Shown: piece after piece, positions 1 to 64,000 of the stretch
Layout of the letters: every line of letters starts with the position of its first letter
How positions within the stretch are numbered: the stretch's first letter is position 1
Assembly: GCA_964468345.1 (NCBI GenBank)
Contig: CAYXVZ010000012.1
Coordinates: 10,122 to 74,121, forward strand
Origin: an uncultured Heliobacteriaceae bacterium
Lineage (GTDB): Bacteria; Acidobacteriota; Blastocatellia; RBC074
DNA length: 64,000 bases
Reading direction: 5' to 3'
The notes under the pieces: generated by a model
Databases searched by the model: none
What the model saw: the letters and a program-made list of their open reading frames with translations, nothing else
What the model was told of the DNA's origin: nothing
Made by a program: the position numbers and the translations under genes

Positions 1-1396
1 TCCCGAGAACATCTGGCTACTCAAATCGGTTTCGATTGTCGCGATGCTTGCGACGGGGTATCTGAGCTTTCGCTATCTGTCGCGGATGCGAAAGATTCCC
101 GCGCTGCCTGCATTGTTGATTTCGATGGCGGCCGTCCTGTGTCCGCCGCTGGTCTTTCTCGCGACTTCGACGGTGATGTCCGAATGCGTCTTCGCGCTGG
201 TCTTCCTGGCGACGATTGTCGCGGCCGAACAAGCTGCGCGGGCGCAGAGCGAAAGCGCGGGCCGGGCGATGGCGTTCACCCTGGCGACGGCGGCGCTGGC
301 ATCGTATGCCTTCCTGACGCGTTCGATCGCGATCGCCCTGATCGGCGGGATCTTTCTATTCTTCCTCAAAGAGCGCCTCTTTCGCGCGGCCGCTGTTTTC
401 ACGCTCGGCGTCGCACTCTTTGCGGGCCCCTGGGTGATTTATTCGCGGCTGCATGCGCCGACGCCCGAGCAGATGCGCGAACAGGGCGGGCATATCATTC
501 AGCCGTACACTATTCAATTCTGGCAGCGCGTCGCCTCCGTGACGACATCCGAACAGATATCGGCCTCGGAGCTTCCCGCGCGCGTCTGGAACAATATTCT
601 CGAAATCGCCGGCAAGGACATCCTGCGCGTCGCCGCCGCCCCGTTTTATGAGGCAATGCGAGATCCTTATAAAGAAGCGCAGCGGCTGCTCTCGCAACAA
701 CTGACCGACAAGACCGAAGACACGCTGTTCCCGTCGTACCTGTTGAGCCTGATCATGATCGTCGGCTTCGTCGCCGTGGCGCGGCAGCGCATCACCTGCG
801 CCGAGATCGTGATGCCGATGATGCTGATCATCACGGTGCTCTGGCCCTGGGAAACGATTCGCTTCATTTTGCCGCTGGCGCCGCTGCTGCTCTTTTATCT
901 CGCCATGGGCGTTCGCGCGATTGTGCAATTGATCCGCCCGGCGGCTTCAGACAAATCTTCATGGCTCGGGGCCGCGGTCACGGCGGGCCTGGTGCTCGCG
1001 ATCGGGCTGTATGGCAACGTCGGTTACATCGCGAAGAAAACGGGCGATTCGCTCGACCGGCCGCAATGGCTGCAGACTTTCGATGACGTCGAATCCATGA
1101 TGAAATGGGTCGGCCAGAACGTCCCGCAGAATGAAACGATCGTCACGCTCAATCCGCCGCTGACGTACCTGTATACCGGACACAAAACCGTGGCCTGGGA
1201 CAAACCGGCCGAGAAATGGGATCTCTGGAAACAACTGGGCATCCGTCATCTGGCCTGGTATTCGGCGTATTATGTTCCCGCGGAACCCCAGCAGCGCAAC
1301 TTCACGCCCCGGTATAACGGACGCAATCAGCTCGGATTCCAGGTCCTCGATCTCGGGCCGCCCGACACGCGCCCGTCCTGGGGAAGCGCGAAGTAA
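1..1396 (+). CDS. polytopic integral membrane protein, 3' part. The gene runs off the left edge of the window. It is glycosyltransferase-like, possibly related to YfhO or GT39 family proteins.
   Basis: The frame is open from base 2 to the stop at 1396 with no stop at the window edge. The product is very hydrophobic with multiple predicted TM helices, and the gene sits in tandem with the downstream YfhO-family gene. Confidence 0.35.
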   Translation, partial: PENIWLLKSVSIVAMLATGYLSFRYLSRMRKIPALPALLISMAAVLCPPLVFLATSTVMSECVFALVFLATIVAAEQAARAQSESAGRAMAFTLATAALASYAFLTRSIAIALIGGIFLFFLKERLFRAAAVFTLGVALFAGPWVIYSRLHAPTPEQMREQGGHIIQPYTIQFWQRVASVTTSEQISASELPARVWNNILEIAGKDILRVAAAPFYEAMRDPYKEAQRLLSQQLTDKTEDTLFPSYLLSLIMIVGFVAVARQRITCAEIVMPMMLIITVLWPWETIRFILPLAPLLLFYLAMGVRAIVQLIRPAASDKSSWLGAAVTAGLVLAIGLYGNVGYIAKKTGDSLDRPQWLQTFDDVESMMKWVGQNVPQNETIVTLNPPLTYLYTGHKTVAWDKPAEKWDLWKQLGIRHLAWYSAYYVPAEPQQRNFTPRYNGRNQLGFQVLDLGPPDTRPSWGSAK

Positions 1397-1449
1397 GCCG
1401 GGAACGCGTCCATCAACAATCATGATCAGTCCAGGAGCAAAGGCTCGAC

Positions 1450-1562
1450 AGAGAAAAAGAAACGGAACAAACGGAAATAGCGGAACAGACGGACAGAAAA
1501 CCAATATAAGCGTTTCCGTCTGTTCCGATATTTCCGTTTGTTCCGTTTCTCTTTCTTCTCTT
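1450..1562. repeat. long near-perfect inverted repeat (hairpin) between two membrane-protein genes
   Basis: The arm GAAACGGAACAAACGGAAATAGCGGAACAGACGGACAGAAA pairs with TTTCCGTCTGTTCCGATATTTCCGTTTGTTCCGTTTC. The stem is about 45 nt. Confidence 0.6.
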
Positions 1563-1619
1563 TTTACAATTCTAAGCACGCAGTTGCAGGCTATGTCCGC
1601 GGAAAGGTGAGCGCCGACC

Positions 1620-4028
1620 GTGAATCTCACAAGCTCTCGCAACGCAACCGCTCTCTCGCTTCTTTTCCTCTTCGCATTGCCGTTTGTATTCTTCTGGCGC
1701 GAAACGCTGGGCTGGACCACGCTTGGCGACAAGGACGCCGTCTTCTGGTTTTATCCCGCGTATCAGTTCGTCGCCGAGCAATTGAAACAGGGGCATCTGC
1801 CGCTGCTCACGCCATATCTTTATTGCGGTTCGCCGTTGCTGGCGGAATGGCAGGCGGGCGTGTTCGATCCGATGAACTGGATTTATTTGTTCGGCCTGAG
1901 TTCGCGCACATTGACGCTGACGCTGCAACTTAGCTTCGCGCTCGCCATGATCGCGATGTTCGCCTTTGCGCGAAGCCTCGGGCTGCGCCGCCGCGCTGCG
2001 ATCGTCGCAGGGATTATTTATGGTTTGAGCGGCTTCGCCGTGGGCCGCGCGATCTATCCGGGCTTCCTTCATATCTTCGCGCTGGCGCCGCTGGTGCTCT
2101 GCTTCACGGAGCGTCTTTATAAAAATGGCCGATGGCGCGATTGCGTCGGCGGCGCGCTGATCGTCGCGTGGCAGGTCTTCGCCGCGCATCCGCAGCCGCT
2201 GGTTTACTCTTCGCTGCTCGCAAGCGCCTATGCGCTTTATTGCGCTTTCCTGCGGGGCAAAGTCGATCGGCTCTCTTTTCTCTTTCTCGCGAAGTTTTCC
2301 GTCCTCTTTCTCGCCGGCGCCGGCCTCGCGGCCATACAGCTTTTTCCCGCGGCCGAATTCGCGCGCGAATCCGTGCGCCGCGAATGGCCGTTTGAACTCT
2401 TCACCCTGCATTCGCTGCACCCGGCATCGCTGGCGACGACGCTCGTGCCCTTTTTTCACGGCGAGGGAAAAGGGATGTTTCAGATGCCGTATTGGGGACC
2501 GTACTGGCACAACAACGAAGGACAGATTTACCTCGGTGTGATCGCGCTTTCGCTGGCGATTTCTGGAGCCGCAATGGCTTGGCGCTTTCGCGGCGACACG
2601 GGCCGGTTCTGGAGCTTCGTCGCGATCGCCGGCACGATTCTCGCGATGGGGCGATATTCCGGGCCGATCGCGAAACTGCTCTTTCACATCCCGATCCTCG
2701 GGCAGTTTCGCAGCCCCAATCGCCACTGGCTCGAAGTCACCTTGGCTGTGGCCGTTCTGGCCGGCCTTGCCGTCGATCGATTGCTTCGCGAAGAGGCCAG
2801 ACACATGGCGCGCGTCATCGTGGCGACGGCGATCGGCCTTGCGGTGATCTGCGCAGCAATGGCTCTGTGCGTTTTGAAATGGCCGCAAGCGGCGGAAGGC
2901 CTGCTGCGATCGCTGCCGGATCTGGCCGCCTTGCCGCCCGGCTTTTTGCAGGCCGCGGGCGCGGAATTCGTGGCGCCGGCGATCGCCGCCGTAATCGCTA
3001 CGCTCGCGCTCGGACTGTTTGTCCGGCGTCCTTTGCATCGTATTTCATACGGGATTTTATTGGGCATTCTGATCGCGGACTTCCAGGTCTATGCGTTGTA
3101 TGCGCCGATCAACAATCCCGCAAAACTCGAAACACTGCTCGGCAAGGCGATGCCGGCAGCACTTGCGGCGCAGCAAAGCGAACAGAGTCCGATCCGCTAT
3201 CACATCATGCTCGATGCCTCGACGGGCGAATTCAATCCGTTCTGGTTTTACGGGCATGAAATGGCCACGGGCTATGATCCGCTGCTCAGCCAGCAGCGCA
3301 AGATCTTTCTCGGCATCGACGAAGCCGGCCGCACCTTCAATGAAAGCATGCTCGATGCGCGGGATCGAACGCTCGATCTGCTCAACGTCCGCTATGTCCT
3401 GGTTCGCGAAGGATTCACCGCGCCGCTTGACCCCGCGCGCTGGGCTGAGCTTCCCACGCGAAGCGAGGTTTTGCCGTATAAGGAGTACCGCATCTTCGAA
3501 AACCGCCGCGTCCAGCCGCGCGCCTGGCTTGTCGATCGCGTCGAAGTAAATTGGGAAGGCGACCAGCACAAAAAGATCCGCGGTCAGATCGCGAGCTTCG
3601 ATCCCGCGAAAGCCGCGCTGGTCGAACCTGTGCAGGATGGAACGGACGCATGGTACAGGCGATACGAACTGCCCGCGGAATCGACCGCTTCGCAGGGGAC
3701 CGCACAAATTCTCCAGCGCCGTCCGGGTCATCTGGTCATTGAGACGAACGCGGCCCGTCCCGCCCTTCTTGTCCTCAGTGAAATTGCGCAACCCGGCTGG
3801 AAGGCGCTCATCGACGGCCGACCTGTGCCATGGCGCCGTGTGGACTTCCTGTTGCGCGCGGTGGCCCTGGAAGCCCCCGGCAGGCACACGGTCGAATTCA
3901 TTTATGATCCGGCATCCGTGAAAACTGGAATGATTGTGAGCCTGCTGACGGCTCTGGGGTTGCTCTTTATTTGGATGTGCACGCGTCCCCGCCTGGGTAC
4001 GCACGCGTCCCCGCGTTCTATAAAATAA
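1620..4028 (+). CDS. YfhO-family bacterial membrane protein (802 aa)
   Basis: GTG start. The N-terminal two thirds are polytopic and the C-terminal domain is soluble. The conserved N-terminal YfhO-like region reads FWRETLGW...DAVFWFYPAYQF...LLTPYLYCGSPLLAEWQAGVFDPMNW. Confidence 0.65.
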   Translation: MNLTSSRNATALSLLFLFALPFVFFWRETLGWTTLGDKDAVFWFYPAYQFVAEQLKQGHLPLLTPYLYCGSPLLAEWQAGVFDPMNWIYLFGLSSRTLTLTLQLSFALAMIAMFAFARSLGLRRRAAIVAGIIYGLSGFAVGRAIYPGFLHIFALAPLVLCFTERLYKNGRWRDCVGGALIVAWQVFAAHPQPLVYSSLLASAYALYCAFLRGKVDRLSFLFLAKFSVLFLAGAGLAAIQLFPAAEFARESVRREWPFELFTLHSLHPASLATTLVPFFHGEGKGMFQMPYWGPYWHNNEGQIYLGVIALSLAISGAAMAWRFRGDTGRFWSFVAIAGTILAMGRYSGPIAKLLFHIPILGQFRSPNRHWLEVTLAVAVLAGLAVDRLLREEARHMARVIVATAIGLAVICAAMALCVLKWPQAAEGLLRSLPDLAALPPGFLQAAGAEFVAPAIAAVIATLALGLFVRRPLHRISYGILLGILIADFQVYALYAPINNPAKLETLLGKAMPAALAAQQSEQSPIRYHIMLDASTGEFNPFWFYGHEMATGYDPLLSQQRKIFLGIDEAGRTFNESMLDARDRTLDLLNVRYVLVREGFTAPLDPARWAELPTRSEVLPYKEYRIFENRRVQPRAWLVDRVEVNWEGDQHKKIRGQIASFDPAKAALVEPVQDGTDAWYRRYELPAESTASQGTAQILQRRPGHLVIETNAARPALLVLSEIAQPGWKALIDGRPVPWRRVDFLLRAVALEAPGRHTVEFIYDPASVKTGMIVSLLTALGLLFIWMCTRPRLGTHASPRSIK

Positions 4029-4119
4029 AAGCCGCGAAGCGCTCCTTATTTCAGTCAGGATAAGGAGCGCTTCGCGGTTTTTATTTTATAGCACGCGGGG
4101 ACGCGTGCGTACCCAGGGT
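3992..4119. terminator. 128-bp near-perfect palindrome acting as a bidirectional terminator between convergent genes
   Basis: GGGTACGCACGCGTCCCCGCGTTCTATAAAATAAAAGCCGCGAAGCGCTCCTTA faces its exact reverse complement across the loop TTTCAGTCAGGA. It overlaps the stop of the YfhO gene and lies 2 nt from the stop of the minus-strand gene 4121..5038. Confidence 0.6.
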
Positions 4120-4120
4120 G

Positions 4121-5038
4121 TTACGGCTTCGGCCGGGTCGGCTTGGCCTTCGGGTCTTCTTTCTTTGGCTCTTCCTTCTTGGCGTTCGGCTTCACTTCGC
4201 CTTCCTTGCCTTTTTCATCTTCTTTGACTTCCTCGACATCGAGAATCTTCACGTCAGACTGGAATCGGCGATAGTTCTTGTACTTGATCACCATCTTCAC
4301 GTGCAGCGAGCCGCCGTCCGGGAAGAACAGCTTGTCGTCGCTATAAGTGTACGTCGGCAGCCAATATCGTTCGTCGATGTTCTCGCGATAGGTTTCGAAT
4401 TTCGGAAATCGCTGTTTGAATTCCGGGACGACTTTGCCGGCGGTCTTGACGATTTGCAGGTCCTCGTCGTCAACGTAGATTCGGCCTTGGAAGTATTTGC
4501 CCTCGATCTTCTTGTCCTTCATTCGGTTCAATTCACGCTGGTCCGTCATGACCTTGGGTGTGACTTCGAAGACGTGGCAATTCAACTCATCAACCTTTTC
4601 CTTGCCGACATAGCTCAACTTGTAGTTGGGCAATTCCTCCGCCGAGAGAGCGAAGGGCTGCAGGTTGATCAGGGCGTTTTTGTCTTCCTGGGTCAGAATG
4701 CCATATTGCTCCAGGGCGGACGGCGGCGCTTTCAGAATCCGTTGAATGCGCGCGCCCGAGTCGTTGAACACAAACTCAGAGAGTTGGTAATACTCCCCCG
4801 TGATCGTGTTGGCCGGTCCTAAGGCCTGGATCTTCGATTCCTGCTGATAGGAATATTCCTTCCAGATTTCCCGCAGTTCGCTTTCCTTGGTCGTGAATTT
4901 CTTGATGATCTCTTCCGGCGGAAGATTCTTTTGCGCCGCCGGGGTCGGATCGTTTGCCCGAAGCCGGGCCGAAACTGGTGCTAGTGAGACGAGCAACGCA
5001 AGCGCAACGACGCTCGCATACAGTGAAATTCTCATCAT
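4121..5038 (-). CDS. hypothetical exported protein (signal peptide, Lys/Glu-rich C-terminal tail)
   Basis: Single long ORF with the N-terminal signal peptide MMRISLYASVVALALLVSLAPVSA. No recognisable catalytic motif. Confidence 0.5.
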   Translation of the reverse strand: MMRISLYASVVALALLVSLAPVSARLRANDPTPAAQKNLPPEEIIKKFTTKESELREIWKEYSYQQESKIQALGPANTITGEYYQLSEFVFNDSGARIQRILKAPPSALEQYGILTQEDKNALINLQPFALSAEELPNYKLSYVGKEKVDELNCHVFEVTPKVMTDQRELNRMKDKKIEGKYFQGRIYVDDEDLQIVKTAGKVVPEFKQRFPKFETYRENIDERYWLPTYTYSDDKLFFPDGGSLHVKMVIKYKNYRRFQSDVKILDVEEVKEDEKGKEGEVKPNAKKEEPKKEDPKAKPTRPKP

Positions 5039-5170
5039 TCAGATTCCCCCCTCGACATTGTCTTTCAAGTGGTGCCGGCTCCGGCGTTTCCGTCAGCCCG
5101 CACATTTAAGTATAGCGAAGAACGCTGCTTCGCGACAGTTTGAACGAGCCGGACGGGAGCGGCTTGCAGA

Positions 5171-5340
5171 GGTCTGGAAAAGTCTCGGGAAGTCTGGAGA
5201 GGTCTAGAGAAGTCTTTCACTCCACATTGCGTTTTGGACCCCAGGGTGAGACTTCTCCAGACTTTTCAAGACTTTTCAAGACTTTTCCAGACTTCCCCAG
5301 ACTTCCCCAGACTTCCCCAGACTTCCCCAGACTCCTACTC
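5171..5340. repeat. inverted array of decamer repeats (GTCTGGAGAA / AGACTTCCCC units, 10-bp period), family B copy 1
   Basis: AGACTTCCCC occurs four times in tandem and faces GGTCTGGAAAAGTCTCGGGAAGTCTGGAGAGGTCTAGAGAAGTCT on the other arm. The array is intergenic, between the recX stop and the start of gene 4121..5038. Confidence 0.7.
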
Positions 5341-5829
5341 CTCAAACATCCCCTCCGGATTCCGCGTCACGTCGCGAATCTTGCGGCGGACCAGGTCGTA
5401 TTGGAAGCCACGCCGCATCAGATAATCGAAAAGCTTTTTGATTTCCTCGGGCGTCCGCGGGATGCCTTTGAGGCGGATTCGTTTTTCCAGGGCGGTGGTG
5501 AGCAGGGCCTCTTCGTCGTGCTCTTCGTAAGCCTGCTCGAGCGCCTCTTCGACGGCCTGGGCGGGCAACTTTTTCCGCTGCAGATCGCGGCGGAGCCGCA
5601 CCCGGCCGAGCGGTTTCATCGTCAGGCGCGAGTTTGCAAAGTTTGCGGCGAACTGTTCGTCGTTCAGATACCCGAGTTCCCGCAAGCGCTCGATGACTTG
5701 TTCGATGCTCTGGGCATCGGCCCATTCCTTTTCGGCCAGCCGCGATCGCATCTCGGCGATCGTCCGGGGCTTATAGGAAAGCAGCCGCAGGGCCCGCTCC
5801 ATGGTCTTTTCATAAGGTGTTTTGGCCAC
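5335..5829 (-). CDS. recX: recombination regulator RecX
   Basis: 164-aa product with the characteristic three-repeat helical architecture and RecX-like motifs (KTMERALRLLSYKPRTIAEMRSRL, LGYLNDEQFAANFA). Confidence 0.75.
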   Translation of the reverse strand: MAKTPYEKTMERALRLLSYKPRTIAEMRSRLAEKEWADAQSIEQVIERLRELGYLNDEQFAANFANSRLTMKPLGRVRLRRDLQRKKLPAQAVEEALEQAYEEHDEEALLTTALEKRIRLKGIPRTPEEIKKLFDYLMRRGFQYDLVRRKIRDVTRNPEGMFEE

Positions 5830-5929
5830 GGCAGAAATGGTAGGGAAGATTTACGAATTTGCAACTTGCGTGATATATTGCGGCTTACGCTTTTCGATCA
5901 ATTTATCCCGCTAATTCGAGGTTAAACCA

Positions 5930-6679
5930 ATGTCAGGGCATAGTAAATGGCATACAATCAAGCATAAGAAAGGCGCGCTCGATGCCAAGCGCGGAAAGCT
6001 CTTCACCAAGCTGATCAAGGAACTCACAATCGCGGCCCGCACGGGCGGCACGGGCGATCCGAATCAGAACCCCCGCCTTCGCAAGGCCGTCAACGACGCC
6101 AAGGGCGCGAACATGCCGAACGATACGATCGACAGGGCCATTCGACGCGGGACGGGCGAAGAAGAAGGCGTGCAGTACGATGAAATCACGTACGAGGGCT
6201 ATGGCCCCGGCGGCGTCGCGGTGATGGTCGAGACCACGACAGACAACCGAAATCGCACGGTGTCCGAGCTTCGTCACCTGTTTTCAAAAAACGGCGGCAA
6301 CCTCGGTGAATCCGGATCGGTCGCGTGGATTTTCCATAAAAAGGGCCAGATCATCCTCGATGCCACGCTAAAGGGCGAAGATGAAATGATGGAACTCGCC
6401 CTCGATGCCGGGGCGGAAGATATGACGAACGACGGCGAAACCTACCAGATTCTCACGGCGCCCGAAGATTTCCACGCCGTGCTCGATAAGGTCAAGGCAG
6501 CAGGCCTCGAGCCCATGTCATCCTCGATTGCGCTGATCCCGCAAAACACCATCAAGCTCGAAGGCTCGCAGGCGAACCAGATGCTGAAATTGTACGACGC
6601 CCTGGACGATCACGACGACGTCCAGAACGTCTATGCCAATTTCGAAATGGACGAGGCCACGATGCAGCAGCAAGCGTAA
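5930..6679 (+). CDS. yebC: YebC/PmpR family DNA-binding transcriptional regulator
   Basis: N-terminus MSGHSKWHTIKHKKGALDAKRGKLFTKLIKE is diagnostic for YebC/TACO1. Product is 249 aa. Confidence 0.9.
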   Translation: MSGHSKWHTIKHKKGALDAKRGKLFTKLIKELTIAARTGGTGDPNQNPRLRKAVNDAKGANMPNDTIDRAIRRGTGEEEGVQYDEITYEGYGPGGVAVMVETTTDNRNRTVSELRHLFSKNGGNLGESGSVAWIFHKKGQIILDATLKGEDEMMELALDAGAEDMTNDGETYQILTAPEDFHAVLDKVKAAGLEPMSSSIALIPQNTIKLEGSQANQMLKLYDALDDHDDVQNVYANFEMDEATMQQQA

Positions 6680-6680
6680 G

Positions 6681-6755
6681 CGAGTCTGGCGTCCGGAGTC
6701 CGGAGTCACATTGCCGGAATCGACTCCAGACTCGGGACTTCAGACTCCGGACTCT
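6681..6755. repeat. family B inverted decamer-type repeat, copy 2 (between yebC and recU)
   Basis: GAGTCTGGCGTCCGGAGTCCGGAGTCACATTGCCGGAATCGACTCCAGACTCGGGACTTCAGACTCCGGACTC. Confidence 0.6.
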
Positions 6756-6757
6756 TT

Positions 6758-7456
6758 ATGGATATCAAGCGGCGCGGCGCGGAAACGGGCAGTGCGTTTC
6801 AAGAGGCGCTCAATCGAACCAATGAAGCCTACGAGCGTCTGGGGCGCGCCTGCATCACCCGCAAAGCCATTCCGGGAAAATATCTGATCGAACGGGGAGA
6901 GAAACGCCGCGGGCTTTCGCTCCCCTCGATTGAACTCACACCGATCAAAGGCCAGGCCCGCCTGGCGTCCGCAAAGCTCAGCCAGCTTCTCGACAAAAAT
7001 CAGAATGGCCGGAAATTCATTCCCGAATCGAAGGCCGAGCCCGACTACGGCGGCGTGCTCGCGCCCGATGGGCGGGGAATTTTTTACGACGCCAAGACCA
7101 CCCGGCGCGAAGTTTTGGATTTCGACAATCTACATGCCCATCAGATCACGTATCTGGAAAGGACGGCGGCTTGCGGCGCGGTCGCGGGCTTTCTGGTCGA
7201 ATTCAGCCGGCGAGGGGAAGTCTATTTTCTTCCCATTCAGATTCTGATCTGCTGGCGCGACCAGAGTGAACGCAAAAGCCTGCCGTACCAGTTTTTCGCG
7301 GATGCGCTGTGCCAGGCGCGGGCGGGCAAGGGGATGGTGTTGTTTGATTACCTCGATGCCATTGAGGAGCAGGAGAATCGATATGGCCACGATTATTCCC
7401 GCTTTCAATTGACCGAAGCCCATACGCGCTCCACGCGCAAATCCGCAACGCGATAA
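6758..7456 (+). CDS. recU: Holliday junction resolvase RecU-like protein
   Basis: FYDAKTTRREVLDFDNLHAHQITYLER aligns to the B. subtilis RecU catalytic segment ([28 protein letters not shown]). The gene occupies the position after yebC where ruvC normally sits. Confidence 0.65.
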   Translation: MDIKRRGAETGSAFQEALNRTNEAYERLGRACITRKAIPGKYLIERGEKRRGLSLPSIELTPIKGQARLASAKLSQLLDKNQNGRKFIPESKAEPDYGGVLAPDGRGIFYDAKTTRREVLDFDNLHAHQITYLERTAACGAVAGFLVEFSRRGEVYFLPIQILICWRDQSERKSLPYQFFADALCQARAGKGMVLFDYLDAIEEQENRYGHDYSRFQLTEAHTRSTRKSATR

Positions 7457-7515
7457 TCCCTGTCGCGGCGACTGGAACCCTACAAACAACTCATACCGGA
7501 GAAGGAAGGGAAGCG

Positions 7516-8226
7516 ATGTGCTCCGTTCGCCCTTTGATGGGCCTATTTCTGTCCATGCTGCTCTTGATGGGAGCCGCACACGCGCAAGCCAAACGAAAAG
7601 TTGTCATCCCCGGCCAGCGGGCCTTTGTCGTTGACGAGCGGTTGTCCGCCTTGCGCGAGAAGCCGGATTCGCGCGCGACGCTTACGCAGCGGTTGCGGCG
7701 GGGACGCGCCGTGGGAATTCTCGGGACGGCAACGAACCGGGAAGGGAAACGGTTTTTCCAGGTCGCCGTCAGCCGGAATCGGCGCGGCTGGATTCTCGGC
7801 GAAGCCCTCGCGCGCCCCGGCCAGCGAACCGATGCCGAGCGAATGCTGGCGCTGCTGGAAGAGACGGACGACGATTTCGCGCGCGCCCGACTGGCGCGGC
7901 TCTGCGCGGATGAGTTTCGTCTCGCGCCAGTCGCGCCGCGGGCTTTGTTGTCTCTGGCGAAATCCGCCGAGAGCGCGGCCGATCGGCTGACCCGCGATGC
8001 GAAACGAAGACTGGTTTCGCTCGCACCGGCGAAAGCGCTCGGCAAACGCGATTACTTTTTGAATCACGCGGGCCTCGATCGATACAACCGGATCGGCGTG
8101 TTGTTCGAATACGACGAAGGGCAGGACCGGCTCGTATACGACGGCGCGGCCTATCGCGAATTGCTTCGCCGCTATCCGAAGAGCGACGAGGCGCGGATCG
8201 CGATGGAGAAGGCGGCGAAGCGGTAA
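7516..8226 (+). CDS. hypothetical secreted protein
   Basis: Signal peptide MCSVRPLMGLFLSMLLLMGAAHAQA. No recognisable catalytic motif. Confidence 0.45.
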   Translation: MCSVRPLMGLFLSMLLLMGAAHAQAKRKVVIPGQRAFVVDERLSALREKPDSRATLTQRLRRGRAVGILGTATNREGKRFFQVAVSRNRRGWILGEALARPGQRTDAERMLALLEETDDDFARARLARLCADEFRLAPVAPRALLSLAKSAESAADRLTRDAKRRLVSLAPAKALGKRDYFLNHAGLDRYNRIGVLFEYDEGQDRLVYDGAAYRELLRRYPKSDEARIAMEKAAKR

Positions 8227-8417
8227 GAACGTTTGCCAATAATGGCGAATCATTTCCGGTTTTTTAGGAACCCGGAGGGTTCTGAGCGATTAGCCGGTGG
8301 CCCGGCGAAGCGATACCACCGGGCGCGATGTGAAGAATGCCCGCATCCCGAAGGGATGCCAGATAAATGAATTGGGGAGTTTGGGAATTTTGATTTTCCC
8401 GCGCGCTTCATGATTCA

Positions 8418-8792
8418 TCATTCGTCCCGAAAACCTTTTCCGCGCGTGCGCTTGATTTCGCTCTTCTTGCGTTTCTCATCCACGCGTTTTTGTTTGGCGG
8501 CGCGGGAAGGTTTGGTGGCGCGGCGTTTCTTTTGGACGACCTGCATGGCTTCGAGTTTTTCCGCCAAGCGTTCATAGGCCGCATCGCGATTGGCGGATTG
8601 CGAGCGGCGTTCGGTCGCCGTGACGACGAGGCCGCTGGGGCGGTGCGTGAGGCGGACGGCGGTTTCGACCTTGTTCCGGTGCTGGCCGCCGGGGCCGCCG
8701 GCGATGAAAAATTCCATGTCGCAATCCCGTTCGAGCGATTCACGGTCTGTCGGGTAGGTCGGCATAAGGGGTTCTTCAGTCCTCGGTTTCAA
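8418..8792 (-). CDS. arfB: alternative ribosome-rescue factor ArfB (peptidyl-tRNA hydrolase with GGQ motif)
   Basis: GGPGGQHRNKVETAVRLTH carries the GGQ motif, followed by the basic C-terminal tail (KKRRATKPSRAAKQKRVDEKRKK) typical of ArfB/YaeJ. Confidence 0.75.
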   Translation of the reverse strand: MKPRTEEPLMPTYPTDRESLERDCDMEFFIAGGPGGQHRNKVETAVRLTHRPSGLVVTATERRSQSANRDAAYERLAEKLEAMQVVQKKRRATKPSRAAKQKRVDEKRKKSEIKRTRGKGFRDE

Positions 8793-8950
8793 TCGATAGG
8801 GAAAATTCGTTTCATTTCGAGAGGATTATACAAAACTATTGCCTTGCGGCGTGCGGATAGGCGAAGATGAGGCTTTAATTCTGTTCCTGTAGCCGACTCG
8901 TCCCCCAAAGCTGCAAGAATGTTTTGTTGGCTGGTCCGAAGGCAGTATTT

Positions 8951-9694
8951 ATGGCAAGAATTCTGGTAACGAATGACGACGGATATTTTTCAACGGGGAT
9001 CGCGGCGCTGACGCAGGAACTGGAATTGATCGGCGAGGTCTATGTGGTCGCGCCGGCGTCCGAGCAGAGCGCGACGGCGCATTCTTTGACACTGACGCGT
9101 CCCTTGCGGGTGCGGGAGAACGGCGAGCGCCGGTATTCCGTGGATGGAACACCGACGGATTGTGTCTTGCTGGCGTTGACGAAGATCCTGCCTTTTCGTC
9201 CGGATATTGTCGTTTCGGGAATCAATCACGGCGCCAATCTCGGCGATGATGTGACTTATTCGGGAACGGTGGCCGGCGCTTTCGAAGCCGCTATTTTCAA
9301 GCTGCCCGGCATTGCCGTCAGCCTGACCGCGCGCGATGGCGATTTTAGCCCCGCGGCCCGTTTTGCGGCGGGACTGACGGAAAAAGTTCTTCGCGAAGGA
9401 TTGCCCGAAGACACGATTTTAAACGTGAACGTTCCACCGGGAGAGATTCGCGGGGCGCGCTATACGCGGCAGGGAAAGGCCTCTTCCACACCGGAGATCA
9501 TTGAAGGCACCGATCCGCGCGGCAAAAATTATTACTGGATCGGCGTGCAGAAAATTTCATGGAAGGAAGATCCGCTTTCTGACTTTGCCGCGATCGGCGA
9601 AGGGCTGGTTTCGGTGACGCCGCTTCGCACGGACCTGACGGATGAAAATGCGCTTGAAATTTTACGAGCCAGAAATGGGTTTTCGCTTGAATGA
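8951..9694 (+). CDS. surE: 5'/3'-nucleotidase SurE
   Basis: N-terminus MARILVTNDDGY is the hallmark of SurE. The classic surE-pcm pair is present. Confidence 0.9.
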   Translation: MARILVTNDDGYFSTGIAALTQELELIGEVYVVAPASEQSATAHSLTLTRPLRVRENGERRYSVDGTPTDCVLLALTKILPFRPDIVVSGINHGANLGDDVTYSGTVAGAFEAAIFKLPGIAVSLTARDGDFSPAARFAAGLTEKVLREGLPEDTILNVNVPPGEIRGARYTRQGKASSTPEIIEGTDPRGKNYYWIGVQKISWKEDPLSDFAAIGEGLVSVTPLRTDLTDENALEILRARNGFSLE

Positions 9695-10368
9695 CCGCCA
9701 AGAATCCCGGTACTGATCGTTACGATACGCCGATATTTGCCCGCGAACGCGCCGAGATGGTCGAGCGATTGCGTACGCAGGGAATCACATCCGAACCGGT
9801 TCTGGCCGCCATGGCCGCCATTCCCCGGCATCTTTTCGTTCCCGAAGCATTGCAGTGGAACGCCTACGGCGATCACGCGCTGCCAATCGAATCGAATCAA
9901 ACGATCTCCCAACCTTACATTGTCGCCCGCGAAACCGAATTGCTGGAAGTGACGAACAAAGACCGCGTGCTGGAAATCGGCGCGGGCTCCGGCTATCAAA
10001 CCGCGGTGCTCTGCCGCGTTGCCGGGCAGGTTTTTGCGCTCGAGCGGTTGCCGGAACTTGCGCGCGTCGCACAGGATCGGTTGCGAAAGATCGGCTGTTA
10101 TAATGCCGCGATCAAATGTTTCGACGGCACCTATGGCTGGAGCGAGTTCGCTCCGTATCAGGGCATTCTGGTTGCGGCCGGGTCGCCGGAGATCCCTCAG
10201 CCCCTCGTCAATCAATTGGCCGTCGGCGGGCGCCTCGTCATCCCCATCGGCACCGAAAAACAACAACGCCTCATCCGAATCACCCGCACGGAAAAGGGAA
10301 CCCAAACAGAAGATTTCGGCCCATGCCAGTTCGTCAAACTGATCGGACGGCACGGCTGGGATAAATAA
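9691..10368 (+). CDS. pcm: protein-L-isoaspartate O-methyltransferase
   Basis: SAM-binding motif VLEIGAGSGYQTAVL. The start overlaps the surE stop by 4 nt (ATGA). Confidence 0.9.
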   Translation: MTAKNPGTDRYDTPIFARERAEMVERLRTQGITSEPVLAAMAAIPRHLFVPEALQWNAYGDHALPIESNQTISQPYIVARETELLEVTNKDRVLEIGAGSGYQTAVLCRVAGQVFALERLPELARVAQDRLRKIGCYNAAIKCFDGTYGWSEFAPYQGILVAAGSPEIPQPLVNQLAVGGRLVIPIGTEKQQRLIRITRTEKGTQTEDFGPCQFVKLIGRHGWDK

Positions 10369-10373
10369 ATGGA

Positions 10374-11018
10374 ATGGAACTGATCAAAAACTTTATAGAC
10401 GTAATCCTTCACCTCGATAAATACCTGGTTCAACTCGTACAGCAATACGGAACGCTTTCTTACGGGATTCTTTTTGCGATCATCTTTTGCGAAACCGGAT
10501 TGGTCGTCACGCCCTTTCTGCCGGGCGATTCCCTGTTGTTTGCGGTGGGCGCGCTTTCGGCCAGCGGCGGGTTCAATCCCTATCTGATTTTCCTGACGCT
10601 CGCGATCGCGGCGATTCTGGGCGATTCGACGAATTACTGGATCGGCTATTTCATCGGCCCGAAGGTCTTCGCCAGTGAAAACTCGCTCCTGCTCAATCGC
10701 AAGCACCTCGAACGGACCAATGCCTTCTATGCAAAGTACGGCGGAAAGACCGTGATCATCGCCCGCTTTATTCCGATCGTTCGCACCTTCGCTCCTTTCG
10801 TGGCGGGCATCGGGCGAATGTCTTATCCGAAGTTTCTCTTCTTCAGCGTTTTCGGAACCATTATCTGGATCGGCCTGTTCGTCGCCGCCGGGTACTGGTT
10901 CGGCAACATTCCGATCGTCAAACGAAATTTCACGCTGGTCGTTTTCGCGATTATCGGCATCTCGATCCTGCCCGCCGTGATTGAAGCGCTGCGCGCCCGG
11001 CAGGAAGCGAAAAAATAA
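10374..11018 (+). CDS. DedA family (SNARE-associated) membrane protein
   Basis: DedA signature region GLVVTPFLPGDSLLFAVGAL...YGGKTVIIARFIPIVRTFAPFVAG. Confidence 0.85.
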   Translation: MELIKNFIDVILHLDKYLVQLVQQYGTLSYGILFAIIFCETGLVVTPFLPGDSLLFAVGALSASGGFNPYLIFLTLAIAAILGDSTNYWIGYFIGPKVFASENSLLLNRKHLERTNAFYAKYGGKTVIIARFIPIVRTFAPFVAGIGRMSYPKFLFFSVFGTIIWIGLFVAAGYWFGNIPIVKRNFTLVVFAIIGISILPAVIEALRARQEAKK

Positions 11019-11039
11019 AGTTCGGTAACAGAAGGAAAT

Positions 11040-11093
11040 GGCCAAGGACGCCAAGGAAGGATGTTGTTCCTTGGCATCCTTGGCCTTTTTTTC
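11040..11093 (+). terminator. rho-independent terminator of the DedA gene
   Basis: GGCCAAGGACGCCAAGGAAGG pairs with CCTTGGCATCCTTGGCC and is followed by TTTTTTT. Confidence 0.7.
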
Positions 11094-11504
11094 TGCAATC
11101 CGCTACTGAGCAACCATTGCCAGCGTTCGGCGAACTGCAAAGAGACGCTAATCATTTCTGTATTGATTCAAGGCAGGCAAAAGCAAAATCTTCTTAGCGA
11201 TTCGGGTAACTTCTACCCGGATTCTTCAATCGGCCCGCAGGTGCGTGAAGGTGATTTTGCAAGATACTGTATTTACAGGATTTATGGTAAGTTGAGGTGG
11301 CGAGAATCTCTGGCATCATCCTTGCTTTATACAGGGTGGGGCAACGAGATACCAGGTGGAAATTCTCCACTGACGGTGTCAGGTGATTATCAGGGTGAGG
11401 AAGATAGTCACCAGAATCAGGCGCTGCAGATCTCCCACGACTGCAGCGCCTACTTTTTTATCCGCCATCCTTTCCCTTCATCATAAAATCTTTGTAGAAA
11501 TCAA

Positions 11505-11580
11505 AAGGCAAATATCAAAAGGCAAAAGTGAAGAAGAATACTTCACTTTTGCCTTTTGATATTTGCCTTTTGATTTCTTC
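11505..11580. repeat. family C hairpin element (AAATCAAAAGGCAAATATCAAAAGGCAAAAG ... CTTTTGCCTTTTGATATTTGCCTTTTGATTTC), copy 1
   Basis: Near-perfect hairpin of about 76 bp directly abutting the stop of the minus-strand metalloprotease gene. Confidence 0.7.
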
Positions 11581-14208
11581 TTAGCGAACCGCGATCGTCA
11601 CCTGCCGGCTGGGAATGCCGTTGCGCGTAATCACGAGGCTATGGATTCCCGAGGAGATGTTTTCGGGCAGATGGATGTTGATCTGATTCAGGCCGGTGAA
11701 GCCTGGCGCGCGGCCCGCATAGCCGACGATGGTTGGGACGCCATTGATCAAGGCCTGAACGTTGGAACTGACATCCCCGCCGCCATCGGTTGCATCGGCG
11801 CCGAGTCCGGTGGCAAAGAGTGCGAGAATCGTCGGCAGGCCGTTGGGCTGCTTGGGATTGAAAGGCGCGCCGCCGCCGCGAATCGCGTCCACTGCAACGG
11901 CCGGGCCGTTCCCACTTGCGTCCACCGTGAATACCGCCGGCGCGGTCGGCGCGATCTGCACCGCGCCCGCCCGGATCCGTTTACCTTCGTTAAAGACTTC
12001 GATCAGCGCCGTAGCGGAGGAAGCCTGCGGTGTCAGCGTCGTTGCAGCGGTTGTGCGCGGGATTTGAAAGTTGATCTGATTCGCCGAAACGAAAAACAGC
12101 GGCGCGGGAACGCCATTGATGCGAATCTGCAAATTGGAAAGTGTTGTCGGCAGCGGATTCGTGAACGCGAATCCTTCGCCAGCTACGAAAGCCGTTCCGA
12201 ACAGGGAGGCGATCGCTCCGGGCGCAAGAACCGGTTGGTAACTTGCCGCCGACGCCGCCACGACCGCGCGAGAGGGACCATCCGCGGAAAGTCCCGTGTT
12301 GATGGTCGCCATGAGATCCGTCGACTGTCTGAAATAACTCTCAAACGCGAAGCGGTACAATTGAACTTTATCGAGCAAGCCGTCCGATACCGCCGTGTTC
12401 TGGCGAGTCACCAGGACGACCGCGGTGCGAAAGCTTCGCTGGCTCTTATCCGGCTCCGGCAGGCGCGTATTGTTCGCCTGCACGATGTCTTCCACCGCGA
12501 CGCGCTGGCGGAATCCACCGGTTGTAACGCCGGGTTGCGGCGCGGAGTCTTTGGTCGACGCGCTGCCGGCCGGATTGACGATGACGAAAGTCTCTCCCAC
12601 CGTTGAGGCCGAGCGAAAGCCCATCAGATATTGATCCAGCCGCGAATAGCCATCGACCAGTCCGACCGATGTGAATGTGCCGTTCGCATTGTCGACCCAG
12701 GCATTGCCTTCCAGCGAAGAAGAGCGACGGGCCGCCGGATGGCTGATGGTCGATTCCGTGTTCAGGAAGAAATTCCAGTGGGCATTGTCGCGTCCGAGAA
12801 GCGCCAGGTCCGTGCCCGGAAATTTCACGAACGAGAGCCAGCGATGGCCGAGTTCATGCGCCATGATCGAGAGCCCGTGATTGGCGCCCAGAAAACGCGT
12901 TGTGGGAAAGGCGGGATAGGCGCTGGAAATATTGCTCAGGTTCAAAATGCCCTGTATCCTCCGCGATCCCAGCAAGTCCGTCGTATCCGGATCTGATTGC
13001 GGCAGCCCGATGCCGGTCGCATCGTTGCGCACCGGATCGTAAAAGGCGAAGGCTCCGCCGAGGTCATAGTCGAAATCGGTGAAGAAGGAAATGAAATCGT
13101 AATTGTCCTGGTTCGGATGCGTGTCATAAAACGCTTTCACCGCGGCCAGGTAATCGAAGCGCGTGGTCAGCGAGAAGAACTCCGCGACCGGCGTGTTGAT
13201 CGATTCGTTCGGCGGCAGGCTCAGATCCACGAGCCGCGGCGTCGTTCGCGACTGCCCCGGCGTAATGCCGACCAGGGCCTGCGACGTCAGCGTTGCCGCA
13301 TCATAGGTGAACGCGATTCGCCCCGTGTTGAAGAGGGTGATCTGAAATCTGTGAACGCCATTGTCCGTGCTCGGATTGCTTGGGAAATCGCGGACATTGC
13401 TCCAGGTGAACATGACGCGGTCCGCTGACTTGCGAACGTAAACGCCGTTCTCGCCAGGCAGAGCGGCTGGTCGCGCATCCAGATCGTGCCAGTAGGCCGC
13501 GATGCGCGGCAGGCCGGTTTGAAATTCCGAAAGCTTTGCCACGGAACTCACCGCGCCTTTATCAAAGGCAGCTTGACTCGTTCCCCCCGGCCGAAAGACC
13601 AGATTGCCGTTCGACGTCAATGCGACGCTGGAATAATTAACACCGAAGAAATTGAAATCGAACCCCAGGTCTTCGATCAGATAGGCGTCATCGCCGGGCT
13701 CGGCGTTGCCGAGCGGATTCACCGCCGGCGCAACGCTCAGGTCGCGGCGCGCTCCAAGATTGTTATCGAACAGGGAACTGGTTGTGGCAATGGAATAGCC
13801 ACTGTTGGCGGGTGTAAAGCTGACGGCGCGCAGATTCAAATCGAAAAATCTCGGCGCAATGACAAGTCGGGCATCGCCCTGAATCACGGTTATGTCGTTA
13901 ATGTCCTGTGAGCTGGTTTCCGCTTTAAGCGCCATTGCGGCGCTGCCTTCCGGCCCGCGGAGTGATTGTTGATTGGCTTCGTGCCAGACGCGGGCTTCAG
14001 CGGATTGCTCTTCACGGGTCAGCGGATTTTTTGTCGCATTTCCATGTACATCGCCCAGACGCGCGACGCCCATACTGCGGGCTTCAGTCGGCCGTTGGTC
14101 GGCCGTCGGCATCATTCGCCCGAATAGCGATGCCGTGAGGAACAAGGCGATAATCGTCGAGATCAAGATGAGGAGACGATTCATCGCGCGCGTGCTGCGG
14201 GTGAACAT
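11581..14208 (-). CDS. secreted zinc metalloprotease (HExxH) with tandem C-terminal Ig-like/Solibacter-type domains
   Basis: Signal peptide and the MAHELGHRWLSF zincin motif. Two C-terminal repeats of about 100 aa end in ...LVITRNGIPSRQVTIAVR. Confidence 0.6.
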   Translation of the reverse strand: MFTRSTRAMNRLLILISTIIALFLTASLFGRMMPTADQRPTEARSMGVARLGDVHGNATKNPLTREEQSAEARVWHEANQQSLRGPEGSAAMALKAETSSQDINDITVIQGDARLVIAPRFFDLNLRAVSFTPANSGYSIATTSSLFDNNLGARRDLSVAPAVNPLGNAEPGDDAYLIEDLGFDFNFFGVNYSSVALTSNGNLVFRPGGTSQAAFDKGAVSSVAKLSEFQTGLPRIAAYWHDLDARPAALPGENGVYVRKSADRVMFTWSNVRDFPSNPSTDNGVHRFQITLFNTGRIAFTYDAATLTSQALVGITPGQSRTTPRLVDLSLPPNESINTPVAEFFSLTTRFDYLAAVKAFYDTHPNQDNYDFISFFTDFDYDLGGAFAFYDPVRNDATGIGLPQSDPDTTDLLGSRRIQGILNLSNISSAYPAFPTTRFLGANHGLSIMAHELGHRWLSFVKFPGTDLALLGRDNAHWNFFLNTESTISHPAARRSSSLEGNAWVDNANGTFTSVGLVDGYSRLDQYLMGFRSASTVGETFVIVNPAGSASTKDSAPQPGVTTGGFRQRVAVEDIVQANNTRLPEPDKSQRSFRTAVVLVTRQNTAVSDGLLDKVQLYRFAFESYFRQSTDLMATINTGLSADGPSRAVVAASAASYQPVLAPGAIASLFGTAFVAGEGFAFTNPLPTTLSNLQIRINGVPAPLFFVSANQINFQIPRTTAATTLTPQASSATALIEVFNEGKRIRAGAVQIAPTAPAVFTVDASGNGPAVAVDAIRGGGAPFNPKQPNGLPTILALFATGLGADATDGGGDVSSNVQALINGVPTIVGYAGRAPGFTGLNQINIHLPENISSGIHSLVITRNGIPSRQVTIAVR

Positions 14209-14390
14209 AGCACCTCCGAAATTCGGATGTTTTGTGCGCGTAGTACGGGGCGACGCGGGATTAGTGTCCTGTGACGCGGGAGTCGTTTCTGCGGATATTA
14301 CTCACAGACTGCATATTATTCAATGACAATAACTAAACGCTGCTTGAGATGTGGCGTGAGGGGGAGGGGTTCGCCAGAACGGAAAAATAA

Positions 14391-14900
14391 TTAATAGAAC
14401 AGGTATTTTCTCCAGGCTGCGTCGGAACGGCCTAAATACCGCATGATTTGGCGATTGACGTGCAGGCTGAAGGACTGCGGGCGTTTGATGAGTTTCATGC
14501 CGGCTTCTTCCGGCAAACAATTGCCTTTGCGGTTGTTACACCGCTTGCAGCAGGCCACGAGATTATCCCAGTTCGAACTGCCGCCGCGGGACTTCGGCAG
14601 GACATGGTCCAGCGTAAGTTCCGACGGCGTAAAGACTTTTCCACAATACTGGCAGGTATTGTGGTCGCGCAGCAGAATGTTCTTCCGGGACAGGCTCTTC
14701 CGCTCGAACGGAATATGGACGTAATCCGTCAGCCGAATCACGGACGGCACGTGCATCGAGGCGCGAGAGGAGCGATAGATCTGCTCCTGCTTTTCTTCTG
14801 TCCGCGCTATTCCCTTCATGATCAATACGATCGCGCGCCGCGTCGTGCAAACATTGATCGGCTCGTAAGTTGAATTCAGGACGAGAACCCTACCATTCAT
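14391..14900 (-). CDS. HNH endonuclease
   Basis: CQYCGK...[11 protein letters not shown]...[14 protein letters not shown] is an HNH motif with two CxxC zinc knuckles. Confidence 0.8.
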
Positions 14901-15323
14901 CGCAATACCTCACAAAAAACAATGCACCGGCCGGAAAAAGCCAGTGCATACGGTTGTCTCTGGATATTCGATTGTTGTCCAAGAAAAGCGGGGTGCAGGT
15001 TTGAAGCAGGCCGAGTCAGCACGTCGAAGTCCAATGAGAAAACCCTTGGCTTTCGATCGTGCCGGCAAGAGTGAAAATTGTCAGGTAAAAGAAATTTCCT
15101 GAAGGTTGCACCTCAACAAATAATTTAACCTTCTGCAGTTAACCCTGCCATCTTCCTGTCTTGTTTTGGATGTCGCAGCCTACATTAACCGCAACGGCGC
15201 GGGCATTATATCATAGGTTTTGGAATGGCAAGTTAGAACTCGGCAAAATCTCGTGGCTGCCGCGGGGATGGCCACAAGGGATTGATATTTTGGCTGGGGA
15301 GAGTTCCGCGGGGGGATTGCGCC

Positions 15324-16358
15324 TCAGGCGTCCGATTTGAGAATTGCGCGGCGCAATGCGAGTTGATTTTCGAAAAGAAGGCCCAGGCCGCGGATGACGG
15401 CGCGCTGGGGGCTTTCGCTGAGTTGAACCGAGAGATCGGTTTCTTTCGAAAGCCGTTCGTCAAAGCCCGCGAGAAGCGCGGAGCCGCCGGCCAGGATCAT
15501 GCCGCGGTCATAGATATCGCCGGAAGCCTCCGGCGGCAGGGCTTCGAGCGCATCCTGCACGGCGCGGACGATCCGCGTTACGATCGGTTCGATGGCTTCA
15601 TGGATTTCAATGCTGTTGACGACAGCCATTTCCGGATTGCCGCCGATGGTGCTGCGGCCCTTGACCATCGTCGTGTTTTCCTGATCGAGCGGAACGGCGC
15701 AGCCGAGTTCGATTTTGACGCGTTCAGCGGTGCGCGGACCGACGAAGACATTGTGGTTCTGTTTGATCATGTCGATCAGCGCCACATCCATGTCATTGCC
15801 GCCGACGCGCAGCGTGCGGGTGAAAATCAGATGATTATGAACCATCGCGGCGATGGTGGTCGTGCCGGCGCCGATGTCGACCACGAGGGTCGCGCGCTGA
15901 TCGTCCGGATCGACGCCCGAACCGAGAATGGTCACCAGGCCTTTGTTGATGAAATGAACATTGCTGACGCTCGCTTCTTTGGCAGCATAGCGCAGCGCGT
16001 AATGCTCGATGTCGCTTGCATCGGCTGCCACCGAAATAAGAACGCGGCGTGAGAGCGTCGAGCGGCCATCGCGGGCCTTTCGGATATAACGTTCGAGAAG
16101 TTTTCCGGCGAAGGTCGAATCTGCGACGACGCCGTCATGCATGGGGCTGATGATTTGAATATCTTCCGATGCGCGGCCTTCCAGTTCGAGCGCTTCCAGG
16201 CCGACGGCGACCACTTCGCGCGAAGGCGTGTCATAAGCGAGCAGCGAAGGTTCGTTGACAACGATTCCCCGGCCGCGCGCGAAGACCCTTGTGCGGGAGG
16301 TTCCAAGGTCAACTGCCAGATCGTCGGTCACCAGATTTAAAATCGAGGGCAGTTTCAT
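15324..16358 (-). CDS. MreB/Mbl-family actin-like ATPase (divergent paralog)
   Basis: Phosphate-1 motif [23 protein letters not shown] and [13 protein letters not shown] follow the MreB fold motifs. Divergence from canonical MreB is substantial. Confidence 0.65.
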
Positions 16359-16515
16359 ATGTATTCAGTTTCTATGTATAGCAAATCGAGATGCGCAAGT
16401 GTCAAAAGGCGCAAGGGCTTTCAATTTCACAGAACGATTTGAAGAAAGTTAACAAGATTCACGTTCGAGACAGAACGTTTTTGCATGTTAAGCAGCCGGA
16501 ACTCAGGATAGCAAG

Positions 16516-17205
16516 TCAGGAGAGGAGGAATTCACCTTTTGCTCTTGCCAGCGTGAGCATATTGACGGATTTCGCTCCCGATGCCAATAGGGTTTTGGCA
16601 ATTTCATTCGCGGTGCTGCCCGTTGTCATGATGTCGTCAACCACCAGCAGCGCGCGGTCGCGAATCAGGCGGGATTCGCGGGCGGAAAAGGCGTTTTCCA
16701 AAGACCGCGCCCGCTGGTTGACGCCCATGCCGGCGCGATGGCGCTCGGTGGGTTTGATGCGAAGGAGGCTGACTCGGTCCAGTCGAATTCCCGTCGCGGT
16801 TGCCAGCGATTCGGCGATGACCTCGGCCTGATTGAAGCTGCGCTCTTTCAGCCGTTCCGGGTGCAGCGGCACGGGCAGGATCGCGTCGATGGATTCGTGA
16901 CCGGGGAGCCGGCAAAAAGTTTCAAAGAGGAGGGCGCGCACCCGGCGCGGCAGGTGCGGATGCGATTTCAGCCACAAGACGCTTTCCCGCAGCGGGCCCT
17001 GATACAGGCCGCAACAGCGCGCATATTCGAACGCAAAATCGTCGCAGAGACCGCAATGAATGGTTTCGTCCATCCTCCGCGGTCGCGCGACCGCCGCATC
17101 GCATTTTTCACAGAGACTGGCGGGCGGAGCGAACTTTTCCCAGCAGGCGGTACAGACAATTCCGTCATGCCGCGATTGGACCGCGCGGCCACAGACGCGG
17201 CACAT
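16516..17205 (-). CDS. comF: ComF family protein (competence-associated phosphoribosyltransferase-domain protein)
   Basis: N-terminal CxxC zinc-finger region (MCRVCGR...CTACW...CEKC). C-terminal PRTase motif LLVVDDIMTTGSTANE. The longer ORF back to 17328 probably overextends. Confidence 0.7.
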   Translation of the reverse strand: MCRVCGRAVQSRHDGIVCTACWEKFAPPASLCEKCDAAVARPRRMDETIHCGLCDDFAFEYARCCGLYQGPLRESVLWLKSHPHLPRRVRALLFETFCRLPGHESIDAILPVPLHPERLKERSFNQAEVIAESLATATGIRLDRVSLLRIKPTERHRAGMGVNQRARSLENAFSARESRLIRDRALLVVDDIMTTGSTANEIAKTLLASGAKSVNMLTLARAKGEFLLS

Positions 17206-17264
17206 CGTCGGATATAACAATGCGAGCGCCGCATCCGCCGCCGCCCGCAGGGCCGGGCCGAGCC

Positions 17265-18368
17265 TTATTTTTTTTCGAATCGTTTCGGCTTCAGGTCCGG
17301 GTTGAGTTTGTATTTCTCGATCTTCCATTCCTGGACGGGAACGCCGTTGACCGCTTTGACGATCAGGTGCGGCAGGTTCATTCCATCGATCGGGCGGTAA
17401 TCGGCGAACTGCAATTGCACCGCGATTTCCTTGCCTTCGGCCGGCGGATTCGATGGATCGGTTGAAACGATATAGCCGGCGTTCGGCATGATGATTTCCC
17501 TGTAACTGATCATATCCGCCCGCGAAGTCGCCTGGTCGATGAACATCCGGGCGGCGAATTCATCCGGTCCCGCGATTTCAATGGCATCGAGCGAGCGCGG
17601 TCCGGCGTTGACGAGACCGCCGTGCGAAAACGACAGCTTCGTTCCGGGCGTCGCGGTTTGGCCGAGCGCCAGCGCAAGGCAAAGGAAATCTTTTCGCGCC
17701 TGGCTTTCCAGCGAAGACTTGACCGAAGGGTTTTCAAGTCCCGGCGGCCGGTTGCCGCCGGCGGGACTTCCTTGCGCGGAGCGCCGTTCCTGGTTGAGTT
17801 GTTCGAGGCCGCTGCCGCGCCCTTCCGCGCTTGAGGTCGGAATGCGCATCCCGAGCATGGTTCGTTCGGTGGCCTGTCCTCCGGCGGGAATGTCATTGCG
17901 AACGCTGGTTCGCCCATTCACGGTGTCCCGCATTCCGATCGTACTGTTTGAGACTTGCGTGGGCGCGGAGTTTTGCAGCCCGGTAGATTGGGAAACCGAT
18001 TCGTCCTCGCCGGCCGCGCTGCTGACTTGCCGATCGACCCAGAACTTGTCGCCGTTAACTGCCTGCAACATATTCACCGTGACGGATGGGCGCGGCGAGG
18101 ATTTTTCGGTAATCAGGATTTTATCGGGCAAGAGGATTTCAAGGCGGACTTCGCCCGCCGTTTCTACCTTGCCGCTCCTGCGCCGGTATCTGCCCGTTGC
18201 GGACAGACTGCGCATCGATCGCAGCCTGGCTTCCTCCCCGATCGCCGCGCGGAGCTTTGCCAGTATGGCCGCCGCTTTGTCTTCCGGAACCGTCTGCGCA
18301 TTCGATGCGCTCGGGCTTCCGAGAAAAACAAGACAGAACAGAAGGTAACCAATTCTTTCTGCGCGCAT
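17265..18368 (-). CDS. hypothetical secreted protein (Ser/Gly/Pro-rich central region)
   Basis: Start chosen at the internal Met (MRAERIGYLLFCLVFLGSPSASNAQ) that gives a signal peptide. No recognisable catalytic motif. Confidence 0.4.
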   Translation of the reverse strand: MRAERIGYLLFCLVFLGSPSASNAQTVPEDKAAAILAKLRAAIGEEARLRSMRSLSATGRYRRRSGKVETAGEVRLEILLPDKILITEKSSPRPSVTVNMLQAVNGDKFWVDRQVSSAAGEDESVSQSTGLQNSAPTQVSNSTIGMRDTVNGRTSVRNDIPAGGQATERTMLGMRIPTSSAEGRGSGLEQLNQERRSAQGSPAGGNRPPGLENPSVKSSLESQARKDFLCLALALGQTATPGTKLSFSHGGLVNAGPRSLDAIEIAGPDEFAARMFIDQATSRADMISYREIIMPNAGYIVSTDPSNPPAEGKEIAVQLQFADYRPIDGMNLPHLIVKAVNGVPVQEWKIEKYKLNPDLKPKRFEKK

Positions 18369-18492
18369 AAGGCATTTCCTCTGATTCGGATTCGGAAGGG
18401 AAAGACGAGAACACGAAACAATCGAAACTTTTATTGTCGCTTCAACCTTGATCATCGTATCGGTCACTGGACCAAACAGCAAAAGAAGAGTT

Positions 18493-18582
18493 CACCGCGA
18501 AGAAACGAAGAGCACGAAGTTTGTTCCGTATTTTCTTCGTGCTCTTCGTTTCTTCGCGGTGAAAACATCTCCTTGAGTTCCA
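18493..18582. repeat. family A hairpin element (CACCRCGAAGAAACGAAGAGCACGAAG ... CTTCGTGCTCTTCGTTTCTTCGYGGTGAAAACAT), copy 1
   Basis: Perfect 27-nt terminal inverted repeats around a 15-nt loop. It sits between the start of the secreted protein gene and the stop of the kinase gene. Confidence 0.75.
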
Positions 18583-18640
18583 TGCCGCTGGCTGAAATGA
18601 CGACCATCGCTGTCATTTCGTTTGTTTCGTGCTCTCCCGA

Positions 18641-21190
18641 TCAATTCGCCAGGCCGACGCGGGCCAGCACCTGCTGGAAGCGCGGATGCTTGCGCAGCGG
18701 ATCGAAGACCGGCTCGACCTGCAACTCCATCAGGCCGCCGTCGCGCTCCGCAACCGCGGTTTCTAGCGCGGCCAGGGCTTTGTTCTGCTCTCCGATTCGC
18801 AGCAGCACGGCCGCAATCGCCGTCGAGGGAACGTAGCGTTCTTTCGACTCCGCCGTCAATTGCGAGAGATATTCCCGCCAGAACGATTCGCGGCCTTTCG
18901 AATACGCCGTTTTCAGGGCATTGACGTGTTCGGGAGCTCCCCGGCCCAGTTGTTGCGCGCGGATGAATTCCAGAATCGCATCCTGCGGCTGGCCTTTCTG
19001 TTCCAGAACGAGGCCCAGGCTGGAGTGCGCCGGGCCGTAATTGTCATTGAGCAGCAGCGTCTGGCGAAGATGATCGACTGCATCGTTATAGTCTCGCGCA
19101 TAATAAGACACCGTGCCGAAGGTCTGATTGACGGGCAGGGATTTCGGATCGAGTTTGCGCGCCGTTTGCAGTTCGGCATTCGCTTCGGCCGTCTTTCCCT
19201 GCAGGGCCAGAAACTCCGCATACCGGAGGCGCGGCGTCGCGTTTTTCGGCGCGAGTTCGATCGCCCGTTTGAATTCGCGCTCAGCCTCGCTCAGATTCCA
19301 ATCGTAGCGCAGGTAAACCTGCGCCAGCGTCAGGTGCGCGTCGGGCAGATCGCTGTTCTTGCCGAGCGCGATGAGGGCGACGTCTTTTGCCTTTTGCATT
19401 CCTTTGCGCGGCGGCAGGCCGTCGGAATTCAGCGCGTGACAGGCCGCGCAGCCCGCGGCCGCCAGCGAATAGGACGGATCTTTCGCGAAGGCGGCCTCGA
19501 AAAATTCATCGGCTTTTTGCCGGTCTTCCTGCGTTCCGCGGTTCCAGTGATAACGGCCTTTCAAAAACAAATCATAGGCTTCCGGGCTGTTCGGCATGGA
19601 CTTCGCGAGGCTTGCGGCCGCCGCATCGCTCAATCGGAATTCGAGTTTGCCGGTGATGCTGCGCGAAATTTCATCCTGAATCGTGAGCAGGTCGGAAAGC
19701 TTTTTGTTGAATCGCTCGCCCCAGATCTGTCGCCCGTTGCGGGTGTTGACCAGTTCGGCATTGATCGTCAGGTTGTTTCCGCGGCGTTCGATGCGGCCGA
19801 GCAGAACGGCCTCTACATCCAGATCGCGGCCGACGGCGCGTTCGTCGATCTGTTGTCCTTTATAACGGAAGACCGAATTCCGCGCGCTGATGCTCAGGTC
19901 ATCCCATTGCGAAAGGGAATTGATGATGCCTTCCGTGATTCCCTCGCTCAGGTACTCCGCGTCCGCATCGCCCGTGACATTGACGAAGGGCATCACGGCG
20001 ATCGTGTCGATTCTGGCGGCCTGCTGTTGATAGCGCGTATAGAAAAAGGCGCCCGCCGCCGCCAAACCCAGCAACAGAACCGCCAGCGCCGGCAGCAGAA
20101 GTTTGCGCTTTTTCTTCGGTTCCGCCTGCGGCTGCGGCATCGGCGTCACGATCGTTTGCACCGGCTCGGCCACGGAAGGAATGGCGCTGGTCTCATAGCT
20201 GAAATGCTCGCCGGAGGCCGGCGTCACGACCGTGTCGAGACCGGCCGAGCCGATCAGGCCCTCGACATAGGTCGTCTCGAGATGCACGGCGGGATCGGAT
20301 GAAATCACGGGAATTCCCTGATCGAGCGAATACTCCAACCGCGATTTGATTCGCTTGAGCGCGGTGATGACTTCATAGCCGTACTGAAATCTCTCTTCCC
20401 GGTTTTTGGCCAGCAGCTTATAGATCACCTCTTCGAGTTCGATCGGAATGCCCGGGATGCGTTCGGACGGGCGCGGCGGAATGCTGGTCAGCAGGGCGGC
20501 GATGATGTCGCTTGTCGTCGGTCCCGCGAAGGGACGCTCGCCGGTGATCATTTCATAGAGCACGACGCCGAGGCTGAACAGATCCGTGCGGCCGTCGAGC
20601 TTTTGCCCGCGCGCCTGTTCCGGCGACATATACGCCACCGTGCCGATCACCAGCCCGGGTTGCGTCTGCAGCATCGATCGCGTGTTGACCATCGCTTCAT
20701 CGAGGTCGGCGGTGTCCGTTTCCGTCAGCTTCGCCAGGCCGAAATCCAGGACTTTGATATAGCCATCCGGGCGAAGCATGATGTTCTCGGGTTTGATGTC
20801 GCGATGAATGATGCCCGCATTGTGCGCCGCGCCGAGCGCGCTGGCCGTCTGAATCGCAATTTCGAGCGCATCGCTCAAGCTCAGCTTTCGTCCCGCAATC
20901 GCATCTCGCAGCGTTTGCCCCTCGATGAACTCGGTCGCAATGAAGTGCGTGTCCTCCGTCCGGCCGATATCGAAGATCGTCAGGATGCTCGGGTGATTCA
21001 GGCCCGAGGCCGACCGCGCTTCATTCTCGAAGCGCCGCACGCGAAGCTCATCCTGCATAAACGTTTCGGGCAGAATCTTGAGCGCCACCTTGCGCCGCAG
21101 CCGCTCATCCTCCGCGAGATAAACCTCGCCCATTCCGCCCGCGCCCAGCTTTTTTATGATGCGATAGTGTGAAAGCGATTGCTCGATCAT
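18641..21190 (-). CDS. Ser/Thr protein kinase with transmembrane segment and C-terminal TPR repeats
   Basis: The kinase starts at MIEQSLSHYRIIKKLGAGGMGEVY with catalytic loop HRDIKPENIML and DFGLA. A TM helix and TPR-like repeats follow. The ORF continuation upstream to 21298 runs into a GC-rich hairpin and is rejected. Confidence 0.8.
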   Translation of the reverse strand: MIEQSLSHYRIIKKLGAGGMGEVYLAEDERLRRKVALKILPETFMQDELRVRRFENEARSASGLNHPSILTIFDIGRTEDTHFIATEFIEGQTLRDAIAGRKLSLSDALEIAIQTASALGAAHNAGIIHRDIKPENIMLRPDGYIKVLDFGLAKLTETDTADLDEAMVNTRSMLQTQPGLVIGTVAYMSPEQARGQKLDGRTDLFSLGVVLYEMITGERPFAGPTTSDIIAALLTSIPPRPSERIPGIPIELEEVIYKLLAKNREERFQYGYEVITALKRIKSRLEYSLDQGIPVISSDPAVHLETTYVEGLIGSAGLDTVVTPASGEHFSYETSAIPSVAEPVQTIVTPMPQPQAEPKKKRKLLLPALAVLLLGLAAAGAFFYTRYQQQAARIDTIAVMPFVNVTGDADAEYLSEGITEGIINSLSQWDDLSISARNSVFRYKGQQIDERAVGRDLDVEAVLLGRIERRGNNLTINAELVNTRNGRQIWGERFNKKLSDLLTIQDEISRSITGKLEFRLSDAAAASLAKSMPNSPEAYDLFLKGRYHWNRGTQEDRQKADEFFEAAFAKDPSYSLAAAGCAACHALNSDGLPPRKGMQKAKDVALIALGKNSDLPDAHLTLAQVYLRYDWNLSEAEREFKRAIELAPKNATPRLRYAEFLALQGKTAEANAELQTARKLDPKSLPVNQTFGTVSYYARDYNDAVDHLRQTLLLNDNYGPAHSSLGLVLEQKGQPQDAILEFIRAQQLGRGAPEHVNALKTAYSKGRESFWREYLSQLTAESKERYVPSTAIAAVLLRIGEQNKALAALETAVAERDGGLMELQVEPVFDPLRKHPRFQQVLARVGLAN

Positions 21191-21203
21191 ATGCTTATAA
21201 AAC

Positions 21204-21356
21204 AGGGGGGAGGGGCGAGGGATGAGGGGCGAGGGCAGAAGATTGATTCTCCGCTGCTGCCTTCGATTATTGGGTGCGTGGCAAGTAATGCCTTTCACTC
21301 GCCCCTTGTCCCTCTCCTCTCGTCCCTTTCTTCTCGCCCCTCGCCCCTTTCCTTCG
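21204..21356. repeat. GC-rich GGGGCGAGGGGCGAG-type palindromic element (family E), copy 1
   Basis: GGGGAGGGGCGAGGGATGAGGGGCGAGGG faces CTCGCCCCTTGTCCCTC...CTCGCCCCTCGCCCC. The element is intergenic. Confidence 0.55.
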
Positions 21357-21923
<567 letters not shown>

Positions 21924-22051
21924 AGCTATCGTTCTCCCTTATTGATATTTGTTTCGCCGCTTGTAAAACGGCCATATGCGATGCTCTGTATTAGATCCCA
22001 TCCGCAATTGACTACGCAATGCGCGGCGCATTCGGATTTCAGAATCTGTGT

Positions 22052-22606
22052 TTATCGCCGAGGCTTTCGGTTGGCGGGTTGCAGGCCGGAATCGGTCAGC
22101 AAAGTCACGCGGTGTTGCGCTCCGGGCGGCGCCTGAAACGAGGTATGCCGATGGACAACCACCCAATGGCCATTCTCTTTGGCGTAAAAGGTGGAGATGC
22201 GCCCTTCATTCACGGTCCGTTTGCCGTTTTCGCGGGATTCCAGGCGGAAGTTGGCGGCCGAGAAAGCGGCGTCGCCATAGACGCGCGCCACGCGATTGCT
22301 GAGGGTGCGTTTGATTTTGGCGGAGCCCGCGAACATTTGTTCGTACAATTTTCGGATTTCCTCGAAGCCCTTGAATTGCCGGCGTTCGAAAAACCAGAGC
22401 AGGTCCGGATCGTGCGAAAAATATTGCTCGATAAATTTTAGATCCCGTTTTTCCCAGGCGGCGGCAAATTCGTCTTCGAGGCGCAGGATCGCCTGTACGT
22501 CCGGGGGCGGGGAATTTTGCGCAGCCCCTATTGTTTCAACCAGAGACAGCCAGAAAAAACAAAAGAGAATAAAACTCCGAGCGATCATCTTTTTCCAGAA
22601 ATTCAG
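22052..22606 (-). CDS. NTF2/SnoaL-like (DUF4440-type) domain protein with N-terminal signal/TM segment
   Basis: SnoaL-like fold residues AAWEKRDLKFIEQYFSHDPDLLWF...GHWVVVHRHTS. Start taken at MLNFWKKMIARSFILFCFFWL. Confidence 0.5.
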   Translation of the reverse strand: MNFWKKMIARSFILFCFFWLSLVETIGAAQNSPPPDVQAILRLEDEFAAAWEKRDLKFIEQYFSHDPDLLWFFERRQFKGFEEIRKLYEQMFAGSAKIKRTLSNRVARVYGDAAFSAANFRLESRENGKRTVNEGRISTFYAKENGHWVVVHRHTSFQAPPGAQHRVTLLTDSGLQPANRKPRR

Positions 22607-22880
22607 CATCAAGGAAACCGTCCTTTTCGTACAGGGGAGTCGGGAAACCGGCAAGGAAGCTGGCAGCGACCAGGACAGATGCGCCGCTATGCCGTGTTAC
22701 GATAGCGCGAAGAGAGAAAAATTCTTCTCTTGCATTGTCGGATTCTGAATTTTACACTCCGACGAAGAAAAAAGTGTCCTGGTCCCCCATTCGATCCTGT
22801 TTCCGGTCCCCGCGAAAATGCTCTTCATCTATTCATGTTGTAGTTGGACCACAGTCCCATCTGGAAGGAGTTTACGAGAA

Positions 22881-23721
22881 TATGACATCCCGAACACTGG
22901 TTCGTATGTTTTGGAGTGCGCTGTTTCTGGCCATTGTCGCCGGCTGCGCAACGGATAGCTATGCGCAGTTTGACAAGCTGAAGAAGAAAATTCCCGGCAT
23001 GGGAGGGGGCAGCAGCGAGATCGATTCGATCCTGAGCCAAATGGACAGCGCCCGCATCCGTTCGGCGTATGCCCGCGTGACGCTCAGTCTGGCCGATGAC
23101 GTGATTCGCCGGCAGGCGCTGCGCAACACGACCAAAAAATCCTCGGCGGCGCAGATTGAAAAAGACAAAAAGGATCTCGAAGCGCTCGATAAGTCGATCG
23201 CGGAGAAAAAGAAATTGCTGGCCGAATTGGGCCGCCAGACCGGCAGCAGCAAATACGACGAAAAAACCTCGGAAAACGTCGATGCACAGCTCAAGTCCGA
23301 TCAGGAAAAGCGCGATGAAAAGCGCGCCATGATCGACGCCGAAATCGCCGATAAGGAAAAGAATGAAAAAGGCCTGGGCGCGAAGGACAAGGAAAACTAC
23401 GGCAAGCTTGCGCGCCTGCTTTTTACGGCGGCCAAGCAGGAAAAGGAAGCCGTCGATACCGCGCGTGAAGTCCAACCCCGCGCTGAATCCGCCGCGCGCA
23501 ATACCAGCAATAATCCCGGCAGTCTTGCTTCCACCCAGCCCAAGCGCCTGAACGAAGGACTCAAGGGGCTCAATGAAATCATCGCCGAAGGCCCGGCGCA
23601 TATTTCGACCCTCACCAGCGTCGCGAACCATCTGGCCAAGATCGGCGGCATCGATTTGACCGATGCCAAATATCAATCCCGCGTCGTCACGGACGAAGAC
23701 GAGATTCCGACCGATTGGTAA
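22881..23721 (+). CDS. hypothetical secreted/lipoprotein with coiled-coil (Lys/Glu-rich)
   Basis: Start at MTSRTLVRMFWSALFLAIVAGCATDSYAQ, a lipobox-like sequence. Long charged helical region. Confidence 0.45.
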
Positions 23722-23739
23722 TTTTCAGGGCACAGCATC

Positions 23740-24729
23740 ATGCGTCAAATCAAATTGCATCAAAAGAAATTCGACCTTGATCATTACTGCTGCATTGAAA
23801 GGTATTGGCCACGGAGGCACAGAGGCACAGAGCGTAAAGAGAGAGGAATTCTTTCTCCGGCAAAACTCTTTGCCTCGGCGCCTCTGTGGCATTTTCTTCC
23901 GATCTTTTTCCTGCTGACGGCATCCTGGGCCTATGCCCAGGACCCGCCGACGGTTGGCGTGCGCTATTTCCGCATCAGCGCGGCCAGCGACGGCGAATAC
24001 CGCGGCGATGCAAAAGCGCTGGCCAGTTCGCTGCGCATTGCGCTCGACACGACCAAGGGGTTCAAGCAGATCGTCACGCTCGACGACGAGCAGGTCGAGC
24101 AGTTGACCAAAATCATCGCGGATTCGAAAAAGGGCGCCTACAATCGCGCGCTGCCCGGCAACCTTGCCGAAGCGCCGGATGCCTATATCTTCCCGGAACT
24201 TTTGCGGGTCGGCGCGGTCGAGCGCGATCTGTTCGCGCGGATCGAAATCACCTACACGATCGAGATGGGCGCTTCGGCCGTCGATCCCGTGACGCGGGCG
24301 ATTTTGTTCAGCGACAAGGTCACGATCAGCGAAAAGCGGAATAAGACGGACAGTCGCGGCGGCGCGAAGAACGTCTATGAAGATCTCGTTGCCAAGGCCG
24401 TCGATCGCCTGGCCGCGAAGATGGCAGCGTTCTTTTTGAAGCGCGGCCGCATTCTTCGCGTGGCCGAAGACCAGCAGACGATCTTTATCAATCTCGGCTC
24501 GCGTCACGGCATCAAGCCCGGCGACAAGTTCACGGTTCACGCGACCGCGAAGGAAGGGAACTCGGCGGTCGGGGATACGGCCGAAGAGGAAGGCCTCGCC
24601 GAATTCGATCTCGACTCGAAGGGCGGCCTCGAAATCACCGAAGTCCGCGAGAACGCCGCGAAAGGCAAGCTGACCGGCGGCGCGAAAGGCGTGGCCAAGG
24701 GCGACTCGGTCCGATACGTGAAGCAATAA
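23740..24729 (+). CDS. hypothetical secreted protein (start uncertain, probably near 23850)
   Basis: Hydrophobic leader LPIFFLLTASWAYAQ. The product is conserved-looking and globular. Upstream lies a CACAGAGGCACAGAG repeat element. Confidence 0.4.
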   Translation: MRQIKLHQKKFDLDHYCCIERYWPRRHRGTERKERGILSPAKLFASAPLWHFLPIFFLLTASWAYAQDPPTVGVRYFRISAASDGEYRGDAKALASSLRIALDTTKGFKQIVTLDDEQVEQLTKIIADSKKGAYNRALPGNLAEAPDAYIFPELLRVGAVERDLFARIEITYTIEMGASAVDPVTRAILFSDKVTISEKRNKTDSRGGAKNVYEDLVAKAVDRLAAKMAAFFLKRGRILRVAEDQQTIFINLGSRHGIKPGDKFTVHATAKEGNSAVGDTAEEEGLAEFDLDSKGGLEITEVRENAAKGKLTGGAKGVAKGDSVRYVKQ

Positions 24730-24738
24730 GGACAGGCA

Positions 24739-25560
24739 ATGAAAAAGCTCATTTCTATCTATACCGGGCGAGTTTGGCCACAGAGACACAGAGGCGCAGA
24801 GAGGGGAACAGAGGTTCTGCGTCTTTGTGCTCTGTTGGCCATGTTTTGCGTACCATTCGTGCTTGCAGAGGCGCAGAATAAGGCGCAATCGCCGCGCCGG
24901 CCGTTGTTGATCTTTCTCGATCTGAAAGAGACGAATCTCGGCAATGCTTCGACGGTGGCGATCAATACCTTGACCGAAAAACTGGATGACGCGAAGTTCC
25001 GCGTGACCACCAATCGCCGCGAAGCCATCATGATCATCGACGGCACGATCAGCTCGCGGCCTTCGCCCGTAACCGATGAAGTCAAGAAAGAAGGCGGCGT
25101 CAATGCCGATGCAACCGCTTCGGTGCGATTGCTCATCGGCACCGAAGTCATCGCGACCAGCGTCGTGCGTAGCAACCCCGGCGATTGGGGCGTGCAGGCC
25201 GATCGCGTCGGCGAAGACCGCTTGATCGAGGTCGCCGGCATGGTGGCTGAAGATCTTTTCAGCGACGAGTTCTTTCAACAGATTGTCCCGCCTTCGTCTT
25301 CGCCCGATAACAAAGGCGCGACGACCAAATCCACGCCGCAACCGAAATACGCCGCCCGCAAGCCCGCCCGCAAACCCGGCGTCGGCTTTCTCGAAATCGT
25401 CAAAATGGTCGAAAATTACGCGCCCGAAGACCGCATCGTCAGCGCGCTCAAAAAGTACGGCATCAAATTCAAACCGCGCGATCCCGCCCTCAATCAACTT
25501 CGATCGATGGGCGCGAGCGAATCGCTCATCAGCGCGGTGAAATCGTCGAATGTGGTCTGA
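24739..25560 (+). CDS. hypothetical secreted protein (start probably near 24812-24841)
   Basis: Leader MFCVPFVLAEAQ. Upstream GGCCACAGAGACACAGAGGCGCAGAG element resembles the one before the preceding gene. Confidence 0.4.
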   Translation: MKKLISIYTGRVWPQRHRGAERGTEVLRLCALLAMFCVPFVLAEAQNKAQSPRRPLLIFLDLKETNLGNASTVAINTLTEKLDDAKFRVTTNRREAIMIIDGTISSRPSPVTDEVKKEGGVNADATASVRLLIGTEVIATSVVRSNPGDWGVQADRVGEDRLIEVAGMVAEDLFSDEFFQQIVPPSSSPDNKGATTKSTPQPKYAARKPARKPGVGFLEIVKMVENYAPEDRIVSALKKYGIKFKPRDPALNQLRSMGASESLISAVKSSNVV

Positions 25561-25565
25561 AGGCA

Positions 25566-25640
25566 GGGGGAAGGGAAGAGGGGCGAGGGGCGAGAGAAAA
25601 CTTGCCTCTCGCCCCTCGCCCCTAACCCCTCGCCCCTTTC
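25566..25640. repeat. family E GC-rich palindromic element, copy 2
   Basis: GAGGGGCGAGGGGCGAGAGAAAACTTGCCTCTCGCCCCTCGCCCCTAACCCCTCGCCCC. Confidence 0.55.
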
Positions 25641-25644
25641 TTTT

Positions 25645-27273
25645 ATGATTGGCACAACCATCGGCAATTACAAAATCACCGGGGAACTGGCGAAAGGCGG
25701 GATGGGCGCGGTGTATCGGGCGCATCACGTGACGCTGCCGCGCGAAGTGGTCGTGAAATCCATTTTGCTTTCCTCGTTTCCGCCGCATCTGCAGGAACAG
25801 CTCAAGACGCGTTTTCTGCGCGAAGCGCTGGTGCAATCGCAACTCGACCATCCGAACATCGTGCGGGTGCTGGAATTTTTCGTGACGGAGGAGAACTATT
25901 TTCTGGTCATGGAATACGTCGCCGGCCTGAGCCTGCGCGATTTGCTGCGCCGGCAGGGACGACTGAGTCCCGAACAGGCATTGCCGTTGTTCAAGCAGGC
26001 GCTGAGCGCGCTCGAATACGCGCACAATTTCACCTATGTCGATGAAGGCGGCGGGCGCTACACGGGCATTACGCATCGCGATATCAAGCCGGGAAATTTT
26101 CTGCTCGACGGCATGGCGCGGTTGAAACTGACGGATTTCGGCATCGTCAAAACCGCGACCGAACAGGGAATGACGCGGACCGGATTCAATCCGGGCACGG
26201 CCGAATATATGTCGCCGGAACAGATTCGGGGCGCGAAAGTGGATACGCGATCGGACCTCTATAGCCTGGGCGTGACGTTTTATGAAATGCTGGCCGGGCG
26301 GCTGCCCTTTCCGCATACCGATGCCGGGTCGGAATATGAAGTGATGCGCGGCCATATCGAACTGACGCCGCCGCCCCTGCACGAACTCGTGCCGGGGCTG
26401 CCGGCGCCGCTGGCGGCGATCATCACGAAAGCGCTGGAAAAAGATCCGAACACGCGCTTTCAAACCGCGACGGATTTTTTGCAGGCCGTCATTGCCTATG
26501 AGCGCCGCGGCATCACCGCGCCGCAATCCGTGCGCGCACCGCAGCCGCAGGGAACGCATTCGATGACGGAAGTGCTGCCCGTCGCGGCCCGGCCGAATAC
26601 GAATCCATCGACCGATTTGACGGCTCCGCGCGGGGCGCAGGTGAGTGCGCAGCCGACCATCGTGACAACGCCCGCGCCGGTCCAATCGACCAATGCCGCG
26701 CCGCCCGCGGCCGTGCCCGCGACCAATGTCATGCCGCCGCCCGTGCGAACGGCCGATCCCGCGCCGCGTCCTGCGCCGCCGCCTGCGCCGCCGGCATCGC
26801 AATCGACGAACAGTACCGGCTTTTTTATCCTGATTGCGCTCATCGGCCTTGCGCTCATCGGCGGCGCGGCTTTTTTCACCTTTCAGAAAAAGGTCGCCGA
26901 CGCCGTCTCGACGACGATGACGACATCGAGCCCCGCGCCGCAGATCCAGCCTACAAAGCCTCCCGCCGCAGTCGAAGATAACCGCCTTCGCCTCGCTCGT
27001 GCCGCGGAAGAAAAAGAGGAATATAAAACGGCCATTCAGCAGTACGAATCCTTCCTCGGCGAAAATGCGCAATCGGCGGAGGCCGCCGCGCTTCGCGAAC
27101 GCGTCGTCATGCTCAAAAAAGTAGCGGGTTTGCTGTCCGTCGCTGAGACCGAACTGGACAAGGAAGATTACGCCGCGGCTAAGCGCGATTTCGAAGCTGT
27201 GCTCAAGCTTCGCCCGGAGTCGAAGCTCGCGCAGGCCGGGATTCTATTGATCGAGAACGAAACGAAAAAATAA
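25645..27273 (+). CDS. Ser/Thr protein kinase with Pro/Ala-rich linker, TM helix and C-terminal TPR-like region
   Basis: Glycine loop GELAKGGMGAVYRA, catalytic loop HRDIKPGNFLL, and DFGIV. Confidence 0.8.
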   Translation: MIGTTIGNYKITGELAKGGMGAVYRAHHVTLPREVVVKSILLSSFPPHLQEQLKTRFLREALVQSQLDHPNIVRVLEFFVTEENYFLVMEYVAGLSLRDLLRRQGRLSPEQALPLFKQALSALEYAHNFTYVDEGGGRYTGITHRDIKPGNFLLDGMARLKLTDFGIVKTATEQGMTRTGFNPGTAEYMSPEQIRGAKVDTRSDLYSLGVTFYEMLAGRLPFPHTDAGSEYEVMRGHIELTPPPLHELVPGLPAPLAAIITKALEKDPNTRFQTATDFLQAVIAYERRGITAPQSVRAPQPQGTHSMTEVLPVAARPNTNPSTDLTAPRGAQVSAQPTIVTTPAPVQSTNAAPPAAVPATNVMPPPVRTADPAPRPAPPPAPPASQSTNSTGFFILIALIGLALIGGAAFFTFQKKVADAVSTTMTTSSPAPQIQPTKPPAAVEDNRLRLARAAEEKEEYKTAIQQYESFLGENAQSAEAAALRERVVMLKKVAGLLSVAETELDKEDYAAAKRDFEAVLKLRPESKLAQAGILLIENETKK

Positions 27274-27292
27274 ATCAGGTCGAAACAGACAA

Positions 27293-27345
27293 TGTGGGAC
27301 AGAAAAATTGTTTTCCTCCTTTGGGAAAATTTTTCTGTCCCACAT
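27293..27345 (+). terminator. hairpin terminator (GGGACAGAAAAATTGTTTTCCTCCTTTGGGAAAATTTTTCTGTCCCACATTTTTCTG)
   Basis: Perfect 20-bp stem followed by a T-rich run, immediately after the kinase stop. Confidence 0.6.
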
Positions 27346-27358
27346 TTTTCTGTTTGAA

Positions 27359-28602
27359 CTATCTCGCGGGATCGATCCTCCTGCCGCCCGCGATAACCAC
27401 TCGAATTTTCCTCGTATTCGAAATCTCCGCCAACGGATCGGCGTCGAGCAGCACGAGGTCTGCCCGCTTGCCGCGCGCGATCGTGCCCATTCGATCGGCG
27501 ACGCCGAGGGATTGGGCCGGATGGATCGTCGCGGCCTGCAGCGCCTGCAGCGGCGTCAGGCCGGCTTCGACGAGCATGGCAAGGTCATCGTGCAGCGAAG
27601 CGCCCGGACGGATTGTCAGATCAGGCCACGCGAAATCGGAGGCGGCCAGCAGGCGAACGCCCGCGCGCTGCATCAGGCCGACGAGTTGCTGAAAGCGGGG
27701 AAAGATTTTTTTGCGCGCCGCGGCCGAAATGGGATTCGTCGTCTCGCGCATGCGAATGGTTTCGCGGTAGGCGATCAGCGTCGGCGCGTAATACGTCCCG
27801 TTTTTTGCGAAGCGAGCAAAGAGCGCCATCGCTTTTTCATCTGTGAATTCCGCCAGCGCTTCGAGTTCAGGTTTTCTTTTCTGCGGATCGGTGAAGACGA
27901 GGCTCTCGATCAGATTCTCTGTATGTTCGAGGCTGCGCACGCCCGCGTCCGATGCCTCTTCTATTCGAATCCCCGTTCGCGGCAGGTGAACGACGACGGG
28001 CAGTTTTTGTTTCCGCGCGGCTTCCATCAACGCGAAAAAGGCTTCGCGCGGCAGAGCATTGTGAACCTTGATCAGATCGACGCCTTTTACTTCAGCGTCG
28101 AGACCGCCTGTCTCGCTTCGTCCGGCGTTTTGACGACCAGCGTTGCCGCGGCGCGATCGGCGGGCAGGTCGTCTTTGGGGCCGTACACATAGGGCCCGGC
28201 GCGAAAGATCAACGGTCCGACCCGGTCCCCACGGGCGATTTCGCTGCGCCATCCATCGATCTGATTCAAATCGCTGCCCAGATCGCGCGCGCCCGTGATG
28301 CCATGCGCGATCAATGCCGGCAGGGCTTTTTCCGTCGCGAAGCTCAAATGCGTGTGCATATCCCATAAACCGGGGATCAGAAATTTGCCCGTGCCGTCGA
28401 TCACCGTCGCGCCTTTCGGCACGGAGATTTTTTCCTTCGGGCCGAGGCCGGCAATGCGAGCCTCTTTGACGATCACTGTCAGGCCCGGCACGGCAGCGCC
28501 GCCCTGCACATCGATCACCGTGACATTGGTGATCGCAATCGGCGCTTGTTGCGCCAGTGCGGGAATCGCCAGCAGTAGTAGCAGTAGAAGGACGAATTTC
28601 AT
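27359..28602 (-). pseudogene. metal-dependent amidohydrolase interrupted by a frameshift. It may be a pseudogene or a homopolymer sequencing error near 28087-28100.
   Basis: ORF 28087..28602 encodes a signal peptide and the N-terminal amidohydrolase domain, ending ...EARQAVSTLK*. ORF 27359..28366 continues in another frame (...GVDLIKVHNALPRE...HLPRTG). The junction lies in a GTAAAAGGC run. Confidence 0.6.
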
Positions 28603-28621
28603 TGCCAGTCTCTCTTCCCCC

Positions 28622-30868
28622 TTAGTGTAACTTCGTGCGACTTCGTGGATGAAATTCGTTTTCTTGAATTCGATCGTTACCCGGATGATAGGAGCGTTCG
28701 AGATGCGCGTTGATTTCCGCCAGCGTCATGCGAACCGGTTTGAACTTGCCCGCGGCATAGAGTTCGGCCTGATCCAGATGATGCGGCGATTTCGGATCGG
28801 GGCTTTGCCCGAGCACCAGGATGGATTGTGCGCGAAGCTTTTTGCCGAATTCGACGACCGCCACGAAGGAATTGCCCGCCGTGCCATAGCGGCGCTTCTG
28901 GCCTTTTTCCGCGCGCGCTGAATAGGTAAAGACAACGCCCGCCGGCCCGGGCCCGCCCGCGACGGGGAAGCTCGGCCGCGCGTCGCTGAAAGGCTCGTCG
29001 CCCGAGGTGTGGACGCGCTGCAACCGATTGATCTCGCCCCAGGCCACGCGCCACGTGCCGAATTCCTTTTCGAGATCCCGCATGGTTTCTTCGAGCTTTT
29101 TGAGCGGATCGTCGTCTTTGCTCTTCAGCTTTTCATGCGTGAGCACAAACAGCGTTGTCGGAATGGATTCGATCGTCGCGACGAAGTTCCAGTTCGCCAG
29201 CTCCCTGATCGCCGGCGCGAGCTGTTCCGCCCGGGGCCCCTCCGTTTCGCGAAGCGCAAACCACGCCGCCAGCATTCGCTGCACGATCGGCGGCGCTTCG
29301 TTCACCGTCGTATCCGTTGCCGCCTTCGTCCATTCCTCATACGTGAATTTTTCCTGCCCGGTCAGAATGCGCAGCGAAGACTTTGCTCGCGGCGTCTGTT
29401 CCTCGGGGGCGAGATAGGCCGGGAAGTCTTCTTTTCGCGGATTGCCGAAGGCCGTCATTTGAAAGGGCGTCGAATTGCAATTCTGCAAAAAGCCGGCGGG
29501 CGGATTCAGCCGTTGCGGCAGTTCAGCGAAGGCGTGATAGCCCTTCCATTCCGTTGCCGGATCGTCGCCCGCGACCGCTTTGCTCCAGTCGAATTTCGGA
29601 TCGCGTTTCGGAACCGCATTCCCGTGCACATAAAAGATATTGCCCGCGGCATCGGCGTAAAGCGTGTTCGAGCCGGTCAAGGCTCGCTGCGACAGCGCGA
29701 GTTTAAAGGCCGCGAAGCTTCTCGCCCGATTCATCGCGAATCGTTGCACCAGTTCGCCGCCCTCTTCCATCCGGCTCGCGCGGGCCGCAACCGCTTTGCC
29801 GTTTTGCAGGCCGATGATCGGCCCGTGATGCGTCTTGCGAAAGCGATAGGCGCGCGACTCGATGCCCGCGGCGGTTTTCACGCGGACTTCGTCGGTCCAT
29901 TCGATCGCCGTGCGATAGCCCGCGCCGTAGCGATAGGCCAGCGGCCGTTTGGGATCATCGAAGCTTTCGAGATAGCCATCGACCGTGTCGGCGTAGTTGT
30001 TCGTATGACTCCAGCCCAGCCATTGATTGAAGCCCGTGCGAATGTACGGCGTGCCGAGAATGGCAAAGCCGTACACATCGATGCCTTCCTCGCTCTGCAG
30101 ATGCGCTTCATAACGCTGGCCGCCGCCGAAAAATCCCACATGCGGATTGATAAAAAGCAGCGCATGGCCCGATGCGCTTTTCGACGGCCCGGCCGCCCAC
30201 ATGTTCGAGCCTTCCGTGGGCTCGTCGCAGGAAGAATTTTCACCACGAAGAAACGAAGAGCACGAAGAAAGAGAGTCTTTAAGCAAAATGGCTCCTGCTC
30301 TCTCTTCGTGCTCTTCGTTTCTTCGTGGTTTCAACATCTCTGCTGTATTTTGCAGCGGCTCACCGATTCGTATCTCTTCTCGTTTCAGCCCATAGCGGTT
30401 CAGCGCGCCGATGCGGCTCATTCGGCTCATGGCCAGCGTGTGCCAGGGTTCAAATTTCGTGAGCAGGCGCGGCTTCTGTTCCGGATGTTTTGCGATATAA
30501 AAATTGATCCCCGCGGCGAAGGCATCGCAGAGCGCCCGCTCGCGCGGCGGCATTGCGGCGTATTCGGCCTTCGAGCGTTTTTCGATTTCAAAGGCCCGAT
30601 AGAGCAGGTCGTTTTCCAATCCCTTCTCGCCTTCGATCTCCGCCTGCCGTCCCACGGCGCGAATGAAATCGGTTTCGAGCTGCCAGAAATTGTCTTCGCA
30701 TTGCGCATACATCAGGCCGAAGACGACCGCCGCATCCGTCTTGCCGAAGATATGCGGCACGCCGTACGAATCGCGATGGATCGTCACGGACTGCGAAAGG
30801 TCAACCCTTTGCGCAAATGCTGAGCCGACGGTAAAGACGAGGAATAGCGAAAGGAACAGGCTACGCAT
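28622..30868 (-). CDS. penicillin acylase family (Ntn-hydrolase) precursor, with a family A repeat inserted in-frame in the spacer region
   Basis: Signal peptide MRSLFLSLFLVFTVGSAFAQ. The beta-subunit N-terminal nucleophile motif SNMWAAGPSKSASGHALLFINPH is present. Spacer sequence [33 protein letters not shown] is encoded by the repeat copy at 30236..30343. Confidence 0.75.
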   Translation of the reverse strand: MRSLFLSLFLVFTVGSAFAQRVDLSQSVTIHRDSYGVPHIFGKTDAAVVFGLMYAQCEDNFWQLETDFIRAVGRQAEIEGEKGLENDLLYRAFEIEKRSKAEYAAMPPRERALCDAFAAGINFYIAKHPEQKPRLLTKFEPWHTLAMSRMSRIGALNRYGLKREEIRIGEPLQNTAEMLKPRRNEEHEERAGAILLKDSLSSCSSFLRGENSSCDEPTEGSNMWAAGPSKSASGHALLFINPHVGFFGGGQRYEAHLQSEEGIDVYGFAILGTPYIRTGFNQWLGWSHTNNYADTVDGYLESFDDPKRPLAYRYGAGYRTAIEWTDEVRVKTAAGIESRAYRFRKTHHGPIIGLQNGKAVAARASRMEEGGELVQRFAMNRARSFAAFKLALSQRALTGSNTLYADAAGNIFYVHGNAVPKRDPKFDWSKAVAGDDPATEWKGYHAFAELPQRLNPPAGFLQNCNSTPFQMTAFGNPRKEDFPAYLAPEEQTPRAKSSLRILTGQEKFTYEEWTKAATDTTVNEAPPIVQRMLAAWFALRETEGPRAEQLAPAIRELANWNFVATIESIPTTLFVLTHEKLKSKDDDPLKKLEETMRDLEKEFGTWRVAWGEINRLQRVHTSGDEPFSDARPSFPVAGGPGPAGVVFTYSARAEKGQKRRYGTAGNSFVAVVEFGKKLRAQSILVLGQSPDPKSPHHLDQAELYAAGKFKPVRMTLAEINAHLERSYHPGNDRIQENEFHPRSRTKLH
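30236..30343. repeat. family A hairpin element, copy 2 (inside the penicillin acylase CDS)
   Basis: The termini CACCACGAAGAAACGAAGAGCACGAAG ... CTTCGTGCTCTTCGTTTCTTCGTGG match copies at 18493 and 50693. Confidence 0.75.
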
Positions 30869-30889
30869 GATCTCTCCAATGACAGCCGG

Positions 30890-30953
30890 GCGGACAGGAA
30901 AATGAACGACAGGAAAATGAAGCATATTTTCCTGTCGTTCATTTTCCTGTCCG
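30890..30953. repeat. family D hairpin (GGACAGGAAAATGAACGACAGGAAAAT ... ATTTTCCTGTCGTTCATTTTCCTGTCC), copy 1
   Basis: Perfect palindrome between convergent or neighbouring hydrolase genes. Confidence 0.65.
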
Positions 30954-30966
30954 CCGCCCTTGAGTG

Positions 30967-32277
30967 TTAATGAATTCCGCTCGCATCCAGTTTGAGCAGC
31001 GTGTGCAGCAGAACATTGGTGCCGTTCGTGATGTCTTCGGGCGTGGAGAATTCGCGCGGGCTGTGGCTGATGCCGTCCCGGCTCGGGATAAAGATCATGC
31101 CGACCGGACAGAGGTTCGCGATTTCCTGCGCGTCGTGGCCCGCGCCGCTCGGCATCAGCTTCGTCGTCAGGTTCAACTGCTTCGCGGATTCATCGATCAG
31201 CTTTCGCAGCCGCGCATCGGTCGGCGCGGGCGGCGTCGCGTTGACCTGCTTGATCGTGAATTTCGTGCCCGTGGCTTTTTCGATGGCGGCGACTTCGGCC
31301 TGAATTTTTTCAAACAGCATCTGCACCTTGGCGGCATCCAGATCGCGAAGGCCCAGGCTGGTGATGACTTTTCCGGGGACGACATTGAACGCGCCGGGGA
31401 AGGCCTGAATCTTGCCGACTGTGCCAACCTGCCGGCCCGGCACGCTGGTCACGACGCGATTGACGGCGTCGATGTATTTCGCCGCGGCCAGCAGGGCATC
31501 GCGCCGCTGATTCATCGGCGTCGTGCCCGCGTGATTCGCGAAGCCCTCGATTTCAACGTCCCACCAGTTCACCGAGACGATGCCCTCGACCACGCCGATG
31601 TTCAGTTTTTCCGTGTGCAGAATGCCGCCCTGCTCGATGTGCAGTTCCAGATAGGCCGCGATATCGCCTTTTTTGCGGACCGCCGAGGCCAGCCGCTCCG
31701 GATCGCCGCCGATGAATTTGATGCCGTCGCGAATCGTCTTCTTGCTGTTCGTGACGAGGTTGAGTTCCTTTTCGCTCAGGCCCTTCGCCAGGGCGTGACT
31801 GCCGATCGTGCCGCCCTCTTCGTTTTGAAACAGGATGACTTCGAGCGGGTGGCGCAGGGGGATTTTCTTTTCGAACAACGTTTGCGCGACTTCAATCGCG
31901 CCCATCGATCCGACCTGTCCGTCATAGCTGCCGCCGTCAGGGACCGAATCGATGTGCGATCCGATCATCAAGGGCTTCAACGCCGCATCCGTGCCCGGCC
32001 GTTTGCCCAGGATGTTTCCGACGGGATCGATGCTGACTTCGAGGCCGGCCGCGCGCATCAGATTCATCGCATACTTTCGCGCTTCGAGATCGGCGTCGGA
32101 ATACGCGACGCGGCTCGTCCCGCCTTCTTTGGTTTTGCCGAACTGCGCCAGTTCCGCCAGATGCGAATTGACGCGCTCTCCATTGACGCGGAGCGATGCA
32201 TTCGATTGCGGCATTGGCAGCGCAACGGCTCCGAGAGTGAGCAACAGGTTTTGATTGAAGTTTCTTCTATTGAGCAT
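30967..32277 (-). CDS. M20-family Zn-dependent amidohydrolase (N-carbamoyl-amino-acid amidohydrolase / allantoate amidohydrolase family) with Tat-like signal
   Basis: Tat-like leader MLNRRNFNQNLLLTLGAVALP. M20 carbamoylase motif GSHIDSVPDGGSYDGQVG and FQNEEGG. Upstream ORF extension through hairpin D2 is rejected. Confidence 0.7.
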   Translation of the reverse strand: MLNRRNFNQNLLLTLGAVALPMPQSNASLRVNGERVNSHLAELAQFGKTKEGGTSRVAYSDADLEARKYAMNLMRAAGLEVSIDPVGNILGKRPGTDAALKPLMIGSHIDSVPDGGSYDGQVGSMGAIEVAQTLFEKKIPLRHPLEVILFQNEEGGTIGSHALAKGLSEKELNLVTNSKKTIRDGIKFIGGDPERLASAVRKKGDIAAYLELHIEQGGILHTEKLNIGVVEGIVSVNWWDVEIEGFANHAGTTPMNQRRDALLAAAKYIDAVNRVVTSVPGRQVGTVGKIQAFPGAFNVVPGKVITSLGLRDLDAAKVQMLFEKIQAEVAAIEKATGTKFTIKQVNATPPAPTDARLRKLIDESAKQLNLTTKLMPSGAGHDAQEIANLCPVGMIFIPSRDGISHSPREFSTPEDITNGTNVLLHTLLKLDASGIH

Positions 32278-32297
32278 GTTTTTTCTTTGCGCTTGGC

Positions 32298-32373
32298 GCG
32301 GACAAAAACATAAACGACAAGAAAATAGACTTACCTCGAAGGAGACATTTTCCTGTCGTTTATATTCCTGTCC
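32298..32373. repeat. family D hairpin, copy 2
   Basis: GGACAAAAACATAAACGACAAGAAAATAGAC...ATTTTCCTGTCGTTTATATTCCTGTCC. Confidence 0.6.
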
Positions 32374-32384
32374 GCTCACGTTCT

Positions 32385-33680
32385 CTATTTTTGTTTCCCG
32401 AACAGCGCCATCAGACCGTCCGCCACAGAGCCTCGCCAGCACAGCACATCGTGGCCGCCGCTGTATTCCGCATAGGTGACCGGATAACCGCGCGCGACCA
32501 GCGTGTCCCGCATGCGGCGGTTTTCGAGCACCATATTGATCGGGAAGCCCTGTTCGAGCCGCCCGACTTCCAGATAAAACCGCAGCGGCAATTTGGGCAG
32601 GGTCGCAAATTGTTTCGCCAGCCAGCCGCTCTCGACAAAGGCCGATTCGGGCGAAGTCTCGGTCCAGCCTTCATAAAACCAATAGGAGCCGGATTGCGAG
32701 AGCACATTGCCGATCACATCCGAGTGCCGCATGCCGACATAGGCCGCCGTCAGGCCGCCCAGGCTGAAGCCGCTGATCGCGACCTGTTTCGGATCCTCGC
32801 TGATCTTGAAACGGCGGCGCAGGTCGGGGACAAGTTCCTTGGCCAGGAATTCCGCGAATTTCGGCGAACAGCCCAGATCGCGGCTGCGCGTTTTGCCGCT
32901 GCTGACCATCACGGCCACGGTCGGCTGAATTTTGTCTTTCGCGATCAGGTTATCGAGGATGGTGGCCAACGGCACGGCGAAGGGAACGACTTCGCCGTCG
33001 AGGTAGATGAGCAGAGCCGGCGGCTTCGATCCCGCGGCGGCGGCCGGCGGCGTATAAATCTTGATCGGCCGATCCTCGCCGAGAATGGCGCTTTTGAAGC
33101 TTTCCTGCTTCGTTTCGCCGCGCGGCACGTCGGGCAGCGGTTTGAGCCATGCTTGCGGCGGCGCATCGGGCAACTCTACGATCGCGGCATTTGGCGGAAA
33201 CATAAAGGTCCGCGGATTGAGCGGATCGCGCCGCGAATGCTTCATGATTTTCTGTTCCAGCTCTTTGTCTCCCAGCACGACCTTGAAGGGATTGAGCATG
33301 AAAACATAAGTGTAGCGCGCATCCCGCGGGACTTTATCCGTTCGATACCAGAGATTGCTGTCGCCCAGCCGATGGAGCGCCTTGAAATACTGCTCGTTTG
33401 CGGGCGCGCCGCCGGCCATGCTGATGGCGTGGGTCTCCGCGTTTCCTTCCCATAGATAGGTCACCCACACAAATTTCTCATCGCCGGGGATTGCCTCGAC
33501 CAGCGGCGCCTTGCCCGCCATCTCGGTCCAGAAATTTTCCAGCGCGGTCTTGTTGCCCGCCTTGAGTTCTTTGTCCAGCGCCGCGATCCGCGGACTGTCG
33601 ATGGTTTCTTCCTGCGCGAAAGCTGAAAAGCACAGCAGGAAAAGTGCTGAGAGCGAGAGAAGAAAGATTCGTATGCGCAT
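32385..33680 (-). CDS. secreted alpha/beta-hydrolase esterase (enterochelin esterase-like / esterase D family)
   Basis: Signal peptide and the GFSLGGLTAAY nucleophile elbow (GxSxG). The C-terminal part follows an esterase fold. Confidence 0.65.
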   Translation of the reverse strand: MRIRIFLLSLSALFLLCFSAFAQEETIDSPRIAALDKELKAGNKTALENFWTEMAGKAPLVEAIPGDEKFVWVTYLWEGNAETHAISMAGGAPANEQYFKALHRLGDSNLWYRTDKVPRDARYTYVFMLNPFKVVLGDKELEQKIMKHSRRDPLNPRTFMFPPNAAIVELPDAPPQAWLKPLPDVPRGETKQESFKSAILGEDRPIKIYTPPAAAAGSKPPALLIYLDGEVVPFAVPLATILDNLIAKDKIQPTVAVMVSSGKTRSRDLGCSPKFAEFLAKELVPDLRRRFKISEDPKQVAISGFSLGGLTAAYVGMRHSDVIGNVLSQSGSYWFYEGWTETSPESAFVESGWLAKQFATLPKLPLRFYLEVGRLEQGFPINMVLENRRMRDTLVARGYPVTYAEYSGGHDVLCWRGSVADGLMALFGKQK

Positions 33681-33693
33681 AGCGAGTTCGGCA

Positions 33694-33788
33694 GAAAATC
33701 AAAAGGCAAAAGGCAAATATCAAAAGGCAAAAATAGTCAGCTCCTATTTTGCCTTTTGATATTTGCCTTTTGCCTTTTGATTTCATTT
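33694..33788. repeat. family C hairpin element, copy 2
   Basis: AAAATCAAAAGGCAAAAGGCAAATATCAAAAGGCAAAAATAGTCAGCTCCTATTTTGCCTTTTGATATTTGCCTTTTGCCTTTTGATTTC. Confidence 0.7.
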
Positions 33789-33816
33789 AAATGTTCCTGA
33801 GTTGCAGGGAGAAGAA

Positions 33817-35448
33817 CTACTTCCGTTTTTGTCCCGCCAGTCGCGGTTCCGAAACGCAGGAGAAATTCGCGGCATCGTCCGTGCTGCCGCTGCCTTTATA
33901 GCGCGCGACCTGCGGATAGGGGCAGAGCGGGCGCGAGCGCGTGACGGGACTTTTCGGATCGCCCGATTGTCGTTTGACGGCGATGACCTGCGCGGGAGCG
34001 ACGCCCTCTTCGACCCATCGTTCAAGCGCGACCGTCATATCGTGCAGCGCATCGGATTGCGCTGCGGTCACCATCTGGCCGAAGTTGTTCGGGCCGGGAC
34101 CGCCGGCGCAATGCTGGACGCCCGGCGCCATAAACAGGCGCATGAACGCATCCGATTCGCGCGCGCCCATTTTCGTTCGCACGCTCTCATAATAATTGAT
34201 CGTGTTGACCGGCGGCAGCGCGGCGTCGTTCCAGCCGTGATAGAGAATCAGCTTGCCGCCGCGCGCCTTGAAGGCTTTCAGATCCGGATTGATTGCGTTC
34301 AACGCGTGCGCGAGTTTCTCGTCCGCCAGCTTGCTGTCTTTTTCAAGATCGAAGGTTTTGAAGTCCCACGCCGGATTGTTATAAACCATATTTTTGAACG
34401 CCTGCGTGGAAAAGAAAAACTGCAATCCGCTCTGCGGCCCGGTGCCCGTGATCCAGCCGGTCCATCCGCCGGGGCCGGTTTCGCCGCCCGGCACAAAGCC
34501 CGGAATCAGCAACTGGCCTTTCGCATTGCGCGGCCCGGCATAGATTTTCTTGAGCGAAGCGATTTGTTTTTCGGTCAGGCAGGCATCCGATTCCGCACCT
34601 TTGCATAGCAACACTGCCGGATCGAAGGCACATTTCGTCGGATCGTCGAGGACGTCGTCTTTCACGCCGTCCCGCGCATCGCAACTGGCCAGCGCGGCGG
34701 CCTCGATCGCCTTGAGCTTGCTCGATGGAATGTAGTTCGCCGGGTCTGCCTGCGTCTGCAGCATATTCCACGCGAAGCCCGTCAAAATATGCGTGAAGTA
34801 ATTCGCCGGCGCGCCCGCGATCAAACCGTCGTAGTCGTTCGGATAGCGCTGCACTTCCATCAGCGCTTGCCGGCCGCCGTTCGAGCAACTGGCGAAATAG
34901 GATTTTTTCGGCCCGTCGCCATAAAAGGCCTTGATGATCGCTTTCGCCGCGACCGTCATTTCGTGAATCGCTCGATGGCCATAATCGACGATCTTTTCCG
35001 GATGGCCAAGCGCCCAGGTTGCGTCGCCCCCCGTATGCCCCGTATCGGTCGAAGCCGTCGCATAATTTCGTGCGAGCGCCCCCGCCAGCCCCGGATAGGA
35101 AATCGATCCCGCAAAGCCGCCATTGCCGATGCCGTGAAATTTGCCGTTCCAGCCCGTGGCGGGCATCCAGACTTCAAATTTGATATCCGAATCGGACGAC
35201 GGTTTGATCGTGCCCGCAACGCGGCAGAACGCGGGCAGGTCCTTGAACGGCGCGCCGCCGCCCTGCGCCGGCGCGAACGTGCCCGCCGCTACGGTCTGCG
35301 CCGTCGTGATGGTCGTATTCGGCAATTTCAATTTCGCCATCTCTTCGCAACTTGCCGCTGATGCGCGGGGGACGAATGCGACGGTGATCACGAACAACGC
35401 GAGCATCCAGAAGAGAAAATTATGGTGTGATCTCTTATCAGTTTTCAT
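33817..35448 (-). CDS. tannase/feruloyl esterase family protein (secreted)
   Basis: Signal peptide [33 protein letters not shown]-x-GG active-site motif ASCSNGGRQ. The cysteine pattern and C-terminal ...[12 protein letters not shown] are typical of the family. Confidence 0.7.
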
Positions 35449-35784
35449 TCTCGTCCTCTCTAAACAGATGTCGGTGCCTTGCAGGTAGAATCCTCGCAAA
35501 GAGCTGAGTACAGCTTCGCGGACTCCCTTTCAACAATCTAAGCGCCCTTTTGCGCATGATCTCCTGATCGAATTTTCCTTGATGAGCGGAAGTTATCACA
35601 CTCACGCGCCGATCGCCCAAAGCCCAAAAATTTTTCTTAGGCATGTCACTTTGAAGGATCAGGTTTCGATTTGAGAGATGTAGGGAGATTTCGAGAGGTT
35701 GGGAAAAGCGGAGAAGTCGTACAACGCCGCTTTTATCCACAGGGCAAAGGAATCGATATATCAGTGAGAAGGAGGAGATTTTCA

Positions 35785-36621
35785 ATGGAAATAGAGATAA
35801 CGCCGATCGCAGTTGCAGGGCTCGACGCCGGATTGATGATCGCCCGGGCAACGGAGCGTTTGCTCGGAGCAGTGATTGGCGCCACGAGCATTTTTCTCGG
35901 ATACCGTTTGTTTTTGCATTTGCCGCAACAGACCGATAGTGAGGGCCGAATTGTTCTGCCCGGTGGAATCAGCATCTGGTTGAGTCGCGTCGGCCCAGGC
36001 GTCTTTTTCTTACTCTTTGGCACTGCCTTGATCGCGCTTTCACTTTCTCAGCGATTGTCCATTGAATCAAAGCAGAGCATAGACAGCCAGGAATCCATAA
36101 ACAGCACTTCCACCCTGGTTGCGTCCCCTGCGACGATCGCAGCAAAAAGAGTTGCCGATTCGGATCCCGTTCGTCGCAAATCCTCCGCATTCAAGGGGCG
36201 GCGCGCAAACAGAGAGTTGCCCGTATACAACGATAGAAATGAGGTCAATGCAGGAGCCTTTCGCGAGTCGCATCAGAACATGGAAAAGAAGGTGTCTTTT
36301 AGCAACAGTCAGTTACCCGATGATCAGCTTCATCGGCAGGCATCGTTGCGCGCTGAAGCACGCAAAACAATTGCGGACCTGGCTGAAATTCAAGGAATCC
36401 TGCACCGCGGGGATGAGGAAAGCAACGATGTGTCGTTCGAAATCGCACTGCAAAAAAGCAAGCTGGCAATTTTAAAGTTGGTGTGGGGAGAAGACTGGGG
36501 CGAATTCGATGCATTTCGAAACTGGATCGATAAAGGAGCCTTACCGCCGGTTCCGAAGTCGGTCGGCAACGAAGCCATCGAAATTTACAAGGCTTCACAT
36601 CTGAAGAGGGAGGGCAAATGA
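35785..36621 (+). CDS. hypothetical membrane protein (2 N-terminal TM helices plus a soluble domain of about 190 aa). First gene of the lower-GC island.
   Basis: TM segments GLDAGLMIARATERLLGAVIGATSIFLGY and VGPGVFFLLFGTALIALSL. Its stop overlaps the next start (ATGA at 36618). Local GC is about 50% against about 62% in the flanks. Confidence 0.5.
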   Translation: MEIEITPIAVAGLDAGLMIARATERLLGAVIGATSIFLGYRLFLHLPQQTDSEGRIVLPGGISIWLSRVGPGVFFLLFGTALIALSLSQRLSIESKQSIDSQESINSTSTLVASPATIAAKRVADSDPVRRKSSAFKGRRANRELPVYNDRNEVNAGAFRESHQNMEKKVSFSNSQLPDDQLHRQASLRAEARKTIADLAEIQGILHRGDEESNDVSFEIALQKSKLAILKLVWGEDWGEFDAFRNWIDKGALPPVPKSVGNEAIEIYKASHLKREGK

Positions 36622-37958
36622 AAATTTCTCGATATTCCTTCTTAGTATGTTTCTTCGCTTTGGCATTGACTGCCAAGGCAACGGCAGAAGGGCGGGACAG
36701 GTGGGCCGGTTTTTACGATCAGCAAACGCTCGCTTATTGGGAAACACAGATGCGGCCAGGCATTGAAGAAAATTTCTATCAAGTCATCCTTCCCCACCTG
36801 ACCCAGGAGGAAAAGGAAGTGCTGTCTGATGTGAGGTTACAGTTTCCGTTGGAGGCTGCAGATCATCCGATGAACTTTCGGGCTGAAGTCGAGGGAGGGC
36901 GGAAAACAGTCGTAATGCCCATTTCATCCCTGCGCTTTTTTGGCGATCTCGCACTGGCGATGATATGGCTCCAGGGGCATGGTTACAGTACGGATTCGAT
37001 CTCGGATTATATCGGAATGCTCAAATGGCAATGGCCCAGCGGGTTCGCGGGCAATGCTCATCGCCCCCTCGAAGTGCTCGGCATTGCAAACACCGCTCGT
37101 TCTGAACGACAAATTATGGATCGGTATTACGCGGCATTTAAAAGCGCCGTTTTCTTCATTCTTTGTCACGAACTCGGGCATATCTCTCAATGGAACTCTC
37201 CAGGACGATCCTTCGGCTCGCAAATCGATGCGGAGAAGGATGCGGATGAATTTGCCCTGAAGATGATGCGCCGGATTGGCGCTCCTCCCGCTGGCATGTC
37301 CTTGTACTTTCTGGCTCTCGGACAGTTGGAATTCAATGGAGGAGATTCTGAGTATCTCGACCTGCCCGCGGCGACGCATCCGACGGTTGCGGAGCGATTG
37401 ATAGCGATTGCCACTCACATGAATAACCGCTTTTCAGATTTTGCGGTTACGAGCGGCTCGGTGGAGAACCTTGTAAAGATGATTCAAGGATTTGTCGATC
37501 TTGCAAAAGTTCTGAGTGACCCCAAACTTCAATTTTACATGCGGCAAAAAGGTCTCACGGCCCAACTGGAAATGCTTGGGCCTCGTCGTCCTGGAAAGGT
37601 TCTCCCGGAGCAATACGAATTATTCCGTTTCCCCCGGCAGACGTATAGTGGTTTGTATATGGCCCGCTGGTCGGATCACAAGGGAGAATCGTTTGATGGA
37701 GTTATGCTCCTGATTCGAAATAAGGATAACCTGAGAGGAATCTTTACCATCGAACATGAAAATATGACTGCCGGTACAGTTGTCCTCAAAGGCAAGATCA
37801 AGAGAAACCAATTGGAATTCGAATGGTGTTGGGGGCCGGAACATTTCGGAAAAGGGGAGTTCAACTCAAATTCAGAGGGAACCTCCATCGAAGGAACCTG
37901 GGGCTATACCAGGGACAGGAGCGGCGCGGGGAAGTGGATTTTGCAAAGAATCAAATAA
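36618..37958 (+). CDS. secreted zincin-like metallopeptidase domain protein (HExxH ... E..A.EFA, ImmA/IrrE-like spacing) with an uncharacterised C-terminal domain
   Basis: Signal peptide MKISRYSFLVCFFALALTAKATA. Motif CHELGHISQW followed 16 aa later by EKDADEFALKMM. Translationally coupled to the upstream membrane protein. Confidence 0.5.
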   Translation: MKISRYSFLVCFFALALTAKATAEGRDRWAGFYDQQTLAYWETQMRPGIEENFYQVILPHLTQEEKEVLSDVRLQFPLEAADHPMNFRAEVEGGRKTVVMPISSLRFFGDLALAMIWLQGHGYSTDSISDYIGMLKWQWPSGFAGNAHRPLEVLGIANTARSERQIMDRYYAAFKSAVFFILCHELGHISQWNSPGRSFGSQIDAEKDADEFALKMMRRIGAPPAGMSLYFLALGQLEFNGGDSEYLDLPAATHPTVAERLIAIATHMNNRFSDFAVTSGSVENLVKMIQGFVDLAKVLSDPKLQFYMRQKGLTAQLEMLGPRRPGKVLPEQYELFRFPRQTYSGLYMARWSDHKGESFDGVMLLIRNKDNLRGIFTIEHENMTAGTVVLKGKIKRNQLEFEWCWGPEHFGKGEFNSNSEGTSIEGTWGYTRDRSGAGKWILQRIK

Positions 37959-38018
37959 CTCTCAGTCTGATCGAAAAACCAACCATTCTTACTTTTTCAA
38001 CTTAAACAGGAGACAGCC

Positions 38019-39776
38019 ATGTCGTTTACACCGAACTTTCAAAACCTCAGTCAACGGAAAAAGAAAATTTCGGGCCTGAAGCACGCAGCGGTTTTGCGGG
38101 CGGAGGCCAACAACTTCAAACCGATGCGCATGCAACCGACCCTGATCGACGGAGTGATCGAGGGCGGCGGGGCACTGGGCGCTGCCTATGCCGGCGCCTT
38201 GCGCGCTTTGCACGACAACAATATTTGGTTTGCCCGGGTGGCTGGTACATCCGCGGGGGCGATTACAGCCGCCATGATTGCGGTCGGTTTCAATGCGGAG
38301 GAAATTCAGTGGTTGTGCGCAGCATACGATCCGCACGCGCCGGTGCCGAAGAGTTTGAAAGATCTCCACATTGAAGAGCCGATTGATTTCTCGAGCTTTC
38401 TTGATTTTCCAAAATTGGAGGATATCAGTCGCCCTGCCATGCGACGGACGGCCTTATGGAAAGCGCTTAAGGGCGTGATTCTCGATGAGATCGGCCGTAT
38501 TGATATACCAATCCCGACAAAGGATGAAGTGACCGACGATATCGTCCGCAGGCTGCAAGCAGCGTCTGGCCTGGGAGATTTTTCGAATTTGGGCGAAATG
38601 ATTCGGAAGGTCTTATCCATTCCACTGGCCCCCTTGCCCGAGGAGAAACCTCATGTTCGAGATTTCCTGCCCAACACGGAAGGGCTTCGAATTCAGTTTG
38701 CAGACACCATGTGGAAGGCGATCGCAGGCAATTTCCCTGCAGAGCTGATGATGACGAATCTGCTTCATGAGGGAGGCATTTTTGAAGGTCGGAAGTTCGT
38801 GGAGGTCATCACGAAATTGTTCGGGAGTAAGATTCACAGAAATCCTAAGGCGACTGTCTTATTCAAAGATCTGCCGATTCCATTGGCGGTCATTGCCTCG
38901 GATTTGAAACAGGGGCAAATGCGTGTTTACAGCGCGCAGACAGATCCGAATATGATTGTGGTGGAGGCGATTCGACAGTCGATGAGCATACCATTTTTCT
39001 TTCAGCCCTGGATGAACGGCCGTTTTGTGGATGGCGGGCTCTGCTCGAACTTTCCGGCTTGGCTTTACACCGACGCAGGAGAGGCATACTGGCCGCCGGC
39101 ACTACGTGATAGCGCCCGTCCGAAAGTCGGTTTCGTCCTCGGCGAGAATTTGGCGGCGAGACCGGAATGGAATGTAGAGCCGCCTCGGTTCGCCGTGACC
39201 GGCAATCCGCCGCGCGTCGATGATGAACTCGTCCTCAAACCTCTCCTTGCCGAGAAAATCAAAGAGCTTGGGCTGTTTGCGCCTGGTGAATGGTCGACAT
39301 CCAAGTTGGAAGAATTTTTTGACGATTATGCGGTCCTGAGAGAAATGGCGGGAGTCAACGGGCTGGACAAGGAGAATCTGACGAGATCCTTGATCATCGC
39401 GGGATTGATGAGTGGCAGAAACTATTATGACGTCGTCATCCCGTTGCAGGGATATCACTGGCTCGATTTCAGCGTGAACAATGATGAGGACGATATGTGG
39501 GCGATGTGGGACCGCGCGTGGCATGCCACCTATCATGCTCTGGGAAGCTCCCAGGAAAATCGACCAGCACTGCTCCGCGCTACGATGATGCAAAACAGTC
39601 CGTATAAGGCAGGCCGATTGTGGCTGCCTGGAGTTTCAATCTCGGAGGGAATTCACACTGTCCTGAGCCCGATATCTACGAAATCGGGCTCAGGAAGCAT
39701 CGTTTTTTCCGCCGCTCAATTCGCGAAAGAGCCAGGCCTGCGCCATGCTCCATTCGCGCAGGACGGTGCGCGGTGA
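38019..39776 (+). CDS. patatin-like phospholipase domain protein (585 aa; N-terminal PNPLA domain plus an unknown C-terminal domain of about 250 aa)
   Basis: Oxyanion motif GGGALGAAYAGAL, nucleophile motif GTSAG, catalytic Asp motif VDGGLCSNFP. No signal peptide. An alternative start is at 38124 (MRMQPTLIDGV). Confidence 0.8.
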   Translation: MSFTPNFQNLSQRKKKISGLKHAAVLRAEANNFKPMRMQPTLIDGVIEGGGALGAAYAGALRALHDNNIWFARVAGTSAGAITAAMIAVGFNAEEIQWLCAAYDPHAPVPKSLKDLHIEEPIDFSSFLDFPKLEDISRPAMRRTALWKALKGVILDEIGRIDIPIPTKDEVTDDIVRRLQAASGLGDFSNLGEMIRKVLSIPLAPLPEEKPHVRDFLPNTEGLRIQFADTMWKAIAGNFPAELMMTNLLHEGGIFEGRKFVEVITKLFGSKIHRNPKATVLFKDLPIPLAVIASDLKQGQMRVYSAQTDPNMIVVEAIRQSMSIPFFFQPWMNGRFVDGGLCSNFPAWLYTDAGEAYWPPALRDSARPKVGFVLGENLAARPEWNVEPPRFAVTGNPPRVDDELVLKPLLAEKIKELGLFAPGEWSTSKLEEFFDDYAVLREMAGVNGLDKENLTRSLIIAGLMSGRNYYDVVIPLQGYHWLDFSVNNDEDDMWAMWDRAWHATYHALGSSQENRPALLRATMMQNSPYKAGRLWLPGVSISEGIHTVLSPISTKSGSGSIVFSAAQFAKEPGLRHAPFAQDGAR

Positions 39777-40325
39777 GATTGCCAGCACTTCCGCCGTTTC
39801 TTCCACGGTCAGGCCGCCAAAATAGCGCAATTCAATGATGCGGCTTTTTCGTTCATCCAGTTGGGCAAGGCTGTCGAGCGCATCATCCAATGCGACCAGA
39901 TCGGCGCTGCGTTCATTGGATTCCCGTTCCGCTTCGACCAGCGAGACGCGCACGATTTCGCCGCCGCGCTTTTGCGCACGCTGCTGGCGGTACTCATCCA
40001 CCACGATGCGTCGCATGAGTTGTGCGGCAACCCCGAAAAAATGGGCGCGATTCTGCCAGCGAGCGCTTTTCCAATCGATCAAGCGTAAATAGGCCTCATT
40101 GATCAGGGCCGAGGTTTGCAGCAGATGGCCAGGACGTTGCCGGTTTAAATACCGGCGCGCGATCCGCTGCAATTCAACCTGCACGATGGGGACCAACTGG
40201 TCCAGCGCCTCCTGCCTGCCATCGCTCCAGGCTTCGAGCAACTGGGTGATTTCATGCTGTCTGGGTGATTCCATGGATTGAATTTTCATGAGCTGCTCAG
40301 GATCTTTCCGGGCTGCAACAACCAA
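39690..40325 (-). CDS. ECF-type RNA polymerase sigma factor with N-terminal extension (Sig70_X6-like)
   Basis: Region 2 LINEAYLRLIDW and region 4 ELRYFGGLTVEETAEVLAISPRTVLREW. N-terminal ITQLLEAWSDGRQEALDQLVP extension. The 3' end overlaps the patatin gene by 87 nt in convergent orientation. Confidence 0.8.
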   Translation of the reverse strand: MVVAARKDPEQLMKIQSMESPRQHEITQLLEAWSDGRQEALDQLVPIVQVELQRIARRYLNRQRPGHLLQTSALINEAYLRLIDWKSARWQNRAHFFGVAAQLMRRIVVDEYRQQRAQKRGGEIVRVSLVEAERESNERSADLVALDDALDSLAQLDERKSRIIELRYFGGLTVEETAEVLAISPRTVLREWSMAQAWLFRELSGGKNDAS

Positions 40326-40595
40326 TCACCACGGGTCAAAAAGGTATTGAAATCAGATCGGCGTTTGGGGAATTCGCGTGCAATGTAACACAGCGCGTCG
40401 AGGGCCATCATCTTTCGCTACGGGTTTCAAAAAAATTTTCTGTTCCCTGTCACTTTTGGCCGCCGGTTTCCGAATCCATGGAGTGAAGCCTTTCGTACCT
40501 TTCCTGCAGGCGTCGAAAGAGTGGAGTTGTTCACTGTGGTCTGCCGACATTGCTAGGTCAGGGCGTAAAATTTTCGAATACAAGGAGATAATTCC

Positions 40596-41018
40596 ATGCC
40601 AACGACACCAGAAGACTGCAAGGAGCTCGCCCGGCGCGGGTTCGAACTTTGGAACACCGGCAATCTCGCTCTCGCGGATGATCTGTATCCCGCGGAGTAC
40701 AAGCGCTACGATTTCGATACCCTGCACGAAGGTCGCGGGCCGGAATTCGTCAAAGGACTTCTCACGATGTATCGAACGGCTTTTCCGGACCTGCAACTGA
40801 CGATTGAGGAGATGATCGTTGCGGATGACATCGTGATTTCCCGCTGGCGGTCAACCGCCACGCATCAAGGCGAGTTTCAGGGACAGCCGCCCACAGGCAA
40901 GACGGCCACGGTCACCGGCGTCACGATCATGCGGATGGCGGACGGAAAGATTATCGAGGAATGCGTCTACATGGATTCCTTCAAGCTGATGCAGGTTGTC
41001 GGCGCCGTCCCGGCGTGA
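40596..41018 (+). CDS. SnoaL-like ester cyclase family protein
   Basis: 140-aa NTF2-like fold. KELARRGFELWNTGNLALADDLY...GQPPTGKTATVTGVTIMRMADGKIIEECVYMD is typical of ester cyclases. Confidence 0.65.
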   Translation: MPTTPEDCKELARRGFELWNTGNLALADDLYPAEYKRYDFDTLHEGRGPEFVKGLLTMYRTAFPDLQLTIEEMIVADDIVISRWRSTATHQGEFQGQPPTGKTATVTGVTIMRMADGKIIEECVYMDSFKLMQVVGAVPA

Positions 41019-41109
41019 GGCGCCCATTGGGAACCCCCGTTGCGCGGGGCGGATCTCACAGCACAGCGTATTTCTCGGATTAGATTGGTTTGCAATTGAG
41101 TGTATGGTC

Positions 41110-41192
41110 AGCCACGAATTCACACGAATAAGCACGAATGACGTTATGCCGGTTCTGCAGTTCATTTGTGTTCATTCGTGAATATTCGTGGC
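41110..41192. repeat. intergenic inverted repeat (GCCACGAATTCACACGAATAAGCACGAATGA ... TCATTCGTGAATATTCGTGGC)
   Basis: Palindrome with a loop of about 25 nt, between the ester cyclase stop and the kinase stop. Confidence 0.55.
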
Positions 41193-41261
41193 GAAACGGT
41201 CCCGTATTTTCCATACCCGCAAATAAACTTGGTTTACAGATGGCTATGCCCACGGGAGAAT

Positions 41262-44238
41262 TTAGTTCCGGACCTCCGCCAACAGAAGATCGCTTTTTAC
41301 CTGGGAATGCAGATAGGTGAGCCAGCGTCCATCGGGAGAGACGCTTAAGCCCCGCGAGCCCGCGCTGAAGGAGGAATTCAATTTCGCGACGGTTGAAATC
41401 CTGCCCGTTGCAAAGGGATAAAATTCGATCAGGGATTGGCTTGGCCCGACATTCGTGCCGAAAAAGATGCCGGTTTGGGTGACATCCCACATGGACCAGT
41501 ACCCGGCCTTATGCGTGTCGGTCAGAAGAGTTTCCGCGCCCGTGGTCAGGTCGATGCGCCAGAGGCCGGGAGTTTGCCTCTTCCTGACATACACCAGAAA
41601 TTTGCCATCCATGGCTTCGTGGGGCTCGATGCCGCCGTGCTTCGTGATTTGCACCGGCTCGCCGCCGCTCACCGGGACCTTGTAAATTTGCGACTCCCCG
41701 GTGCGGTCTGAACTGAAGTAAATCCAGTTGCCGTCTCGCGACCAACTGGGCGTTGAGTTATTGAAATTGTTTTGAACGAGCTTCCGTTGTTCGCCGGTTT
41801 CAAGGTGAAGTGCGAAAATGGCAGCCTTGCCGTCGAGATAGCGCGTAAAAGAAATCTGCTTTGAATCCGGCGACCAGTTTGGCCAGCCCGGCGAAAATTT
41901 CGGGTCGGAGATCAGTTGTCGCTGGTTTTGTCCATCGCTGTCGCACATCCATAACGTTTCGTTGCCGCTCAGCGCCGTTTGATACACCAGCTTTGTTCCG
42001 TCGGGCGAATAACGTTGATAAAACTCGATCTTGGTGGATCCGATTAACTTTTCGGGCGGCTGGTTGGTGACAGCAGTTCCTTTCAATCCCAGCCGCATTA
42101 CATCCACGTCATAATCGGCTTTGACATAGCACAGACGCCGGTTCTGGCGGTCATACACTCCTCCCATCAGGATGGCGTCGGGGCCCGTGAGCCGCTTGTA
42201 TTGCAATGTATTCACATCCATCTGAACAAGACCGATGGATGTGTCTTCACCCGGAGCCACGCCTGAGAAAAGTAATTCGTGATCATTTCCCAACCAGGCC
42301 AGGGAATTGATTCGTCGCATGTCTTTTGTTACTTGCCGGGCTTCTCCGCCTGCGACGGGAATCAACATAACTTCGCGACGGCTATCGGAAGCCGGCGGGT
42401 TCCTGACAAAGGCGATGGTTTTTGCATCGGGGGAAAATGCGGGCAGAAAATCACCCAGGCTTCCCGCCGCGGGGTTGGTTAATACCCGTCTTTCTCCCGT
42501 CGCCAGATTCAACAGGTTGATCCGGAGCGGCGACTGAGACGATTCACGATCTCCGAAAGCGAGCAGCGTCCCATCCGGCGACCAGGATAACTCCGAGCCG
42601 GCGATTCCCCCGGGTCGCTGCGGCGAAAGGCTGGTCAGCTTGCGCTCCGCACCTCCTCCCGTCGGAAGGACATAGATTCCGCCTTCGGATTGCGTGCGGC
42701 GAGTAAAGGCCAGACTGGCGCCGTCCGGAGACCAGGCCGGATCGTTGTCGTTTGCAGGATGGTTCGTCAGACGAAGCGTCCTTTCGCCATCGATCTCTTT
42801 GATATAGAGATCGAGATTTTCATTTTTCTCCCCTCCATAGGAGAAGGCGATTGATTTTCCATCGGGGGAAAACGCCGGCGTCGATTCCGCGCCGGAAAAT
42901 GTGGTCAGCGGATTGGGCTTGGTTATCGTCAATGGCGAAAAGGCCGGCAGTGCGGGGCGCGACTTCATTCGATAAATGGCATATCCACCGCCCGCCAGGC
43001 CAAGGCTGATCGCGGCAAGCAGGGCCGCCCGCAAATAGTTGCCGCGTTGGAAGAGTCTTTCGCCGCTCGCGGTATCCAGCGCAGCGCTGATTTCATTGGT
43101 CGATGATTCAGGCCGGAATGCCGACGTCGCGTCGCGCTGGTCATATGTCGGGGCGTCGGCCCGCAGCCGAAGTTGTTTCAGGTCGATCAGTACTTCTTGA
43201 ATGGTCTGATAGCGTTCCGCGCGATCTTTGTGCAACGCTTTCTGCACCACCCTTTGCCATTCCGCCGAGGCAAGTGTCATTGGTTCAGGCTCGCGATTCA
43301 GGATGGCGCCGATCACCTCGAAGATTGTGGCGCCCGGAAACGGTTTGCGCCCTTCCAGCATTTCATACAGCACGATGCCCAGGCTGAAGATGTCCGTCCG
43401 CGCATCGACTTTTTCGCCGCGCGATTGCTCCGGCGACATGTAACTGGCCGTCCCGATCACCATGCCGGAATGCGTCAGGCTGGATTGTGCGCCATTGACG
43501 AGATCTACATCGAGTTGCGCCAGCCCGAAATCGAGCACTTTTACATAACCGTCCCGCCGGATCATGAGGTTTTCGGTCTTGATGTCTCGGTGAATGATGC
43601 CGGCTTCGTGCGCGACGGCCAATGCCTGGCAAACCTGGATGGCAATATCGGCGGCCTCGGCCGATGACATCGGAGGGCCTTCGCGCAATCGGCTGTGCAG
43701 CGTTTGGCCGTCGACATATTCGGTCGCCATAAAATAGTCGGCTCCAGCGTGTCCATGATCGAATAGTGTGATGATATTGGGATGATTGAGCGCCGAAATC
43801 GCAACGGCTTCCTGCGCAAAGCGTCGCACACGCGCCGCGTCGTCGGCAAATGACGCGGGCAGAAGTTTCAACGCCACCTTGCGATGCAATCGCGTGTCTT
43901 CCGCCAGCCAGACCTCTCCCATGCCGCCTTTGCCGAGCAATGAGACTACAAGGTACTGATTGACTTCGCGCGGCATTGCCATCGCCGGCGCCATGGATTG
44001 GCCTTCATGCAGCGTTTGATCGTCCTGAGCGGCCAGTCCCAGCGCATGATCTTCCAACGCAAATCCGGCGATAAAGCTGCCTGCTTCCGCATGCGCAGCC
44101 AACAGCGACTGGACTTCGTGCCGCAGCTTTACATCTGTGCCGCAGACCTCGGTCAGGAAAACTTCGCGCTCCGGCGCATTCAGTTCCAACGCGCGGTAAT
44201 AGAGCTGCTCGATTTGGCGGAAACGTTCAGCGTTCATT
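41262..44238 (-). CDS. Ser/Thr protein kinase fused to a TolB-like (PD40/WD40-like) beta-propeller
   Basis: Start at MNAERFRQIEQLYYRALEL. Kinase motifs HRDIKTENLMI and DFGLA. TM helix, then repeated SPDGKSIAF/WSPDGASLAF/FSPDAKTIAF propeller blades. Confidence 0.8.
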
Positions 44239-44613
44239 CGTGCTCCAGGCTGCGAGCAAGTGCATGATTTAGGGCTTTGCGGGCGGTCCCATGGCAGTTG
44301 GTCCCCGAAACGTCGACTTTGGAATTGCGGGCGGAATGTAGCACGAGGCCATTCAGCACCGATAGCGGAGAAATACATAGCAAGAAAATAATTTCTTCCG
44401 GGTGTCATTTTCCGGGTGGGGATTTTCGAATGTATTGATAGGAACCGGCGGCGCGAAGTGGTGTGATGGGGCGGGAGCAATGGGTGGTGTCGGCAGTCCC
44501 AGGGTTCAGAAAAAATTCAAGGAAAATTCAATCCGGGTTCAGGATTTGAATCGTAGAGCTGCTCTATAAAATAACTTCAAATCCGTGGACATAACATTGA
44601 AAAGGCAAGGACT

Positions 44614-46044
44614 ATGATAAAACCGCATAAAATCGTGCTTATTCTGGCATCGGCCATTGCAGCCTGGGACGGTGCCCATTTGATTCCCTCAGGGTATGCA
44701 AACGGCCCTGCCGAGATGACTTTCAATAAAGACGTAGCGCCGATTCTGTTCAAAAGCTGCGCCGAATGCCATCGTCCCGGCGAAGCCGCGCCCTTCTCTG
44801 TGTTGAGCTACAAAGACACGCGTCCATGGGCGCGATCGATTCGCGAGAAGGTCGTCGATCGTTCGATGCCGCCGTGGCACGCCGATCCGCACGTCGGCGC
44901 GTGGGCCAATGATCGAAGATTATCGCAGAAGGAAATCGACACGATCACGGCCTGGGTCGAGCAGGGCGCGAAAGAGGGCGACGCGAAGGACCTGCCGCCC
45001 GCGCTGCAGTTCGCTGAGGGCTGGACCATCGGCAAACCGGATCTCGTGATTCCGATGCCCGAAGCCTTTACCCTCGAACCGAGCGGCCCGGATGAGTATC
45101 AATACTTCGAAGTCGATCCCGGTTTCAAACACGATGTATTCATTCAACGCGCCGAAGCGCGGCCCGACAATCGCCGCATCGTTCATCACATCATCGCTTT
45201 CATCAAGCCGCCGATGCCGGCCGATGGTCCCGAGCCCTCGCCAGAGCCCTCGAAAGAAGAAATGGAAAAACAGCGCGCCGCGGCCGAGCGCGAATCCACG
45301 CTTTATCAGGAAGGATTCCTGCTGCGAACCAAGGCGGATGTGCCCGTGCACGATCAGGGCTGCGATTTGCCGAATGGAGGCACGGGACAGAACCGCAGCG
45401 GCAAAGAAGACGCCTTTGGCGACATGAGCTGGCTGGCGGCCTATGCGCCCGGCACGCCGCCGATTTCGCTGCCGGCCAATACCGCGATTCGCGTGCCGGC
45501 CGGCGCGAAGATCGTCTTTCAAATGCACTATTCCAAAGTCGCGGGCAGCGTGCAGAAAGATCGTTCCTCGGTCGGTTTGATCTTCGCCAAACAGCCGCCC
45601 GAGAAAGAGCTCTTCGTTCGTGCCGTGTCGAATACCTATTTCCGCATTCCGGCCGGCGCGGCGAATCATCGCGTCACGGCCTGCTGGACGGTGCCCGAAG
45701 ACATCCGCGTGCAATCCTTCGGTCCGCATATGCACTTCCGCGGCAAGGCACAGCGCATCGAGGCTTTTTATCCCGATGGGCGGCGCGAAATGTTGCTCGA
45801 TGTTCCGAACTACGATTTCGCGTGGCAGACTTTTTACGAACCGAAACGATGGATCGCTTTGCCCAAGGGAACGCGCCTCCTCGTGACATCCATCTTTGAC
45901 AACTCGGCGAAGAACCGCTTCAACCCCAATCCAGCCGCCGCCGTTCGCTGGGGCGACCCCACCGCGGATGAAATGATGATCGCTTTCGTCAGCTATACCA
46001 AAGACGCGCAGCGCCTCAGAGACGCCGCAGGCCTCCTGAAATAA
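44614..46044 (+). CDS. periplasmic copper type II ascorbate-dependent monooxygenase-like protein (PHM/DBH-like) with N-terminal CxxCH motif
   Basis: Signal peptide and CAECH. His/Met ligand pattern HHIIAF ... QMHYSK ... GPHMHFRG ... DEMMIAF matches the CuH (HH..H) and CuM (HxH..M) sites of PHM/DBH. Confidence 0.5.
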   Translation: MIKPHKIVLILASAIAAWDGAHLIPSGYANGPAEMTFNKDVAPILFKSCAECHRPGEAAPFSVLSYKDTRPWARSIREKVVDRSMPPWHADPHVGAWANDRRLSQKEIDTITAWVEQGAKEGDAKDLPPALQFAEGWTIGKPDLVIPMPEAFTLEPSGPDEYQYFEVDPGFKHDVFIQRAEARPDNRRIVHHIIAFIKPPMPADGPEPSPEPSKEEMEKQRAAAERESTLYQEGFLLRTKADVPVHDQGCDLPNGGTGQNRSGKEDAFGDMSWLAAYAPGTPPISLPANTAIRVPAGAKIVFQMHYSKVAGSVQKDRSSVGLIFAKQPPEKELFVRAVSNTYFRIPAGAANHRVTACWTVPEDIRVQSFGPHMHFRGKAQRIEAFYPDGRREMLLDVPNYDFAWQTFYEPKRWIALPKGTRLLVTSIFDNSAKNRFNPNPAAAVRWGDPTADEMMIAFVSYTKDAQRLRDAAGLLK

Positions 46045-46209
46045 AGCCTGCTGCATTTGCAAAGGCCGCAGATGAACACAGAAAAACGCGGATCTGCGTT
46101 TCTCTGCGCTCATCTGCGGCTTTGCTTTTGGTTGGGGGAAAAGTCGGATGGAAAAGAGAAATGCAGATGAGATGAACGCAAATTGGCGGCCCTCTGCGTT
46201 CATCCGCGG

Positions 46210-47157
46210 CTATTTCTTCAATGAAGCGCTCGAGCGAACGGCGAATTTCTGCACGCGCCAGTTTTTGATTTCCGCGGCATACAGCGCGCCGGTGGAATCC
46301 AGGGCGAGGTGGTGCACGAAGTCGAGTTTGCCCGGAATTTTGCCGTAGCCGCCGAGCGTGCCCAGGATCTTTCCGTCCATGGAGAGTTTGACGATGCGGT
46401 TGTTCAGGCCGTCGCACATATAGAGGCATTTCTCTTTGGCCGAATAAGCCAGGCCCCAGGGCGCGCCGAGGCCGGTCCATTTGCCGAGGAATTTGCCGTC
46501 TTTATCGAAGATCTGAATGCGTTCATTCGTTCGATCCGCAACATAGACGCGCTCGTCGGAATCGAGGCAGACATCGTGCACGAGATTGAATTCGCCGTCG
46601 CCCGTGCCTTTGCGGCCCCAGTGCGCGATGTACTCGCCGTCCTTATTGAATTTGATCACGCGCGCATTCTTATAGCCGTCGGACACGAACAGATCGCCGT
46701 TCTTGCCGAAGGCGATCGCCGTCGGTTCGTTGAAGGCGTCCTTGCTGTCGTTGTCGCCCGCGATGCCCTGGCGATTGCCGAGGACCATCAGCACGCGGCC
46801 TTCGGGCGTGCATTTGATCAGGACGTGGCCTTTGACATCGATCAGCCAGAGATTGCCGTCGGGATCGACGCGGATGCCATGTGAGGAAATGATCTTGATA
46901 TCGGGCCAGGCTTGCAGGAATTTGCCGTCGCGGTCGAATTGCATCACCGGATGCGCGCCGCGATTGAAGACCCAGACGTTATCCATCTTGTCCGTGGCCA
47001 CGCCGGAGACCTCGCCGAAATTCCAGCCTTTCGGCAGCTTCGCCCAATCCGCCACGACCTGATGCGGCAGGGCGGGGCCGGATTGCAACTGCGCGAACAC
47101 GGAGGGAAGAAACAAAATCGCGAGGAGCAGAGAGAGCGAGAAAATTTTCATGCGCAT
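46210..47157 (-). CDS. secreted NHL-repeat six-bladed beta-propeller protein (peptidyl-alpha-hydroxyglycine alpha-amidating lyase-like)
   Basis: Signal peptide MRMKIFSLSLLLAILFLPSVFAQ. Repeated NHL blades (VWVFNRG, LFVSDGYKNARVIKF, VYVADRTNERIQIF, LYMCDGLNNRIVKL, ALYAAEIKNWRVQKF). Confidence 0.65.
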   Translation of the reverse strand: MRMKIFSLSLLLAILFLPSVFAQLQSGPALPHQVVADWAKLPKGWNFGEVSGVATDKMDNVWVFNRGAHPVMQFDRDGKFLQAWPDIKIISSHGIRVDPDGNLWLIDVKGHVLIKCTPEGRVLMVLGNRQGIAGDNDSKDAFNEPTAIAFGKNGDLFVSDGYKNARVIKFNKDGEYIAHWGRKGTGDGEFNLVHDVCLDSDERVYVADRTNERIQIFDKDGKFLGKWTGLGAPWGLAYSAKEKCLYMCDGLNNRIVKLSMDGKILGTLGGYGKIPGKLDFVHHLALDSTGALYAAEIKNWRVQKFAVRSSASLKK

Positions 47158-47184
47158 CGGGGCCTCCACATTTTTAGGCAGCAT

Positions 47185-48819
47185 TTATCGGGTTGTCGGC
47201 GTGGCGAGAAAACGCGGCACGCCGGTTTCATTCGCAAACGACCAGCCGCTCAGGTACGCCAGCTTCAGAATCTTTTCCATCTTCACGAAATTGATGCGAT
47301 CGACGGTGTCGGTCGGTTGATGGTAGTCCGGATGAAAGCCGGTGAACCACCACATCGCGGGAATGTCGCGCAGCGCAAAGGGGAACTGATCGCTGCGTTG
47401 AAACACATTGAGCGCGGCGTCGTTGTCCCATTTGTAGTTGAGCTTCAGGCCGATGCGGGCGTTCTCGCGTTCGACGACGGCGCGATAATCCGGGCTGTTG
47501 ATGACGCCGATCAGATTCAATTCGTTCGACGTGTCGGCCGCGATCTCGATCAGGCCGTCGGTTTGCGTGCTGGGCGCTTCGTTGCGGCCGATCATATCGA
47601 AGTTGATCACGGCGCGCGTCGTTTCGATCGGCCGCAGCGGATGCGCGACGTAATAATACGATCCGAGCAGGCCGCGCTCTTCCGCGGCAAACGAAGCGAA
47701 GAGCAGCGAACGTTTCGGCTTCGCCGGATTGGCCGCAAAGGCGCGCGCCAGTTCGATGACGCCGACCGTGCCCGAGCCGTTGTCGTCCGCGCCGGGAAAG
47801 ATCTTTCCTTCGCGGATGCCGTCGTGATCATAATGGCTCGAAAAGACGATCGTTTCGTTTTTCAATTGCGGGTCGCTGCCCTCGATCAGACCCAGAACGT
47901 TATGGCTCATTCCGCGGCGATGCTCGGCGTTGACGACGCGAATCTCGACCGAGGTGTCGGCCAGTGCCATCGACTGCGGCTTGAGGCTTGTATCGATTGC
48001 CGTTTGCAGATCGGCGGCCTGTTTGCCGGAGGGCGCGAGCAGTTTCGCCGCGAGCGCATCGCTGATCGTCAGCAAGGGAATCGTGGTTTCGCTGTCGGCC
48101 AGCGCCTGCTGGGCATTTCGCATGACGCGTTCGAGAATGCCGGGCGTGCGCGCGATCCGCTCCTGGCTCGACGGATGCCTGCGATTCGGCTCCGACACGA
48201 CCAGCACGGCCACCGCGCCGTGCTTTTGCGCGTTGAGAACCTTCAGCCGCGAATTCGCATGACGCGAATTGCCGATTCCGTTGAAGACGGATTTCGGATC
48301 GTTCTCCTGAGGCTCGTGCTCGAAGACGAGAACGACTTTCCCCTTTGCGTCCAGGCCCGCATAATCGTCATAGCCGAACTCCGGCGCGGTGACGCCATAA
48401 CCGGCGAAGACCACCGGCGCAGTGACCGTCACTTCCCGCGGAAAGCTGCCGAAGAAATCCTTGATGTAATCGAACCGCTCTTCGCGCCCGCCGCGGCGAA
48501 GCGAGATGCGCATCCCGCGCGGGTCGGCCTTATATTCGATCAGCTCGACTTCCTGCAGATAGGAATCGCCCGCCACCGGCTTCAAGCCTGCCTTGGCGAA
48601 CTCCGCGGCGACGAATTGAATGGCCGCTTCCGATCCGCGTTGCAGCGACATCCGCCCTTCGAGCGCGGGCGAGGCGAGAAAGGTCAGATCGGCCCGCAGG
48701 TTCTTTTCGCGAATGGCATTCAGCCCCGTCGCGGTTTTCGAATCGACGCCGTTCTGCACGATCGTGGCCGCGCCGAGCAATAAAAACAGGCCTTTGATAA
48801 GCAACGTATTCTTTTTCAT
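47185..48819 (-). CDS. M28-family zinc aminopeptidase with PA domain (secreted)
   Basis: Signal peptide MKKNTLLIKGLFLLLGAATIV. M28 metal-binding motifs SHYDHDG, ADDNGSG and EERGLLGS. Confidence 0.75.
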   Translation of the reverse strand: MKKNTLLIKGLFLLLGAATIVQNGVDSKTATGLNAIREKNLRADLTFLASPALEGRMSLQRGSEAAIQFVAAEFAKAGLKPVAGDSYLQEVELIEYKADPRGMRISLRRGGREERFDYIKDFFGSFPREVTVTAPVVFAGYGVTAPEFGYDDYAGLDAKGKVVLVFEHEPQENDPKSVFNGIGNSRHANSRLKVLNAQKHGAVAVLVVSEPNRRHPSSQERIARTPGILERVMRNAQQALADSETTIPLLTISDALAAKLLAPSGKQAADLQTAIDTSLKPQSMALADTSVEIRVVNAEHRRGMSHNVLGLIEGSDPQLKNETIVFSSHYDHDGIREGKIFPGADDNGSGTVGVIELARAFAANPAKPKRSLLFASFAAEERGLLGSYYYVAHPLRPIETTRAVINFDMIGRNEAPSTQTDGLIEIAADTSNELNLIGVINSPDYRAVVERENARIGLKLNYKWDNDAALNVFQRSDQFPFALRDIPAMWWFTGFHPDYHQPTDTVDRINFVKMEKILKLAYLSGWSFANETGVPRFLATPTTR

Positions 48820-48836
48820 GGACCCTCCGCGAAAGA

Positions 48837-49175
48837 TCAATCGCCCAGCCGTTTGGTCTCGGCGCGTTCAATGATGATGGCCATCGGCATCTCGCCCGTC
48901 TCCGCGGCTTTCGGGCAATGACGAAGCCCTTTCGGAATCACGATGCCTTCGCCTGCCTTCAGGATGTGATCGCCCGCTTCCGTTTGAAAGTTGATCTCGC
49001 CGCTCAGGACAACGAAGCATTCGTCTTCATTGTCGTGCGCGTGCCAGCGTTCGAACTCTCCCTGAAACTTCACGAGACGAATCGCGAAATCATCTACATT
49101 GGCCAGATTGACCGGCGCATAGGCCTTCGTAATCTGGTCGCCGGTTTGCGGAATCGAAAATGTTTTGACTTCCAT
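48837..49175 (-). CDS. cupin domain protein
   Basis: Small beta-barrel with the cupin His pattern (WHAHDNEDECFVVLSGE ... GLRHCP). Confidence 0.55.
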   Translation of the reverse strand: MEVKTFSIPQTGDQITKAYAPVNLANVDDFAIRLVKFQGEFERWHAHDNEDECFVVLSGEINFQTEAGDHILKAGEGIVIPKGLRHCPKAAETGEMPMAIIIERAETKRLGD

Positions 49176-49225
49176 CCTTCCTCCTCAGGCGCATCGTTTT
49201 TCGAATGGGTATTCAGGTACAGTAA

Positions 49226-49320
49226 AAATTCAACACAAAGGTTCAAAGACTCAAGGGGTCAAAGATCCCCTTTGCAGATCGGCCTTCGAACCTTTGATCC
49301 TTTGAACATTTGTGTTGAAA
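49226..49320. repeat. intergenic hairpin (CAACACAAAGGTTCAAAGACTCAAGGGGTCAAAGATCCCCTTTGCAGATCGGCCTTCGAACCTTTGATCCTTTGAACATTTGTGTTG)
   Basis: Long imperfect palindrome between the cupin start and the amidohydrolase stop. Confidence 0.5.
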
Positions 49321-49349
49321 AAAATTATTCATATAGAAACAGTGGACAT

Positions 49350-50624
49350 CTATTTCTTCACGATTGCCCCGCCCTTCATTACCCACTTCACGCGTTCGAG
49401 TTCCGTGACGTCTTTGGTCGGATCGCCGTCGACGGCGATCAGGTCCGCGAACTTGCCGGATTCGATGGCGCCGATGCTCTCTTCGAGGCCGAGCAGTTTG
49501 GACGCGTGGACCGTCGCGGTCTGGATTGCCTGAACCGGCGTCATCCCCAGTTTGACGTAAACCGCGAATTCGCGGGCATTCAATCCATGCGGATAGACGG
49601 CCGCATCGGTGCCGAAGACGACGGGAACGCCCATTTTAAAGGCCGCGCCGATGTTCTTTCGCATTTCCGGCATGACGACTTTGGCCTTTGCCACCAGCGG
49701 CGCCGGCACACGCAGTTTTTCGTAGTTCTCCATAAACCAGTCGGTCAGGTAGAGCGTGGGCACGAGATAGGTGCCGCGCGCTTTCATCATCTTCACGGCC
49801 TCTTCGTCGATGTAGGTGCCATGCTCGATCGAATCGACGCCCGCCTGCACGGCGTACTTGATGCCGTCGCCGCCGTGCGCGTGCGCGGCGACTTTGCGGC
49901 CCGCGCGATGGGCTTCCTCGACGATGGTCTTCATCTCTTCGAGCGTATACTGCGCGGCCTTCGGATCGTCGCCATAAGAGAGCACGCCGCCCGTCGAACA
50001 GATCTTGATCACATTTGCGCCGTACTTGATCACTTCGCGCGTTTTCTGCATCACGCCCGGCACGCCGTCGGCGACGCCGTCCGCCTTGTGATGAAACTCG
50101 AACGGCAACAGGTTCTCATCGCAATGGCCGCCCGTGATGCCCAGGCTCGGCCCCGAGGCGACGATGCGCGGGCCGGGCACATCGCCGGCATCGATTGCAT
50201 CGCGCAGGGCGATGTCGGCATATCCGCGCGCGCCTACATTGCGCACGGTCGTGAAGCCGGCATCGAGCGTCATCCGCGCATTGCGCGCGCCGACCAGCGC
50301 TTCGCGCGGAATCGAAATCGCCATTGAATTGATTGTCGCCAGATCGAAGGTCAGGTGCGTGTGGCTGTCGATCAGGCCCGGCAATAGCGTTTTGGCTCCC
50401 AGGTCGATGACCTCCGCGCCCGCGGGAATCATGGCATTCGCGCCCGCCGCAACGATGCGCCCGTTTTCGATCACGACGACGGCATTCGAAATCAACGATC
50501 CGGTTTTGACATCCAGCATCCGGGCCGCTTTAACGGCCACCGCTCGCTGTTGGGATTGCGCCGGTTGCGGGACGGATGAAAGCGACGCGAGAGCGAGAAC
50601 GAGCAAGAGAAGGACAACGCGCAT
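49350..50624 (-). CDS. secreted metal-dependent amidohydrolase (imidazolonepropionase/Xaa-Pro dipeptidase-like)
   Basis: Start at [15 protein letters not shown] (signal peptide). Amidohydrolase motif GLIDSHTHL, conserved HAHGG, and the C-terminal D of the metal site. The ORF continuation upstream through repeat A3 is rejected. Confidence 0.75.
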
Positions 50625-50692
50625 AGAAGGGTTCCTTTGCGAATGAGGCATTGACGATCGTTTGGGCCAACGTGGCAACAAGCGAAAGAAGA

Positions 50693-50866
50693 ATTCACCA
50701 CGAAGAAACGAAGAGCACGAAGAAAGATGGAAAAAAAGAGGCCGAGAAAGGGATGGAAAGAATTGACAGATCCGGCGGTAAATTTCTCTCCGTCTCTCTA
50801 TCTCTTCATCTTTCTTCGTGCTCTTCGTTTCTTCGTGGTGAAAACATTTCTTTGAATTCCAGACCA
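50693..50866. repeat. family A hairpin element, copy 3 (longest copy, about 170 bp)
   Basis: GAATTCACCACGAAGAAACGAAGAGCACGAAG ... CTTCGTGCTCTTCGTTTCTTCGTGGTGAAAACATTTCTTTGAATTC. It is flanked by GAATTC on both sides. Confidence 0.75.
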
Positions 50867-51013
50867 CGCGCCGAAACGGCGATCAACACCGCGAATGATT
50901 CCATACTACGGGAAATTTCCTGAGAATTTCGGTGGGCGGATCATACGGCGCATCGGGCTTGCGAGTCCAGACGTGGTATACTGCGGAAAATTTTTCAGCA
51001 ATGCTCAGGGCAA

Positions 51014-51460
51014 GTGGTCACAACAATGAAGCTCTATTTTTACCAGGCAAACTTTTGCGCCGAGTGCGGGAACGAGATGAAACCGCGCGCCAGTTGGGGA
51101 CCGCGCTATTTTTGCGACGACTGTTCGCGGCAGATGGCCCCCACGCATCCCGTGAAATGGCTGCTGGCGGTGGTTCTCGGCTCGACGCTGCTGGTCTCCG
51201 CGTTGCATCGAAGCGACCGCGGGCCTTCCGTCGCGATGAATGCCAGCGTTTCCGCCACCGATGCCACGGCGCGCCGCGAACCGATCGTCCCTTCCGCAAT
51301 TCCTTCTCCCGCCGCCGAGCCCACGATTTGCGGGGCGCGCACGAAAAAAGGAACCCCCTGCAAACATCGCACCTCCCCGGGCGAACGCTGCGCGCAACAT
51401 CGCGGCATGGCTTCCATGCTTGAACCTGCCATGAATGCCAAAGACGCAAAACAGCGCTGA
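51014..51460 (+). CDS. hypothetical protein with N-terminal zinc-ribbon (CAECG ... CDDC)
   Basis: Four-cysteine ribbon. Weak support. Confidence 0.35.
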   Translation: MVTTMKLYFYQANFCAECGNEMKPRASWGPRYFCDDCSRQMAPTHPVKWLLAVVLGSTLLVSALHRSDRGPSVAMNASVSATDATARREPIVPSAIPSPAAEPTICGARTKKGTPCKHRTSPGERCAQHRGMASMLEPAMNAKDAKQR

Positions 51461-51651
51461 ATCCGGTCATATATGCGCTGTTTCTTAAAAAAACAAATCT
51501 TTACACTTTTTCCGACCAAAGCGCGTTTGCCTGCCTCTTATCGCGTGTAAGACAGCAAGGCCCTCTTTGCTGGGAATAAACAGACCCGCATTTTGCGGGC
51601 AATGGAATCAAACCGACCCGATGCGGTTTGGTGAGGATAAGGAAGGTATAT

Positions 51652-51972
51652 ATGAAAAAGCTTTATACGATTTTGACCTTTGTGATGTTGGCCACCGTTC
51701 TGTCCGCCAGCGCGCTGGCGCAGAACAGCCGCGGCATCGACCGCCGGCAGCATGAACAGCGGGAGCGCATCCAGCAGGGCGTTCGCTCCGGCGAACTGAC
51801 CCGACGGGAAGCGAACCGGCTGCGCTTTGATCAGTTTCAGATCCGCCGCCAGGAACGCCGCGCGGAAGCCGATGGCGTGCTGACGGCCCGGGAGCGTTTC
51901 CGCATCAATCGCAATCTCAATGAATCCAGCCGGGATATCCGTCGTCTGAAAAACAATCGCCGCGATCGCTAG
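51652..51972 (+). CDS. small secreted protein, Spy/CpxP-like (LTxxE/Q repeat), paralog 1
   Basis: Signal peptide MKKLYTILTFVMLATVLSASALA. Motif IQQGVRSGELTRREANRL...VLTARERFRI. Confidence 0.45.
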   Translation: MKKLYTILTFVMLATVLSASALAQNSRGIDRRQHEQRERIQQGVRSGELTRREANRLRFDQFQIRRQERRAEADGVLTARERFRINRNLNESSRDIRRLKNNRRDR

Positions 51973-52178
51973 GAGAACGCTCCCTGATTGATTGTCTGTA
52001 GGAATCGGGGCTGTACCAGCTTTGTGTCAGCCCCGATTCCGATGAAACCGACGGTCAATTATTTTCGACCATCCTCCATCTCACGCGCTCTCAAGGGGCG
52101 TACAATGCGCGTGGCCTCGCTCGTGTGGCACTGTGAATGAACTTTTTATTCTTTGCTTTGAAGGAGCTAACCAACACC

Positions 52179-52514
52179 ATGAAAAAAACAATTTCTCTTC
52201 TGTCTGTGATTACCTTTTCGCTTCTGCTGTCGATGGTTTCGTTCGCGCAGGACGGATCCAATAAGACCCCGGGTGTCCGCAATCGTCAGGGGAATCAGCA
52301 GCGCCGCATCCGGCAGGGCGTTCGCTCCGGCGAACTGACCAAGAGCGAAGCCATTCGCCTCGAAAAGGAACAGAAAGAGATTCAGCAGGAGAAGAAAGAA
52401 GCCAAGGCCGACGGCGTCGTCACCGCGGAAGAGCGCAAGGATATTCATCAGGAACAAAATCAGGCCAGCCGCCGCATCTATCGCAAGAAGCACAATAGCC
52501 GGGATCGGAAGTAA
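52179..52514 (+). CDS. small secreted protein, Spy/CpxP-like, paralog 2
   Basis: Signal peptide MKKTISLLSVITFSLLLSMVSFA. Motif IRQGVRSGELTKSEAIRL...VVTAEERKDI, shared with paralog 1. Confidence 0.45.
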   Translation: MKKTISLLSVITFSLLLSMVSFAQDGSNKTPGVRNRQGNQQRRIRQGVRSGELTKSEAIRLEKEQKEIQQEKKEAKADGVVTAEERKDIHQEQNQASRRIYRKKHNSRDRK

Positions 52515-52716
52515 TGCAGAAGGGGCGAGAGGTGAGGGGCGAGGGGCGAGCATTTTCGCCATCAGATCTCACGCTCGCCACGTTGCAGGGAAGAACAAGT
52601 TGATTGCTTTGCCGGGATCATCCCCCAAGCGCCGCGCGAACCACTCTTCGCGCGGCGTTCTTGTTTCTTGACGCAACCTGAGAGCGTCCACTATCATCAA
52701 TTGCGTTTTAACCGAA

Positions 52717-53409
<693 letters not shown>

Positions 53410-53410
53410 A

Positions 53411-53592
53411 AATGCAGGAGGCAGGAATGGGAAGGAAGCAGGAGGCAGCGGCAGTAGGCAGTACTTTTGCCGAGTTATAACTGATATTGAATCGACTTTA
53501 AGAAAATTGCGATCCTGGCTTGGACCCTGCCTACTGCTGCTGCCTCCTGCTTCCTTCCTATTCCAGCCGCTGCCTCCTGCTTCCTTCCTATA
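53411..53592. repeat. inverted repeat GCAGGAGGCAGGAATGGGAAGGAAGCAGGAGGCAGCGGCAGTAGGCAG ... CTGCCTACTGCTGCTGCCTCCTGCTTCCTTCC immediately 3' of the tRNA
   Basis: About 48-nt arms around a loop of about 75 nt. It reaches the stop of the beta-CASP gene. Confidence 0.55.
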
Positions 53593-54979
53593 ACTCATAC
53601 TTCTGCAAATACTCCGGGATTTCCACCTTCCAGCCGAATTTCTCGACAATCTTATCGCGCATGCTTTCGGCGGCGTCCATTTCGCCGTGAACGAGAAAGA
53701 CGCATTCCGGCGCGCGTTTGAAGCCGCCGAGCCATTGCAGGATTTCGCGGTTGTCCGCATGGGCCGAGAGGTTTTGCAGCGTTTCGATGTGCGCGTTGAC
53801 AGGAATCATTTCGCCGAAGATTTTGATTTCCTTTTCGCCGTCGACCAGGCGGCGGCCGCGCGTGCCTTCGGCCTGAAAGCCGACAAAGATGATGGTGTTG
53901 CGCTCATCGGGCAGGCGGCGGCGCAGATGATGCAGAATGCGGCCGCCGGTGGCCATGCCGCTGGCGGAGATAACGATCGAAGACTCTTCCTGTGCCGAAA
54001 CATTCTTTGAATCCTGGATCGACTTGGCCAGATTGAATCGCCGCGTGGCCAGCGGATTCAATCGTTCGTCGAGCAGGTCTTTCATCGCGATGTCATGGTC
54101 CTCCTTGTGCCGCAGATAGAGCTTGGTCGCGCTGACGGCCATCGGGCTGTCGACGAAAACGGACAGGACGGGAATGCGCTCCTCGTTTTCGAGTTCGCGG
54201 ATGAGATAGAGCAATTGCTGCGTGCGCCCGACCGCAAAGGCCGGAATCAATACGTGGCCCTTGCGCTCCGCGGTTTGATTGATGATTTCCGCAAGGCGCG
54301 CCTTGACGTCATAATCGGGATGCTCCCGATTGCCATAGGTCGATTCGATGACCAGATAGTCGGCTTCTTCCACAGCTTCCGGGTCATTGATGATGGGTTC
54401 GTTATACCGGCCGATATCGCCCGTCAGGACGAGCTTTTTGCGCGATCCGTCGCTGCACTCGACTTCGAGTTTGACGAAACTCGATCCCAGGATGTGACCG
54501 GCCGTGACGAATTCAAAGCCGATCTTGGGCGTCAGCTCCACGTGCCGGTGATAGGCGACCGGGCGAAGCTTTCGCAAGGAATGGTTCGCGTCTTTTTCCG
54601 AATACAGCGGCAGGGCCGGACTGTGTTTGCTTTTGCCGGTTTTGTTGAAATACGAGGCGTCTTCTTCCTGCAATCGCGCGGAGTCGGGCAGCATAATGCG
54701 CGCCAGTTCGACCGTCGCGGGCGTTGCATAGACCGATCCGTCGAATCCGTCCCGCACCAGTCGCGGCAGATAGCCCGTATGATCGATGTGCGCGTGCGTC
54801 AGAATCACGGCGTTGATCGATGCCGGCGTAATTGGAAACGGCTCCCAATTGCGCAATCGCAATTCCTTCAAACCCTGAAACAATCCGCAATCCACCAGGA
54901 CGCGGTAGCCGCCGGCCTCGATCATATGCTTCGATCCGGTCACGGTTCGCGTCGCCCCCAAGAATTGTATGTACGCCAT
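53588..54979 (-). CDS. MBL-fold metallo-hydrolase with beta-CASP RNA-metabolising domain (RNase J/CPSF-like ribonuclease)
   Basis: HAHIDHTG (HxHxDH) followed by beta-CASP motifs. 463 aa. Confidence 0.8.
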
Positions 54980-55009
54980 TGATGGTCTCCTGTTTTTCCG
55001 AGCGTGCGT

Positions 55010-55203
55010 CCCGGGGGCGCAGGCATCCCTGCCTGCCCCGGGGTCGCGGGCATCCTTGCCCGCGCGTCATTTTTCGTTAGTTTGCAGTAGAAAGGGGAAT
55101 TCAACAACTCAATTGCATTGCCGGAGCCAGGCACGCGTTTCCGAACTCGTTGACCTGCGGGCAAGGATGCCCGCGACCCCGGGGCAGGCAGGGATGCGCT
55201 CCC
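55010..55203. repeat. large GC-rich inverted repeat (arms of about 47 nt, spacer of about 93 nt)
   Basis: GGGGGCGCAGGCATCCCTGCCTGCCCCGGGGTCGCGGGCATCCTTGCCCGC pairs with GCGGGCAAGGATGCCCGCGACCCCGGGGCAGGCAGGGATGCGCTCCC. Confidence 0.6.
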
Positions 55204-55266
55204 AATAAAAAAGCGGAGGCTGTTTTGCAGCCTCCGCCAGAAAGTCGCGATTGTATGTTGATTGAT

Positions 55267-58200
55267 TTAGAACTGGAACCGCGCGCCCAGTTGCACCTGG
55301 AAGGGCACGCCCGGGTTGTTGGTGATGATGGTGTTTCCGCTGGCATCTTTCAGCTTGCGGAAGTTTGGATTGGTCGGCAGTCCGAAGCCGCAACCAACGG
55401 CAGAGGGGGTGCAATACGTGGTCTGCGGTCCCGCATAGGTCGAGTTTTCAAAATTGAACAGATTGAAGAACTCGGCGGAGATCGTCAGGCCGCGCTTTTC
55501 GCCCAGGCCAAAGCGCTTCTGAACGCGGGTATCCACGTTATAGAAGGGCAGGTTGCGGAACGCATTGCGCTTGTAAGGAACGCCGAACGACGCATAGGGA
55601 CGATCGTTGTTCACGCCGTCGCCGTTTCGATCCGAACCCACCGTCGCGTTGAGCGGGCGGCCCGAATTCAGGCGAACGTTGCCGGCGACTTCAAACCCGA
55701 AGGGCATGAAGAACACGCTGTTGAGCAGGAACTGATGCCGCTGATCGAGAATGGAGTAATTGAATTCCGGCGCCAGATCGAAGGTGTTCATATACTGCAC
55801 GCCGCCGGCGTCGCGTTCATTATCGTCGTCGGATTTGTTTTCCGCGAGGGTATAGAACATGCCGAACTGTCCCCAGCTCCGGCGCAGGTTGGCGCGAACT
55901 GTGAAGGCCGTGTAACGAGCTTTCGCGGTCGATTCACGCAGCTGGAAACTGCCGAAGGCGATGCCGCTCTGGATATTCAGCGGGCGGTTGTTCACGCCGA
56001 TGATGGGACGGCCTTCCGCGTCGATGCTGCTCGGCGCGGCCAGGTTCAGTTCGCGGTTGCGCTGCAGGCGCGAGGTGTTGACCTTGCGGAAATCCGCGCC
56101 GAGGCTCAGGCCGCGGGCGAATTCACGCTCGATGCCCACGCCATACTGCAGCGAGCGCGGGTTGCGATAGTCGTTGGCGAATGCGATCGGCGCAAGGCCG
56201 TTCGGAACCGCCGAGTTGAAGGGCAGGCCCAGGCGCTGCGCGATCGTGCCGATCTCCGTCAGCGTCAGTGGACGCAGGTTGCTCAGATTCGGCACGAAGC
56301 CGATCAGGCCGAGCTGTTCAAACAGGCTGTCGCAGGCCGTGATACTCGGACAGGAGGCCGTCGGAACGAAGGTCGCCGAAACGAGCGGGAACGGCAGGTT
56401 CACCGAAAGATCGCCGGCCGGCGAACGGAAGTTATTGTACGGACCCGCGAAGAGCAGGGCCGGCGTGCGGGCATAATACATTCCCGCATCGGCGCGAATG
56501 ACGGTCTTGCCGCTGTTCTTCGGATCCCAGGCGAAACCGAGACGCGGCGCCACCTGACCCGTGAAGTCCGGGAAAAAGGTCGGATCGACGCCGCGGCCGT
56601 TGCCGATGCGCGATCTGAATTGTCGGACGATGTTCACCAGCGCGGTGTTCGAGGCATCCGGCTGGGGATTGAACTGCGATTCCCAGCGGACGCCATAATT
56701 CAGCGTGAAGTTCGGTTTGATGCGCCATGCATCCTGCGCGAACAGCGCGAATTCATCGCCGCTGAATGAAGCTTTCAGGTTGCCGATCTGCTGCGCAAGC
56801 GTCGCCTGATTGGCCGCAAGATTGAAAGGCCGTCCCGCCGCGCCGCCCGAAAGCGCATCGAGCACCTGCGCGACGCCCGCCGCCGTCGCGGTGTTGACGC
56901 CGCCAATGGCGTAGGTGCCGAACTGGTTGAAGCCGAAGACCTGGTCGACGAAGGTGTGATTCCACTCCGCGCCGAACTTGGTCGTGTGATTGCCCAGGAT
57001 CCAGGTCAGGTTTTCCGACACCTGGAAGCGCCAGTCGGACTGCGTCGTGGGCAGGAAGTTGCGAGCGCCGATGCTGCCGATCGCGCTGTTGACGTTCGGA
57101 TTGGTCGAGTTCGCCGTGCGCGGACGCTCTTCGCGCGAATACTGCGCGCGAAGCTCGTTCGAGAGTGTCGGGCCGAAGAAGTTGTTGAACTGGCCCGCGA
57201 TGGTATTGGTGTTGTTCTTTTCCGTGCCGTTGTTGCTCAGCGCGCGGTTGGTTGTGGGATCCGGCGCGCCGCCGGTCGCGTTGGCATTGACGCCCTCGTT
57301 CCGGCTGTAGTTGTAACGGACGTTGAAACGGCCGCCGCCGCTGAACTGATAATCATAGCGGCCCAGGAGGGCAATCGCATCATTCGTTTCCTGATAGGGA
57401 ACCTCGAGCTGCCGGAAGGAATCGAACAGCGCGCGCGAAGGAGCGCTCAGCGCGTTGAAGGTCGCCGTATCACTCTGCAGCAGGTTGAGCAGCGTGAAGA
57501 CCACGTTGCGGTCCTGCCGGATTCGCTGTTGCTCGTACGATCCGAAGAAAAAGCTCTTGTCCTTGGTGATCGGGCCGCCCACCGAACCGCCCCACTGTTG
57601 CTGCGTCGGCGCGCCCGGGATCTCGCGGTTTCGCGCCCTGGCGATCGCGGACAGAATCTCGTTGCTGCGCGAAAGCTGTTCCGGACGATGCAGGTAAAAG
57701 GCCGAACCGTGAAATTCGTTCGTTCCCGACTTGGTGATGGCGTTGACGATGCCGCCCGTCGAACGACCGAATTCGGCCGAATAGCCGGCCGCGACGACCT
57801 GGAATTCCTGAATGGATTCCTGCGGAATCGTGTAGCCGTTGTTCGAACGCTCGCCGCCGCGGATGCCGCCGAAAAAGGGCTGGTTATAGTCCGCGCCGTC
57901 GATCTGAATGTTGGAGTTGATGCCGCGCTGGCCCGAGAGTGAAATCTGTCCGCGGGTCGCATTGTCGACGATTGCCGTCGGCGTCAACTGCACGAAGTCC
58001 TGGAACCGGCGTCCGTTGATGGGCAGGTTCTCGATCGACTTCTGGTTGAACAGCGCGTCCGGCTGAATCGCCGTGGTCTGCAGCGTGTCGGCCGAAATCG
58101 TCACGGATTCCGAAACGCCGCCCACGCCCATCGTGACGTTCAAGTCGGTGACCTGTCCGACCGTGACCGGAACGTCCTTGATCTCGGTCTGCTTGAAGCC

Positions 58201-58479
58201 GGAGCTATCGGCCGTCACGGTATAAACGCCCGGCGGCAAGAGAACAAAGCGATAAAGCCCCTCTTCGCTGCTGGTCGCCGTCTGCGAAAAGCCTGTCTGG
58301 GTGTTGGTGGCTTTGACCGTTGCGTTCGGCACGGCCGCGCCGCTGCTGTCTTTTACGGAACCGGTGATCTGTCCCGTGGTCGCCTGTGCCTGCGCAAAGG
58401 CCTTATTGGCGCTCAACGTCAGCGCAAAGCCAAGCAACAGACAGGCGCTGACTATTCGAACCAAGATGGATCTAGACAT
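55267..58479 (-). CDS. TonB-dependent outer-membrane receptor with N-terminal carboxypeptidase-regulatory-like domain (1070 aa)
   Basis: Signal peptide, CarboxypepD_reg-like N-terminus (GQITGSVKDSSGAAVPNATVKATN), plug and barrel regions, and a C-terminal aromatic residue (...LGARFQF). Confidence 0.8.
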   Translation of the reverse strand: MSRSILVRIVSACLLLGFALTLSANKAFAQAQATTGQITGSVKDSSGAAVPNATVKATNTQTGFSQTATSSEEGLYRFVLLPPGVYTVTADSSGFKQTEIKDVPVTVGQVTDLNVTMGVGGVSESVTISADTLQTTAIQPDALFNQKSIENLPINGRRFQDFVQLTPTAIVDNATRGQISLSGQRGINSNIQIDGADYNQPFFGGIRGGERSNNGYTIPQESIQEFQVVAAGYSAEFGRSTGGIVNAITKSGTNEFHGSAFYLHRPEQLSRSNEILSAIARARNREIPGAPTQQQWGGSVGGPITKDKSFFFGSYEQQRIRQDRNVVFTLLNLLQSDTATFNALSAPSRALFDSFRQLEVPYQETNDAIALLGRYDYQFSGGGRFNVRYNYSRNEGVNANATGGAPDPTTNRALSNNGTEKNNTNTIAGQFNNFFGPTLSNELRAQYSREERPRTANSTNPNVNSAIGSIGARNFLPTTQSDWRFQVSENLTWILGNHTTKFGAEWNHTFVDQVFGFNQFGTYAIGGVNTATAAGVAQVLDALSGGAAGRPFNLAANQATLAQQIGNLKASFSGDEFALFAQDAWRIKPNFTLNYGVRWESQFNPQPDASNTALVNIVRQFRSRIGNGRGVDPTFFPDFTGQVAPRLGFAWDPKNSGKTVIRADAGMYYARTPALLFAGPYNNFRSPAGDLSVNLPFPLVSATFVPTASCPSITACDSLFEQLGLIGFVPNLSNLRPLTLTEIGTIAQRLGLPFNSAVPNGLAPIAFANDYRNPRSLQYGVGIEREFARGLSLGADFRKVNTSRLQRNRELNLAAPSSIDAEGRPIIGVNNRPLNIQSGIAFGSFQLRESTAKARYTAFTVRANLRRSWGQFGMFYTLAENKSDDDNERDAGGVQYMNTFDLAPEFNYSILDQRHQFLLNSVFFMPFGFEVAGNVRLNSGRPLNATVGSDRNGDGVNNDRPYASFGVPYKRNAFRNLPFYNVDTRVQKRFGLGEKRGLTISAEFFNLFNFENSTYAGPQTTYCTPSAVGCGFGLPTNPNFRKLKDASGNTIITNNPGVPFQVQLGARFQF

Positions 58480-60259
58480 AGTTTGCTGCCTCTCCTGAAT
58501 TACGGGTAACGGGGTACCTGTGCATGAAAATCCGCATTTCCTTCCCCTTTAGGTGGGTTCAAAGAATGCACAAATAACTGCGAATGTAGGTACAGTCGGA
58601 TTCATCCCTGCTGGTGCAGCCAAGTTTTCGGTAAGCGCCAACCTTTTCTTTCGAAGGTTGATCATCTGGGAAGAGAGTCGCTGCGGCGTTAGATCGTGAA
58701 CCGGGCCACGGCGATTTTTGAAAGCTAGAAATTAAGGAGGTCAGAATAATAGACCAGGTTGGAGCCGGTCAAGTTAAGTCAGGATGAAGTCCCCTTCTTA
58801 TTTTATTGGAAAGCTCGCGCTTTACTGGAAAGCTTTCGCTCACGAAGAGGAACGAAACTTCGCCCCGGCAGTTTTGGAGATCTCAAGCGGAGGGGCGAAC
58901 CGATCGCCGAACCGAAGCGTCTTGAATCATTCAATGCTCGCAACATTAATATATTGCAGGCGGATATATAGCATGCGATGACGCCAAAGCGGGAGAAAAA
59001 AGTTAACGATTTCTAGCGCTGAACCGCGCCCAAATTCCTCTGTCCATATGCAAAGAATAGGTTTAGGCCAATTTCATTTTTTTGAAGCCGCGAATTATGC
59101 TTCGTAACAGCAATATCGTTACCGGACTTTTTTGACGTCTTAAGTCCTCGCGATTGTCACGGCGTTGCTGGCGGCTTGGCGGACATCTCTTTGGTCAGAC
59201 CTTACTGTCGTCTGCTGGCTTTCTTTCGTCTCCGTTCACGCCTACGCCTCTGATTGCGTTCTTTTGCGTCCCGTTTCATCAATTCTTCCATTTCCTTGCC
59301 TCCGCGCGTCCTGTGCCGATGCGCCCAAATTACCATTCCGACAAGGAAGAAGACGCCAATCAAAGGCAAAAGAATTGTAAAAGCAGACTCAAGCATTGTT
59401 GGGCGCGGTTATCGCTTTTTTGAATCCAGTCATTTAGCCGGATTGGTTATTGGTTACGTCCTCTCTTGAGGACTTTTCTCACTGCCTTCTCTGGCGGTTT
59501 TCTTTTCGACTTCTCTACCTCGTTCGTTGTGGCTTGCTCGCTGTCATCTGCCTGTTTAGCCGGTCTGCCCGGCTTGCCATAATCCTTCTGATCAGCAAGG
59601 GCGCTTTCGTCGATTGCATATCTTTCAGCAGCTTGGCTTGCAGCTTGGCTAGCGATTAGAAAATCCAGGCAGTTCCTTTACATAAAAAACATATCCACCG
59701 TCAACTGTATTTTATCGATGGCCGCATCAGTCCTCTTGAACAATGAGCGGACGATCCTGCAGCCCATCTGCCGCGAGGACCAGACCAGCGCGGACGCGTA
59801 TAACGAGCGGCACTGGCAGAGGGCCGAGACGGCCGGACGTTCCGGGATTCTGTTCTTTTCACCGATGACGCCGTCACCGGCCTTGTAGGCGGGGGCAGCG
59901 AAGGGCTACCGGACCAATGTCTTCCTTTCTGGGATGCAAGTAAGACAGGCAACAAGGCGGGTGCCCTTACATTTGGGCGAGCAATTGATTGGTCAACAAT
60001 GGATCTCATAGATACATGCACGATCATTAGGAGGCTCAGATCGGATCGTGCGCGGGTAAGGGGGTGATAGCCCGGTTTTGAGGAAGACTGCTGGAATCTT
60101 CTGAGAATGGAGAAGCCACATTGAGCCTGGCCAGGACGAGAATGGCTTTTGGGTTTGCGAGCTTGAAGGATTCGCGCTCCGCCCGGATTTTTTCCGCGGG
60201 CCGCTCTCCATCCCGCTGTTTAAATGGAGGCGTTCACCGGAACAGATTTAGCGAATTCT

Positions 60260-61261
60260 TTACTTCGCTGGTTTTGTGACCTTTACGCGGCCTCCGTCGA
60301 GCATTTCGACCCCGTAATCGAGCGTGATCGGATTGCCGTCCTTGCCGAGGGCGTGGACCGTGAAGCCGCCGCGCGTCCCTTCCATTTTCAAAACGACGGG
60401 AAAGCGGCCCAGCACTTCATCGCGGAAGGGCGTCGAGTAATTTCGCGAGCGCGGATCGTAGGCCAGGATCTTGAGCCGGTCGAAATCCACGCGTTCATCC
60501 GCCTTCGCCAGCTTCCGTTCCATCAATAAAAAGTGATCGCCGGTCTTGCTGTCGTCGCCTTTGAGCGTGGCGATTTTCTGCCAGCCGACAATCTTGCGAT
60601 CGGTCGAGGCGAAATAGAGGATCTCGCCGGGGATATCCAGATCGACCGAGCCGCCATAAATCCAACCGGCCGGCAGCACAGCGTAATCCTTTAGCCGAAC
60701 CTTGTACCATTCGTCATAACGGACTTCGTTGGCATTGCCGGCGGGCGATTGCGCCGTCGGCAGGTTGTGGGGCCGCGGTTTTCGTTCCCTCGCCACGATT
60801 TCAAAGGAGGCGCCCGCGGGCAGCGTCGTGGTCACGTTGTCATCGGTCGTGCGATCGGGCGTCAGCCGCAGCTTGAGCTGCGCTTTCGATTTTCCGGTGG
60901 CCTGCGCGGGAATCTCCTTGATTTCATCCGCGAGTTGCCGCGATTGCGTCACGATCTCTTCCTTGACGAGGACGCGGGTTTCCACCCACCCCGATTGCCC
61001 TTCGGGACCGTTGATTTTCGACCAGCTGTTTCCATCTTCGGACTTCGCCCGGTCCGTGACCGTGACCTTGTCGCCCGATTTCAATTCGCCAACCGTTCGA
61101 GGCGCTTCGGCGACGGCGCTTCGCACCTTGACGCGTTCCGGTATGACATAGGCCGTTTCATTGATCAGCGAAACTTTCGAACAGGCAGAGGTGAGCAAGA
61201 GAACTGTAGACAGCGCAATCGCAGTCCTGCGCAACCGGTTGCAACCGGAGTTAAGTATCAT
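60260..61261 (-). CDS. hypothetical lipoprotein with SH3-like region
   Basis: Start at MILNSGCNRLRRTAIALSTVLLLTSACSK (lipobox). No recognisable catalytic motif. Confidence 0.45.
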   Translation of the reverse strand: MILNSGCNRLRRTAIALSTVLLLTSACSKVSLINETAYVIPERVKVRSAVAEAPRTVGELKSGDKVTVTDRAKSEDGNSWSKINGPEGQSGWVETRVLVKEEIVTQSRQLADEIKEIPAQATGKSKAQLKLRLTPDRTTDDNVTTTLPAGASFEIVARERKPRPHNLPTAQSPAGNANEVRYDEWYKVRLKDYAVLPAGWIYGGSVDLDIPGEILYFASTDRKIVGWQKIATLKGDDSKTGDHFLLMERKLAKADERVDFDRLKILAYDPRSRNYSTPFRDEVLGRFPVVLKMEGTRGGFTVHALGKDGNPITLDYGVEMLDGGRVKVTKPAK

Positions 61262-61332
61262 TATGGGTCCCTTCAAATTGTCGTGGAGCACTCGCGACTT
61301 TAGAGCGTTTGAAACTGCGAGTTTACAAAGGA

Positions 61333-61490
61333 AGGTCCAGGGAAGTCTAGAGAAGTCTCGGGAAGTCTGGAGAAGTCTGGAAAGGTCTTGAGAGTTTTTT
61401 CTTCAATGACATGTGCTGATTTTGCGAGAGAGACTTCTCCAGACTTCCCGAGACTTCTCTAGACTTTTCCAGACTTTTCCAGACTCTTCA
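61333..61490. repeat. family B inverted decamer array, copy 3
   Basis: GGGAAGTCTAGAGAAGTCTCGGGAAGTCTGGAGAAGTCTGGAAAGGTCT faces AGACTTCTCCAGACTTCCCGAGACTTCTCTAGACTTTTCCAGACTTTTCCAGACTC. The array is intergenic, 5' of the lipoprotein gene. Confidence 0.7.
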
Positions 61491-62571
61491 CGGCTGTTTC
61501 GCAAGCGGGGACACCCGATCGAGGCTGGTTTTGAGGTCGGCATTGCTGCGGCCGCTGGCTTCATATGCTCTTGTATAGGCGTCCAGCGCAGCCGAATAGC
61601 GGCGCAGGTTCTCGAGCACGAATCCAAGGTAATACAACGTATTCACGTCGCCAGGATTGAGTTTGTCCGCCTGCGCGAACATTTCCGAGGCGCGCGTCCA
61701 GGCTTTGGTCTGTGCCAGGGCGAAGCCCAGGTTGAAATAGAGCGGCGCGGCTGGCGTTTTGGTCAGTTCGAGCGCGCGCGAAAGATGCGTCTCGGCCGCG
61801 CGGTAGTTCTTGGTCGCGAGATAGGCGCGTCCAAGCAATTCCAGCGAAGCCCCATCCTCGCGCAATGTCTTCAGCGATGTCGCGGTGCGAATGGCGTCGT
61901 CGAAATAAAAGCCGGCTTTCTTCTCGTCGTTTTCATTCGCCCCCTGCCGCAAGAGCGATTCCGCCAGCAGGCCGAGCATCTCCACATTTTTCGGGTTGGC
62001 CGAAAGGCCGAAGCGCAGGGCCGTGATGGCTTCATTGAGACGGCCGTTTCGGAAGTGCTGCGTGCCGAGGTAGTACCATGAATCGGAATCCTTCGGATCG
62101 ATCTTCACCGATTTTTGGAAGGCTTCCGACGCATCCTCCGGCCGATTCAGGTTCGCGTAGGTCACGCCGAGCAGATAATAGTTCGTTGCAACATTCATCT
62201 GCACCCGCGTCAGCGTTTCGAGGTAGGGCAGGGCCTTGTCATAAGCATTGAGCGCGATGTAGGCCTGCCCGATGGCGCGATAGAGATCGGGATCGTTGCG
62301 GCTTTCCTTGCGTTTGAGCGCCAGCGATTTATCCAGCGGTTCGATGCAGGCCTTGTAATCCTTGAGCTGGTAATAGGCGAGGCCGATAAATTTCCAACTG
62401 TCGGAATGATCGGGAAACTCGGCCAGCACGCGCTCGAATTCCGCGATGGCTTCGCGATATTGCCCCTGCTTATAAAGCGAGACGGCTTTTTCCCAATCGA
62501 AAAGCGCCGCGGCCTGCGAAGAAACGACGAATGAAATCAGCAAAGCCAGAATGGTGATCGTTTTTTTCATG
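61488..62571 (-). CDS. secreted TPR-repeat protein
   Basis: Start at MKKTITILALLISFVVSSQAA (signal peptide). Tandem 34-aa TPR repeats with the A/Y/L consensus. Confidence 0.7.
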
Positions 62572-62831
62572 CCTACTCCTGCTTTCGGAATCTTATCACG
62601 GCGGCGCCGGGGAGTATTCGGGCCGCACGATCTTAGAACGCCCGAAATCTCCTTGAGTTGCATAGAAAGAATGAGGCGGGGAAAGAGAGCGTGAGATCTG
62701 TGGTGCAGATTCTCAACCTGCACCAAGAAAGCAGGAGGACCGATAAAATTCAAAGGGACTTTGGCGTGGGTGGTGCAGGTCGAAAACCTGCACCACCGAA
62801 AAATTGTGAGCTGCCGGTAGCGTTGCCGGTC

Positions 62832-63473
62832 CTATTCAGGAGCCTGATCGGCTTGCTCCTTTTTCGCCTTCCACTTTCGCGCCAGCAGCGCCGCGAGTCC
62901 CGTCCCGACCAGAACAATGGTTCCGGGTTCGGGAATTTCCGCGGGCGGTTGTCCCGGCGGCGGCGTCGCCGATGGGCCGGGCGAAACCGTGACGATCGGG
63001 CTGGCCGGAATGCTGATGGTCGGCGTCGGTTGCGGCGTTTCGGAATCGCGGCCCGGCCGGCATAGAACCGCGCACAAAATTCCGCCCGCAACGATCGGCG
63101 GAACGATCCACCACCAGCGCGATCCCGGTTCGCGGAAGGCGGCCGGCGTCACCGGCTCGACGCAGTTTTCATCGCAGAGAATGCCGGGCCCGTAGCGAAC
63201 GATGCGTCCATCGGGCAGGCGAACAAATTCAGGATGGTTCGGGCTTTCCTGTGCTTTCGGCGCCTGTCCTTGTGATTGCGCCTGTCCCTGCTGCTGCGCG
63301 GGCACATCGGTCCGCGCGACCGTTGGTGAATTTGTCACCGTACGCGGACGATCCGCCGAATCCTGTCGAAGTTGCTGGTAGGTTATGCTGTCGGCGAGCG
63401 CACCTTCCGCGGCCATTCCGAACATTAGGACGGCCATGAGAAGCGTTTTGAGAAAGTTTGTTTTTCTCTTCAT
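62832..63473 (-). CDS. PEP-CTERM sorting-domain protein
   Basis: Signal peptide, Pro-rich spacer, and a C-terminal PEPGTIVLVGTGLAALLARKWKAKK (PEP motif, TM helix, basic tail). Confidence 0.7.
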   Translation of the reverse strand: MKRKTNFLKTLLMAVLMFGMAAEGALADSITYQQLRQDSADRPRTVTNSPTVARTDVPAQQQGQAQSQGQAPKAQESPNHPEFVRLPDGRIVRYGPGILCDENCVEPVTPAAFREPGSRWWWIVPPIVAGGILCAVLCRPGRDSETPQPTPTISIPASPIVTVSPGPSATPPPGQPPAEIPEPGTIVLVGTGLAALLARKWKAKKEQADQAPE

Positions 63474-63619
63474 ACAATGTTTTTCAGGCGAAGGTTTGGG
63501 GGCGGCACACAATTCTTGAGAAATTGCATTATACGAGCAATGCTATGTAATTGTAAATAATAAACTAATATGATGCTGCCCAGGGCGAAGTCAGCGCAGG
63601 CGAGTTTCTTACGGGATTG

Positions 63620-63720
63620 AAGAAATCAAAAGGCAAAACGCAAATATCAAAAGGCAAAAGTAGGAATCTCATTTCACATAAAAGGCTTTGCAGGCAATCC
63701 TCTTGCCTGTTGATTTCTTC
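63620..63720. repeat. family C hairpin element, copy 3 (second arm degenerate)
   Basis: GAAGAAATCAAAAGGCAAAACGCAAATATCAAAAGGCAAAAG ... GCCTGTTGATTTCTTC. Confidence 0.55.
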
Positions 63721-63747
63721 TGCCGTTTCCACATTTCTAATCCCGAT

Positions 63748-64000
63748 TCAGTTTTCCTTCTGTACTCCGCCGGTCGCCAGGCAGACGTGAATTTCAGGCT
63801 GAAGCCCGCTCAATTTCTCGTACTCGCGATAAATTGTCTGGATAAAGGTTTCCGTCGCATCGGCGGCGACCAGATTCACGGTGCAGCCGCCAAATCCGCC
63901 GCCTGTCATGCGCGCGCCGTAAACGCCGGGAATCTTTTGCGTCAGATCGACGAGCAGGTCGAGTTCGGGGCTGCTCACTTCATAATCGGATTTCAGGCTT
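63748..64000 (-). CDS. galK: galactokinase (GHMP kinase), 3' end. The gene continues beyond the window.
   Basis: GHMP motif GARMTGGGFGGC and the C-terminal region. Confidence 0.7.
   Translation of the reverse strand, partial: SLKSDYEVSSPELDLLVDLTQKIPGVYGARMTGGGFGGCTVNLVAADATETFIQTIYREYEKLSGLQPEIHVCLATGGVQKEN

Follow-up and report, generated by a model that had tools for sequence, protein, structure and literature searches.

Inverted arrays of tandem decamers form REP-like extragenic palindromes beside stop codons in a Blastocatellia lineage of the Acidobacteriota

Short tandem units that face their own reverse complements across a loop occupy intergenic spacers in a 64-kb stretch of an uncultured bacterium of the class Blastocatellia (contig CAYXVZ010000012.1, 64,000 nucleotides, hereafter the window), and they raise the question of whether such arrays act as DNA, act as RNA or do nothing for their host. 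The Acidobacteriota rank with the most abundant bacteria of soils, and to our knowledge almost nothing is known of their non-coding DNA or transcript ends. The original prediction placed three copies of one repeat family, Family B, in the window and took its helical-turn spacing to suggest either cooperative binding of a protein along one DNA face or a structured RNA.

Two of these three copies were confirmed as decamer arrays. Element 1 comprises a left arm of approximately five units at 5169–5216 (GAAGTCT plus a purine-rich spacer, reading the plus strand), a 32-nt loop at 5217–5248 without homology to the loops of other copies, and a right arm at 5249–5333 of 8.5 AGACTTYYCN units with a pyrimidine-rich spacer, ending in the fourfold run of AGACTTCCCC that had been anticipated on one arm. 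Element 3 is built likewise from a left arm of 5–6 units (61332–61393), a 37-nt loop (61394–61430) and a right arm of 5.5 units (61431–61486). Tandem Repeats Finder (TRF) returned a period of 10 in all four arms of the two elements and the spacing is strictly 10, which upholds the 10-nt units first described and disposes of the 11-nt ones. As expected, reverse-complement units sit on the opposite arm, GAAGTCT arrays facing AGACTT arrays with 83–89% complementarity, and the core of element 3 pairs at 36 of 36 positions. Whole elements are approximately 155–165 nt long, with arms of 36–85 nt that are arrays of non-palindromic decamers. Across the 25 units of the window AGAC is invariant, positions 5–8 are only C or T, a C is fixed at position 9 and position 10 is unconstrained, the variation consisting almost wholly of pyrimidine-to-pyrimidine transitions. 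A Family B copy can be described as two inverted arrays of 3–9 decamers, AGAC-YYYY-C-N (equivalent to N-G-RRRR-GTCT), around a loop of 10–65 nt.

The pattern AGACTTN4AGACTT, with up to one mismatch, was found 21 times in the 64-kb window against 0.15 expected, a count that no shuffle equalled, and all 21 matches are confined to elements 1 and 3. Both elements also bear out the long imperfect palindrome and potential structured RNA that had been proposed, with predicted RNA folds of −92.4 kcal/mol (minus strand) and −78.1 kcal/mol (plus strand) for element 1 and of −85.9 and −91.1 kcal/mol on the two strands of element 3, z-scores of −5.8 to −9.2 and no shuffle as stable. The Family B arrays are genuine non-coding sequence with a strong capacity to fold on either strand. 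Chance low-complexity sequence, which has nothing in its favour, is already refuted by the excess of pattern matches, the z-scores and the recurrence in other genomes described below, and its probability is practically nil.

Both decamer elements lie directly beside stop codons. The right arm of element 1 ends 1 nt from the stop codon (5335–5337) of the minus-strand RecX gene (5335–5829), and that of element 3 ends 1 nt from the stop codon (61488–61490) of a minus-strand gene for a TPR protein, whose homologues are named Blastocatellia, Blastocatellales or Acidobacteria, names that make Blastocatellia the most likely source of the window. The next genes on the same strand start 131 nt (at 5038, element 1) and 40 nt (at 61291, element 3) away. 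Pfam confirmed the intergenic setting that had been described, with recX, yebC/recU and the TPR gene as neighbours, and corrected one identity, the supposed lipoprotein gene at 60260–61291 (minus strand) encoding instead an SH3_3-domain protein. As a separate observation, a motif GTTCT(T/C)CGCTATACT (window 5039–5165) is shared with two loci, L103 and L105 (L numbers denote compared loci), downstream of recX, where RecX identity is approximately 65%. Situated between the hairpin and the gene that follows, immediately past the hairpin, it probably represents the promoter −10 region of that gene.

The third supposed copy, at 6681–6755, belongs elsewhere. TRF assigned the hairpin at 6682–6754 a period of 7 (units GAGTCCG and GACTCCG), making it a heptamer element of 7-nt units GGAGTCC/GGACTCC that is like Family B in architecture and different in family. 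It fills the spacer between the plus-strand genes for YebC (5930–6679) and RecU (6758–7456), beginning 2 nt past the yebC TAA and ending 3 nt before the recU ATG, a start that is backed by a conserved N-terminus in L104. The yebC stop and recU start lie at opposite ends of one helix (6677–6760), no Shine-Dalgarno sequence is visible in that interval, and the geometry would suit termination-reinitiation coupling between the two genes. We also observed that yebC is followed by recU in the window (5930–7456) and in the closest relatives, and that more distant YebC relatives (L168, L173, L178, L180 and L181) carry the usual yebC-ruvC order with overlapping or abutting genes; it looks as if one Holliday-junction resolvase gene had taken the place of another at the yebC locus.

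The original prediction had set Family B apart from simple hairpin families elsewhere in the window, a contrast that did not survive closer inspection, since most of the other window hairpins, located with TRF and a finder of symmetric palindromes, are likewise built from tandem units, 7–10 nt in period, that face each other in inverted orientation on the two arms. Periodic arms were present in 11 of the 18 intergenic palindromes of the window with arms of at least 20 nt (7 nt, n = 5; 9 nt, n = 2; 10 nt, n = 4). A CAAAAGG heptamer family is represented at 11496–11578 (38 of 38 positions paired), where it abuts the stop of a minus-strand gene (11581–14208), at 33696–33783 (37 of 37 paired) and, in degenerate form, at 63619–63720. 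A GAGGGGC heptamer family occurs at 21204–21348 and 25565–25637, and an ACGAAGA family with 8–9-nt units at 30242–30329, at 18491–18563 (29 of 29 paired) and, within a divergent intergenic region, at 50694–50842. Inverted arrays of a 9-nt unit, AAACGGAAC, at 1452–1556, of 8-nt units (GTTCAAAG-like) at 49229–49319 and of GCAGGAG-type units at 53420–53568 belong to the same class.

Ten of the 11 periodic palindromes in the window (for example those at 1452, 5169, 11496, 21204, 25565, 33696, 53420 and 61343) have a purine-rich 5' arm and a pyrimidine-rich 3' arm, with a mean purine fraction of 0.75, a polarity that is identical whichever strand is considered. As a general rule this polarity was rejected, the mean being 0.54 in the unbiased set of relatives. 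Another palindrome, at 3992–4117 between convergent genes, has 58-nt arms with 56 positions paired, and towards its centre it has the make-up of a textbook bidirectional terminator, with an A-run, a GC-rich stem and a T-run. Approximately 116 nt are missing there in L001, which could represent strain variation or assembly collapse.

To place Family B among other genomes, we searched for three AGACTT cores in phase, each species being represented by a single genome, and recovered at least 96 loci. Approximately 40 of the matches listed derive from Acidobacteriota/Blastocatellia MAGs, with at least 22 loci in a single MAG (DATEFT01). Among the matches listed, approximately 27 have the full inverted decamer architecture, all but one in approximately nine Acidobacteriota/Blastocatellia MAG assemblies, and approximately 22 of these 27 lie within 20 nt of a stop codon. 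Their loops (10–65 nt) and flanks are mostly unrelated between copies. Family B was not found in 379 kb around relatives of YebC (60–85% identity) from Blastocatellia-like loci, so the family is lineage-restricted rather than universal. Elements are present in contigs of strains 98–100% identical to the window, and together with the copies in many Blastocatellia MAGs this leaves no room for the arrays being unique and unconserved, the result by which the original prediction was to have been refuted. On structural grounds it is secure that Family B consists of dispersed, lineage-restricted, REP-like extragenic palindromes with slippage-prone decamer arms. Separately, matches outside the Acidobacteriota (within L022–L099; for example L027, L041 and L099, a Bdellovibrionales MAG, and L030, Neptuniibacter) are long direct arrays of phased AGACTT with up to 14 units and without an inverted partner, an architecture unrelated to Family B.

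Strain comparison also revealed differences within the elements. Two contigs from strains approximately 98% identical, L001 and L004, lack 32 nt of the right arm of element 1 and so have about 5 units there in place of 8.5, and other contigs break within the AGACTTCCCC run or within element 3, all of which may reflect real copy-number variation or assembly collapse. Because short-read contigs break or collapse at these sites, periodic hairpins probably fragment Acidobacteriota MAG assemblies.

The wider class was examined in a palindrome survey of 726 kb, which covered the window, 80 loci of YebC relatives and the Acidobacteriota loci from the pattern scan; arms of at least 20 nt were required, and genes were called crudely from open reading frames and a codon-usage score. 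It returned 141 palindromes, 85 of which abut a stop codon (median distance 8 nt). Occupancy was 27% in convergent, 18% in tandem and 13% in divergent spacers, and within tandem spacers the palindrome was nearer the upstream stop in 51 cases and nearer the downstream start in 22 (p = 0.0009). Approximately one in five intergenic spacers of the survey holds a long palindrome, and approximately 40–60% of those have arms of tandem short units. In the unbiased YebC set (379 kb, 80 loci), 20 of 48 intergenic palindromes (42%) were periodic, compared with just 3.6% of shuffled arms, and the commonest period was 7 nt (n = 12), followed by 8 nt (n = 4), 9 nt (n = 2), 10 nt (n = 1) and 6 nt (n = 1). 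Family B is one family in a wider Blastocatellia class, that of hairpins with periodic arms situated at gene 3' ends; since most periodic arms elsewhere have a period of 7, spacing by a 10-bp helical turn is not common to that class.

Orthologous gene ends carry different members of this class. After the yebC stop, hairpin units of the closest relatives are GTTGATA (L104), GGTTCAC (L106), GTTCAAA (L117), AATTCGA (L113), GCAGATTAC (L130), ATCCTG-type units (L143) and GGGGAGT (L103); others have plain hairpins or none. Since, by our reading, a hairpin abuts the yebC stop in only approximately 40% of YebC relatives, it is dispensable and not obligatory at that position. After recX, L103 and L105 carry a non-periodic hairpin. 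After the TPR gene, L183, with an identical TPR protein, carries Family B, L186 has a GC-rich hairpin and half a CAAAAGG array, and L184 has nothing. With unrelated hairpins at the yebC, recX and TPR gene ends of relatives, gene ends in this lineage are repeatedly occupied by hairpins of fast sequence turnover.

Position and fold stability are the two properties from which we propose a function, and they lead us tentatively, at a little below even probability, to regard Family B as an orientation-independent RNA hairpin with the role of a barrier at 3' ends or between cistrons. Transcription of the upstream gene would yield an imperfect RNA duplex of 35–50 bp directly past the stop codon, and in either orientation this duplex would constitute a REP-like barrier. 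Such a barrier may block 3' exonucleases, attenuate read-through to the next gene or be a substrate for a double-strand RNase, and its strength would be adjustable by the gain or loss of units. Three tests revealed no strand-specific RNA signature, which counts against the barrier reading: G·U and A·C mismatches on the sense strand of the survey palindromes were equally frequent (77 versus 77), giving no strand-specific pairing signal; T content in the 10 nt past the hairpin was 3.13 on the sense and 3.14 on the antisense side (n = 76), with no U-tract enrichment; and the sense and antisense strands were favoured in folding by 36 and 38 elements overall and by 12 and 12 elements of Family B, with an energy difference of +0.36 kcal/mol. 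Also counting against it, approximately 13% of divergent, promoter-side spacers hold such palindromes, the hairpin after yebC is dispensable as described above, the gene context depends on crude gene calls, and the barrier reading gives no account of how one unit comes to be at new loci whose loops are unrelated.

Searches for known signals returned little at these sites. Scans for consensus promoters and terminators found none at element 1 or 3, and an Rfam scan of the window at gathering threshold gave no covariance-model match at the elements. Canonical hairpin-plus-T-run terminators were barely above background across the window, so they mark few gene ends here; this scarcity and the repeated occupation of orthologous gene ends by unrelated hairpins count in favour of the barrier reading.

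A reading at the level of DNA would have a regulator or nucleoid protein bind the GTCT/AGAC cores along one face of the duplex, or would have gyrase or IHF drawn to the arrays in the manner of BIMEs. Such putative binding would accommodate a symmetric element lacking an RNA strand signature, the strict 10-bp spacing, the conservation of the unit in several species and the invariance of AGAC in all 25 window units while the rest varies. We nonetheless consider it improbable, because sister families of identical architecture repeat every 7, 8 or 9 nt and cannot all be helically phased, the elements are located at stop codons and not at promoters, orthologous gene ends carry unrelated units, and substitutions at the variable positions are nearly all transitions, as expected from drift. 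Beyond the arrays, moreover, the unit hexamer occurs 14 times, whereas the median for a hexamer is 24, so it shows no enrichment there. The suggestion that helical-turn phasing indicates cooperative protein binding is consequently unsupported; the 10-bp period is a property of the Family B unit and not evidence of helical phasing, and its match to a helical turn is probably incidental. A DNA-uptake-sequence role was tried separately and rejected on the same absence of hexamer enrichment outside the arrays.

Unit counts differ by locus, and apparently by strain, and each arm has its own order of variants, which indicates replication slippage within arms and counts in favour of the barrier reading with its tuning by unit number. 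A further alternative is that the elements are purely a mutational by-product of slippage-prone repeats and hairpin-prone replication, with neither function nor mobility. Runs of identical units are specific to individual elements, and such element-specific expansions leave the two arms unbalanced (5 versus 8.5 units in element 1, 4 versus 9 in L074 and 12 versus 3 in L100), as a by-product would predict; it would also fit the statement, cited in PMC4679880, that heptamers are the most abundant class of 5–11-nt repeats in many prokaryotes. Mutation of this kind leaves unexplained the presence of one decamer at dozens of unlinked loci in several species, the consistent inverted pairing of two arrays and the bias towards stop codons, and we judge it unlikely. 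Self-templating of the palindrome was also considered and rejected, the variant order not being mirrored between arms (2.69 observed, 2.65 under the null).

The main rival to the barrier reading is that the elements are selfish or neutral mobile palindromes, REPIN- or MITE-like, which are spread by an enzyme or by recombination and tolerated at harmless 3' ends without any host function. Families are multi-copy within a genome and common to related genomes, as is true of Family B and of CAAAAGG, which is present also in L025 and L100, and copies of CAAAAGG and of ACGAAGA have their unit variants in a common order over approximately 30 nt; therefore some copying process exists. Mobility would also agree with a symmetric element free of strand-specific selection, with the depletion, yet not absence, of palindromes in divergent spacers, with the fast turnover at orthologous sites and with the absence of Family B from the 379 kb of other Blastocatellia-like loci. 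The hallmarks of known mobile elements were nevertheless not seen in the copies: by eye, the 27 listed copies of Family B have no conserved termini and their array ends are ragged, no target-site duplications flank them (the feature by which the original prediction sought to recognize a MITE), and their loops are mostly non-homologous. No transposase or RAYT Pfam domain was detected among the approximately 48 ORFs of the 64-kb window, and the arms, unlike REPs, are not themselves small palindromes. On this evidence we consider mobility without function possible and rather doubtful.

Whichever reading applies, REP, BIME and REPIN elements of Proteobacteria are among the nearest described relatives in kind (PMC3733652, PMC2817692, PMC3116915). 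They too are dispersed, multi-copy, hairpin-forming and strictly extragenic, are enriched at gene 3' ends and in convergent or tandem spacers, fall into lineage-specific families and have a debated function (mRNA 3' stabilization, attenuation or binding at the DNA level). Family B shares their dispersed, multi-copy, 3'-end character, with two copies in 64 kb, at least 22 loci in one MAG and approximately 22 of the 27 listed copies at stops. REPs are single imperfect palindromes, 20–40 bp in length, whose head is a conserved GTAG or CGTC and which are linked to RAYT (Y1 HUH) transposases (PMC3733652, PMC2817692), whereas arms of Family B and its class extend over 30–85 nt of tandem 7–10-nt units, no head motif was seen and the host phylum is Acidobacteriota; inspection by eye of the outer and inner ends of the 27 listed copies found no consistent GTAG or CGTC tetranucleotide. 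REPINs, which are two inverted REPs with a homologous spacer, differ in that the loops here are mostly unrelated and vary from 10 to 65 nt. MITEs, including those that contain tandem repeats, are likewise short, non-coding and multi-copy with inverted ends, but no target-site duplication, defined termini or conserved internal sequence was found here.

Also near in kind are the STRR heptamers (short tandemly repeated repetitive sequences) of heterocystous cyanobacteria and the TAACTGA repeats of Beggiatoaceae, which are described as direct arrays, the latter mostly just upstream of start codons (PMC4679880). Intergenic tandem arrays of approximately 7 nt, several unit families per genome and a tendency to slippage are common to both, whereas here two inverted arrays form a hairpin beside stop codons and the flagged unit is 10 nt long. 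Heptamer arrays are the commonest type in the periodic-hairpin class; the flagged family is decameric, and its phylum is not that of the STRR hosts. Intrinsic (Rho-independent) terminators, including bidirectional ones, share the stable hairpin just past a stop or between convergent genes, but the palindromes described here show no U-tract enrichment and have far longer stems (35–58 bp) and larger loops (10–65 nt), and some of them take up an entire spacer within an operon, the next start codon following 3 nt past the stem (6682–6754). Phased arrays such as iterons and the direct repeats of response regulators, found at promoters or origins, differ from a class that lacks common helical spacing and sits at stop codons. 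Searches of the open-access literature turned up no account of Acidobacteriota hairpins built from inverted tandem units, and the class in Blastocatellia is apparently undescribed.

The survey indicates that an abundant type of element is present in a Blastocatellia lineage. If these hairpins act on transcripts, as the barrier reading holds, they would represent a terminator or stabilizer design that falls outside the hairpin-plus-U-tract rule and can be adjusted through the number of repeats; should they be selfish instead, they would form a REP-like mobile family without a known mobilizing enzyme. A broader and frankly speculative proposal, which we think has a small chance of being right, is that Blastocatellia gene 3' ends are marked by modular, U-tract-free hairpins of 7–10-nt units whose slippage would tune read-through, mRNA stability or termination-reinitiation coupling (for instance at yebC/recU), making them adjustable insulators genome-wide; alternatively or additionally, a dedicated enzyme might spread each unit family.

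Several observations in the window stand apart from the hairpins. A group I intron was recognized by Rfam at 53148–53331 (plus strand; 55 bits, gathering score 50), the sole gathering-level match in the window, and the periodic hairpin at 53420–53568 lies just downstream of it; ARAGORN detected no tRNA genes in the window. An HNH endonuclease is encoded by a stand-alone gene at 14391–14900 (minus strand), and three genes encode Ser/Thr protein kinases (18641–21298, 25645–27273 and 41262–44480). Finally, an AhpC/TSA peroxiredoxin-like gene at 21357–21923 (minus strand) is split by one in-frame TGA at 21693–21695, in the context AFTGG-TGA-TKE, which separates the N-terminal half of the Pfam match, ending in its ORF at profile position 39, from the C-terminal half, which resumes in the second ORF at position 45. 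The TGA lies close to the usual position of the catalytic cysteine of a peroxiredoxin, and we regard the gene as a candidate for a peroxiredoxin with selenocysteine and not as a pseudogene.

Follow-up and report, generated by a model that had tools for sequence, protein, structure and literature searches.

Rickettsia palindromic elements (RPEs) are palindromic repeats of about 100-150 bp that lie in frame in unrelated protein-coding genes, and bacterial MITEs (Correia/NEMIS, ERIC, RUP, BOX) are mostly intergenic with occasional in-frame ORF fusions (PMC10969869). REPs are characterised as units of 20-40 bp with GTAG or CGTC heads (PMC3733652). On the protein side, the homologous acylase precursors undergo two cleavages that release a spacer polypeptide, and in MacQ, a relative, the spacer stays in the molecule (PMC5566955). 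The locus described here brings these subjects together, as a hairpin repeat of a dispersed family lies within the linker-coding DNA of an acylase precursor gene.

The window (i.e. the whole 64-kb stretch of DNA that was analysed) was scanned for the CACCRCGAAGAAACGAAGAGCACGAAG arm of the repeat, allowing up to 3 mismatches and using 100 shuffles as a null. Six matches were recovered (0 in the shuffles), and they form three hairpins, in agreement with the three inverted-repeat copies of the preliminary description; blastn-short yielded no further copy in the window. Copy 1, in its long form (18448..18606; core hairpin 18493-18561 with a 15-nt loop, arm pair 18493-18519/18535-18561), is intergenic, with the stop of a Ser/Thr kinase gene (18641) on one side and the next minus-strand gene on the other. 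The long form of copy 3 (50651..50885; core hairpin 50696-50840 plus a nested palindrome, arm pair 50696-50722/50814-50840) lies about 70 nt upstream of an amidohydrolase start. The remaining hairpin is found in the acylase gene (core 30241..30330; arms 30241-30275 and 30296-30330, a stem of ~33 bp and a loop of ~20 nt), and its arms contain the 27-nt CACCACGAAGAAACGAAGAGCACGAAG repeat (30241-30267/30304-30330, the right arm with one mismatch).

The three copies (117, 159 and 235 nt) enclose only repeat-derived open frames and no transposase. Heptamer or octamer units of the CACGAAG type, arrayed in tandem, make up their arms, the element ends read TTCACC.../...GGTGAA, and the loops range from 15 to ~90 nt and are unrelated from copy to copy. 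Copies 1 and 3 have imperfect inverted repeats of ~72 nt; the 27-nt core arms are perfect. The acylase copy consists of the core alone (the inner ~40 nt of each arm of the long element): the outermost ~30 nt that each long inverted repeat has in copies 1 and 3 are missing from it. Its arms are 100% identical to copy 3 across 36 nt. A tail previously attributed to the whole family is present in copies 1 and 3 (GAAAACAT), but the acylase copy has TTCAACAT in its place. The GAATTC seen earlier on both sides of copy 3 is located at 50691-50696 and 50854-50859. The spurious N-terminal ORF extensions ascribed to the repeat are also real, in that one reads through copy 3 (49350-50867, minus strand); as the family creates such extensions, we recommend that annotators of Acidobacteriota MAGs mask it.

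The view that these copies belong to a dispersed inverted-repeat family holds beyond the window, since at least 33 further loci were found in other genomes (nearly all of them Blastocatellia or Acidobacteriota MAGs). The flank subfamilies are lineage-specific and the outer flanks differ among lineages, while the most conserved portion is the inner stem and not the termini. Among the ~39 family copies examined, the one in the acylase gene is the sole copy spanned by a credible gene. In other MAGs the copies have A and T runs on either side; in one of them the termini are TATAG...CTATA, compatible with a TA duplication but just as well with a portion of the inverted repeat. The source genome holds many different palindrome families, and in other MAGs such families are nested within one another. 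The database protein search gave no protein sharing three 5-residue words with the element peptide, no known RNA family matched the element at gathering score, and relaxed RNA-family searches returned only sub-threshold matches to generic miRNA-precursor hairpins. Nothing relevant was found in the literature on palindromic repeats of Acidobacteria/Blastocatellia.

The host gene (28622..30868, minus strand) encodes a penicillin-amidase-family precursor, an Ntn hydrolase resembling acyl-homoserine-lactone or cephalosporin acylases. Its 748 codons are counted from Met20 of a maximal ORF (28622-30925, minus strand, 767 aa) that is continuous through the element, and the NCBI-called protein of 748 aa (P0123) is identical to the precursor, whose signal peptide is MRSLFLSLFLVFTVGSAFAQ. 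The PF01804 (Penicillin amidase) profile matches in a single stretch (residues 46-739, E = 1.3e-131, 441 bits against a curated cut-off of 21.3) that covers profile positions 1-674 of 675, and no frameshift or stop interrupts the 748 codons. The copy is thus carried in frame by a penicillin acylase ORF, as had been proposed, and its translation there agrees with the peptide quoted in the preliminary description. More than 30 solved beta chains have their first residue aligned with Ser240 of the 767-aa ORF, which places the codon of the beta-subunit N-terminal nucleophile (the Ser of GSNMW) at 30206..30208 (minus strand). The G-S-N-M-W motif is invariant in 44 sequences, and 206 of the 211 near-invariant columns of the family are kept (5 changed, vs 0-4 in other members).

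The element-derived segment (30227..30343, minus strand; 117 nt, 39 codons) is delimited by where similarity to copies 1 and 3 begins and ends, its boundaries being good to within ~5 nt. It codes for residues 176-214 of the 748-aa protein and ends 6 codons ahead of the nucleophile Ser, so that the position formerly suggested for it, just upstream of the nucleophile and in the alpha-beta linker, agrees with the solved beta chains. On the minus strand the element is stop-free only in the frame that is used. The linker or spacer coding region spans 30209..30346 (minus strand; residues 175-220), and in the AF2 model these residues form the only long low-confidence stretch (pLDDT below 50). The element supplies 39 of the ~50 residues between EIRIG and GSNMW. 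Spacer lengths differ widely among acylases, from ~10 residues in cephalosporin acylase through 23 in PvdQ to 54 in E. coli PGA. The solved alpha chains end ~38-49 residues past query residue 131 (i.e. near 169-180), just before residues 176-214, and by this extrapolation of length it is plausible that the element peptide is removed together with the spacer. We stress that, as MacQ keeps its spacer, excision is not to be assumed.

None of the orthologues examined, which comprise 43 aligned proteins and 80 loci from metagenomes, has the residues coded by the element. As to their number, the ~35 added residues of the preliminary description correspond to ~39 that are element-coded, but the net linker gain relative to typical orthologues is ~15, with ~24 native residues missing (including the LDLTALQSWFDE motif, conserved in most orthologues). 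Judged from these alignments, the event is an insertion plus loss or replacement and not a simple insertion. That it involved insertion follows from the absence in orthologues and from arms still 100% identical to copy 3 when the nearest full-length orthologue (L039) has 71% protein identity. Between that orthologue and the same-species cluster, whose members all carry the element, no empty-site allele was found; in an allele without the element the adjacent flanks would be ...CTGCAAAAT and ...GAGCCCACG.

We reason that the core of a dispersed palindrome was probably incorporated into the linker DNA and has since been kept as a tolerated passenger in an intact gene. The repeat would have been amplified lineage by lineage across Blastocatellia genomes, and its core would have entered the DNA that encodes the flexible alpha-beta linker of a secreted acylase precursor. 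Three properties may account for the survival of this copy, namely a length that keeps the frame, arms that are stop-free in any frame and, in the frame used, a hydrophilic, Ser-rich peptide. The peptide lies in a disordered and highly indel-tolerant segment that, by analogy with solved relatives, may be excised or remain as a loose tail upon self-cleavage of the precursor at Gly-Ser, and the enzyme would presumably remain active. Most probably the element is a passenger that the gene tolerates rather than an adapted part, and a single genic copy out of ~39 fits such a status; nothing indicates that it has been domesticated as a linker, as had been proposed.

Whether the host gene has paid for the insertion bears on the next reading, in which the acylase was inactivated or crippled and the ORF stays open only because the event is recent (an incipient pseudogene). 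The loss of native linker residues, including LDLTALQSWFDE, could impair maturation; the five altered near-invariant columns exceed the number in any other member, and arms still identical to those of other copies suggest a recent event. A point against the tolerated-passenger reading itself is that RNase III would be likely to cut, and translation to be hindered by, a perfect RNA duplex of ~33 bp within an mRNA, so that acylase expression may be compromised. We nevertheless regard inactivation as unlikely, given that the 748 codons are uninterrupted, that the catalytic motif is kept along with the great majority of near-invariant positions, and that the nearest orthologue is intact though it too lacks LDLTALQSWFDE. 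Furthermore, cephalosporin acylases with a shortened spacer still self-cleave (PMC5566955). Population data point the same way: in each of five SRA runs a Logan contig, with 98.7-100% identity to the window, starts at base 30264/30265 of the window, within the arm adjoining the beta-subunit coding sequence, and strains that differ by 1.3% in DNA share the arm-to-beta-subunit junction.

The linker itself varies in sequence among orthologues and, within the aligned slice, spans 79-145 residues. When 82 orthologous genes were folded in sliding windows of 120 nt, linker outliers appeared only in the window and in L039, L051 and L049, and no comparable hairpins were detected elsewhere in these acylase genes. 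L039 carries an unrelated palindrome with 37-nt arms in the same interval, L051, when compared with L050 and L095, an in-frame insertion of 48 nt that is palindromic, and L049 six tandem units of 18 nt. No other copies of the palindrome arms of L039 and L051 were present in the 659 kb searched, a result that is uninformative as this sequence comes from outside their own genomes. Because two other orthologues carry unrelated palindromic insertions there, the linker is, on the sequence comparison, a recurrent permissive site. A conserved regulatory hairpin as a general feature of the linker was considered and rejected, the rest of the 82 genes being unremarkable.

The same recurrence could be read as selection on the hairpin, the RNA or DNA structure serving to pause translation, to attenuate or terminate transcription or to direct mRNA processing, with the peptide incidental. 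Independent and unrelated strong palindromes do occupy one short interval in the window, L039 and L051, and the acylase element on the coding strand folds into a very stable ~33-bp stem (-69.3 kcal/mol, z = -9.7 vs shuffles). We hold this to be quite improbable, as ~77 of the 82 orthologues have no outstanding linker hairpin, the family is otherwise intergenic, and the coding-strand stem is followed by GGUGAAAAUUCUUCC and not by a U-tract. The terminator/promoter scan flags none of the elements, a result that its 3-8 nt loop limit makes uninformative for these hairpins. A simpler account of the recurrence is that purifying selection removes indels everywhere in the gene but the linker, where alone they persist.

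A comparably doubtful reading is that the Blastocatellia hairpins constitute an undescribed class of elements that spreads via existing palindromes or hairpin-prone DNA and not by classical cut-and-paste. The features cited for such a class are arms of short tandem units, unrelated loops, many families of one architecture per genome, and nesting. Should it be true, the acylase linker, whose very same interval houses unrelated palindromes in sister lineages, would have seen one palindrome take the place of another. Very improbable is a local origin without a pre-existing repeat family, through a template switch or an inverted duplication of neighbouring sequence: although the linker palindromes of L051 and L039 contain copies of the native sequence beside them and have the look of such an origin, the window arms share 27-36 identical nt with two copies that lie 12 and 20 kb off, and they match dozens of copies in other genomes. 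Least credible of all, to the point of being nearly negligible, is an assembly artefact (a chimeric join at the repeat): short-read assemblies do break at the hairpin repeat (5/5 Logan contigs end in it), but the two sides are correct, in-frame halves of one acylase, the same junction recurs in five independent assemblies, and the loop sequence of the acylase copy is unique.

Returning to the tolerated passenger, the acylase insertion is a clear example of a known event, in which selfish palindromes are tolerated inside genes (RPE-like, as in Rickettsia), and it reveals no new mechanism. It illustrates that selfish palindromic DNA can persist in the gene of an essential-fold enzyme provided that its point of entry is a disordered linker between subunits, and that in several Blastocatellia lineages one and the same linker has taken up palindromes or repeats independently. 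For enzymologists, it offers a natural experiment on the load of foreign sequence that the spacer of an Ntn-acylase tolerates.

Set against the described systems, the locus most resembles the RPEs (by description), as in both cases a peptide is added at a structurally permissive place without the gene being destroyed (PMC10969869). They differ in that RPEs are marked by numerous in-frame insertions across many genes and by a conserved family-specific peptide, whereas here one of ~39 copies is genic and its peptide occurs in no other database protein; the phylum is another one, the arms consist of heptamers in tandem, and the loops of the copies bear no relation to one another. The 'MITE-like' label of the preliminary description fares similarly. 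Like MITEs, the elements are short (under ~300 bp), non-coding, devoid of transposase, multi-copy, dispersed and mostly intergenic, and their terminal inverted repeats form a long hairpin when folded. In contrast to MITEs, it is the inner stem and not the termini that is most conserved, and the loops are variable and unrelated; no direct repeat indicative of a target-site duplication was found at the ends of copies 1-3, and none of the six window arms flanks a transposase that could mark a cognate IS. GAGTTC/GAATTC were considered as target-site duplications and rejected, since the similarity of copies 1 and 3 continues beyond them. The name 'MITE' thus denotes resemblance and not demonstrated membership. 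With the RAYT-mobilised REPs/BIMEs the family shares the abundance of intergenic palindromes, but its arms measure 27-35 nt, the whole element 70-235 nt, and it has no GTAG or CGTC head. Finally, the host protein follows the plan of the penicillin G, cephalosporin and AHL acylase precursors (MEROPS S45), with a signal peptide, an alpha subunit, a linker and a Ser-initiated beta subunit, and departs from them in that most of its linker is encoded by a repeat element.

The penicillin-acylase-family gene that harbors the second hairpin repeat of the window (copy 2, the acylase copy; hereafter the element) appears, as judged from its sequence, to be free of decay signs. The open reading frame (28622-30925, minus strand, 767 codons) runs unbroken through the element, as the preliminary description had proposed, and the likely start of the acylase is Met20 (at 30868, signal peptide MRSLFLSLFLVFTVGSAFAQ), which yields a 748-aa protein identical to one in an NCBI record (P0123). 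A single, unbroken match to Pfam PF01804 (Penicillin amidase) covered residues 46-739 of the acylase (441 bits); its closest solved relatives were glutaryl-7-ACA (cephalosporin) acylase precursors, with PvdQ and penicillin G acylases coming next. Residue 1 of more than 30 solved beta chains aligned to Ser240 of the 767-aa ORF (Ser221 of the 748-aa protein, codon 30206-30208), the G-S-N-M-W motif was invariant in a 44-sequence alignment, and 206 of the 211 near-invariant columns (>=42 of the 43 other sequences identical) were kept in the acylase, while other members break 0-4 of them. A subgroup of orthologues of ~900 aa (P0062, P0064-P0072, P0077-P0079) was found to carry an extra PF00160 cyclophilin-type peptidyl-prolyl isomerase domain.

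The element-similar part (30227-30343, 117 nt) is read as 39 codons (residues 176-214 of the 748-aa protein) and ends six codons ahead of the nucleophile Ser. In an AlphaFold2 model based on the 44-sequence alignment (mean pLDDT 78.7, pTM 0.82) the sole long low-confidence stretch (residues 175-220, pLDDT <50) contains the whole element-coded peptide; the initially described position in the alpha-beta linker, just ahead of the nucleophile, holds. In solved relatives the mature alpha chain continues for 38-49 residues past the position aligned to query residue 131, and so ends near query residues 169-180; by extrapolation of these lengths, the element peptide would lie in the spacer region rather than in either folded subunit. 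Enzymes of this group usually free a spacer polypeptide by two cleavages, self-cleavage persists in cephalosporin acylases with a shortened spacer, and in MacQ the spacer stays inside the molecule (PMC5566955). Since MacQ is a counter-case, excision of the element peptide cannot be assumed by analogy with the relatives, and the suggestion of a mobile element domesticated within a removed segment was overstated, passive retention being favoured.

Thousands of relatives were recovered by the protein search, the majority of them from Blastocatellia or other Acidobacteriota; the top full-length match was 71% identical. When aligned, none of the 43 orthologues had the element residues, in line with the insertion first envisaged. 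Between the alpha-domain end and the nucleophile, the aligned orthologues have 79-145 residues and the query 107; the motif LDLTALQSWFDE, found in most aligned orthologues, is missing from the query. Between the conserved anchors EIRIG and GSNMW a typical orthologue has ~35 residues versus 50 in the query (39 element-coded and 11 native), so that the net gain is ~15 residues and ~24 native ones are gone. Judged by these lengths, the event reads as an insertion plus loss, or as a replacement; the ~35 added residues reported earlier overstate the net gain. The arms of the gene copy are 100% identical to copy 3 over 36 nt, suggesting that the event was recent or that the copies have been homogenised. 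The 90% cluster of the protein comprises three truncated proteins from Logan (assemblies of SRA runs), whose five contigs, from five SRA runs, match the window with 98.7-100% identity over 2.4-4.7 kb. As all five start within the arm adjoining the beta-subunit coding sequence (window base 30264 or 30265), the element (which breaks short-read assemblies) is present at the same site in several samples, including a strain with 1.3% difference.

The 27-nt motif CACCRCGAAGAAACGAAGAGCACGAAG had six matches in the window (<=3 mismatches) versus none in 100 shuffles. These form three inverted pairs, in agreement with the three family copies originally noticed (arms 18493-18519/18535-18561 in copy 1, 30241-30267/30304-30330 in copy 2 and 50696-50722/50814-50840 in copy 3), and blastn-short found no further family copy in the window. 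All three pairs fold as long hairpins (copy 2: 30215-30355, minus strand, -69.3 kcal/mol, z = -9.7 vs shuffles; copy 1: 18455-18600, ~-72 kcal/mol on either strand), the loops of which are unrelated in sequence (15 nt in copy 1, ~20 nt in copy 2; in copy 3 ~91 nt separate the 27-nt arms and hold a further nested palindrome). Copies 1 and 3 have ~45 further nt in common on each side, these flanks being imperfect inverted repeats (long form, by similarity of the two copies, 18448-18606 and 50651-50885), and the acylase copy comprises only the inner ~40 nt of each side of this long form. Direct repeats flanked none of the three copies, and the GAATTC/GAGTTC hexamers near the ends (GAATTC on both sides of copy 3 had been noted earlier) were rejected as target-site duplications because they lie inside the stretch common to copies 1 and 3. 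Stop codons are absent from all six frames of the family arms, and the coding strand of the acylase copy has a single open frame, the one in use. At the right flank of this copy (30329-30334) we observed GGTTTCAACAT where the family has GGTGAAAACAT; on the coding strand the change equals a 5-nt inversion (TTTCA to TGAAA), converts EMFSP to EMLKP and leaves the stem 4 bp shorter.

At least ten other local palindromes of similar architecture (arms of short tandem units, e.g., GAAGTCTGGA, CAAAAGG, GGGGCGA, ACGGAA) were observed in the window (1452-1556, 3992-4117, 5149-5343, 11491-11586, 21211-21354, 25565-25643, 33696-33783, 52521-52554, 53420-53568, 55023-55197, 61322-61515 and 63622-63670). 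Several sequence families are represented, some of them by 2-3 copies within the window, and the density approximates one hairpin per 5 kb, mostly intergenic. Widely separated segments of the window (20549-20827 and 43359-43613; also 26194-26313) share 73-78% identity and probably represent Ser/Thr kinase paralogues. A group I intron match (53148-53331, plus strand; Rfam RF00028) scored 55 bits, the gathering score being 50. After it come a tRNA-like T-arm and acceptor 3' end (53380-53410, ggttcgaatcctacaggggcca); no obvious 5' tRNA half was seen upstream, and in the whole window ARAGORN detected neither a tRNA nor a tmRNA.

Beyond the window, an exact 22-nt core of the family was present in at least 33 stretches of GTDB genomes; among the core matches listed, nearly all were from Blastocatellia or Acidobacteriota MAGs (metagenome-assembled genomes), plus one Planctomycetia and two Hydrogenedentota MAGs. 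Almost all listed copies are hairpins, with arms of CACGAAG-type heptamer or octamer units in variable number and unrelated loops of 15 to >100 nt. The sequence just outside the core differs lineage by lineage (TATAGnnTTCAAGAAAA...TTTTCTTGAnnCTATA in one MAG; AAAATCAACC...GGTTGATTTTC, with a terminator-like A run and T run, in others; GTTCACC...GGTGAAAACAT in the window), which indicates that the family amplified lineage by lineage. Among ~39 copies examined, only the acylase copy was spanned by a credible gene (other spanning frames were rejected as Arg-rich antisense artefacts), the remaining ones lying after a stop codon and ahead of the following ribosome-binding site. No proteins sharing three 5-residue words with the element peptide were found among the representative proteins of a large database, and no Rfam family scored above threshold at the element. 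Five stretches from other MAGs (L013, L020, L027, L017, L007) hold a conserved ~30-nt module, (G)GAGTCGTTCATGTCGnnnTGAGCGACGCC, 15-25 nt from the CACGAAG hairpin, which in L020 and L027 can be read as a Shine-Dalgarno site with an ATG, two codons and a TGA after it. In the Planctomycetia MAG (L002, 3303-3440) the partner arm is made of CTTTGTG, not CTTCGTG, units, so that only one of the two strands has G:T wobbles in its stem, which may hint at a constraint acting on the RNA in this lineage.

Sliding 120-nt folds were computed over the DNA of 80 further orthologues and of the nearest one (L039), and strong outliers placed in the linker were registered for the window, L039, L051 and L049. In L039 (4542-4627; protein P0002, 71% identity) an unrelated in-frame palindrome (37-nt arms, 89% complementary, -80.9 kcal/mol) occupies exactly the interval of the window element, GEPLQ to EP(T/I)EGS; it adjoins a 21-nt tandem duplication (PLQYGAA/PLQYGER). 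Compared with L050 and L095, the orthologue stretch L051 (892-966) has 48 nt inserted in frame, of palindromic or duplicative type (GGAACAG units, -63.9 kcal/mol), and L049 (1918-2061) has an 18-nt unit repeated six times that encodes (SAGAPK)n, the two insertions being independent. A conserved functional hairpin in the acylase linker is unlikely, since the same scan gave ordinary linker folds, with none unusual, in the remaining ~77 genes. Nor did these folds reveal any comparable hairpin outside the linker of the orthologous genes, and the simpler reading suggested is that the linker alone tolerates such insertions.

The passive account is the best supported. A core copy of the genomic palindromic repeat would have entered the linker-coding DNA (candidate routes being short-form transposition and exchange with another copy by recombination or template switching) and would have been kept because the frame was preserved and the hydrophilic peptide falls in a segment that is disordered and is probably cut out or left dangling. 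RNase III cleavage or ribosome stalling at a perfect 33-bp RNA duplex may still lower expression. Within the gene the element does not resemble an intrinsic terminator, as the coding strand has no U-tract after the stem.

Compared with known element classes, REP identity was rejected (the size and ends of the element are wrong). The MITE-like label of the preliminary description fits the inverted repeats, small size and multiple copies, but target-site duplications were not seen at copies 1-3, no cognate IS is known, and the inner stem, not the termini, is best conserved; the element thus resembles MITEs, while membership in the class is not established. Occasional ORF fusions occur in other MITEs too (e.g., ERIC, BOX). 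By analogy, the closest precedent is provided by the Rickettsia palindromic elements, which often lie in frame within genes (PMC10969869).

Follow-up and report, generated by a model that had tools for sequence, protein, structure and literature searches.

A low-GC island carrying a conserved gene pair for a two-helix membrane protein and an M48-type protease, followed by a patatin-like lipase gene

In the 64-kb stretch of DNA analysed here (the window), three uncharacterised genes, designated g1, g2 and g3, are located one after another on a segment of low GC content. They encode a membrane protein, a zinc metalloprotease and a patatin-like lipase, respectively. The question raised by this locus is whether these genes constitute a single functional system, such as a module of phage defence, or whether they have come together from separate sources. 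The features considered in this study are listed below.

35500..35784, + strand: intergenic region upstream of g1, where the promoter of the three-gene operon presumably lies
35785..36621, + strand: g1, small inner-membrane protein (278 aa) with two transmembrane (TM) helices and no family match
36142..36339 (approximate), + strand: low-complexity insertion in g1 (~60-70 aa), absent from the aligned homologues of ~200 aa
36618..37958, + strand: g2, predicted exported M48-type zinc metalloprotease (446 aa), sharing 4 nt (ATGA) with the end of g1
36618..36686, + strand: g2 residues 1 to ~23, probably a Sec signal peptide, from sequence features conserved in the family
37167..37397, + strand: catalytic core of g2, with HExxH, E206 and HPx4R invariant in the family alignment
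37650..37949, + strand: C-terminal 8-stranded up-and-down beta-barrel of g2 (residues 345-444), from the structure model
38019..39617, + strand: g3, cytoplasmic lipid acyl hydrolase of the patatin-like type, the 532 aa that are conserved in its family
39615..39776, + strand: strain-specific read-through tail of g3 (53 aa), CGA versus TGA at codon 533
39661..39695, no strand assigned: strong hairpin with a T-run (16-nt arms, 94% complementary)

Composition and layout of the island

The three co-oriented ORFs described in the first-pass annotation of this DNA were found in the ORF list at the coordinates given above. Its domain-level assignments (2-TM protein, exported HExxH zincin and patatin lipase) also stand, and its view that all three genes are uncharacterised is upheld.

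The GC scan of the 64 kb, which had been proposed earlier as a check of foreign origin, revealed a GC content of 51.8% over positions 35500-39800, compared with 57.5% in the remaining window. This is the lowest-GC 4.3-kb stretch of the window (approximately 3 SD under the mean), and the GC3 values of g1, g2 and g3 (0.55, 0.54 and 0.61, respectively) are depressed relative to the typical window value of 0.65-0.77. The previously reported dip to ~50% is therefore real, but the flanks (58.4% and 55.6%) do not reach the 60-65% that had been given for them. In most other hosts, the GC content of the g1-g2 pair lies within about 0.01-0.07 of that of its own locus. Since the segment has the lowest GC content of any of this length in the window and a depressed GC3, and the pair elsewhere is close to the GC content of its locus, the best reading is that the segment is of foreign, horizontally acquired origin. 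Neither a tRNA nor significant repeats flanking the island were identified in the window, and no integrase was found among the ORFs scanned.

The genes are tightly spaced (-4 nt between g1 and g2, in agreement with the ATGA overlap noted before, and +60 nt between g2 and g3), and each is preceded by a ribosome-binding site; reading of the sequence placed an AGGAGG motif right before the ATG of g1 at 35785. The + strand of the upstream region (35500..35784) contains no consensus sigma-70 site. This arrangement suggests that the three genes are co-transcribed. Next to the island are genes for an ECF sigma factor (PF07638) and for a kinase that bears a PD40 propeller.

The 3′ end of g3 required a correction. 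The gene had been reported to encode 585 aa and to overlap the ECF sigma factor gene by 87 nt. The overlap is real, but it exists because a single-base change of the stop codon extends g3 by 53 aa: codon 533 (39615-39617) is CGA in the window and TGA in the contig of a sibling strain (L032). The sibling strain and the whole g3 family terminate at approximately residue 532, at ...SPY/F, so that only the 532-aa body is family-conserved; the tail was modelled with pLDDT values below 50. The hairpin at 39661..39695 (dG -27.3 kcal/mol, z = -4.3), which is probably a terminator, is located between the ancestral stop of g3 and the stop of the ECF sigma gene, and is traversed by the extended reading frame of g3.

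Properties of the encoded proteins

The g1 protein is hydrophobic at residues 26-44 and again at 69-87, in line with its original description as a 2-TM protein; its topology is ambiguous under the positive-inside rule. The family alignment revealed a highly conserved stretch between the TM helices; LSRVGPGVFFxxFG is an invariant motif, and the C-terminal domain is conserved and rich in Trp. The family is large (2,223 representatives at E <= 1e-3) and has no relative in Pfam, NCBIfam or PDB sequences; no anti-sigma or DNA-binding domain was recognisable in g1 by Pfam scan or PDB sequence search. The homologues have 190-235 aa, typically ~200 aa. A soluble domain of ~190 aa had been ascribed to g1, but about 60-70 aa of it constitute the low-complexity insertion, which is present in this copy only among the aligned homologues.

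The N-terminus of g2 (K2, R5, a hydrophobic core and then AKA/ATA) is kept across the family alignment and is modelled as a helix of low confidence; it is probably a Sec signal peptide. The HELGH motif followed by EKDADEF, noticed previously, was located at residues 184-188 (37167-37181) and from E206 onwards, respectively. All 22 family members aligned have H184-E-L-G-H188, which the model places on helix 164-192. E206, the third zinc ligand, within ExxAD (37233-37235), is also invariant; its aligned counterparts are E201 in BepA and the ligand Glu in 3c37, a solved M48 peptidase of Geobacter. An equally invariant plug, H254-P-T-V-A-E-R260 (37377-37397), located 65 residues past H188, aligns to H246-P247 of BepA and to THP...R of 3c37. 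The M48 signature consists of HExxH, a third ligand Glu and an HPx4R plug placed 30-140 residues after HExxH (PMC7950410). The g2 family profile matched PDB sequences of the M48 peptidase 3c37 (E = 2.7e-8) and BepA (E = 1e-4), and the fold of the protease domain resembles solved M48 enzymes, BepA among them. The single g2 sequence scored 17.3 bits against Pfam M48 (PF01435; gathering threshold 20.3 bits; E = 0.0044). Since the sequence alone is below the threshold, yet the profile reaches M48 structures, g2 appears to represent a divergent M48 subfamily at the edge of the Pfam model.

The zincin had initially been compared to ImmA/IrrE (M78). This assignment was rejected: no PF06114 match was obtained at E <= 0.1, the motif set is complete for M48, and no HTH gene recurs beside g2 in the neighbourhoods compared. 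The C-terminal domain, formerly described as beta-rich and uncharacterised, is indeed rich in beta-structure, and structure prediction now resolves it as an 8-stranded barrel. The closest known enzymes are the periplasmic M48 proteases BepA, YcaL and LoiP of E. coli and Geobacter 3c37. In contrast to these, g2 contains no TPR domain (no Pfam match to the C-terminal domain with which BepA docks to BAM) and no lipobox, and it has the C-terminal beta-barrel and, nearly always, a coupled 2-TM partner.

A partial similarity was also observed to Lit (peptidase U49), the exclusion protein of the e14 prophage, which cleaves EF-Tu. Lit likewise fits the HExxH...HPx4R pattern (PMC7950410). It has an M48-like active-site region in common with g2, and its models matched ~90 residues around HExxH of g2 (E = 4.5e-5 in PADLOC and 8.9e-6 in NCBIfam), although g2 reached only 25.1 bits where NF007238 requires 274. 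Unlike Lit, g2 carries a signal-peptide-like N-terminus and a beta-barrel, and it has no prophage context. EF-Tu is cytoplasmic, so g2, with its predicted periplasmic location, could not reach it. On score and predicted export, g2 was rejected as an orthologue of Lit.

The assignment of g3 as a patatin with GGGxxG, GTSAG and DGG motifs was confirmed (Pfam Patatin, PF01734, E = 8e-29). The oxyanion motif GGGALG is located at residues 49-54 (38163-38180), GTSAG, with the nucleophile Ser78, at residues 76-80 (38244-38258), and D338GG at residues 338-340 (39030-39038). The alpha/beta patatin fold is present, the fold and the Ser78/Asp338 dyad are canonical, and there is no signal peptide. Among PDB sequences, the g3 family is closest to PlpD (E = 5e-23) and to VipD and ExoU (E = 1e-14 to 1e-18). 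The fold is common to these secreted patatin toxins, but g3 lacks a secretion domain (such as the POTRA/barrel of PlpD), a chaperone and any T3SS or T4SS context, and it scored 64 against a VpdC model with a cut-off of 1000.

Genomic neighbourhoods of the pair and of the lipase

The g1 and g2 genes occur together across 53 distinct lineages, in surroundings that are otherwise unrelated, and in nearly all loci g1 is located directly upstream of g2. Of 47 distinct junctions, 20 show a 4-nt NTGA overlap and 37 lie within 15 nt. The two genes are a conserved, translationally coupled and uncharacterised pair. Its hosts include Alpha-, Beta- and Gammaproteobacteria, Desulfobacterota, Spirochaetia and Bacteroidota; it occurs sporadically, in no fewer than six phyla or classes of bacteria.

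There is no conserved third gene beside the pair: ORF clustering revealed no other cluster in more than 4 of 21 loci, and a Pfam census of 210 neighbouring ORFs gave scattered families only. The neighbours are mostly housekeeping or metabolic genes, e.g. those of the nusA-infB-truB operon.

The g3 relatives at six other loci have neither g1 nor g2 nearby and no neighbour in common. The g3 family is thus solitary, found in variable contexts and separate from g1-g2. Its members were observed as solitary genes in soil bacteria, and none was found on plasmids.

The first-pass annotation had treated g1, g2 and g3 as a three-gene module. When the neighbourhoods were compared, this set of three did not co-occur elsewhere, an outcome that the annotation itself had named as a refutation. 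Among the 27 lineages with readable downstream sequence, 24 have no patatin after the pair and three do, and these three belong to different, unrelated subfamilies. In Desulfacinum, a single operon encodes (i) an AAA+ ATPase, (ii) g1, (iii) g2, (iv) a Patatin+DUF3376 protein of 979 aa and (v) a DUF4157/eCIS_core protein of 1,393 aa. This patatin was missed by a simple regex and by the g3-family HMM, and was found by a broader patatin HMM and Pfam. In a metagenome contig (L060), a patatin possibly follows the pair; a twin contig diverges 310 nt past g2 and carries MalQ instead. By a rough estimate, the adjacency in 3 of 27 lineages exceeds chance; a facultative functional link between the g1-g2 unit and lipases is therefore possible. 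The Desulfacinum operon, with its DUF4157 protein and AAA ATPase, is reminiscent of eCIS payload regions.

Interpretation of the locus

We hold with moderate confidence that the island was acquired horizontally, is co-transcribed and combines two units that are independent of each other, namely the g1+g2 cassette and the solitary lipase g3. In the first unit, g2 would be exported by the Sec system to the periplasm, where H184, H188 and E206 would coordinate zinc and E185 would act as the general base. The HPx4R plug (H254) probably holds the enzyme inactive, as in BepA, until a substrate or partner displaces it, and the beta-barrel is a likely module of ligand or substrate recognition. The g1 protein, produced in step with g2, most likely serves as a membrane tether or membrane-bound regulator of the protease; we infer this role, the topology of g1 being ambiguous. 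Together, the two proteins may cleave envelope proteins in quality control or processing. The second unit, g3, would act as a solitary cytoplasmic lipid acyl hydrolase with a Ser78/Asp338 dyad, placed downstream in the same operon by happenstance in this lineage. A point against this reading is that the pair is patchily distributed and, in Desulfacinum, accompanied by an AAA ATPase and DUF4157, which is more in keeping with an accessory or conflict role than with core housekeeping.

A variant of this interpretation, to which we assign a low probability, is that g1-g2 is a widespread unannotated envelope module working with membrane-active lipases, e.g. in the maturation, immunity or licensing of patatin effectors. 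It would explain why unrelated patatins were recruited independently here, in Desulfacinum and possibly in one further lineage.

Similarly unlikely, in our estimation, is a toxin/immunity or injected-effector set, in which the zincin and/or the patatin would be the antagonistic effector, possibly delivered by a contractile injection system, with g1 as a membrane protein for immunity or help. The single operon of Desulfacinum, the patchy phyletic distribution and the fold that g3 has in common with ExoU, VipD and PlpD are consistent with such a set. However, no sheath, tube or baseplate family was detected in the 10 kb upstream in Desulfacinum (Pfam, PHROG), and none of these, nor DUF4157 or an AAA ATPase, among the window ORFs scanned. 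The other scanned loci lie amid metabolic and housekeeping genes, the probable Sec signal would direct g2 to the producer's own periplasm, and g1 is located upstream, not downstream, of the putative toxin.

Less probable still is a true three-gene system of abortive infection, defence or stress-triggered suicide, in which g1/g2 would sense a signal and license a membrane-degrading patatin. Its appeal lies in the co-orientation and tight spacing of the genes before one terminator, the low GC content, the weak similarity of g2 to Lit, the role of patatins as known defence effectors and the independent g1-g2-patatin juxtaposition in Desulfacinum and perhaps L060. PADLOC identified no system among g1-g3: g1 had no match, g2 only weak matches to Lit and U41, and g3 weak matches to generic phospholipase effectors (E = 5e-10 to 2e-5). 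Weak matches of g3 to CapV and 'anti-phage phospholipase' models were obtained across PADLOC and NCBIfam. The defence or abortive-infection role considered plausible before is not borne out, since the PADLOC and NCBIfam defence models matched only far below threshold (Lit, 25 versus 274 bits; CBASS_lipase, 20.5 versus 200), and a catalogued defence system, CBASS included, was rejected on these scores. Compared with the CBASS patatin effectors CapV and CapE, g3 is ~200 aa longer and has family-specific insertions, and scanning of the ORFs listed for 32-44 kb revealed no CD-NTase or cyclase-like ORF. Cap15, another CBASS effector, combines two TM helices with a minimal beta-barrel, whereas here the helices and the barrel belong to separate polypeptides, of which the barrel-bearing one is an exported protease, and there is no CBASS context; the match between the g2 barrel and Cap15 is generic to the fold, because designed barrels and avidins score equally well. 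The census of neighbours with PADLOC gave only generic AAA (IetA/TRIP13-like) and isolated matches, i.e. no defence island, no g2 copies were found on plasmids or viral contigs, and literature searches gave nothing relevant on a cassette of a patatin with an M48/U49 protease. The distribution described above (24 of 27 lineages without a downstream patatin, three unrelated subfamilies, and MalQ in the L060 twin) also argues against this system. The earlier proposal that the protease licenses the lipase is topologically awkward, because the protease is predicted to be periplasmic and the lipase has no signal peptide, which places them in different compartments.

Transmembrane signalling, in which g2 would cleave g1 in the manner of a site-1 protease and so signal to the adjacent ECF sigma factor and Ser/Thr kinase, is suggested by this adjacency and by the conserved segment between the g1 helices as a potential cleavage site, but is very improbable. 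The adjacency was seen in this lineage only: across more than 40 other loci, neither an ECF sigma factor nor any other regulator recurs beside the pair. Moreover, no anti-sigma or DNA-binding domain is recognisable in g1, and the sigma gene is convergent, with the terminator between it and g3.

The composite reading replaces the tempting one of a new defence system with a narrower and testable one; nothing ties the low-GC island to phage defence. The occasional recruitment of patatins and the Desulfacinum operon with its eCIS marker are leads which, alone, are insufficient to make the locus a new system. What emerges is a conserved, uncharacterised pair, in which a 2-TM protein without a family accompanies an M48 protease built in an unusual way, from a plug-bearing catalytic domain and a small beta-barrel. 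M48 proteases, BepA among them, have a central part in envelope quality control, and an obligate membrane partner together with a barrel would be a new answer to the question of how TPR-less M48 proteases find their substrates and become activated.

Gene content and base composition of the island

The island of lower G+C content at positions 35500-39800 (51.8%, versus 57.5% elsewhere in the window) has the lowest value of any 4.3-kb stretch in the 64 kb, lying approximately 3 SD below the mean; only 0.3% of the sliding windows in the 64-kb window are as low. The compositional dip described in the first-pass annotation is real and larger than chance, although the 5-kb flanks have a G+C content of 58.4% and 55.6%, and not the 60-65% given there. 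The GC3 values of the three island genes (0.55, 0.54 and 0.61 for g1, g2 and g3, respectively) may be compared with the 0.65-0.77 typical of other long ORFs. Neither tRNAs nor significant flanking repeats were found at the island borders, and no integrase was found among the window ORFs scanned. The genes of the island and its surroundings are as follows:

18641-21298 and 41262-44480: two large Ser/Thr kinases, with TPR repeats in one and a PD40 beta-propeller in the other
28622-35499, minus strand: four consecutive hydrolase genes, immediately left of the island
35785-36621, co-oriented with g2 and g3: g1, two-TM protein (278 aa)
36618-37958, co-oriented with g1 and g3: g2, zinc metalloprotease (446 aa)
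38019-39776, co-oriented with g1 and g2: g3, patatin-like lipase (585 aa)
39690-40325: ECF sigma factor (PF07638), beside the second large kinase
40596-41018: SnoaL-like protein, beside the second large kinase

The three co-oriented ORFs were confirmed as first annotated, as was the overlap of the g1 stop and g2 start codons (ATGA), which is preceded by a GAGGGAGGG ribosome-binding site. The g3 gene starts 60 nt past g2, with its own CAGGAG site upstream. The hydrolases on the left are a penicillin amidase, an M20/M28 peptidase, an enterochelin-esterase-like esterase and a tannase/feruloyl esterase. Judging from a CarboxypepD_reg outer-membrane barrel protein, the Ser/Thr kinases and the PF07638 ECF sigma factor, the window looks like part of an Acidobacteria-type chromosome.

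The conserved g1-g2 pair

Representative genomes and metagenomes were scanned with an alignment of g2, which yielded 71 loci. In HMM searches of these loci, g1 was almost always the gene immediately preceding g2; of the 47 distinct junctions, 20 are 4-nt NTGA overlaps, and in 37 the two genes are within 15 nt of each other. The hosts of the pair include Alpha-, Beta- and Gammaproteobacteria, Spirochaetia, Bacteroidota and Desulfobacterota, the last with the cultured Desulfacinum infernum DSM 9756. ORF clustering revealed no conserved third partner, as any other neighbour cluster was shared by at most 4 of the 21 loci, and in Pfam censuses the 210 ORFs flanking the pair were unrelated metabolic and housekeeping genes (in L004, for example, the pair adjoins the nusA-infB-rbfA-truB operon). 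In most other hosts the G+C content of the pair is within about 0.01-0.07 of that of its own locus, whereas in the window it is approximately 6-7 points lower, a pattern consistent with a relatively recent transfer into this lineage.

The g1 protein has no relative in Pfam, NCBIfam, PADLOC or PDB. Its family is sizeable, with 2,223 representatives at E ≤ 1e-3 (294 at E ≤ 1e-30) in a set of 1.84 billion proteins, and is characterized by an invariant LSRVGPGVFFxxFG motif and a C-terminal domain rich in Trp. Residues 26-44 and 69-87 form two hydrophobic helices, whose topology is ambiguous by charge counts. Between the second helix and the conserved C-terminal domain, the window protein carries a Ser/Arg/Asn-rich low-complexity insertion of approximately 60-70 aa (at about 36142-36339), absent from its homologues of about 200 aa. 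In three loci (L003:7382-8004, L011:9240-9896 and L072:387-986) g1 is split into two ORFs next to an intact g2, which is a frameshift or sequencing error.

The g2 protein does not belong to the ImmA/IrrE-like type initially suggested by the spacing of its motifs. A profile built from 22 relatives matched M48 peptidase 3c37 of Geobacter (E = 2.7e-8) and, more weakly, BepA (E = 1e-4). In the alignments, E206 coincides with the Glu that serves as zinc ligand, and T-H254-P with the H246-P247 plug of BepA, whose His autoinhibits that enzyme (PMC7950410). The residues invariant in the family (H184, E185, H188, E206, H254, P255 and R260) match the M48 signature, HExxH-x(30,140)-HPx4R plus a Glu ligand (PMC7950410). 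Since Lit (U49) conforms to the same HExxH...HPx4R pattern (PMC7950410), g2 also gave weak matches to Lit models (PADLOC, E = 4.5e-5; NCBIfam, 25 bits versus a cut-off of 274).

The AF2 model of g2 (mean pLDDT 86) consists of (i) an N-terminal signal-like helix, (ii) the zincin domain and (iii) a C-terminal domain, previously noted as beta-rich, which structure prediction resolved into an 8-stranded up-and-down beta-barrel (residues 345-444). The signal-peptide-like N-terminus is kept throughout the family, and g2 is therefore predicted to be periplasmic. A shorter subfamily (about 330-370 aa) has no C-terminal barrel; its members are accompanied by g1 in four loci (L012, L022, L053 and L064) and have no detectable g1 upstream in seven (L018, L023, L060, L065, L069, L071 and L073), so the cassette has simpler relatives.

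The patatin g3

The sequence of g3 is that of a canonical patatin (Pfam, E = 8e-29), with G49/G50/G54, S78 and D338-G-G invariant in its family. It has no signal peptide, no separate fold match beyond the patatin core, and scores far under the cut-offs of the CBASS lipase, "anti-phage phospholipase" and VpdC models. Thirty family members end at about residue 530, a few residues past a conserved SPY/SPF motif. The same is true of the sibling contig L032 (Logan), which carries the same operon with a g3 product of 532 aa ending 72 nt from the sigma gene. The sole difference from the window in 211 aligned bases is a C/T at 39615, which gives CGA (39615-39617) in the window versus TGA in L032 (4499-4501). 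This single-base stop-codon polymorphism between strains adds 53 aa, modelled with pLDDT < 50, and the extension runs into the convergent ECF sigma gene through a strong hairpin (39661-39695; dG -27.3 kcal/mol, z = -4.3), which has a T-run behind it and is likely a terminator. The 585-aa length and the 87-nt overlap with the sigma gene described earlier are thus present in the window but strain-specific.

All six g3-family loci examined elsewhere lack g1 and g2 and share no common partner. The first-pass annotation had treated the three genes as one module; this neighbourhood check divides the island into the g1-g2 pair and g3.

Several other features were observed around g3-family patatins. 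In three of the six loci a large STAND, LuxR or SARP-type regulator (BTAD/NB-ARC/TPR in one, AAA_16+GerE in two) adjoins the patatin upstream, on the opposite strand (L028:3313-6432, L030:2699-5527 and L031:4057-6927). A pPIWI-RE system lies immediately downstream of the patatin locus in L028, and in a fourth locus, L081 (4946-5853), the patatin directly follows an Xre-antitoxin and RES-toxin pair.

Interpretation of the locus

Among 53 distinct g2 lineages, 27 were evaluable for downstream genes (1.2 kb or more of sequence past g2 in each), and a same-strand patatin follows g2 in three: the window, Desulfacinum, where a 979-aa Patatin+DUF3376 protein begins 53 nt past g2, and the metagenome contig L060, where a patatin of the lipoprotein type lies approximately 0.9 kb downstream. 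Apart from the catalytic motifs, these patatins are mutually unrelated. L060 is a weak case, because its twin contig L061 is 100% identical over 5.8 kb, including the short-form g2 (L060:5838 versus L061:8299), and splits from it 310 nt past g2, leading to MalQ instead of the patatin; the split reflects either a difference between strains or a chimeric assembly. As patatins are rare (roughly 0.1% of genes, as an order-of-magnitude estimate), one or two further juxtapositions of independent origin exceed expectation, but are too few to prove a system. This caveat leaves some room for a functional link between the pair and patatins.

The long same-strand operon of D. infernum DSM 9756 (L009:7171-20276 of NZ_FQVB01000007.1; also L010) encodes, in order, an AAA+/WHD ATPase, g1, g2, the patatin, a 1,393-aa DUF4157 (eCIS_core) protein and a 556-aa protein of no assigned family. 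It is reminiscent of the payload region of an extracellular contractile injection system, as would suit a set of toxin and immunity proteins or of injected effectors. The 10 kb upstream contained no recognizable sheath, tube or baseplate family, three large ORFs there (720, 509 and 794 aa) having no Pfam or PHROG match, and we consider such a set unlikely. A genuine three-gene system for defence or licensing, in which the protease licenses the lipase as first proposed, appears more doubtful still: the juxtapositions speak for it, and against it stand the separate distribution of g3 and the HMM comparison of g1, g2 and g3 with PADLOC, in which no system was matched. A PADLOC census of the neighbours of the pair gave generic AAA and isolated matches only, no relatives of g2 were found on plasmids or in viruses, none of g3 were found on plasmids, and a literature search found no paper linking a patatin to an M48/U49 cassette. 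A signalling device in which cleavage of g1 feeds the ECF sigma factor is suggested by the adjacent gene and is highly improbable, the sigma and kinase genes not being recurrent beside the pair at the other loci compared.

The reading that we moderately favour is that of an acquired composite operon, combining an exported M48 protease tethered or regulated by g1 with an independent lipase. The island would have been acquired horizontally as such an operon. Once exported, g2 would act as a plug-regulated protease on the periplasmic side of the inner membrane, tethered or regulated by g1, which would be produced in step with it; the barrel may recognize a ligand or substrate, and the substrates would be envelope proteins. 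The g3 product would be an independent cytoplasmic lipid acyl hydrolase, co-transcribed with the pair here. The composite nature of the operon, with g1 and g2 as the unit that is conserved, is much firmer than the functions proposed here. As a divergent M48 protease whose domain architecture is new and whose obligate membrane partner belongs to no known family, g2 does not amount to a new class of system.

Follow-up and report, generated by a model that had tools for sequence, protein, structure and literature searches.

The window analysed here, meaning the whole 64,000-nucleotide stretch of DNA, carries two convergent genes, A and B, separated by 165 bp, which the original prediction had taken as a possible split peptide-amidation pair. 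Both open reading frames are present where that prediction placed them, and their coordinates are collected with those of the neighbouring features in Table 1.

Table 1. Features of the gene A and gene B region (positions in the window)
Feature	Coordinates	Strand	Description	Basis or remark
ECF sigma factor	39690..40325	-	PF07638 type; upstream companion of gene A orthologues	Pfam E 2.5e-53
Ser/Thr kinase	41262..44480	-	Kinase with PD40 beta-propeller, divergent from gene A	Pfam
TTCA motifs	44505..44541	+	Four motifs with exact 11-bp spacing, upstream of gene A	Candidate regulatory site
Gene A	44614..46044	+	476 aa; secreted homologue of PHM/DBH-type binuclear copper monooxygenases, fused to a heme c module	ORF, homologues, hhalign, Foldseek
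Gene A predicted signal peptide	44614..44700	+	About residues 1-29, boundary approximate	Hydrophobic N-terminus MIKPHKIVLILASAIAAW
Gene A cytochrome c module	44716..44988	+	About residues 35-125	PF13442 below gathering score, invariant residues
Gene A PHM-like N-terminal (CuH) subdomain	45031..45588	+	About residues 140-325	Alignments, conservation, model strands
Gene A PHM-like C-terminal (CuM) subdomain	45601..46008	+	About residues 330-465	PF03712, hhalign columns, conservation
A-B intergenic repeats	46066..46209	.	Three copies of CTGCGYTCATCYGCGG	Two copies form a long hairpin
Gene B	46210..47157	-	315-aa secreted PAL-family six-bladed NHL propeller	NHL match, model, hhalign, NCBI names
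M28 aminopeptidase	47185..48840	-	With PA domain; directly upstream of gene B	PF04389 E 2e-39, PF02225
Small cupin	48837..49175	-	End overlaps M28 start by 4 nt	PF07883 E 6e-13

The surroundings of the two genes differ on either side of a strong intergenic structure. The repeat between them occurs 3 times against 0.04 matches expected, and the hairpin (-73.7 kcal/mol, z -5.2) probably acts as a bidirectional terminator for the two genes. On the gene B side, the stop codon of the M28 aminopeptidase abuts an upstream in-frame ATG of gene B at 47184, an alternative start that would add 9 residues, and the peptidase is probably co-transcribed with gene B; cupin, peptidase, and gene B appear to form one putative operon, and this apparent co-transcription suggests a role in peptide or nitrogen scavenging. 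As a conserved operon, the M28-B or cupin-M28-B arrangement was rejected, as the peptidase of the window has no homologue in the 80 gene B loci surveyed. Other peptidases do recur near relatives of gene B, together with transporters and TonB-type barrels, and the recurring neighbours are not oxidases.

On the gene A side, the conserved partner is the divergent ECF sigma factor, usually accompanied by the Ser/Thr kinase, the true start of which is likely an internal Met at nt 44237. A homologue of the sigma factor lies in 10 of the 80 gene A loci, among them four of the five nearest ones (L001, L002, L004, and L005), and is also found near gene A orthologues at L171 and L172, while the sigma factor and kinase recur as a pair upstream of the closest orthologues. 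Expression of gene A is probably controlled by these two divergently encoded proteins. The phased TTCA motif (1 match, with none in 100 shuffles) also stands upstream of the L004 orthologue and is degenerate in others.

Gene A and its family

Export of the gene A product is predicted from its hydrophobic N-terminus, where the AlphaFold model places a helix at residues 4-21 within the predicted signal peptide, and from the heme motif as well, because attachment of a c-type heme implies export. The motif, C49-x-x-C52-H53 (residues 49-53, nt 44758-44772), is accompanied by a candidate axial ligand, M85 (nt 44866-44868), and C49, C52, H53, and M85 are invariant in 35 close homologues and in 44 representatives at 35-52% identity. 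The match to Cytochrome_CBB3 (PF13442; E 8e-5, 23.3 bits) lies below the gathering cut-off of 27, a sequence-only PDB search returned a weak match to cytochrome c 4rlr, and the model has low confidence at the heme segment (pLDDT under 50 for residues 50-64).

Beyond this module, the ligands of a binuclear copper enzyme are all in place. The CuH subdomain, modelled with strands over residues 144-324 and a helix at 214-227, carries H191 and H192 (nt 45184-45189, in VHH) and H305 (nt 45526-45528, in FQMHYSK), and the CuM subdomain carries H372 and H374 (nt 45727-45735, in PHMH) and M454 (nt 45973-45975, in DEMM). All six are invariant in the 35 close homologues; among the 44 representatives at 35-52% identity, H191, H192, and H305 are invariant and the conservation of H372, H374, and M454 is 90% or higher, a level also reached by R376 on the CuM ligand strand. 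The N-terminal CxxCH and the full set of CuH and CuM His/Met ligands that had been picked out in the original prediction are therefore confirmed, and the residues are conserved.

The matches of gene A to Pfam models all fall below the gathering score (PF03712 at residues 362-463, E 0.014, 15.4 bits where 23 are required; PF01082, E 0.099, 13.3 bits where 30 are required), no NCBIfam model was found for it, and PDB searches with the single sequence or the family profile did not recover PHM. In hhalign, gene A matches rat PHM with a probability of 85% (E 5.7e-6), and H305, H372, H374, and M454 align with PHM H172, H242, H244, and M314; PHM H107 and H108 are matched by H191 and H192 in an alignment that is weak by itself (E 0.057). 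When the AlphaFold model (pLDDT 80) was compared with the PDB by Foldseek, ranks 1-23 were PHM and ranks 1-31 were all rat PHM or human DBH, the best match (E 8e-15, target TM 0.65) extending over about 330 aligned columns that span both subdomains. The reference sequences for rat PHM and rat PAL are 100% identical to 4e4z and 3fvz, respectively (PDB search). Both lines of comparison bear out the PHM fold proposed for gene A, and with six ligands kept, the protein does not group with families that lack the copper ligands. Taken with those of gene B described below, these features are far beyond chance.

The textbook examples of non-coupled binuclear copper monooxygenases are PHM, DBH, and TBM, known from work on animals, where ascorbate is the donor; in PHM, the CuH and CuM centres lie about 11 Å apart. 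Like PHM (1phm/1sdw) and DBH (4zel), gene A has two beta-sandwich subdomains, the three CuH histidines and the two histidines and methionine of CuM at aligned positions, and the Met ligand within a DEM motif; it also has cysteines that align with PHM C114 and C227, and a C250-C357 disulfide is possible. Unlike these proteins, it is bacterial and periplasmic, with 16-18% identity to them, and its N-terminal part is a c-type heme module, whereas the animal enzymes depend on ascorbate. A variable insertion of about 50-70 residues (approximately 200-270) that PHM lacks follows the HH motif in the CuH subdomain. In PHM, the substrate carboxylate is anchored by Arg240, with Asn316 and Tyr318 (PMC12164859). 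The corresponding positions in gene A are G370, I456, and F458, and across the family the first is G, A, M, or W and never Arg, the second I, L, or V, and the third F or W, so the peptidylglycine-binding residues of PHM proper (EC 1.14.17.3) are not conserved. Because this anchor is absent, the substrate of gene A is probably not a peptidyl-glycine held in the manner of PHM, though R376 could conceivably act as a substitute carboxylate anchor.

The family to which gene A belongs is very large, with more than 7,800 homologues, many of which have a precomputed PF03712 match, and 17,420 representatives (clusters) at 50% identity. One homologue, P0250, reaches 25 bits for PF03712 and 20.5 bits for PF01082, the latter under the cut-off of 30. 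Our literature searches on bacterial PHM- or PAL-like proteins found no study of bacterial PHM homologues or of cytochrome c-PHM-like proteins. Close to gene A are also the redoxin-cytochrome c-PHM-like multidomain proteins found in Acidobacteriota and other bacteria, annotated by domain only, which share the cytochrome c and PHM-like module with gene A at 38-50% identity. In contrast to these proteins, gene A has no AhpC-TSA/Redoxin domain and none of the C-terminal extras (EF-hands, hydrolases, and ankyrin repeats), and it is a single-copy gene outside any tandem array. Of the 10 long relatives that were sampled, 7 carry the redoxin fusion. Tandem arrays of family members occur in 43 of 80 loci; the neighbour clustering used crude ORF calls and single linkage, and 31 of the 196 members of its "A cluster" are CxxCH proteins that lack the copper motifs.

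Given these features, gene A is probably a PHM/DBH-class enzyme that is wired to a heme c. Its cytochrome c module would receive electrons from a periplasmic donor, which in many relatives may be the fused thioredoxin-like redoxin domain, and the heme would reduce CuH (H191, H192, and H305); CuM (H372, H374, and M454) would then activate O2 and hydroxylate a C-H bond of the substrate. That the heme c replaces ascorbate as the donor, as had been proposed for this gene, is a reasonable inference, and it fits the frequent redoxin-cytochrome c-PHM-like fusions among the relatives.

Gene B and the PAL catalytic site

Gene B contains NHL repeats (E 3e-22), and its AlphaFold model (pLDDT 90, 24 strands) is a six-bladed propeller; like gene A, its sequence has a signal peptide. 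Of the 50 Foldseek matches listed, none exceeds the query TM-score of PAL 3fvz, which matches over the full length (0.79; rmsd 2.5 Å over 324 columns), hhalign aligns gene B colinearly with rat PAL (99.7%, E 4e-27), and close homologues are already named PAL-family proteins by NCBI. The model and hhalign thus agree with the description of gene B as a secreted six-bladed NHL propeller with conserved histidines and the fold of PAL.

The correspondence extends to the catalytic residues. H93, H194, and H282 occupy the same repeat position in blades 2, 4, and 6, and R66, H93, Y162, H194, R209, and H282 are invariant in 30 sequences. According to Chufan et al. (2009), as cited in PMC10900485, the zinc site of PAL (EC 4.3.2.5) consists of His585, His690, and His786. 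We took residue roles from the summary in PMC10900485 and established knowledge and checked residue numbers against the 3fvz/5wm0 sequence. On this basis, the zinc triad corresponds to H93, H194, and H282, the catalytic Tyr654 to Y162 (SDGY), Arg706 to R209 (VADR), and Arg533 to R66 (FNRG); the best segment has 32% identity, the alignment is colinear from end to end, and ExiPAL shows this residue pattern as well. The zinc histidines, the catalytic Tyr, and both Arg are thus in place and invariant in gene B, and with the copper ligands of gene A also present, neither of the ligand losses that would have spoken against the original prediction is seen. Differences from rat PAL lie elsewhere. The calcium-site Asp787, which ExiPAL retains, is H283 in gene B, and family members have N, S, or T there; the main-chain calcium positions V520 and L587 align with V53 and I95; Met784 is replaced by Phe or Tyr, the long blade-1/2 loop is missing, and gene B is a stand-alone secreted protein beside an M28 peptidase, whereas rat PAL is fused to PHM. 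Gene B is probably a PAL-family lyase that depends on zinc and would cleave carbinolamides at the C-N bond of the alpha-hydroxy-amide.

The lowest sequence and Foldseek E-values of gene B go to the NHL domains of TRIM71 and Thin. TRIM-NHL domains (TRIM71/Lin41, Thin, and Brat) share NHL repeat motifs and the six-bladed fold with gene B; they bind RNA or protein in the cytosol and are not known to be catalytic. The Thin repeats aligned with gene B mostly have Arg, Ala, or Trp at the position of the zinc histidines of gene B. A TRIM-like binding propeller was rejected for gene B because these matches are local, repeat-by-repeat alignments and because the PAL catalytic set is retained.

Genomic linkage and the relation between the two genes

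Conservation of the pairing was surveyed in about 160 related loci, 80 around relatives of gene A and 80 around relatives of gene B. No gene B orthologue lay within 10 kb in any of the 80 loci of the closest gene A relatives (GTDB genomes), 69 of which have at least 1.5 kb of downstream sequence. In the other direction, a distant gene A paralogue lay within 8 kb in 3 of the 80 gene B loci (metagenome), in no case adjacent, and because the gene A family has at least eight copies per genome, this count is not distinguishable from background. Gene A was likewise absent from all four gene B contexts and was not found at the locus of the closest gene B homologue with a long contig. The expectation of a conserved PHM-like/NHL pairing therefore did not hold in either set of loci.

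At one locus, L096, a relative of gene B and a gene A paralogue are convergent and 1.4 kb apart. This locus was rejected as a second PAM-like cluster, since its content, an SGL lactonase-like protein, a PAL-like protein, a PQQ-type propeller, and the convergent gene A paralogue, is not a coherent amidation set.

Genes A and B are probably two independent periplasmic enzymes that are neighbours by accident and not a conserved two-step system. Several observations count against this independence. Both PAM-type halves are exported and adjacent in one genome, for which a rough estimate puts the chance at approximately 1-2%, the adjacency being one post-hoc observation; the near-adjacency at L096 and R376 as a possible alternative anchor count in the same direction. 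In addition, we know of no source of the hydroxyglycine substrates of bacterial PALs, and the gene A family presents itself as an obvious candidate for making them.

A looser relation between the families, in which members of the gene A family would hydroxylate carbons beside the amide nitrogen of various substrates and unlinked PAL-family lyases would clear the resulting carbinolamides, is unlikely, although it would suit several observations. The same Acidobacteriota lineages are rich in both families, which also occur together, on separate contigs, in one MAG (JAYTCQ), and the expansion of the gene A family into paralogue arrays is what varied substrates would lead one to expect. Bacterial PALs are active in vitro, including homologues from Exiguobacterium, and their natural function is not established (PMC10900485). 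The latter point favours such a relation, which would amount to a dispersed periplasmic route of oxidative N-dealkylation, again an unlikely one, and not to amidation of the peptide-hormone kind, while the occurrence of active homologues in Exiguobacterium counts against it, as do the missing linkage signal at gene A and gene B loci alike and the peptidases, transporters, and barrels, not oxidases, around gene B. It is more doubtful still that the gene A family, as ascorbate-independent PHM-type monooxygenases with their own heme c and in many cases a redoxin, forms with unlinked PAL-family lyases a dispersed periplasmic system for oxidative cleavage beside the amide nitrogen, perhaps for removal or amidation of C-terminal glycine, and that this would be a bacterial counterpart, or even a precursor, of animal PAM.

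Similarly improbable is that one or both proteins are not enzymes of these classes, gene A being an electron-transfer or copper-handling cytochrome, gene B a TRIM-type binding propeller, or both. The sub-threshold Pfam matches and missing NCBIfam model of gene A and the E-values of gene B to TRIM71 and Thin would allow it, but the six copper ligands conserved across 35-52% identity, the colinear PAL alignment over the whole of gene B with the highest query TM-score among the matches listed, and the invariant zinc histidines of blades 2, 4, and 6 with their Tyr and Arg count against it. Least probable of all is a true split PAM, in which gene A would hydroxylate the C-terminal glycine of secreted peptides, gene B would cleave the product to the peptide amide, and adjacency would reflect partnership: the PHM fold and six copper ligands, the full PAL catalytic set, the two signal peptides, and L096 are in its favour, but the pairing is missing from the 80 closest gene A loci and nearly all gene B loci, a hairpin separates the two convergent genes, gene B appears to belong to another operon, R240, N316, and Y318, with the roles given in PMC12164859, are not conserved, and no intergenic ORF of 25-110 aa encoding a Gly-ending precursor was found between 39 and 52.6 kb, the last a weak test, as the genome might encode such peptides at other sites. 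The two-component amidating pair of the original prediction is thus not upheld.

Reading genes A and B as independent neighbours has consequences for annotation as well as for the two families. The negative linkage result keeps a "split PAM operon" reading out of the annotation, and gene B is an Acidobacterial addition to the bacterial PALs already in use for enzymatic peptide amidation. The gene A family is a more interesting lead than the gene A-gene B pair. With all six copper ligands, its own c-type heme, and often a redoxin, it would represent a version of PHM chemistry with self-contained electron delivery, which could aid both mechanistic studies and biocatalysis.

Organization of the locus

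The PHM-like gene (A) and the PAL-like gene (B) encode proteins whose N-termini are hydrophobic and signal-like in sequence, and the nearest relatives of both are from Acidobacteriota, mainly Blastocatellia. The two ORFs are convergent, and the 165-bp gap between them contains three copies of CTGCGYTCATCYGCGG, compared with 0.04 expected, two of which pair into a long hairpin with a folding energy of −73.7 kcal/mol (z −5.2), probably a bidirectional terminator. On the other side of A, the phased TTCA motif (1 match versus 0 in 100 shuffles) is also present upstream of the A orthologue in the related locus L004, with degenerate versions in L002, L171, and L001, and these repeats may represent a site for a regulator or the ECF sigma factor. 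The listed TTG start of the kinase ORF probably lies farther upstream than the true one; kinase homologues align starting at a Met, residue 82, and with this start the intergenic region between A and the kinase widens to about 376 bp. The M28 gene overlaps the end of the cupin gene at its start and stops directly next to B, which is apparently part of a cupin-M28 transcription unit. Elsewhere in the window are two further kinase paralogues, two adjoining paralogous small proteins, and a palindromic repeat (self-inverted, 75% over 160 nt) that resembles a MITE or REP element and inflates the N-terminus of an amidohydrolase ORF.

Positions of features in the window and, where a locus is named, in related loci
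Feature	Position	Strand	Remarks
ECF sigma factor	39690..40325	−	Upstream of A, opposite strand
Ser/Thr kinase with PD40 propeller	41262..44480	−	Upstream of A, opposite strand; likely true start 44237
Kinase paralogues	about 20.3-21.2 kb; about 25.7-26.5 kb
Four TTCA motifs	44505-44541	+	Exact 11-bp spacing; A-kinase intergenic region
Phased TTCA motif, L004	1181-1217		Upstream of A orthologue
A	44614..46044	+	ORF, 476 aa
CTGCGYTCATCYGCGG copies	46066-46081; 46104-46119; 46194-46209	−; +; +	Within the window only in the A-B spacer
B	46210..47157	−	ORF, 315 aa; alternative in-frame ATG at 47184
M28 aminopeptidase with PA domain	47185..48840	−	Upstream of B, same strand
Small cupin	48837..49175	−	Upstream of B, same strand
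Amidohydrolase ORF	49350..50867
Palindromic repeat element	50694-50842		Related copies at 18478-18606 and 30231-30329
Small proteins (114 and 125 aa)	51628-51972; 52137-52514	+; +	Signal-like N-termini; common charged motif QQGVRSGELT..EA.RL...
Tandem arrays of A-family genes	L012 9974-19491; L016 2469-10726		Other Blastocatellia genomes; also L010, L035, L052, L071

A as a probable copper monooxygenase with a heme motif

The Pfam matches to A, Cytochrome_CBB3 (E 8e-5), PF03712 (E 0.014), and PF01082 (E 0.099), are each under the gathering score, NCBIfam has no model for A, and a sequence-level search of the PDB found no relative. More than 7,800 homologues were scored, many with a precomputed PF03712 match, and "cytochrome c" is among their source names. 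C49, C52, H53, M85, H191, H192, H305, H372, H374, and M454 are invariant in 35 of 35 homologues, and among 44 representatives with 35-52% identity to A, no substitution occurs in the heme motif, at M85, or at any CuH histidine, and conservation of H372, H374, R376, and M454 is 90% or higher. Aligned by hhalign with rat PHM (a reference identical to 4e4z, PAM residues 45-356, as confirmed by PDB search), the A family matched with a probability of 85% and an E-value of 5.7e-6, pairing FQMH305YSK of A with LQVH172YGD of PHM, PH372MH374 with VH242TH244, and DEM454 with DEM314. The local alignment skips an insertion of roughly 50-70 residues after the HH motif of A; with the N-terminal fragment alone, VH191H192 matched PHM VH107H108 weakly (E 0.057). 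For the AlphaFold model of A (pLDDT 80, pTM 0.78), Foldseek against the PDB placed PHM at ranks 1-23 (best E 8e-15, target TM 0.65) and only PHM and human DBH at ranks 1-31, and returned no bacterial member. The conserved ligands, the hhalign pairing, and the predicted structure bear out the original prediction of a PHM-like copper monooxygenase with a heme motif.

The only invariant cysteines of A outside the heme motif are C250 (nt 45361-45363) and C357 (nt 45682-45684), which align with C114 (N subdomain) and C227 (C subdomain) of PHM. In PHM, each of these pairs with another cysteine, whereas those partners are absent from A, and an inter-subdomain C250-C357 disulfide is possible.

Arg240 of PHM holds the C-terminal carboxylate of the substrate, and Tyr318 and Asn316 make secondary contacts (PMC12164859). 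In A, however, the Arg240 position is G370 (G, A, M, or W across the family, never Arg), the Tyr318 position is F458 (F or W in the family), and the Asn316 position is I456. With these residues replaced, A lacks what sets PHM apart as a peptidylglycine enzyme; judged by its sequence, it retains every defining feature of the wider copper monooxygenase class. R376 shares a strand with the CuM histidines and, as a conjecture, might bind substrate.

B as a PAL-family propeller

B contains NHL repeats (E 3e-22), and its lowest E-values are to the NHL domains of TRIM71 and Thin, but these matches are local, repeat by repeat, whereas the match to PAL is colinear. Against rat PAL (identical to 3fvz residues 15-327, PAM 506-818, as confirmed by PDB search), the hhalign alignment of B extends over residues 48-309 (probability 99.7%, E 4e-27), with 32% identity across 208 columns by BLASTP. 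PAL residues R533, H585, Y654, H690, R706, and H786 correspond to R66, H93, Y162, H194, R209, and H282 of B, all invariant in 30 of 30 homologues, the three histidines being at equivalent repeat positions in blades 2, 4, and 6. The roles of the PAL residues are in part established knowledge and in part summarized in a secondary source. B differs from PAL at the Ca ligand Asp787, which is H283 in B and N, S, or T in its family, and at Met784, which is Phe. Among 50 Foldseek matches listed for the AlphaFold model of B (pLDDT 90), 3fvz has the highest query TM-score (0.79; rmsd 2.5 A), and one B homologue is named "peptidylamidoglycolate lyase" by JGI. The check named in the original prediction, mapping conserved His, Tyr, and Arg residues of B onto the PAL zinc site, came out positive with hhalign and the 30 homologues. 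Several bacterial proteins have experimentally identified PAL activity, according to PMC10900485, which cites a patent; it also reports the pattern of Zn, Tyr, Arg, and Ca residues to be the same in the Exiguobacterium PAL and describes the natural functions of bacterial PALs as unclear. By sequence, B is a further member of this already known family.

Peptidases occur near B and its orthologues (M28 in the window, M28/M20 and S9 in L169, M2 in L085, and Tricorn in L084), and amino-acid or MFS transporters recur near the orthologues (L084, L085-L088, L169). In neighbour clustering based on crude ORF calls, the commonest neighbour, in 17 of 83 B-related loci, is a protein of roughly 1,090 aa that, from its own sequence and a Pfam call on the first gene of L084, appears to be a CarboxypepD_reg/TonB-type outer-membrane barrel. 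These recurring peptidases, transporters, and barrels hint at peptide or nitrogen scavenging more than peptide maturation for the B family.

Two probably independent enzymes and the wider A family

No B orthologue is present in any of the best 80 A-related loci from GTDB species genomes, 69 of which extend 1.5 kb or more downstream; one holds an NHL gene (24% identical). Of the five closest A orthologues from the genome scan, four (L001, L002, L004, and L005; 68-77% identity) retain the divergent ECF sigma gene, usually with the kinase, and have unrelated genes downstream. On the B side, an A homologue or PHM-like gene is absent from five distinct contexts of B orthologues (70-81% identity). 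A distant A paralogue (36-54% identity) lies within 8 kb in three of 80 metagenomic B-related loci and is adjacent in none; in L096, the nearest case, a PQQ-type propeller separates the two and an SGL lactonase-like gene lies alongside. With a lower bound of eight A copies per genome, these three cases over roughly 650 kb do not clearly exceed the background. In the MAG JAYTCQ, the A paralogues and the B orthologue are on separate contigs.

We therefore favor, as the probable reading, two independent exported enzymes: a heme c-wired PHM/DBH-type copper monooxygenase, A, with the ECF sigma factor and kinase as its probable regulators, and a PAL-family zinc lyase, B, encoded in an apparent peptidase operon. 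A looser sequential partnership, with the A and B families unlinked, is unlikely, and nothing in the comparative data speaks for it or for the strict form. The strict form, a split PAM with A and B as sequential peptide-amidating partners, is very improbable given the convergent genes with their intervening hairpin, the synteny on both sides, the replaced PHM anchor, and the lack of any Gly-terminated small ORF near A and B. The original prediction is confirmed for its PHM-like and PAL-like proteins but only partly supported in its interpretation, the comparative data giving no support to their pairing in amidation.

An exhaustive search placed 17,420 representatives at 50% identity in the A family, and a literature search found no published work on this bacterial cytochrome c-PHM-like group. 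About half of the top 150 representatives exceed 540 aa, and 7 of 10 long members sampled (P0241, P0255, P0258, P0267, P0293, P0335, and P0377) carry an N-terminal AhpC-TSA/Redoxin domain before the cytochrome c-PHM-like module. Extra domains in some relatives include a hydrolase, ankyrin repeats, and M56, and P0244, a long relative without redoxin, has EF-hands. In neighbour clustering, again based on crude ORF calls, 43 of the 80 GTDB loci have between two and six A paralogues in co-directional tandem arrays, and single MAGs hold at least eight copies, compared with one in the window. The redoxin fusions suggest a thiol, heme, and copper chain in which electrons would pass from redoxin through heme c to CuH and then CuM, and together with the tandem arrays and multiple copies per MAG, they suggest that the A family comprises diversified periplasmic oxidases with built-in electron delivery.
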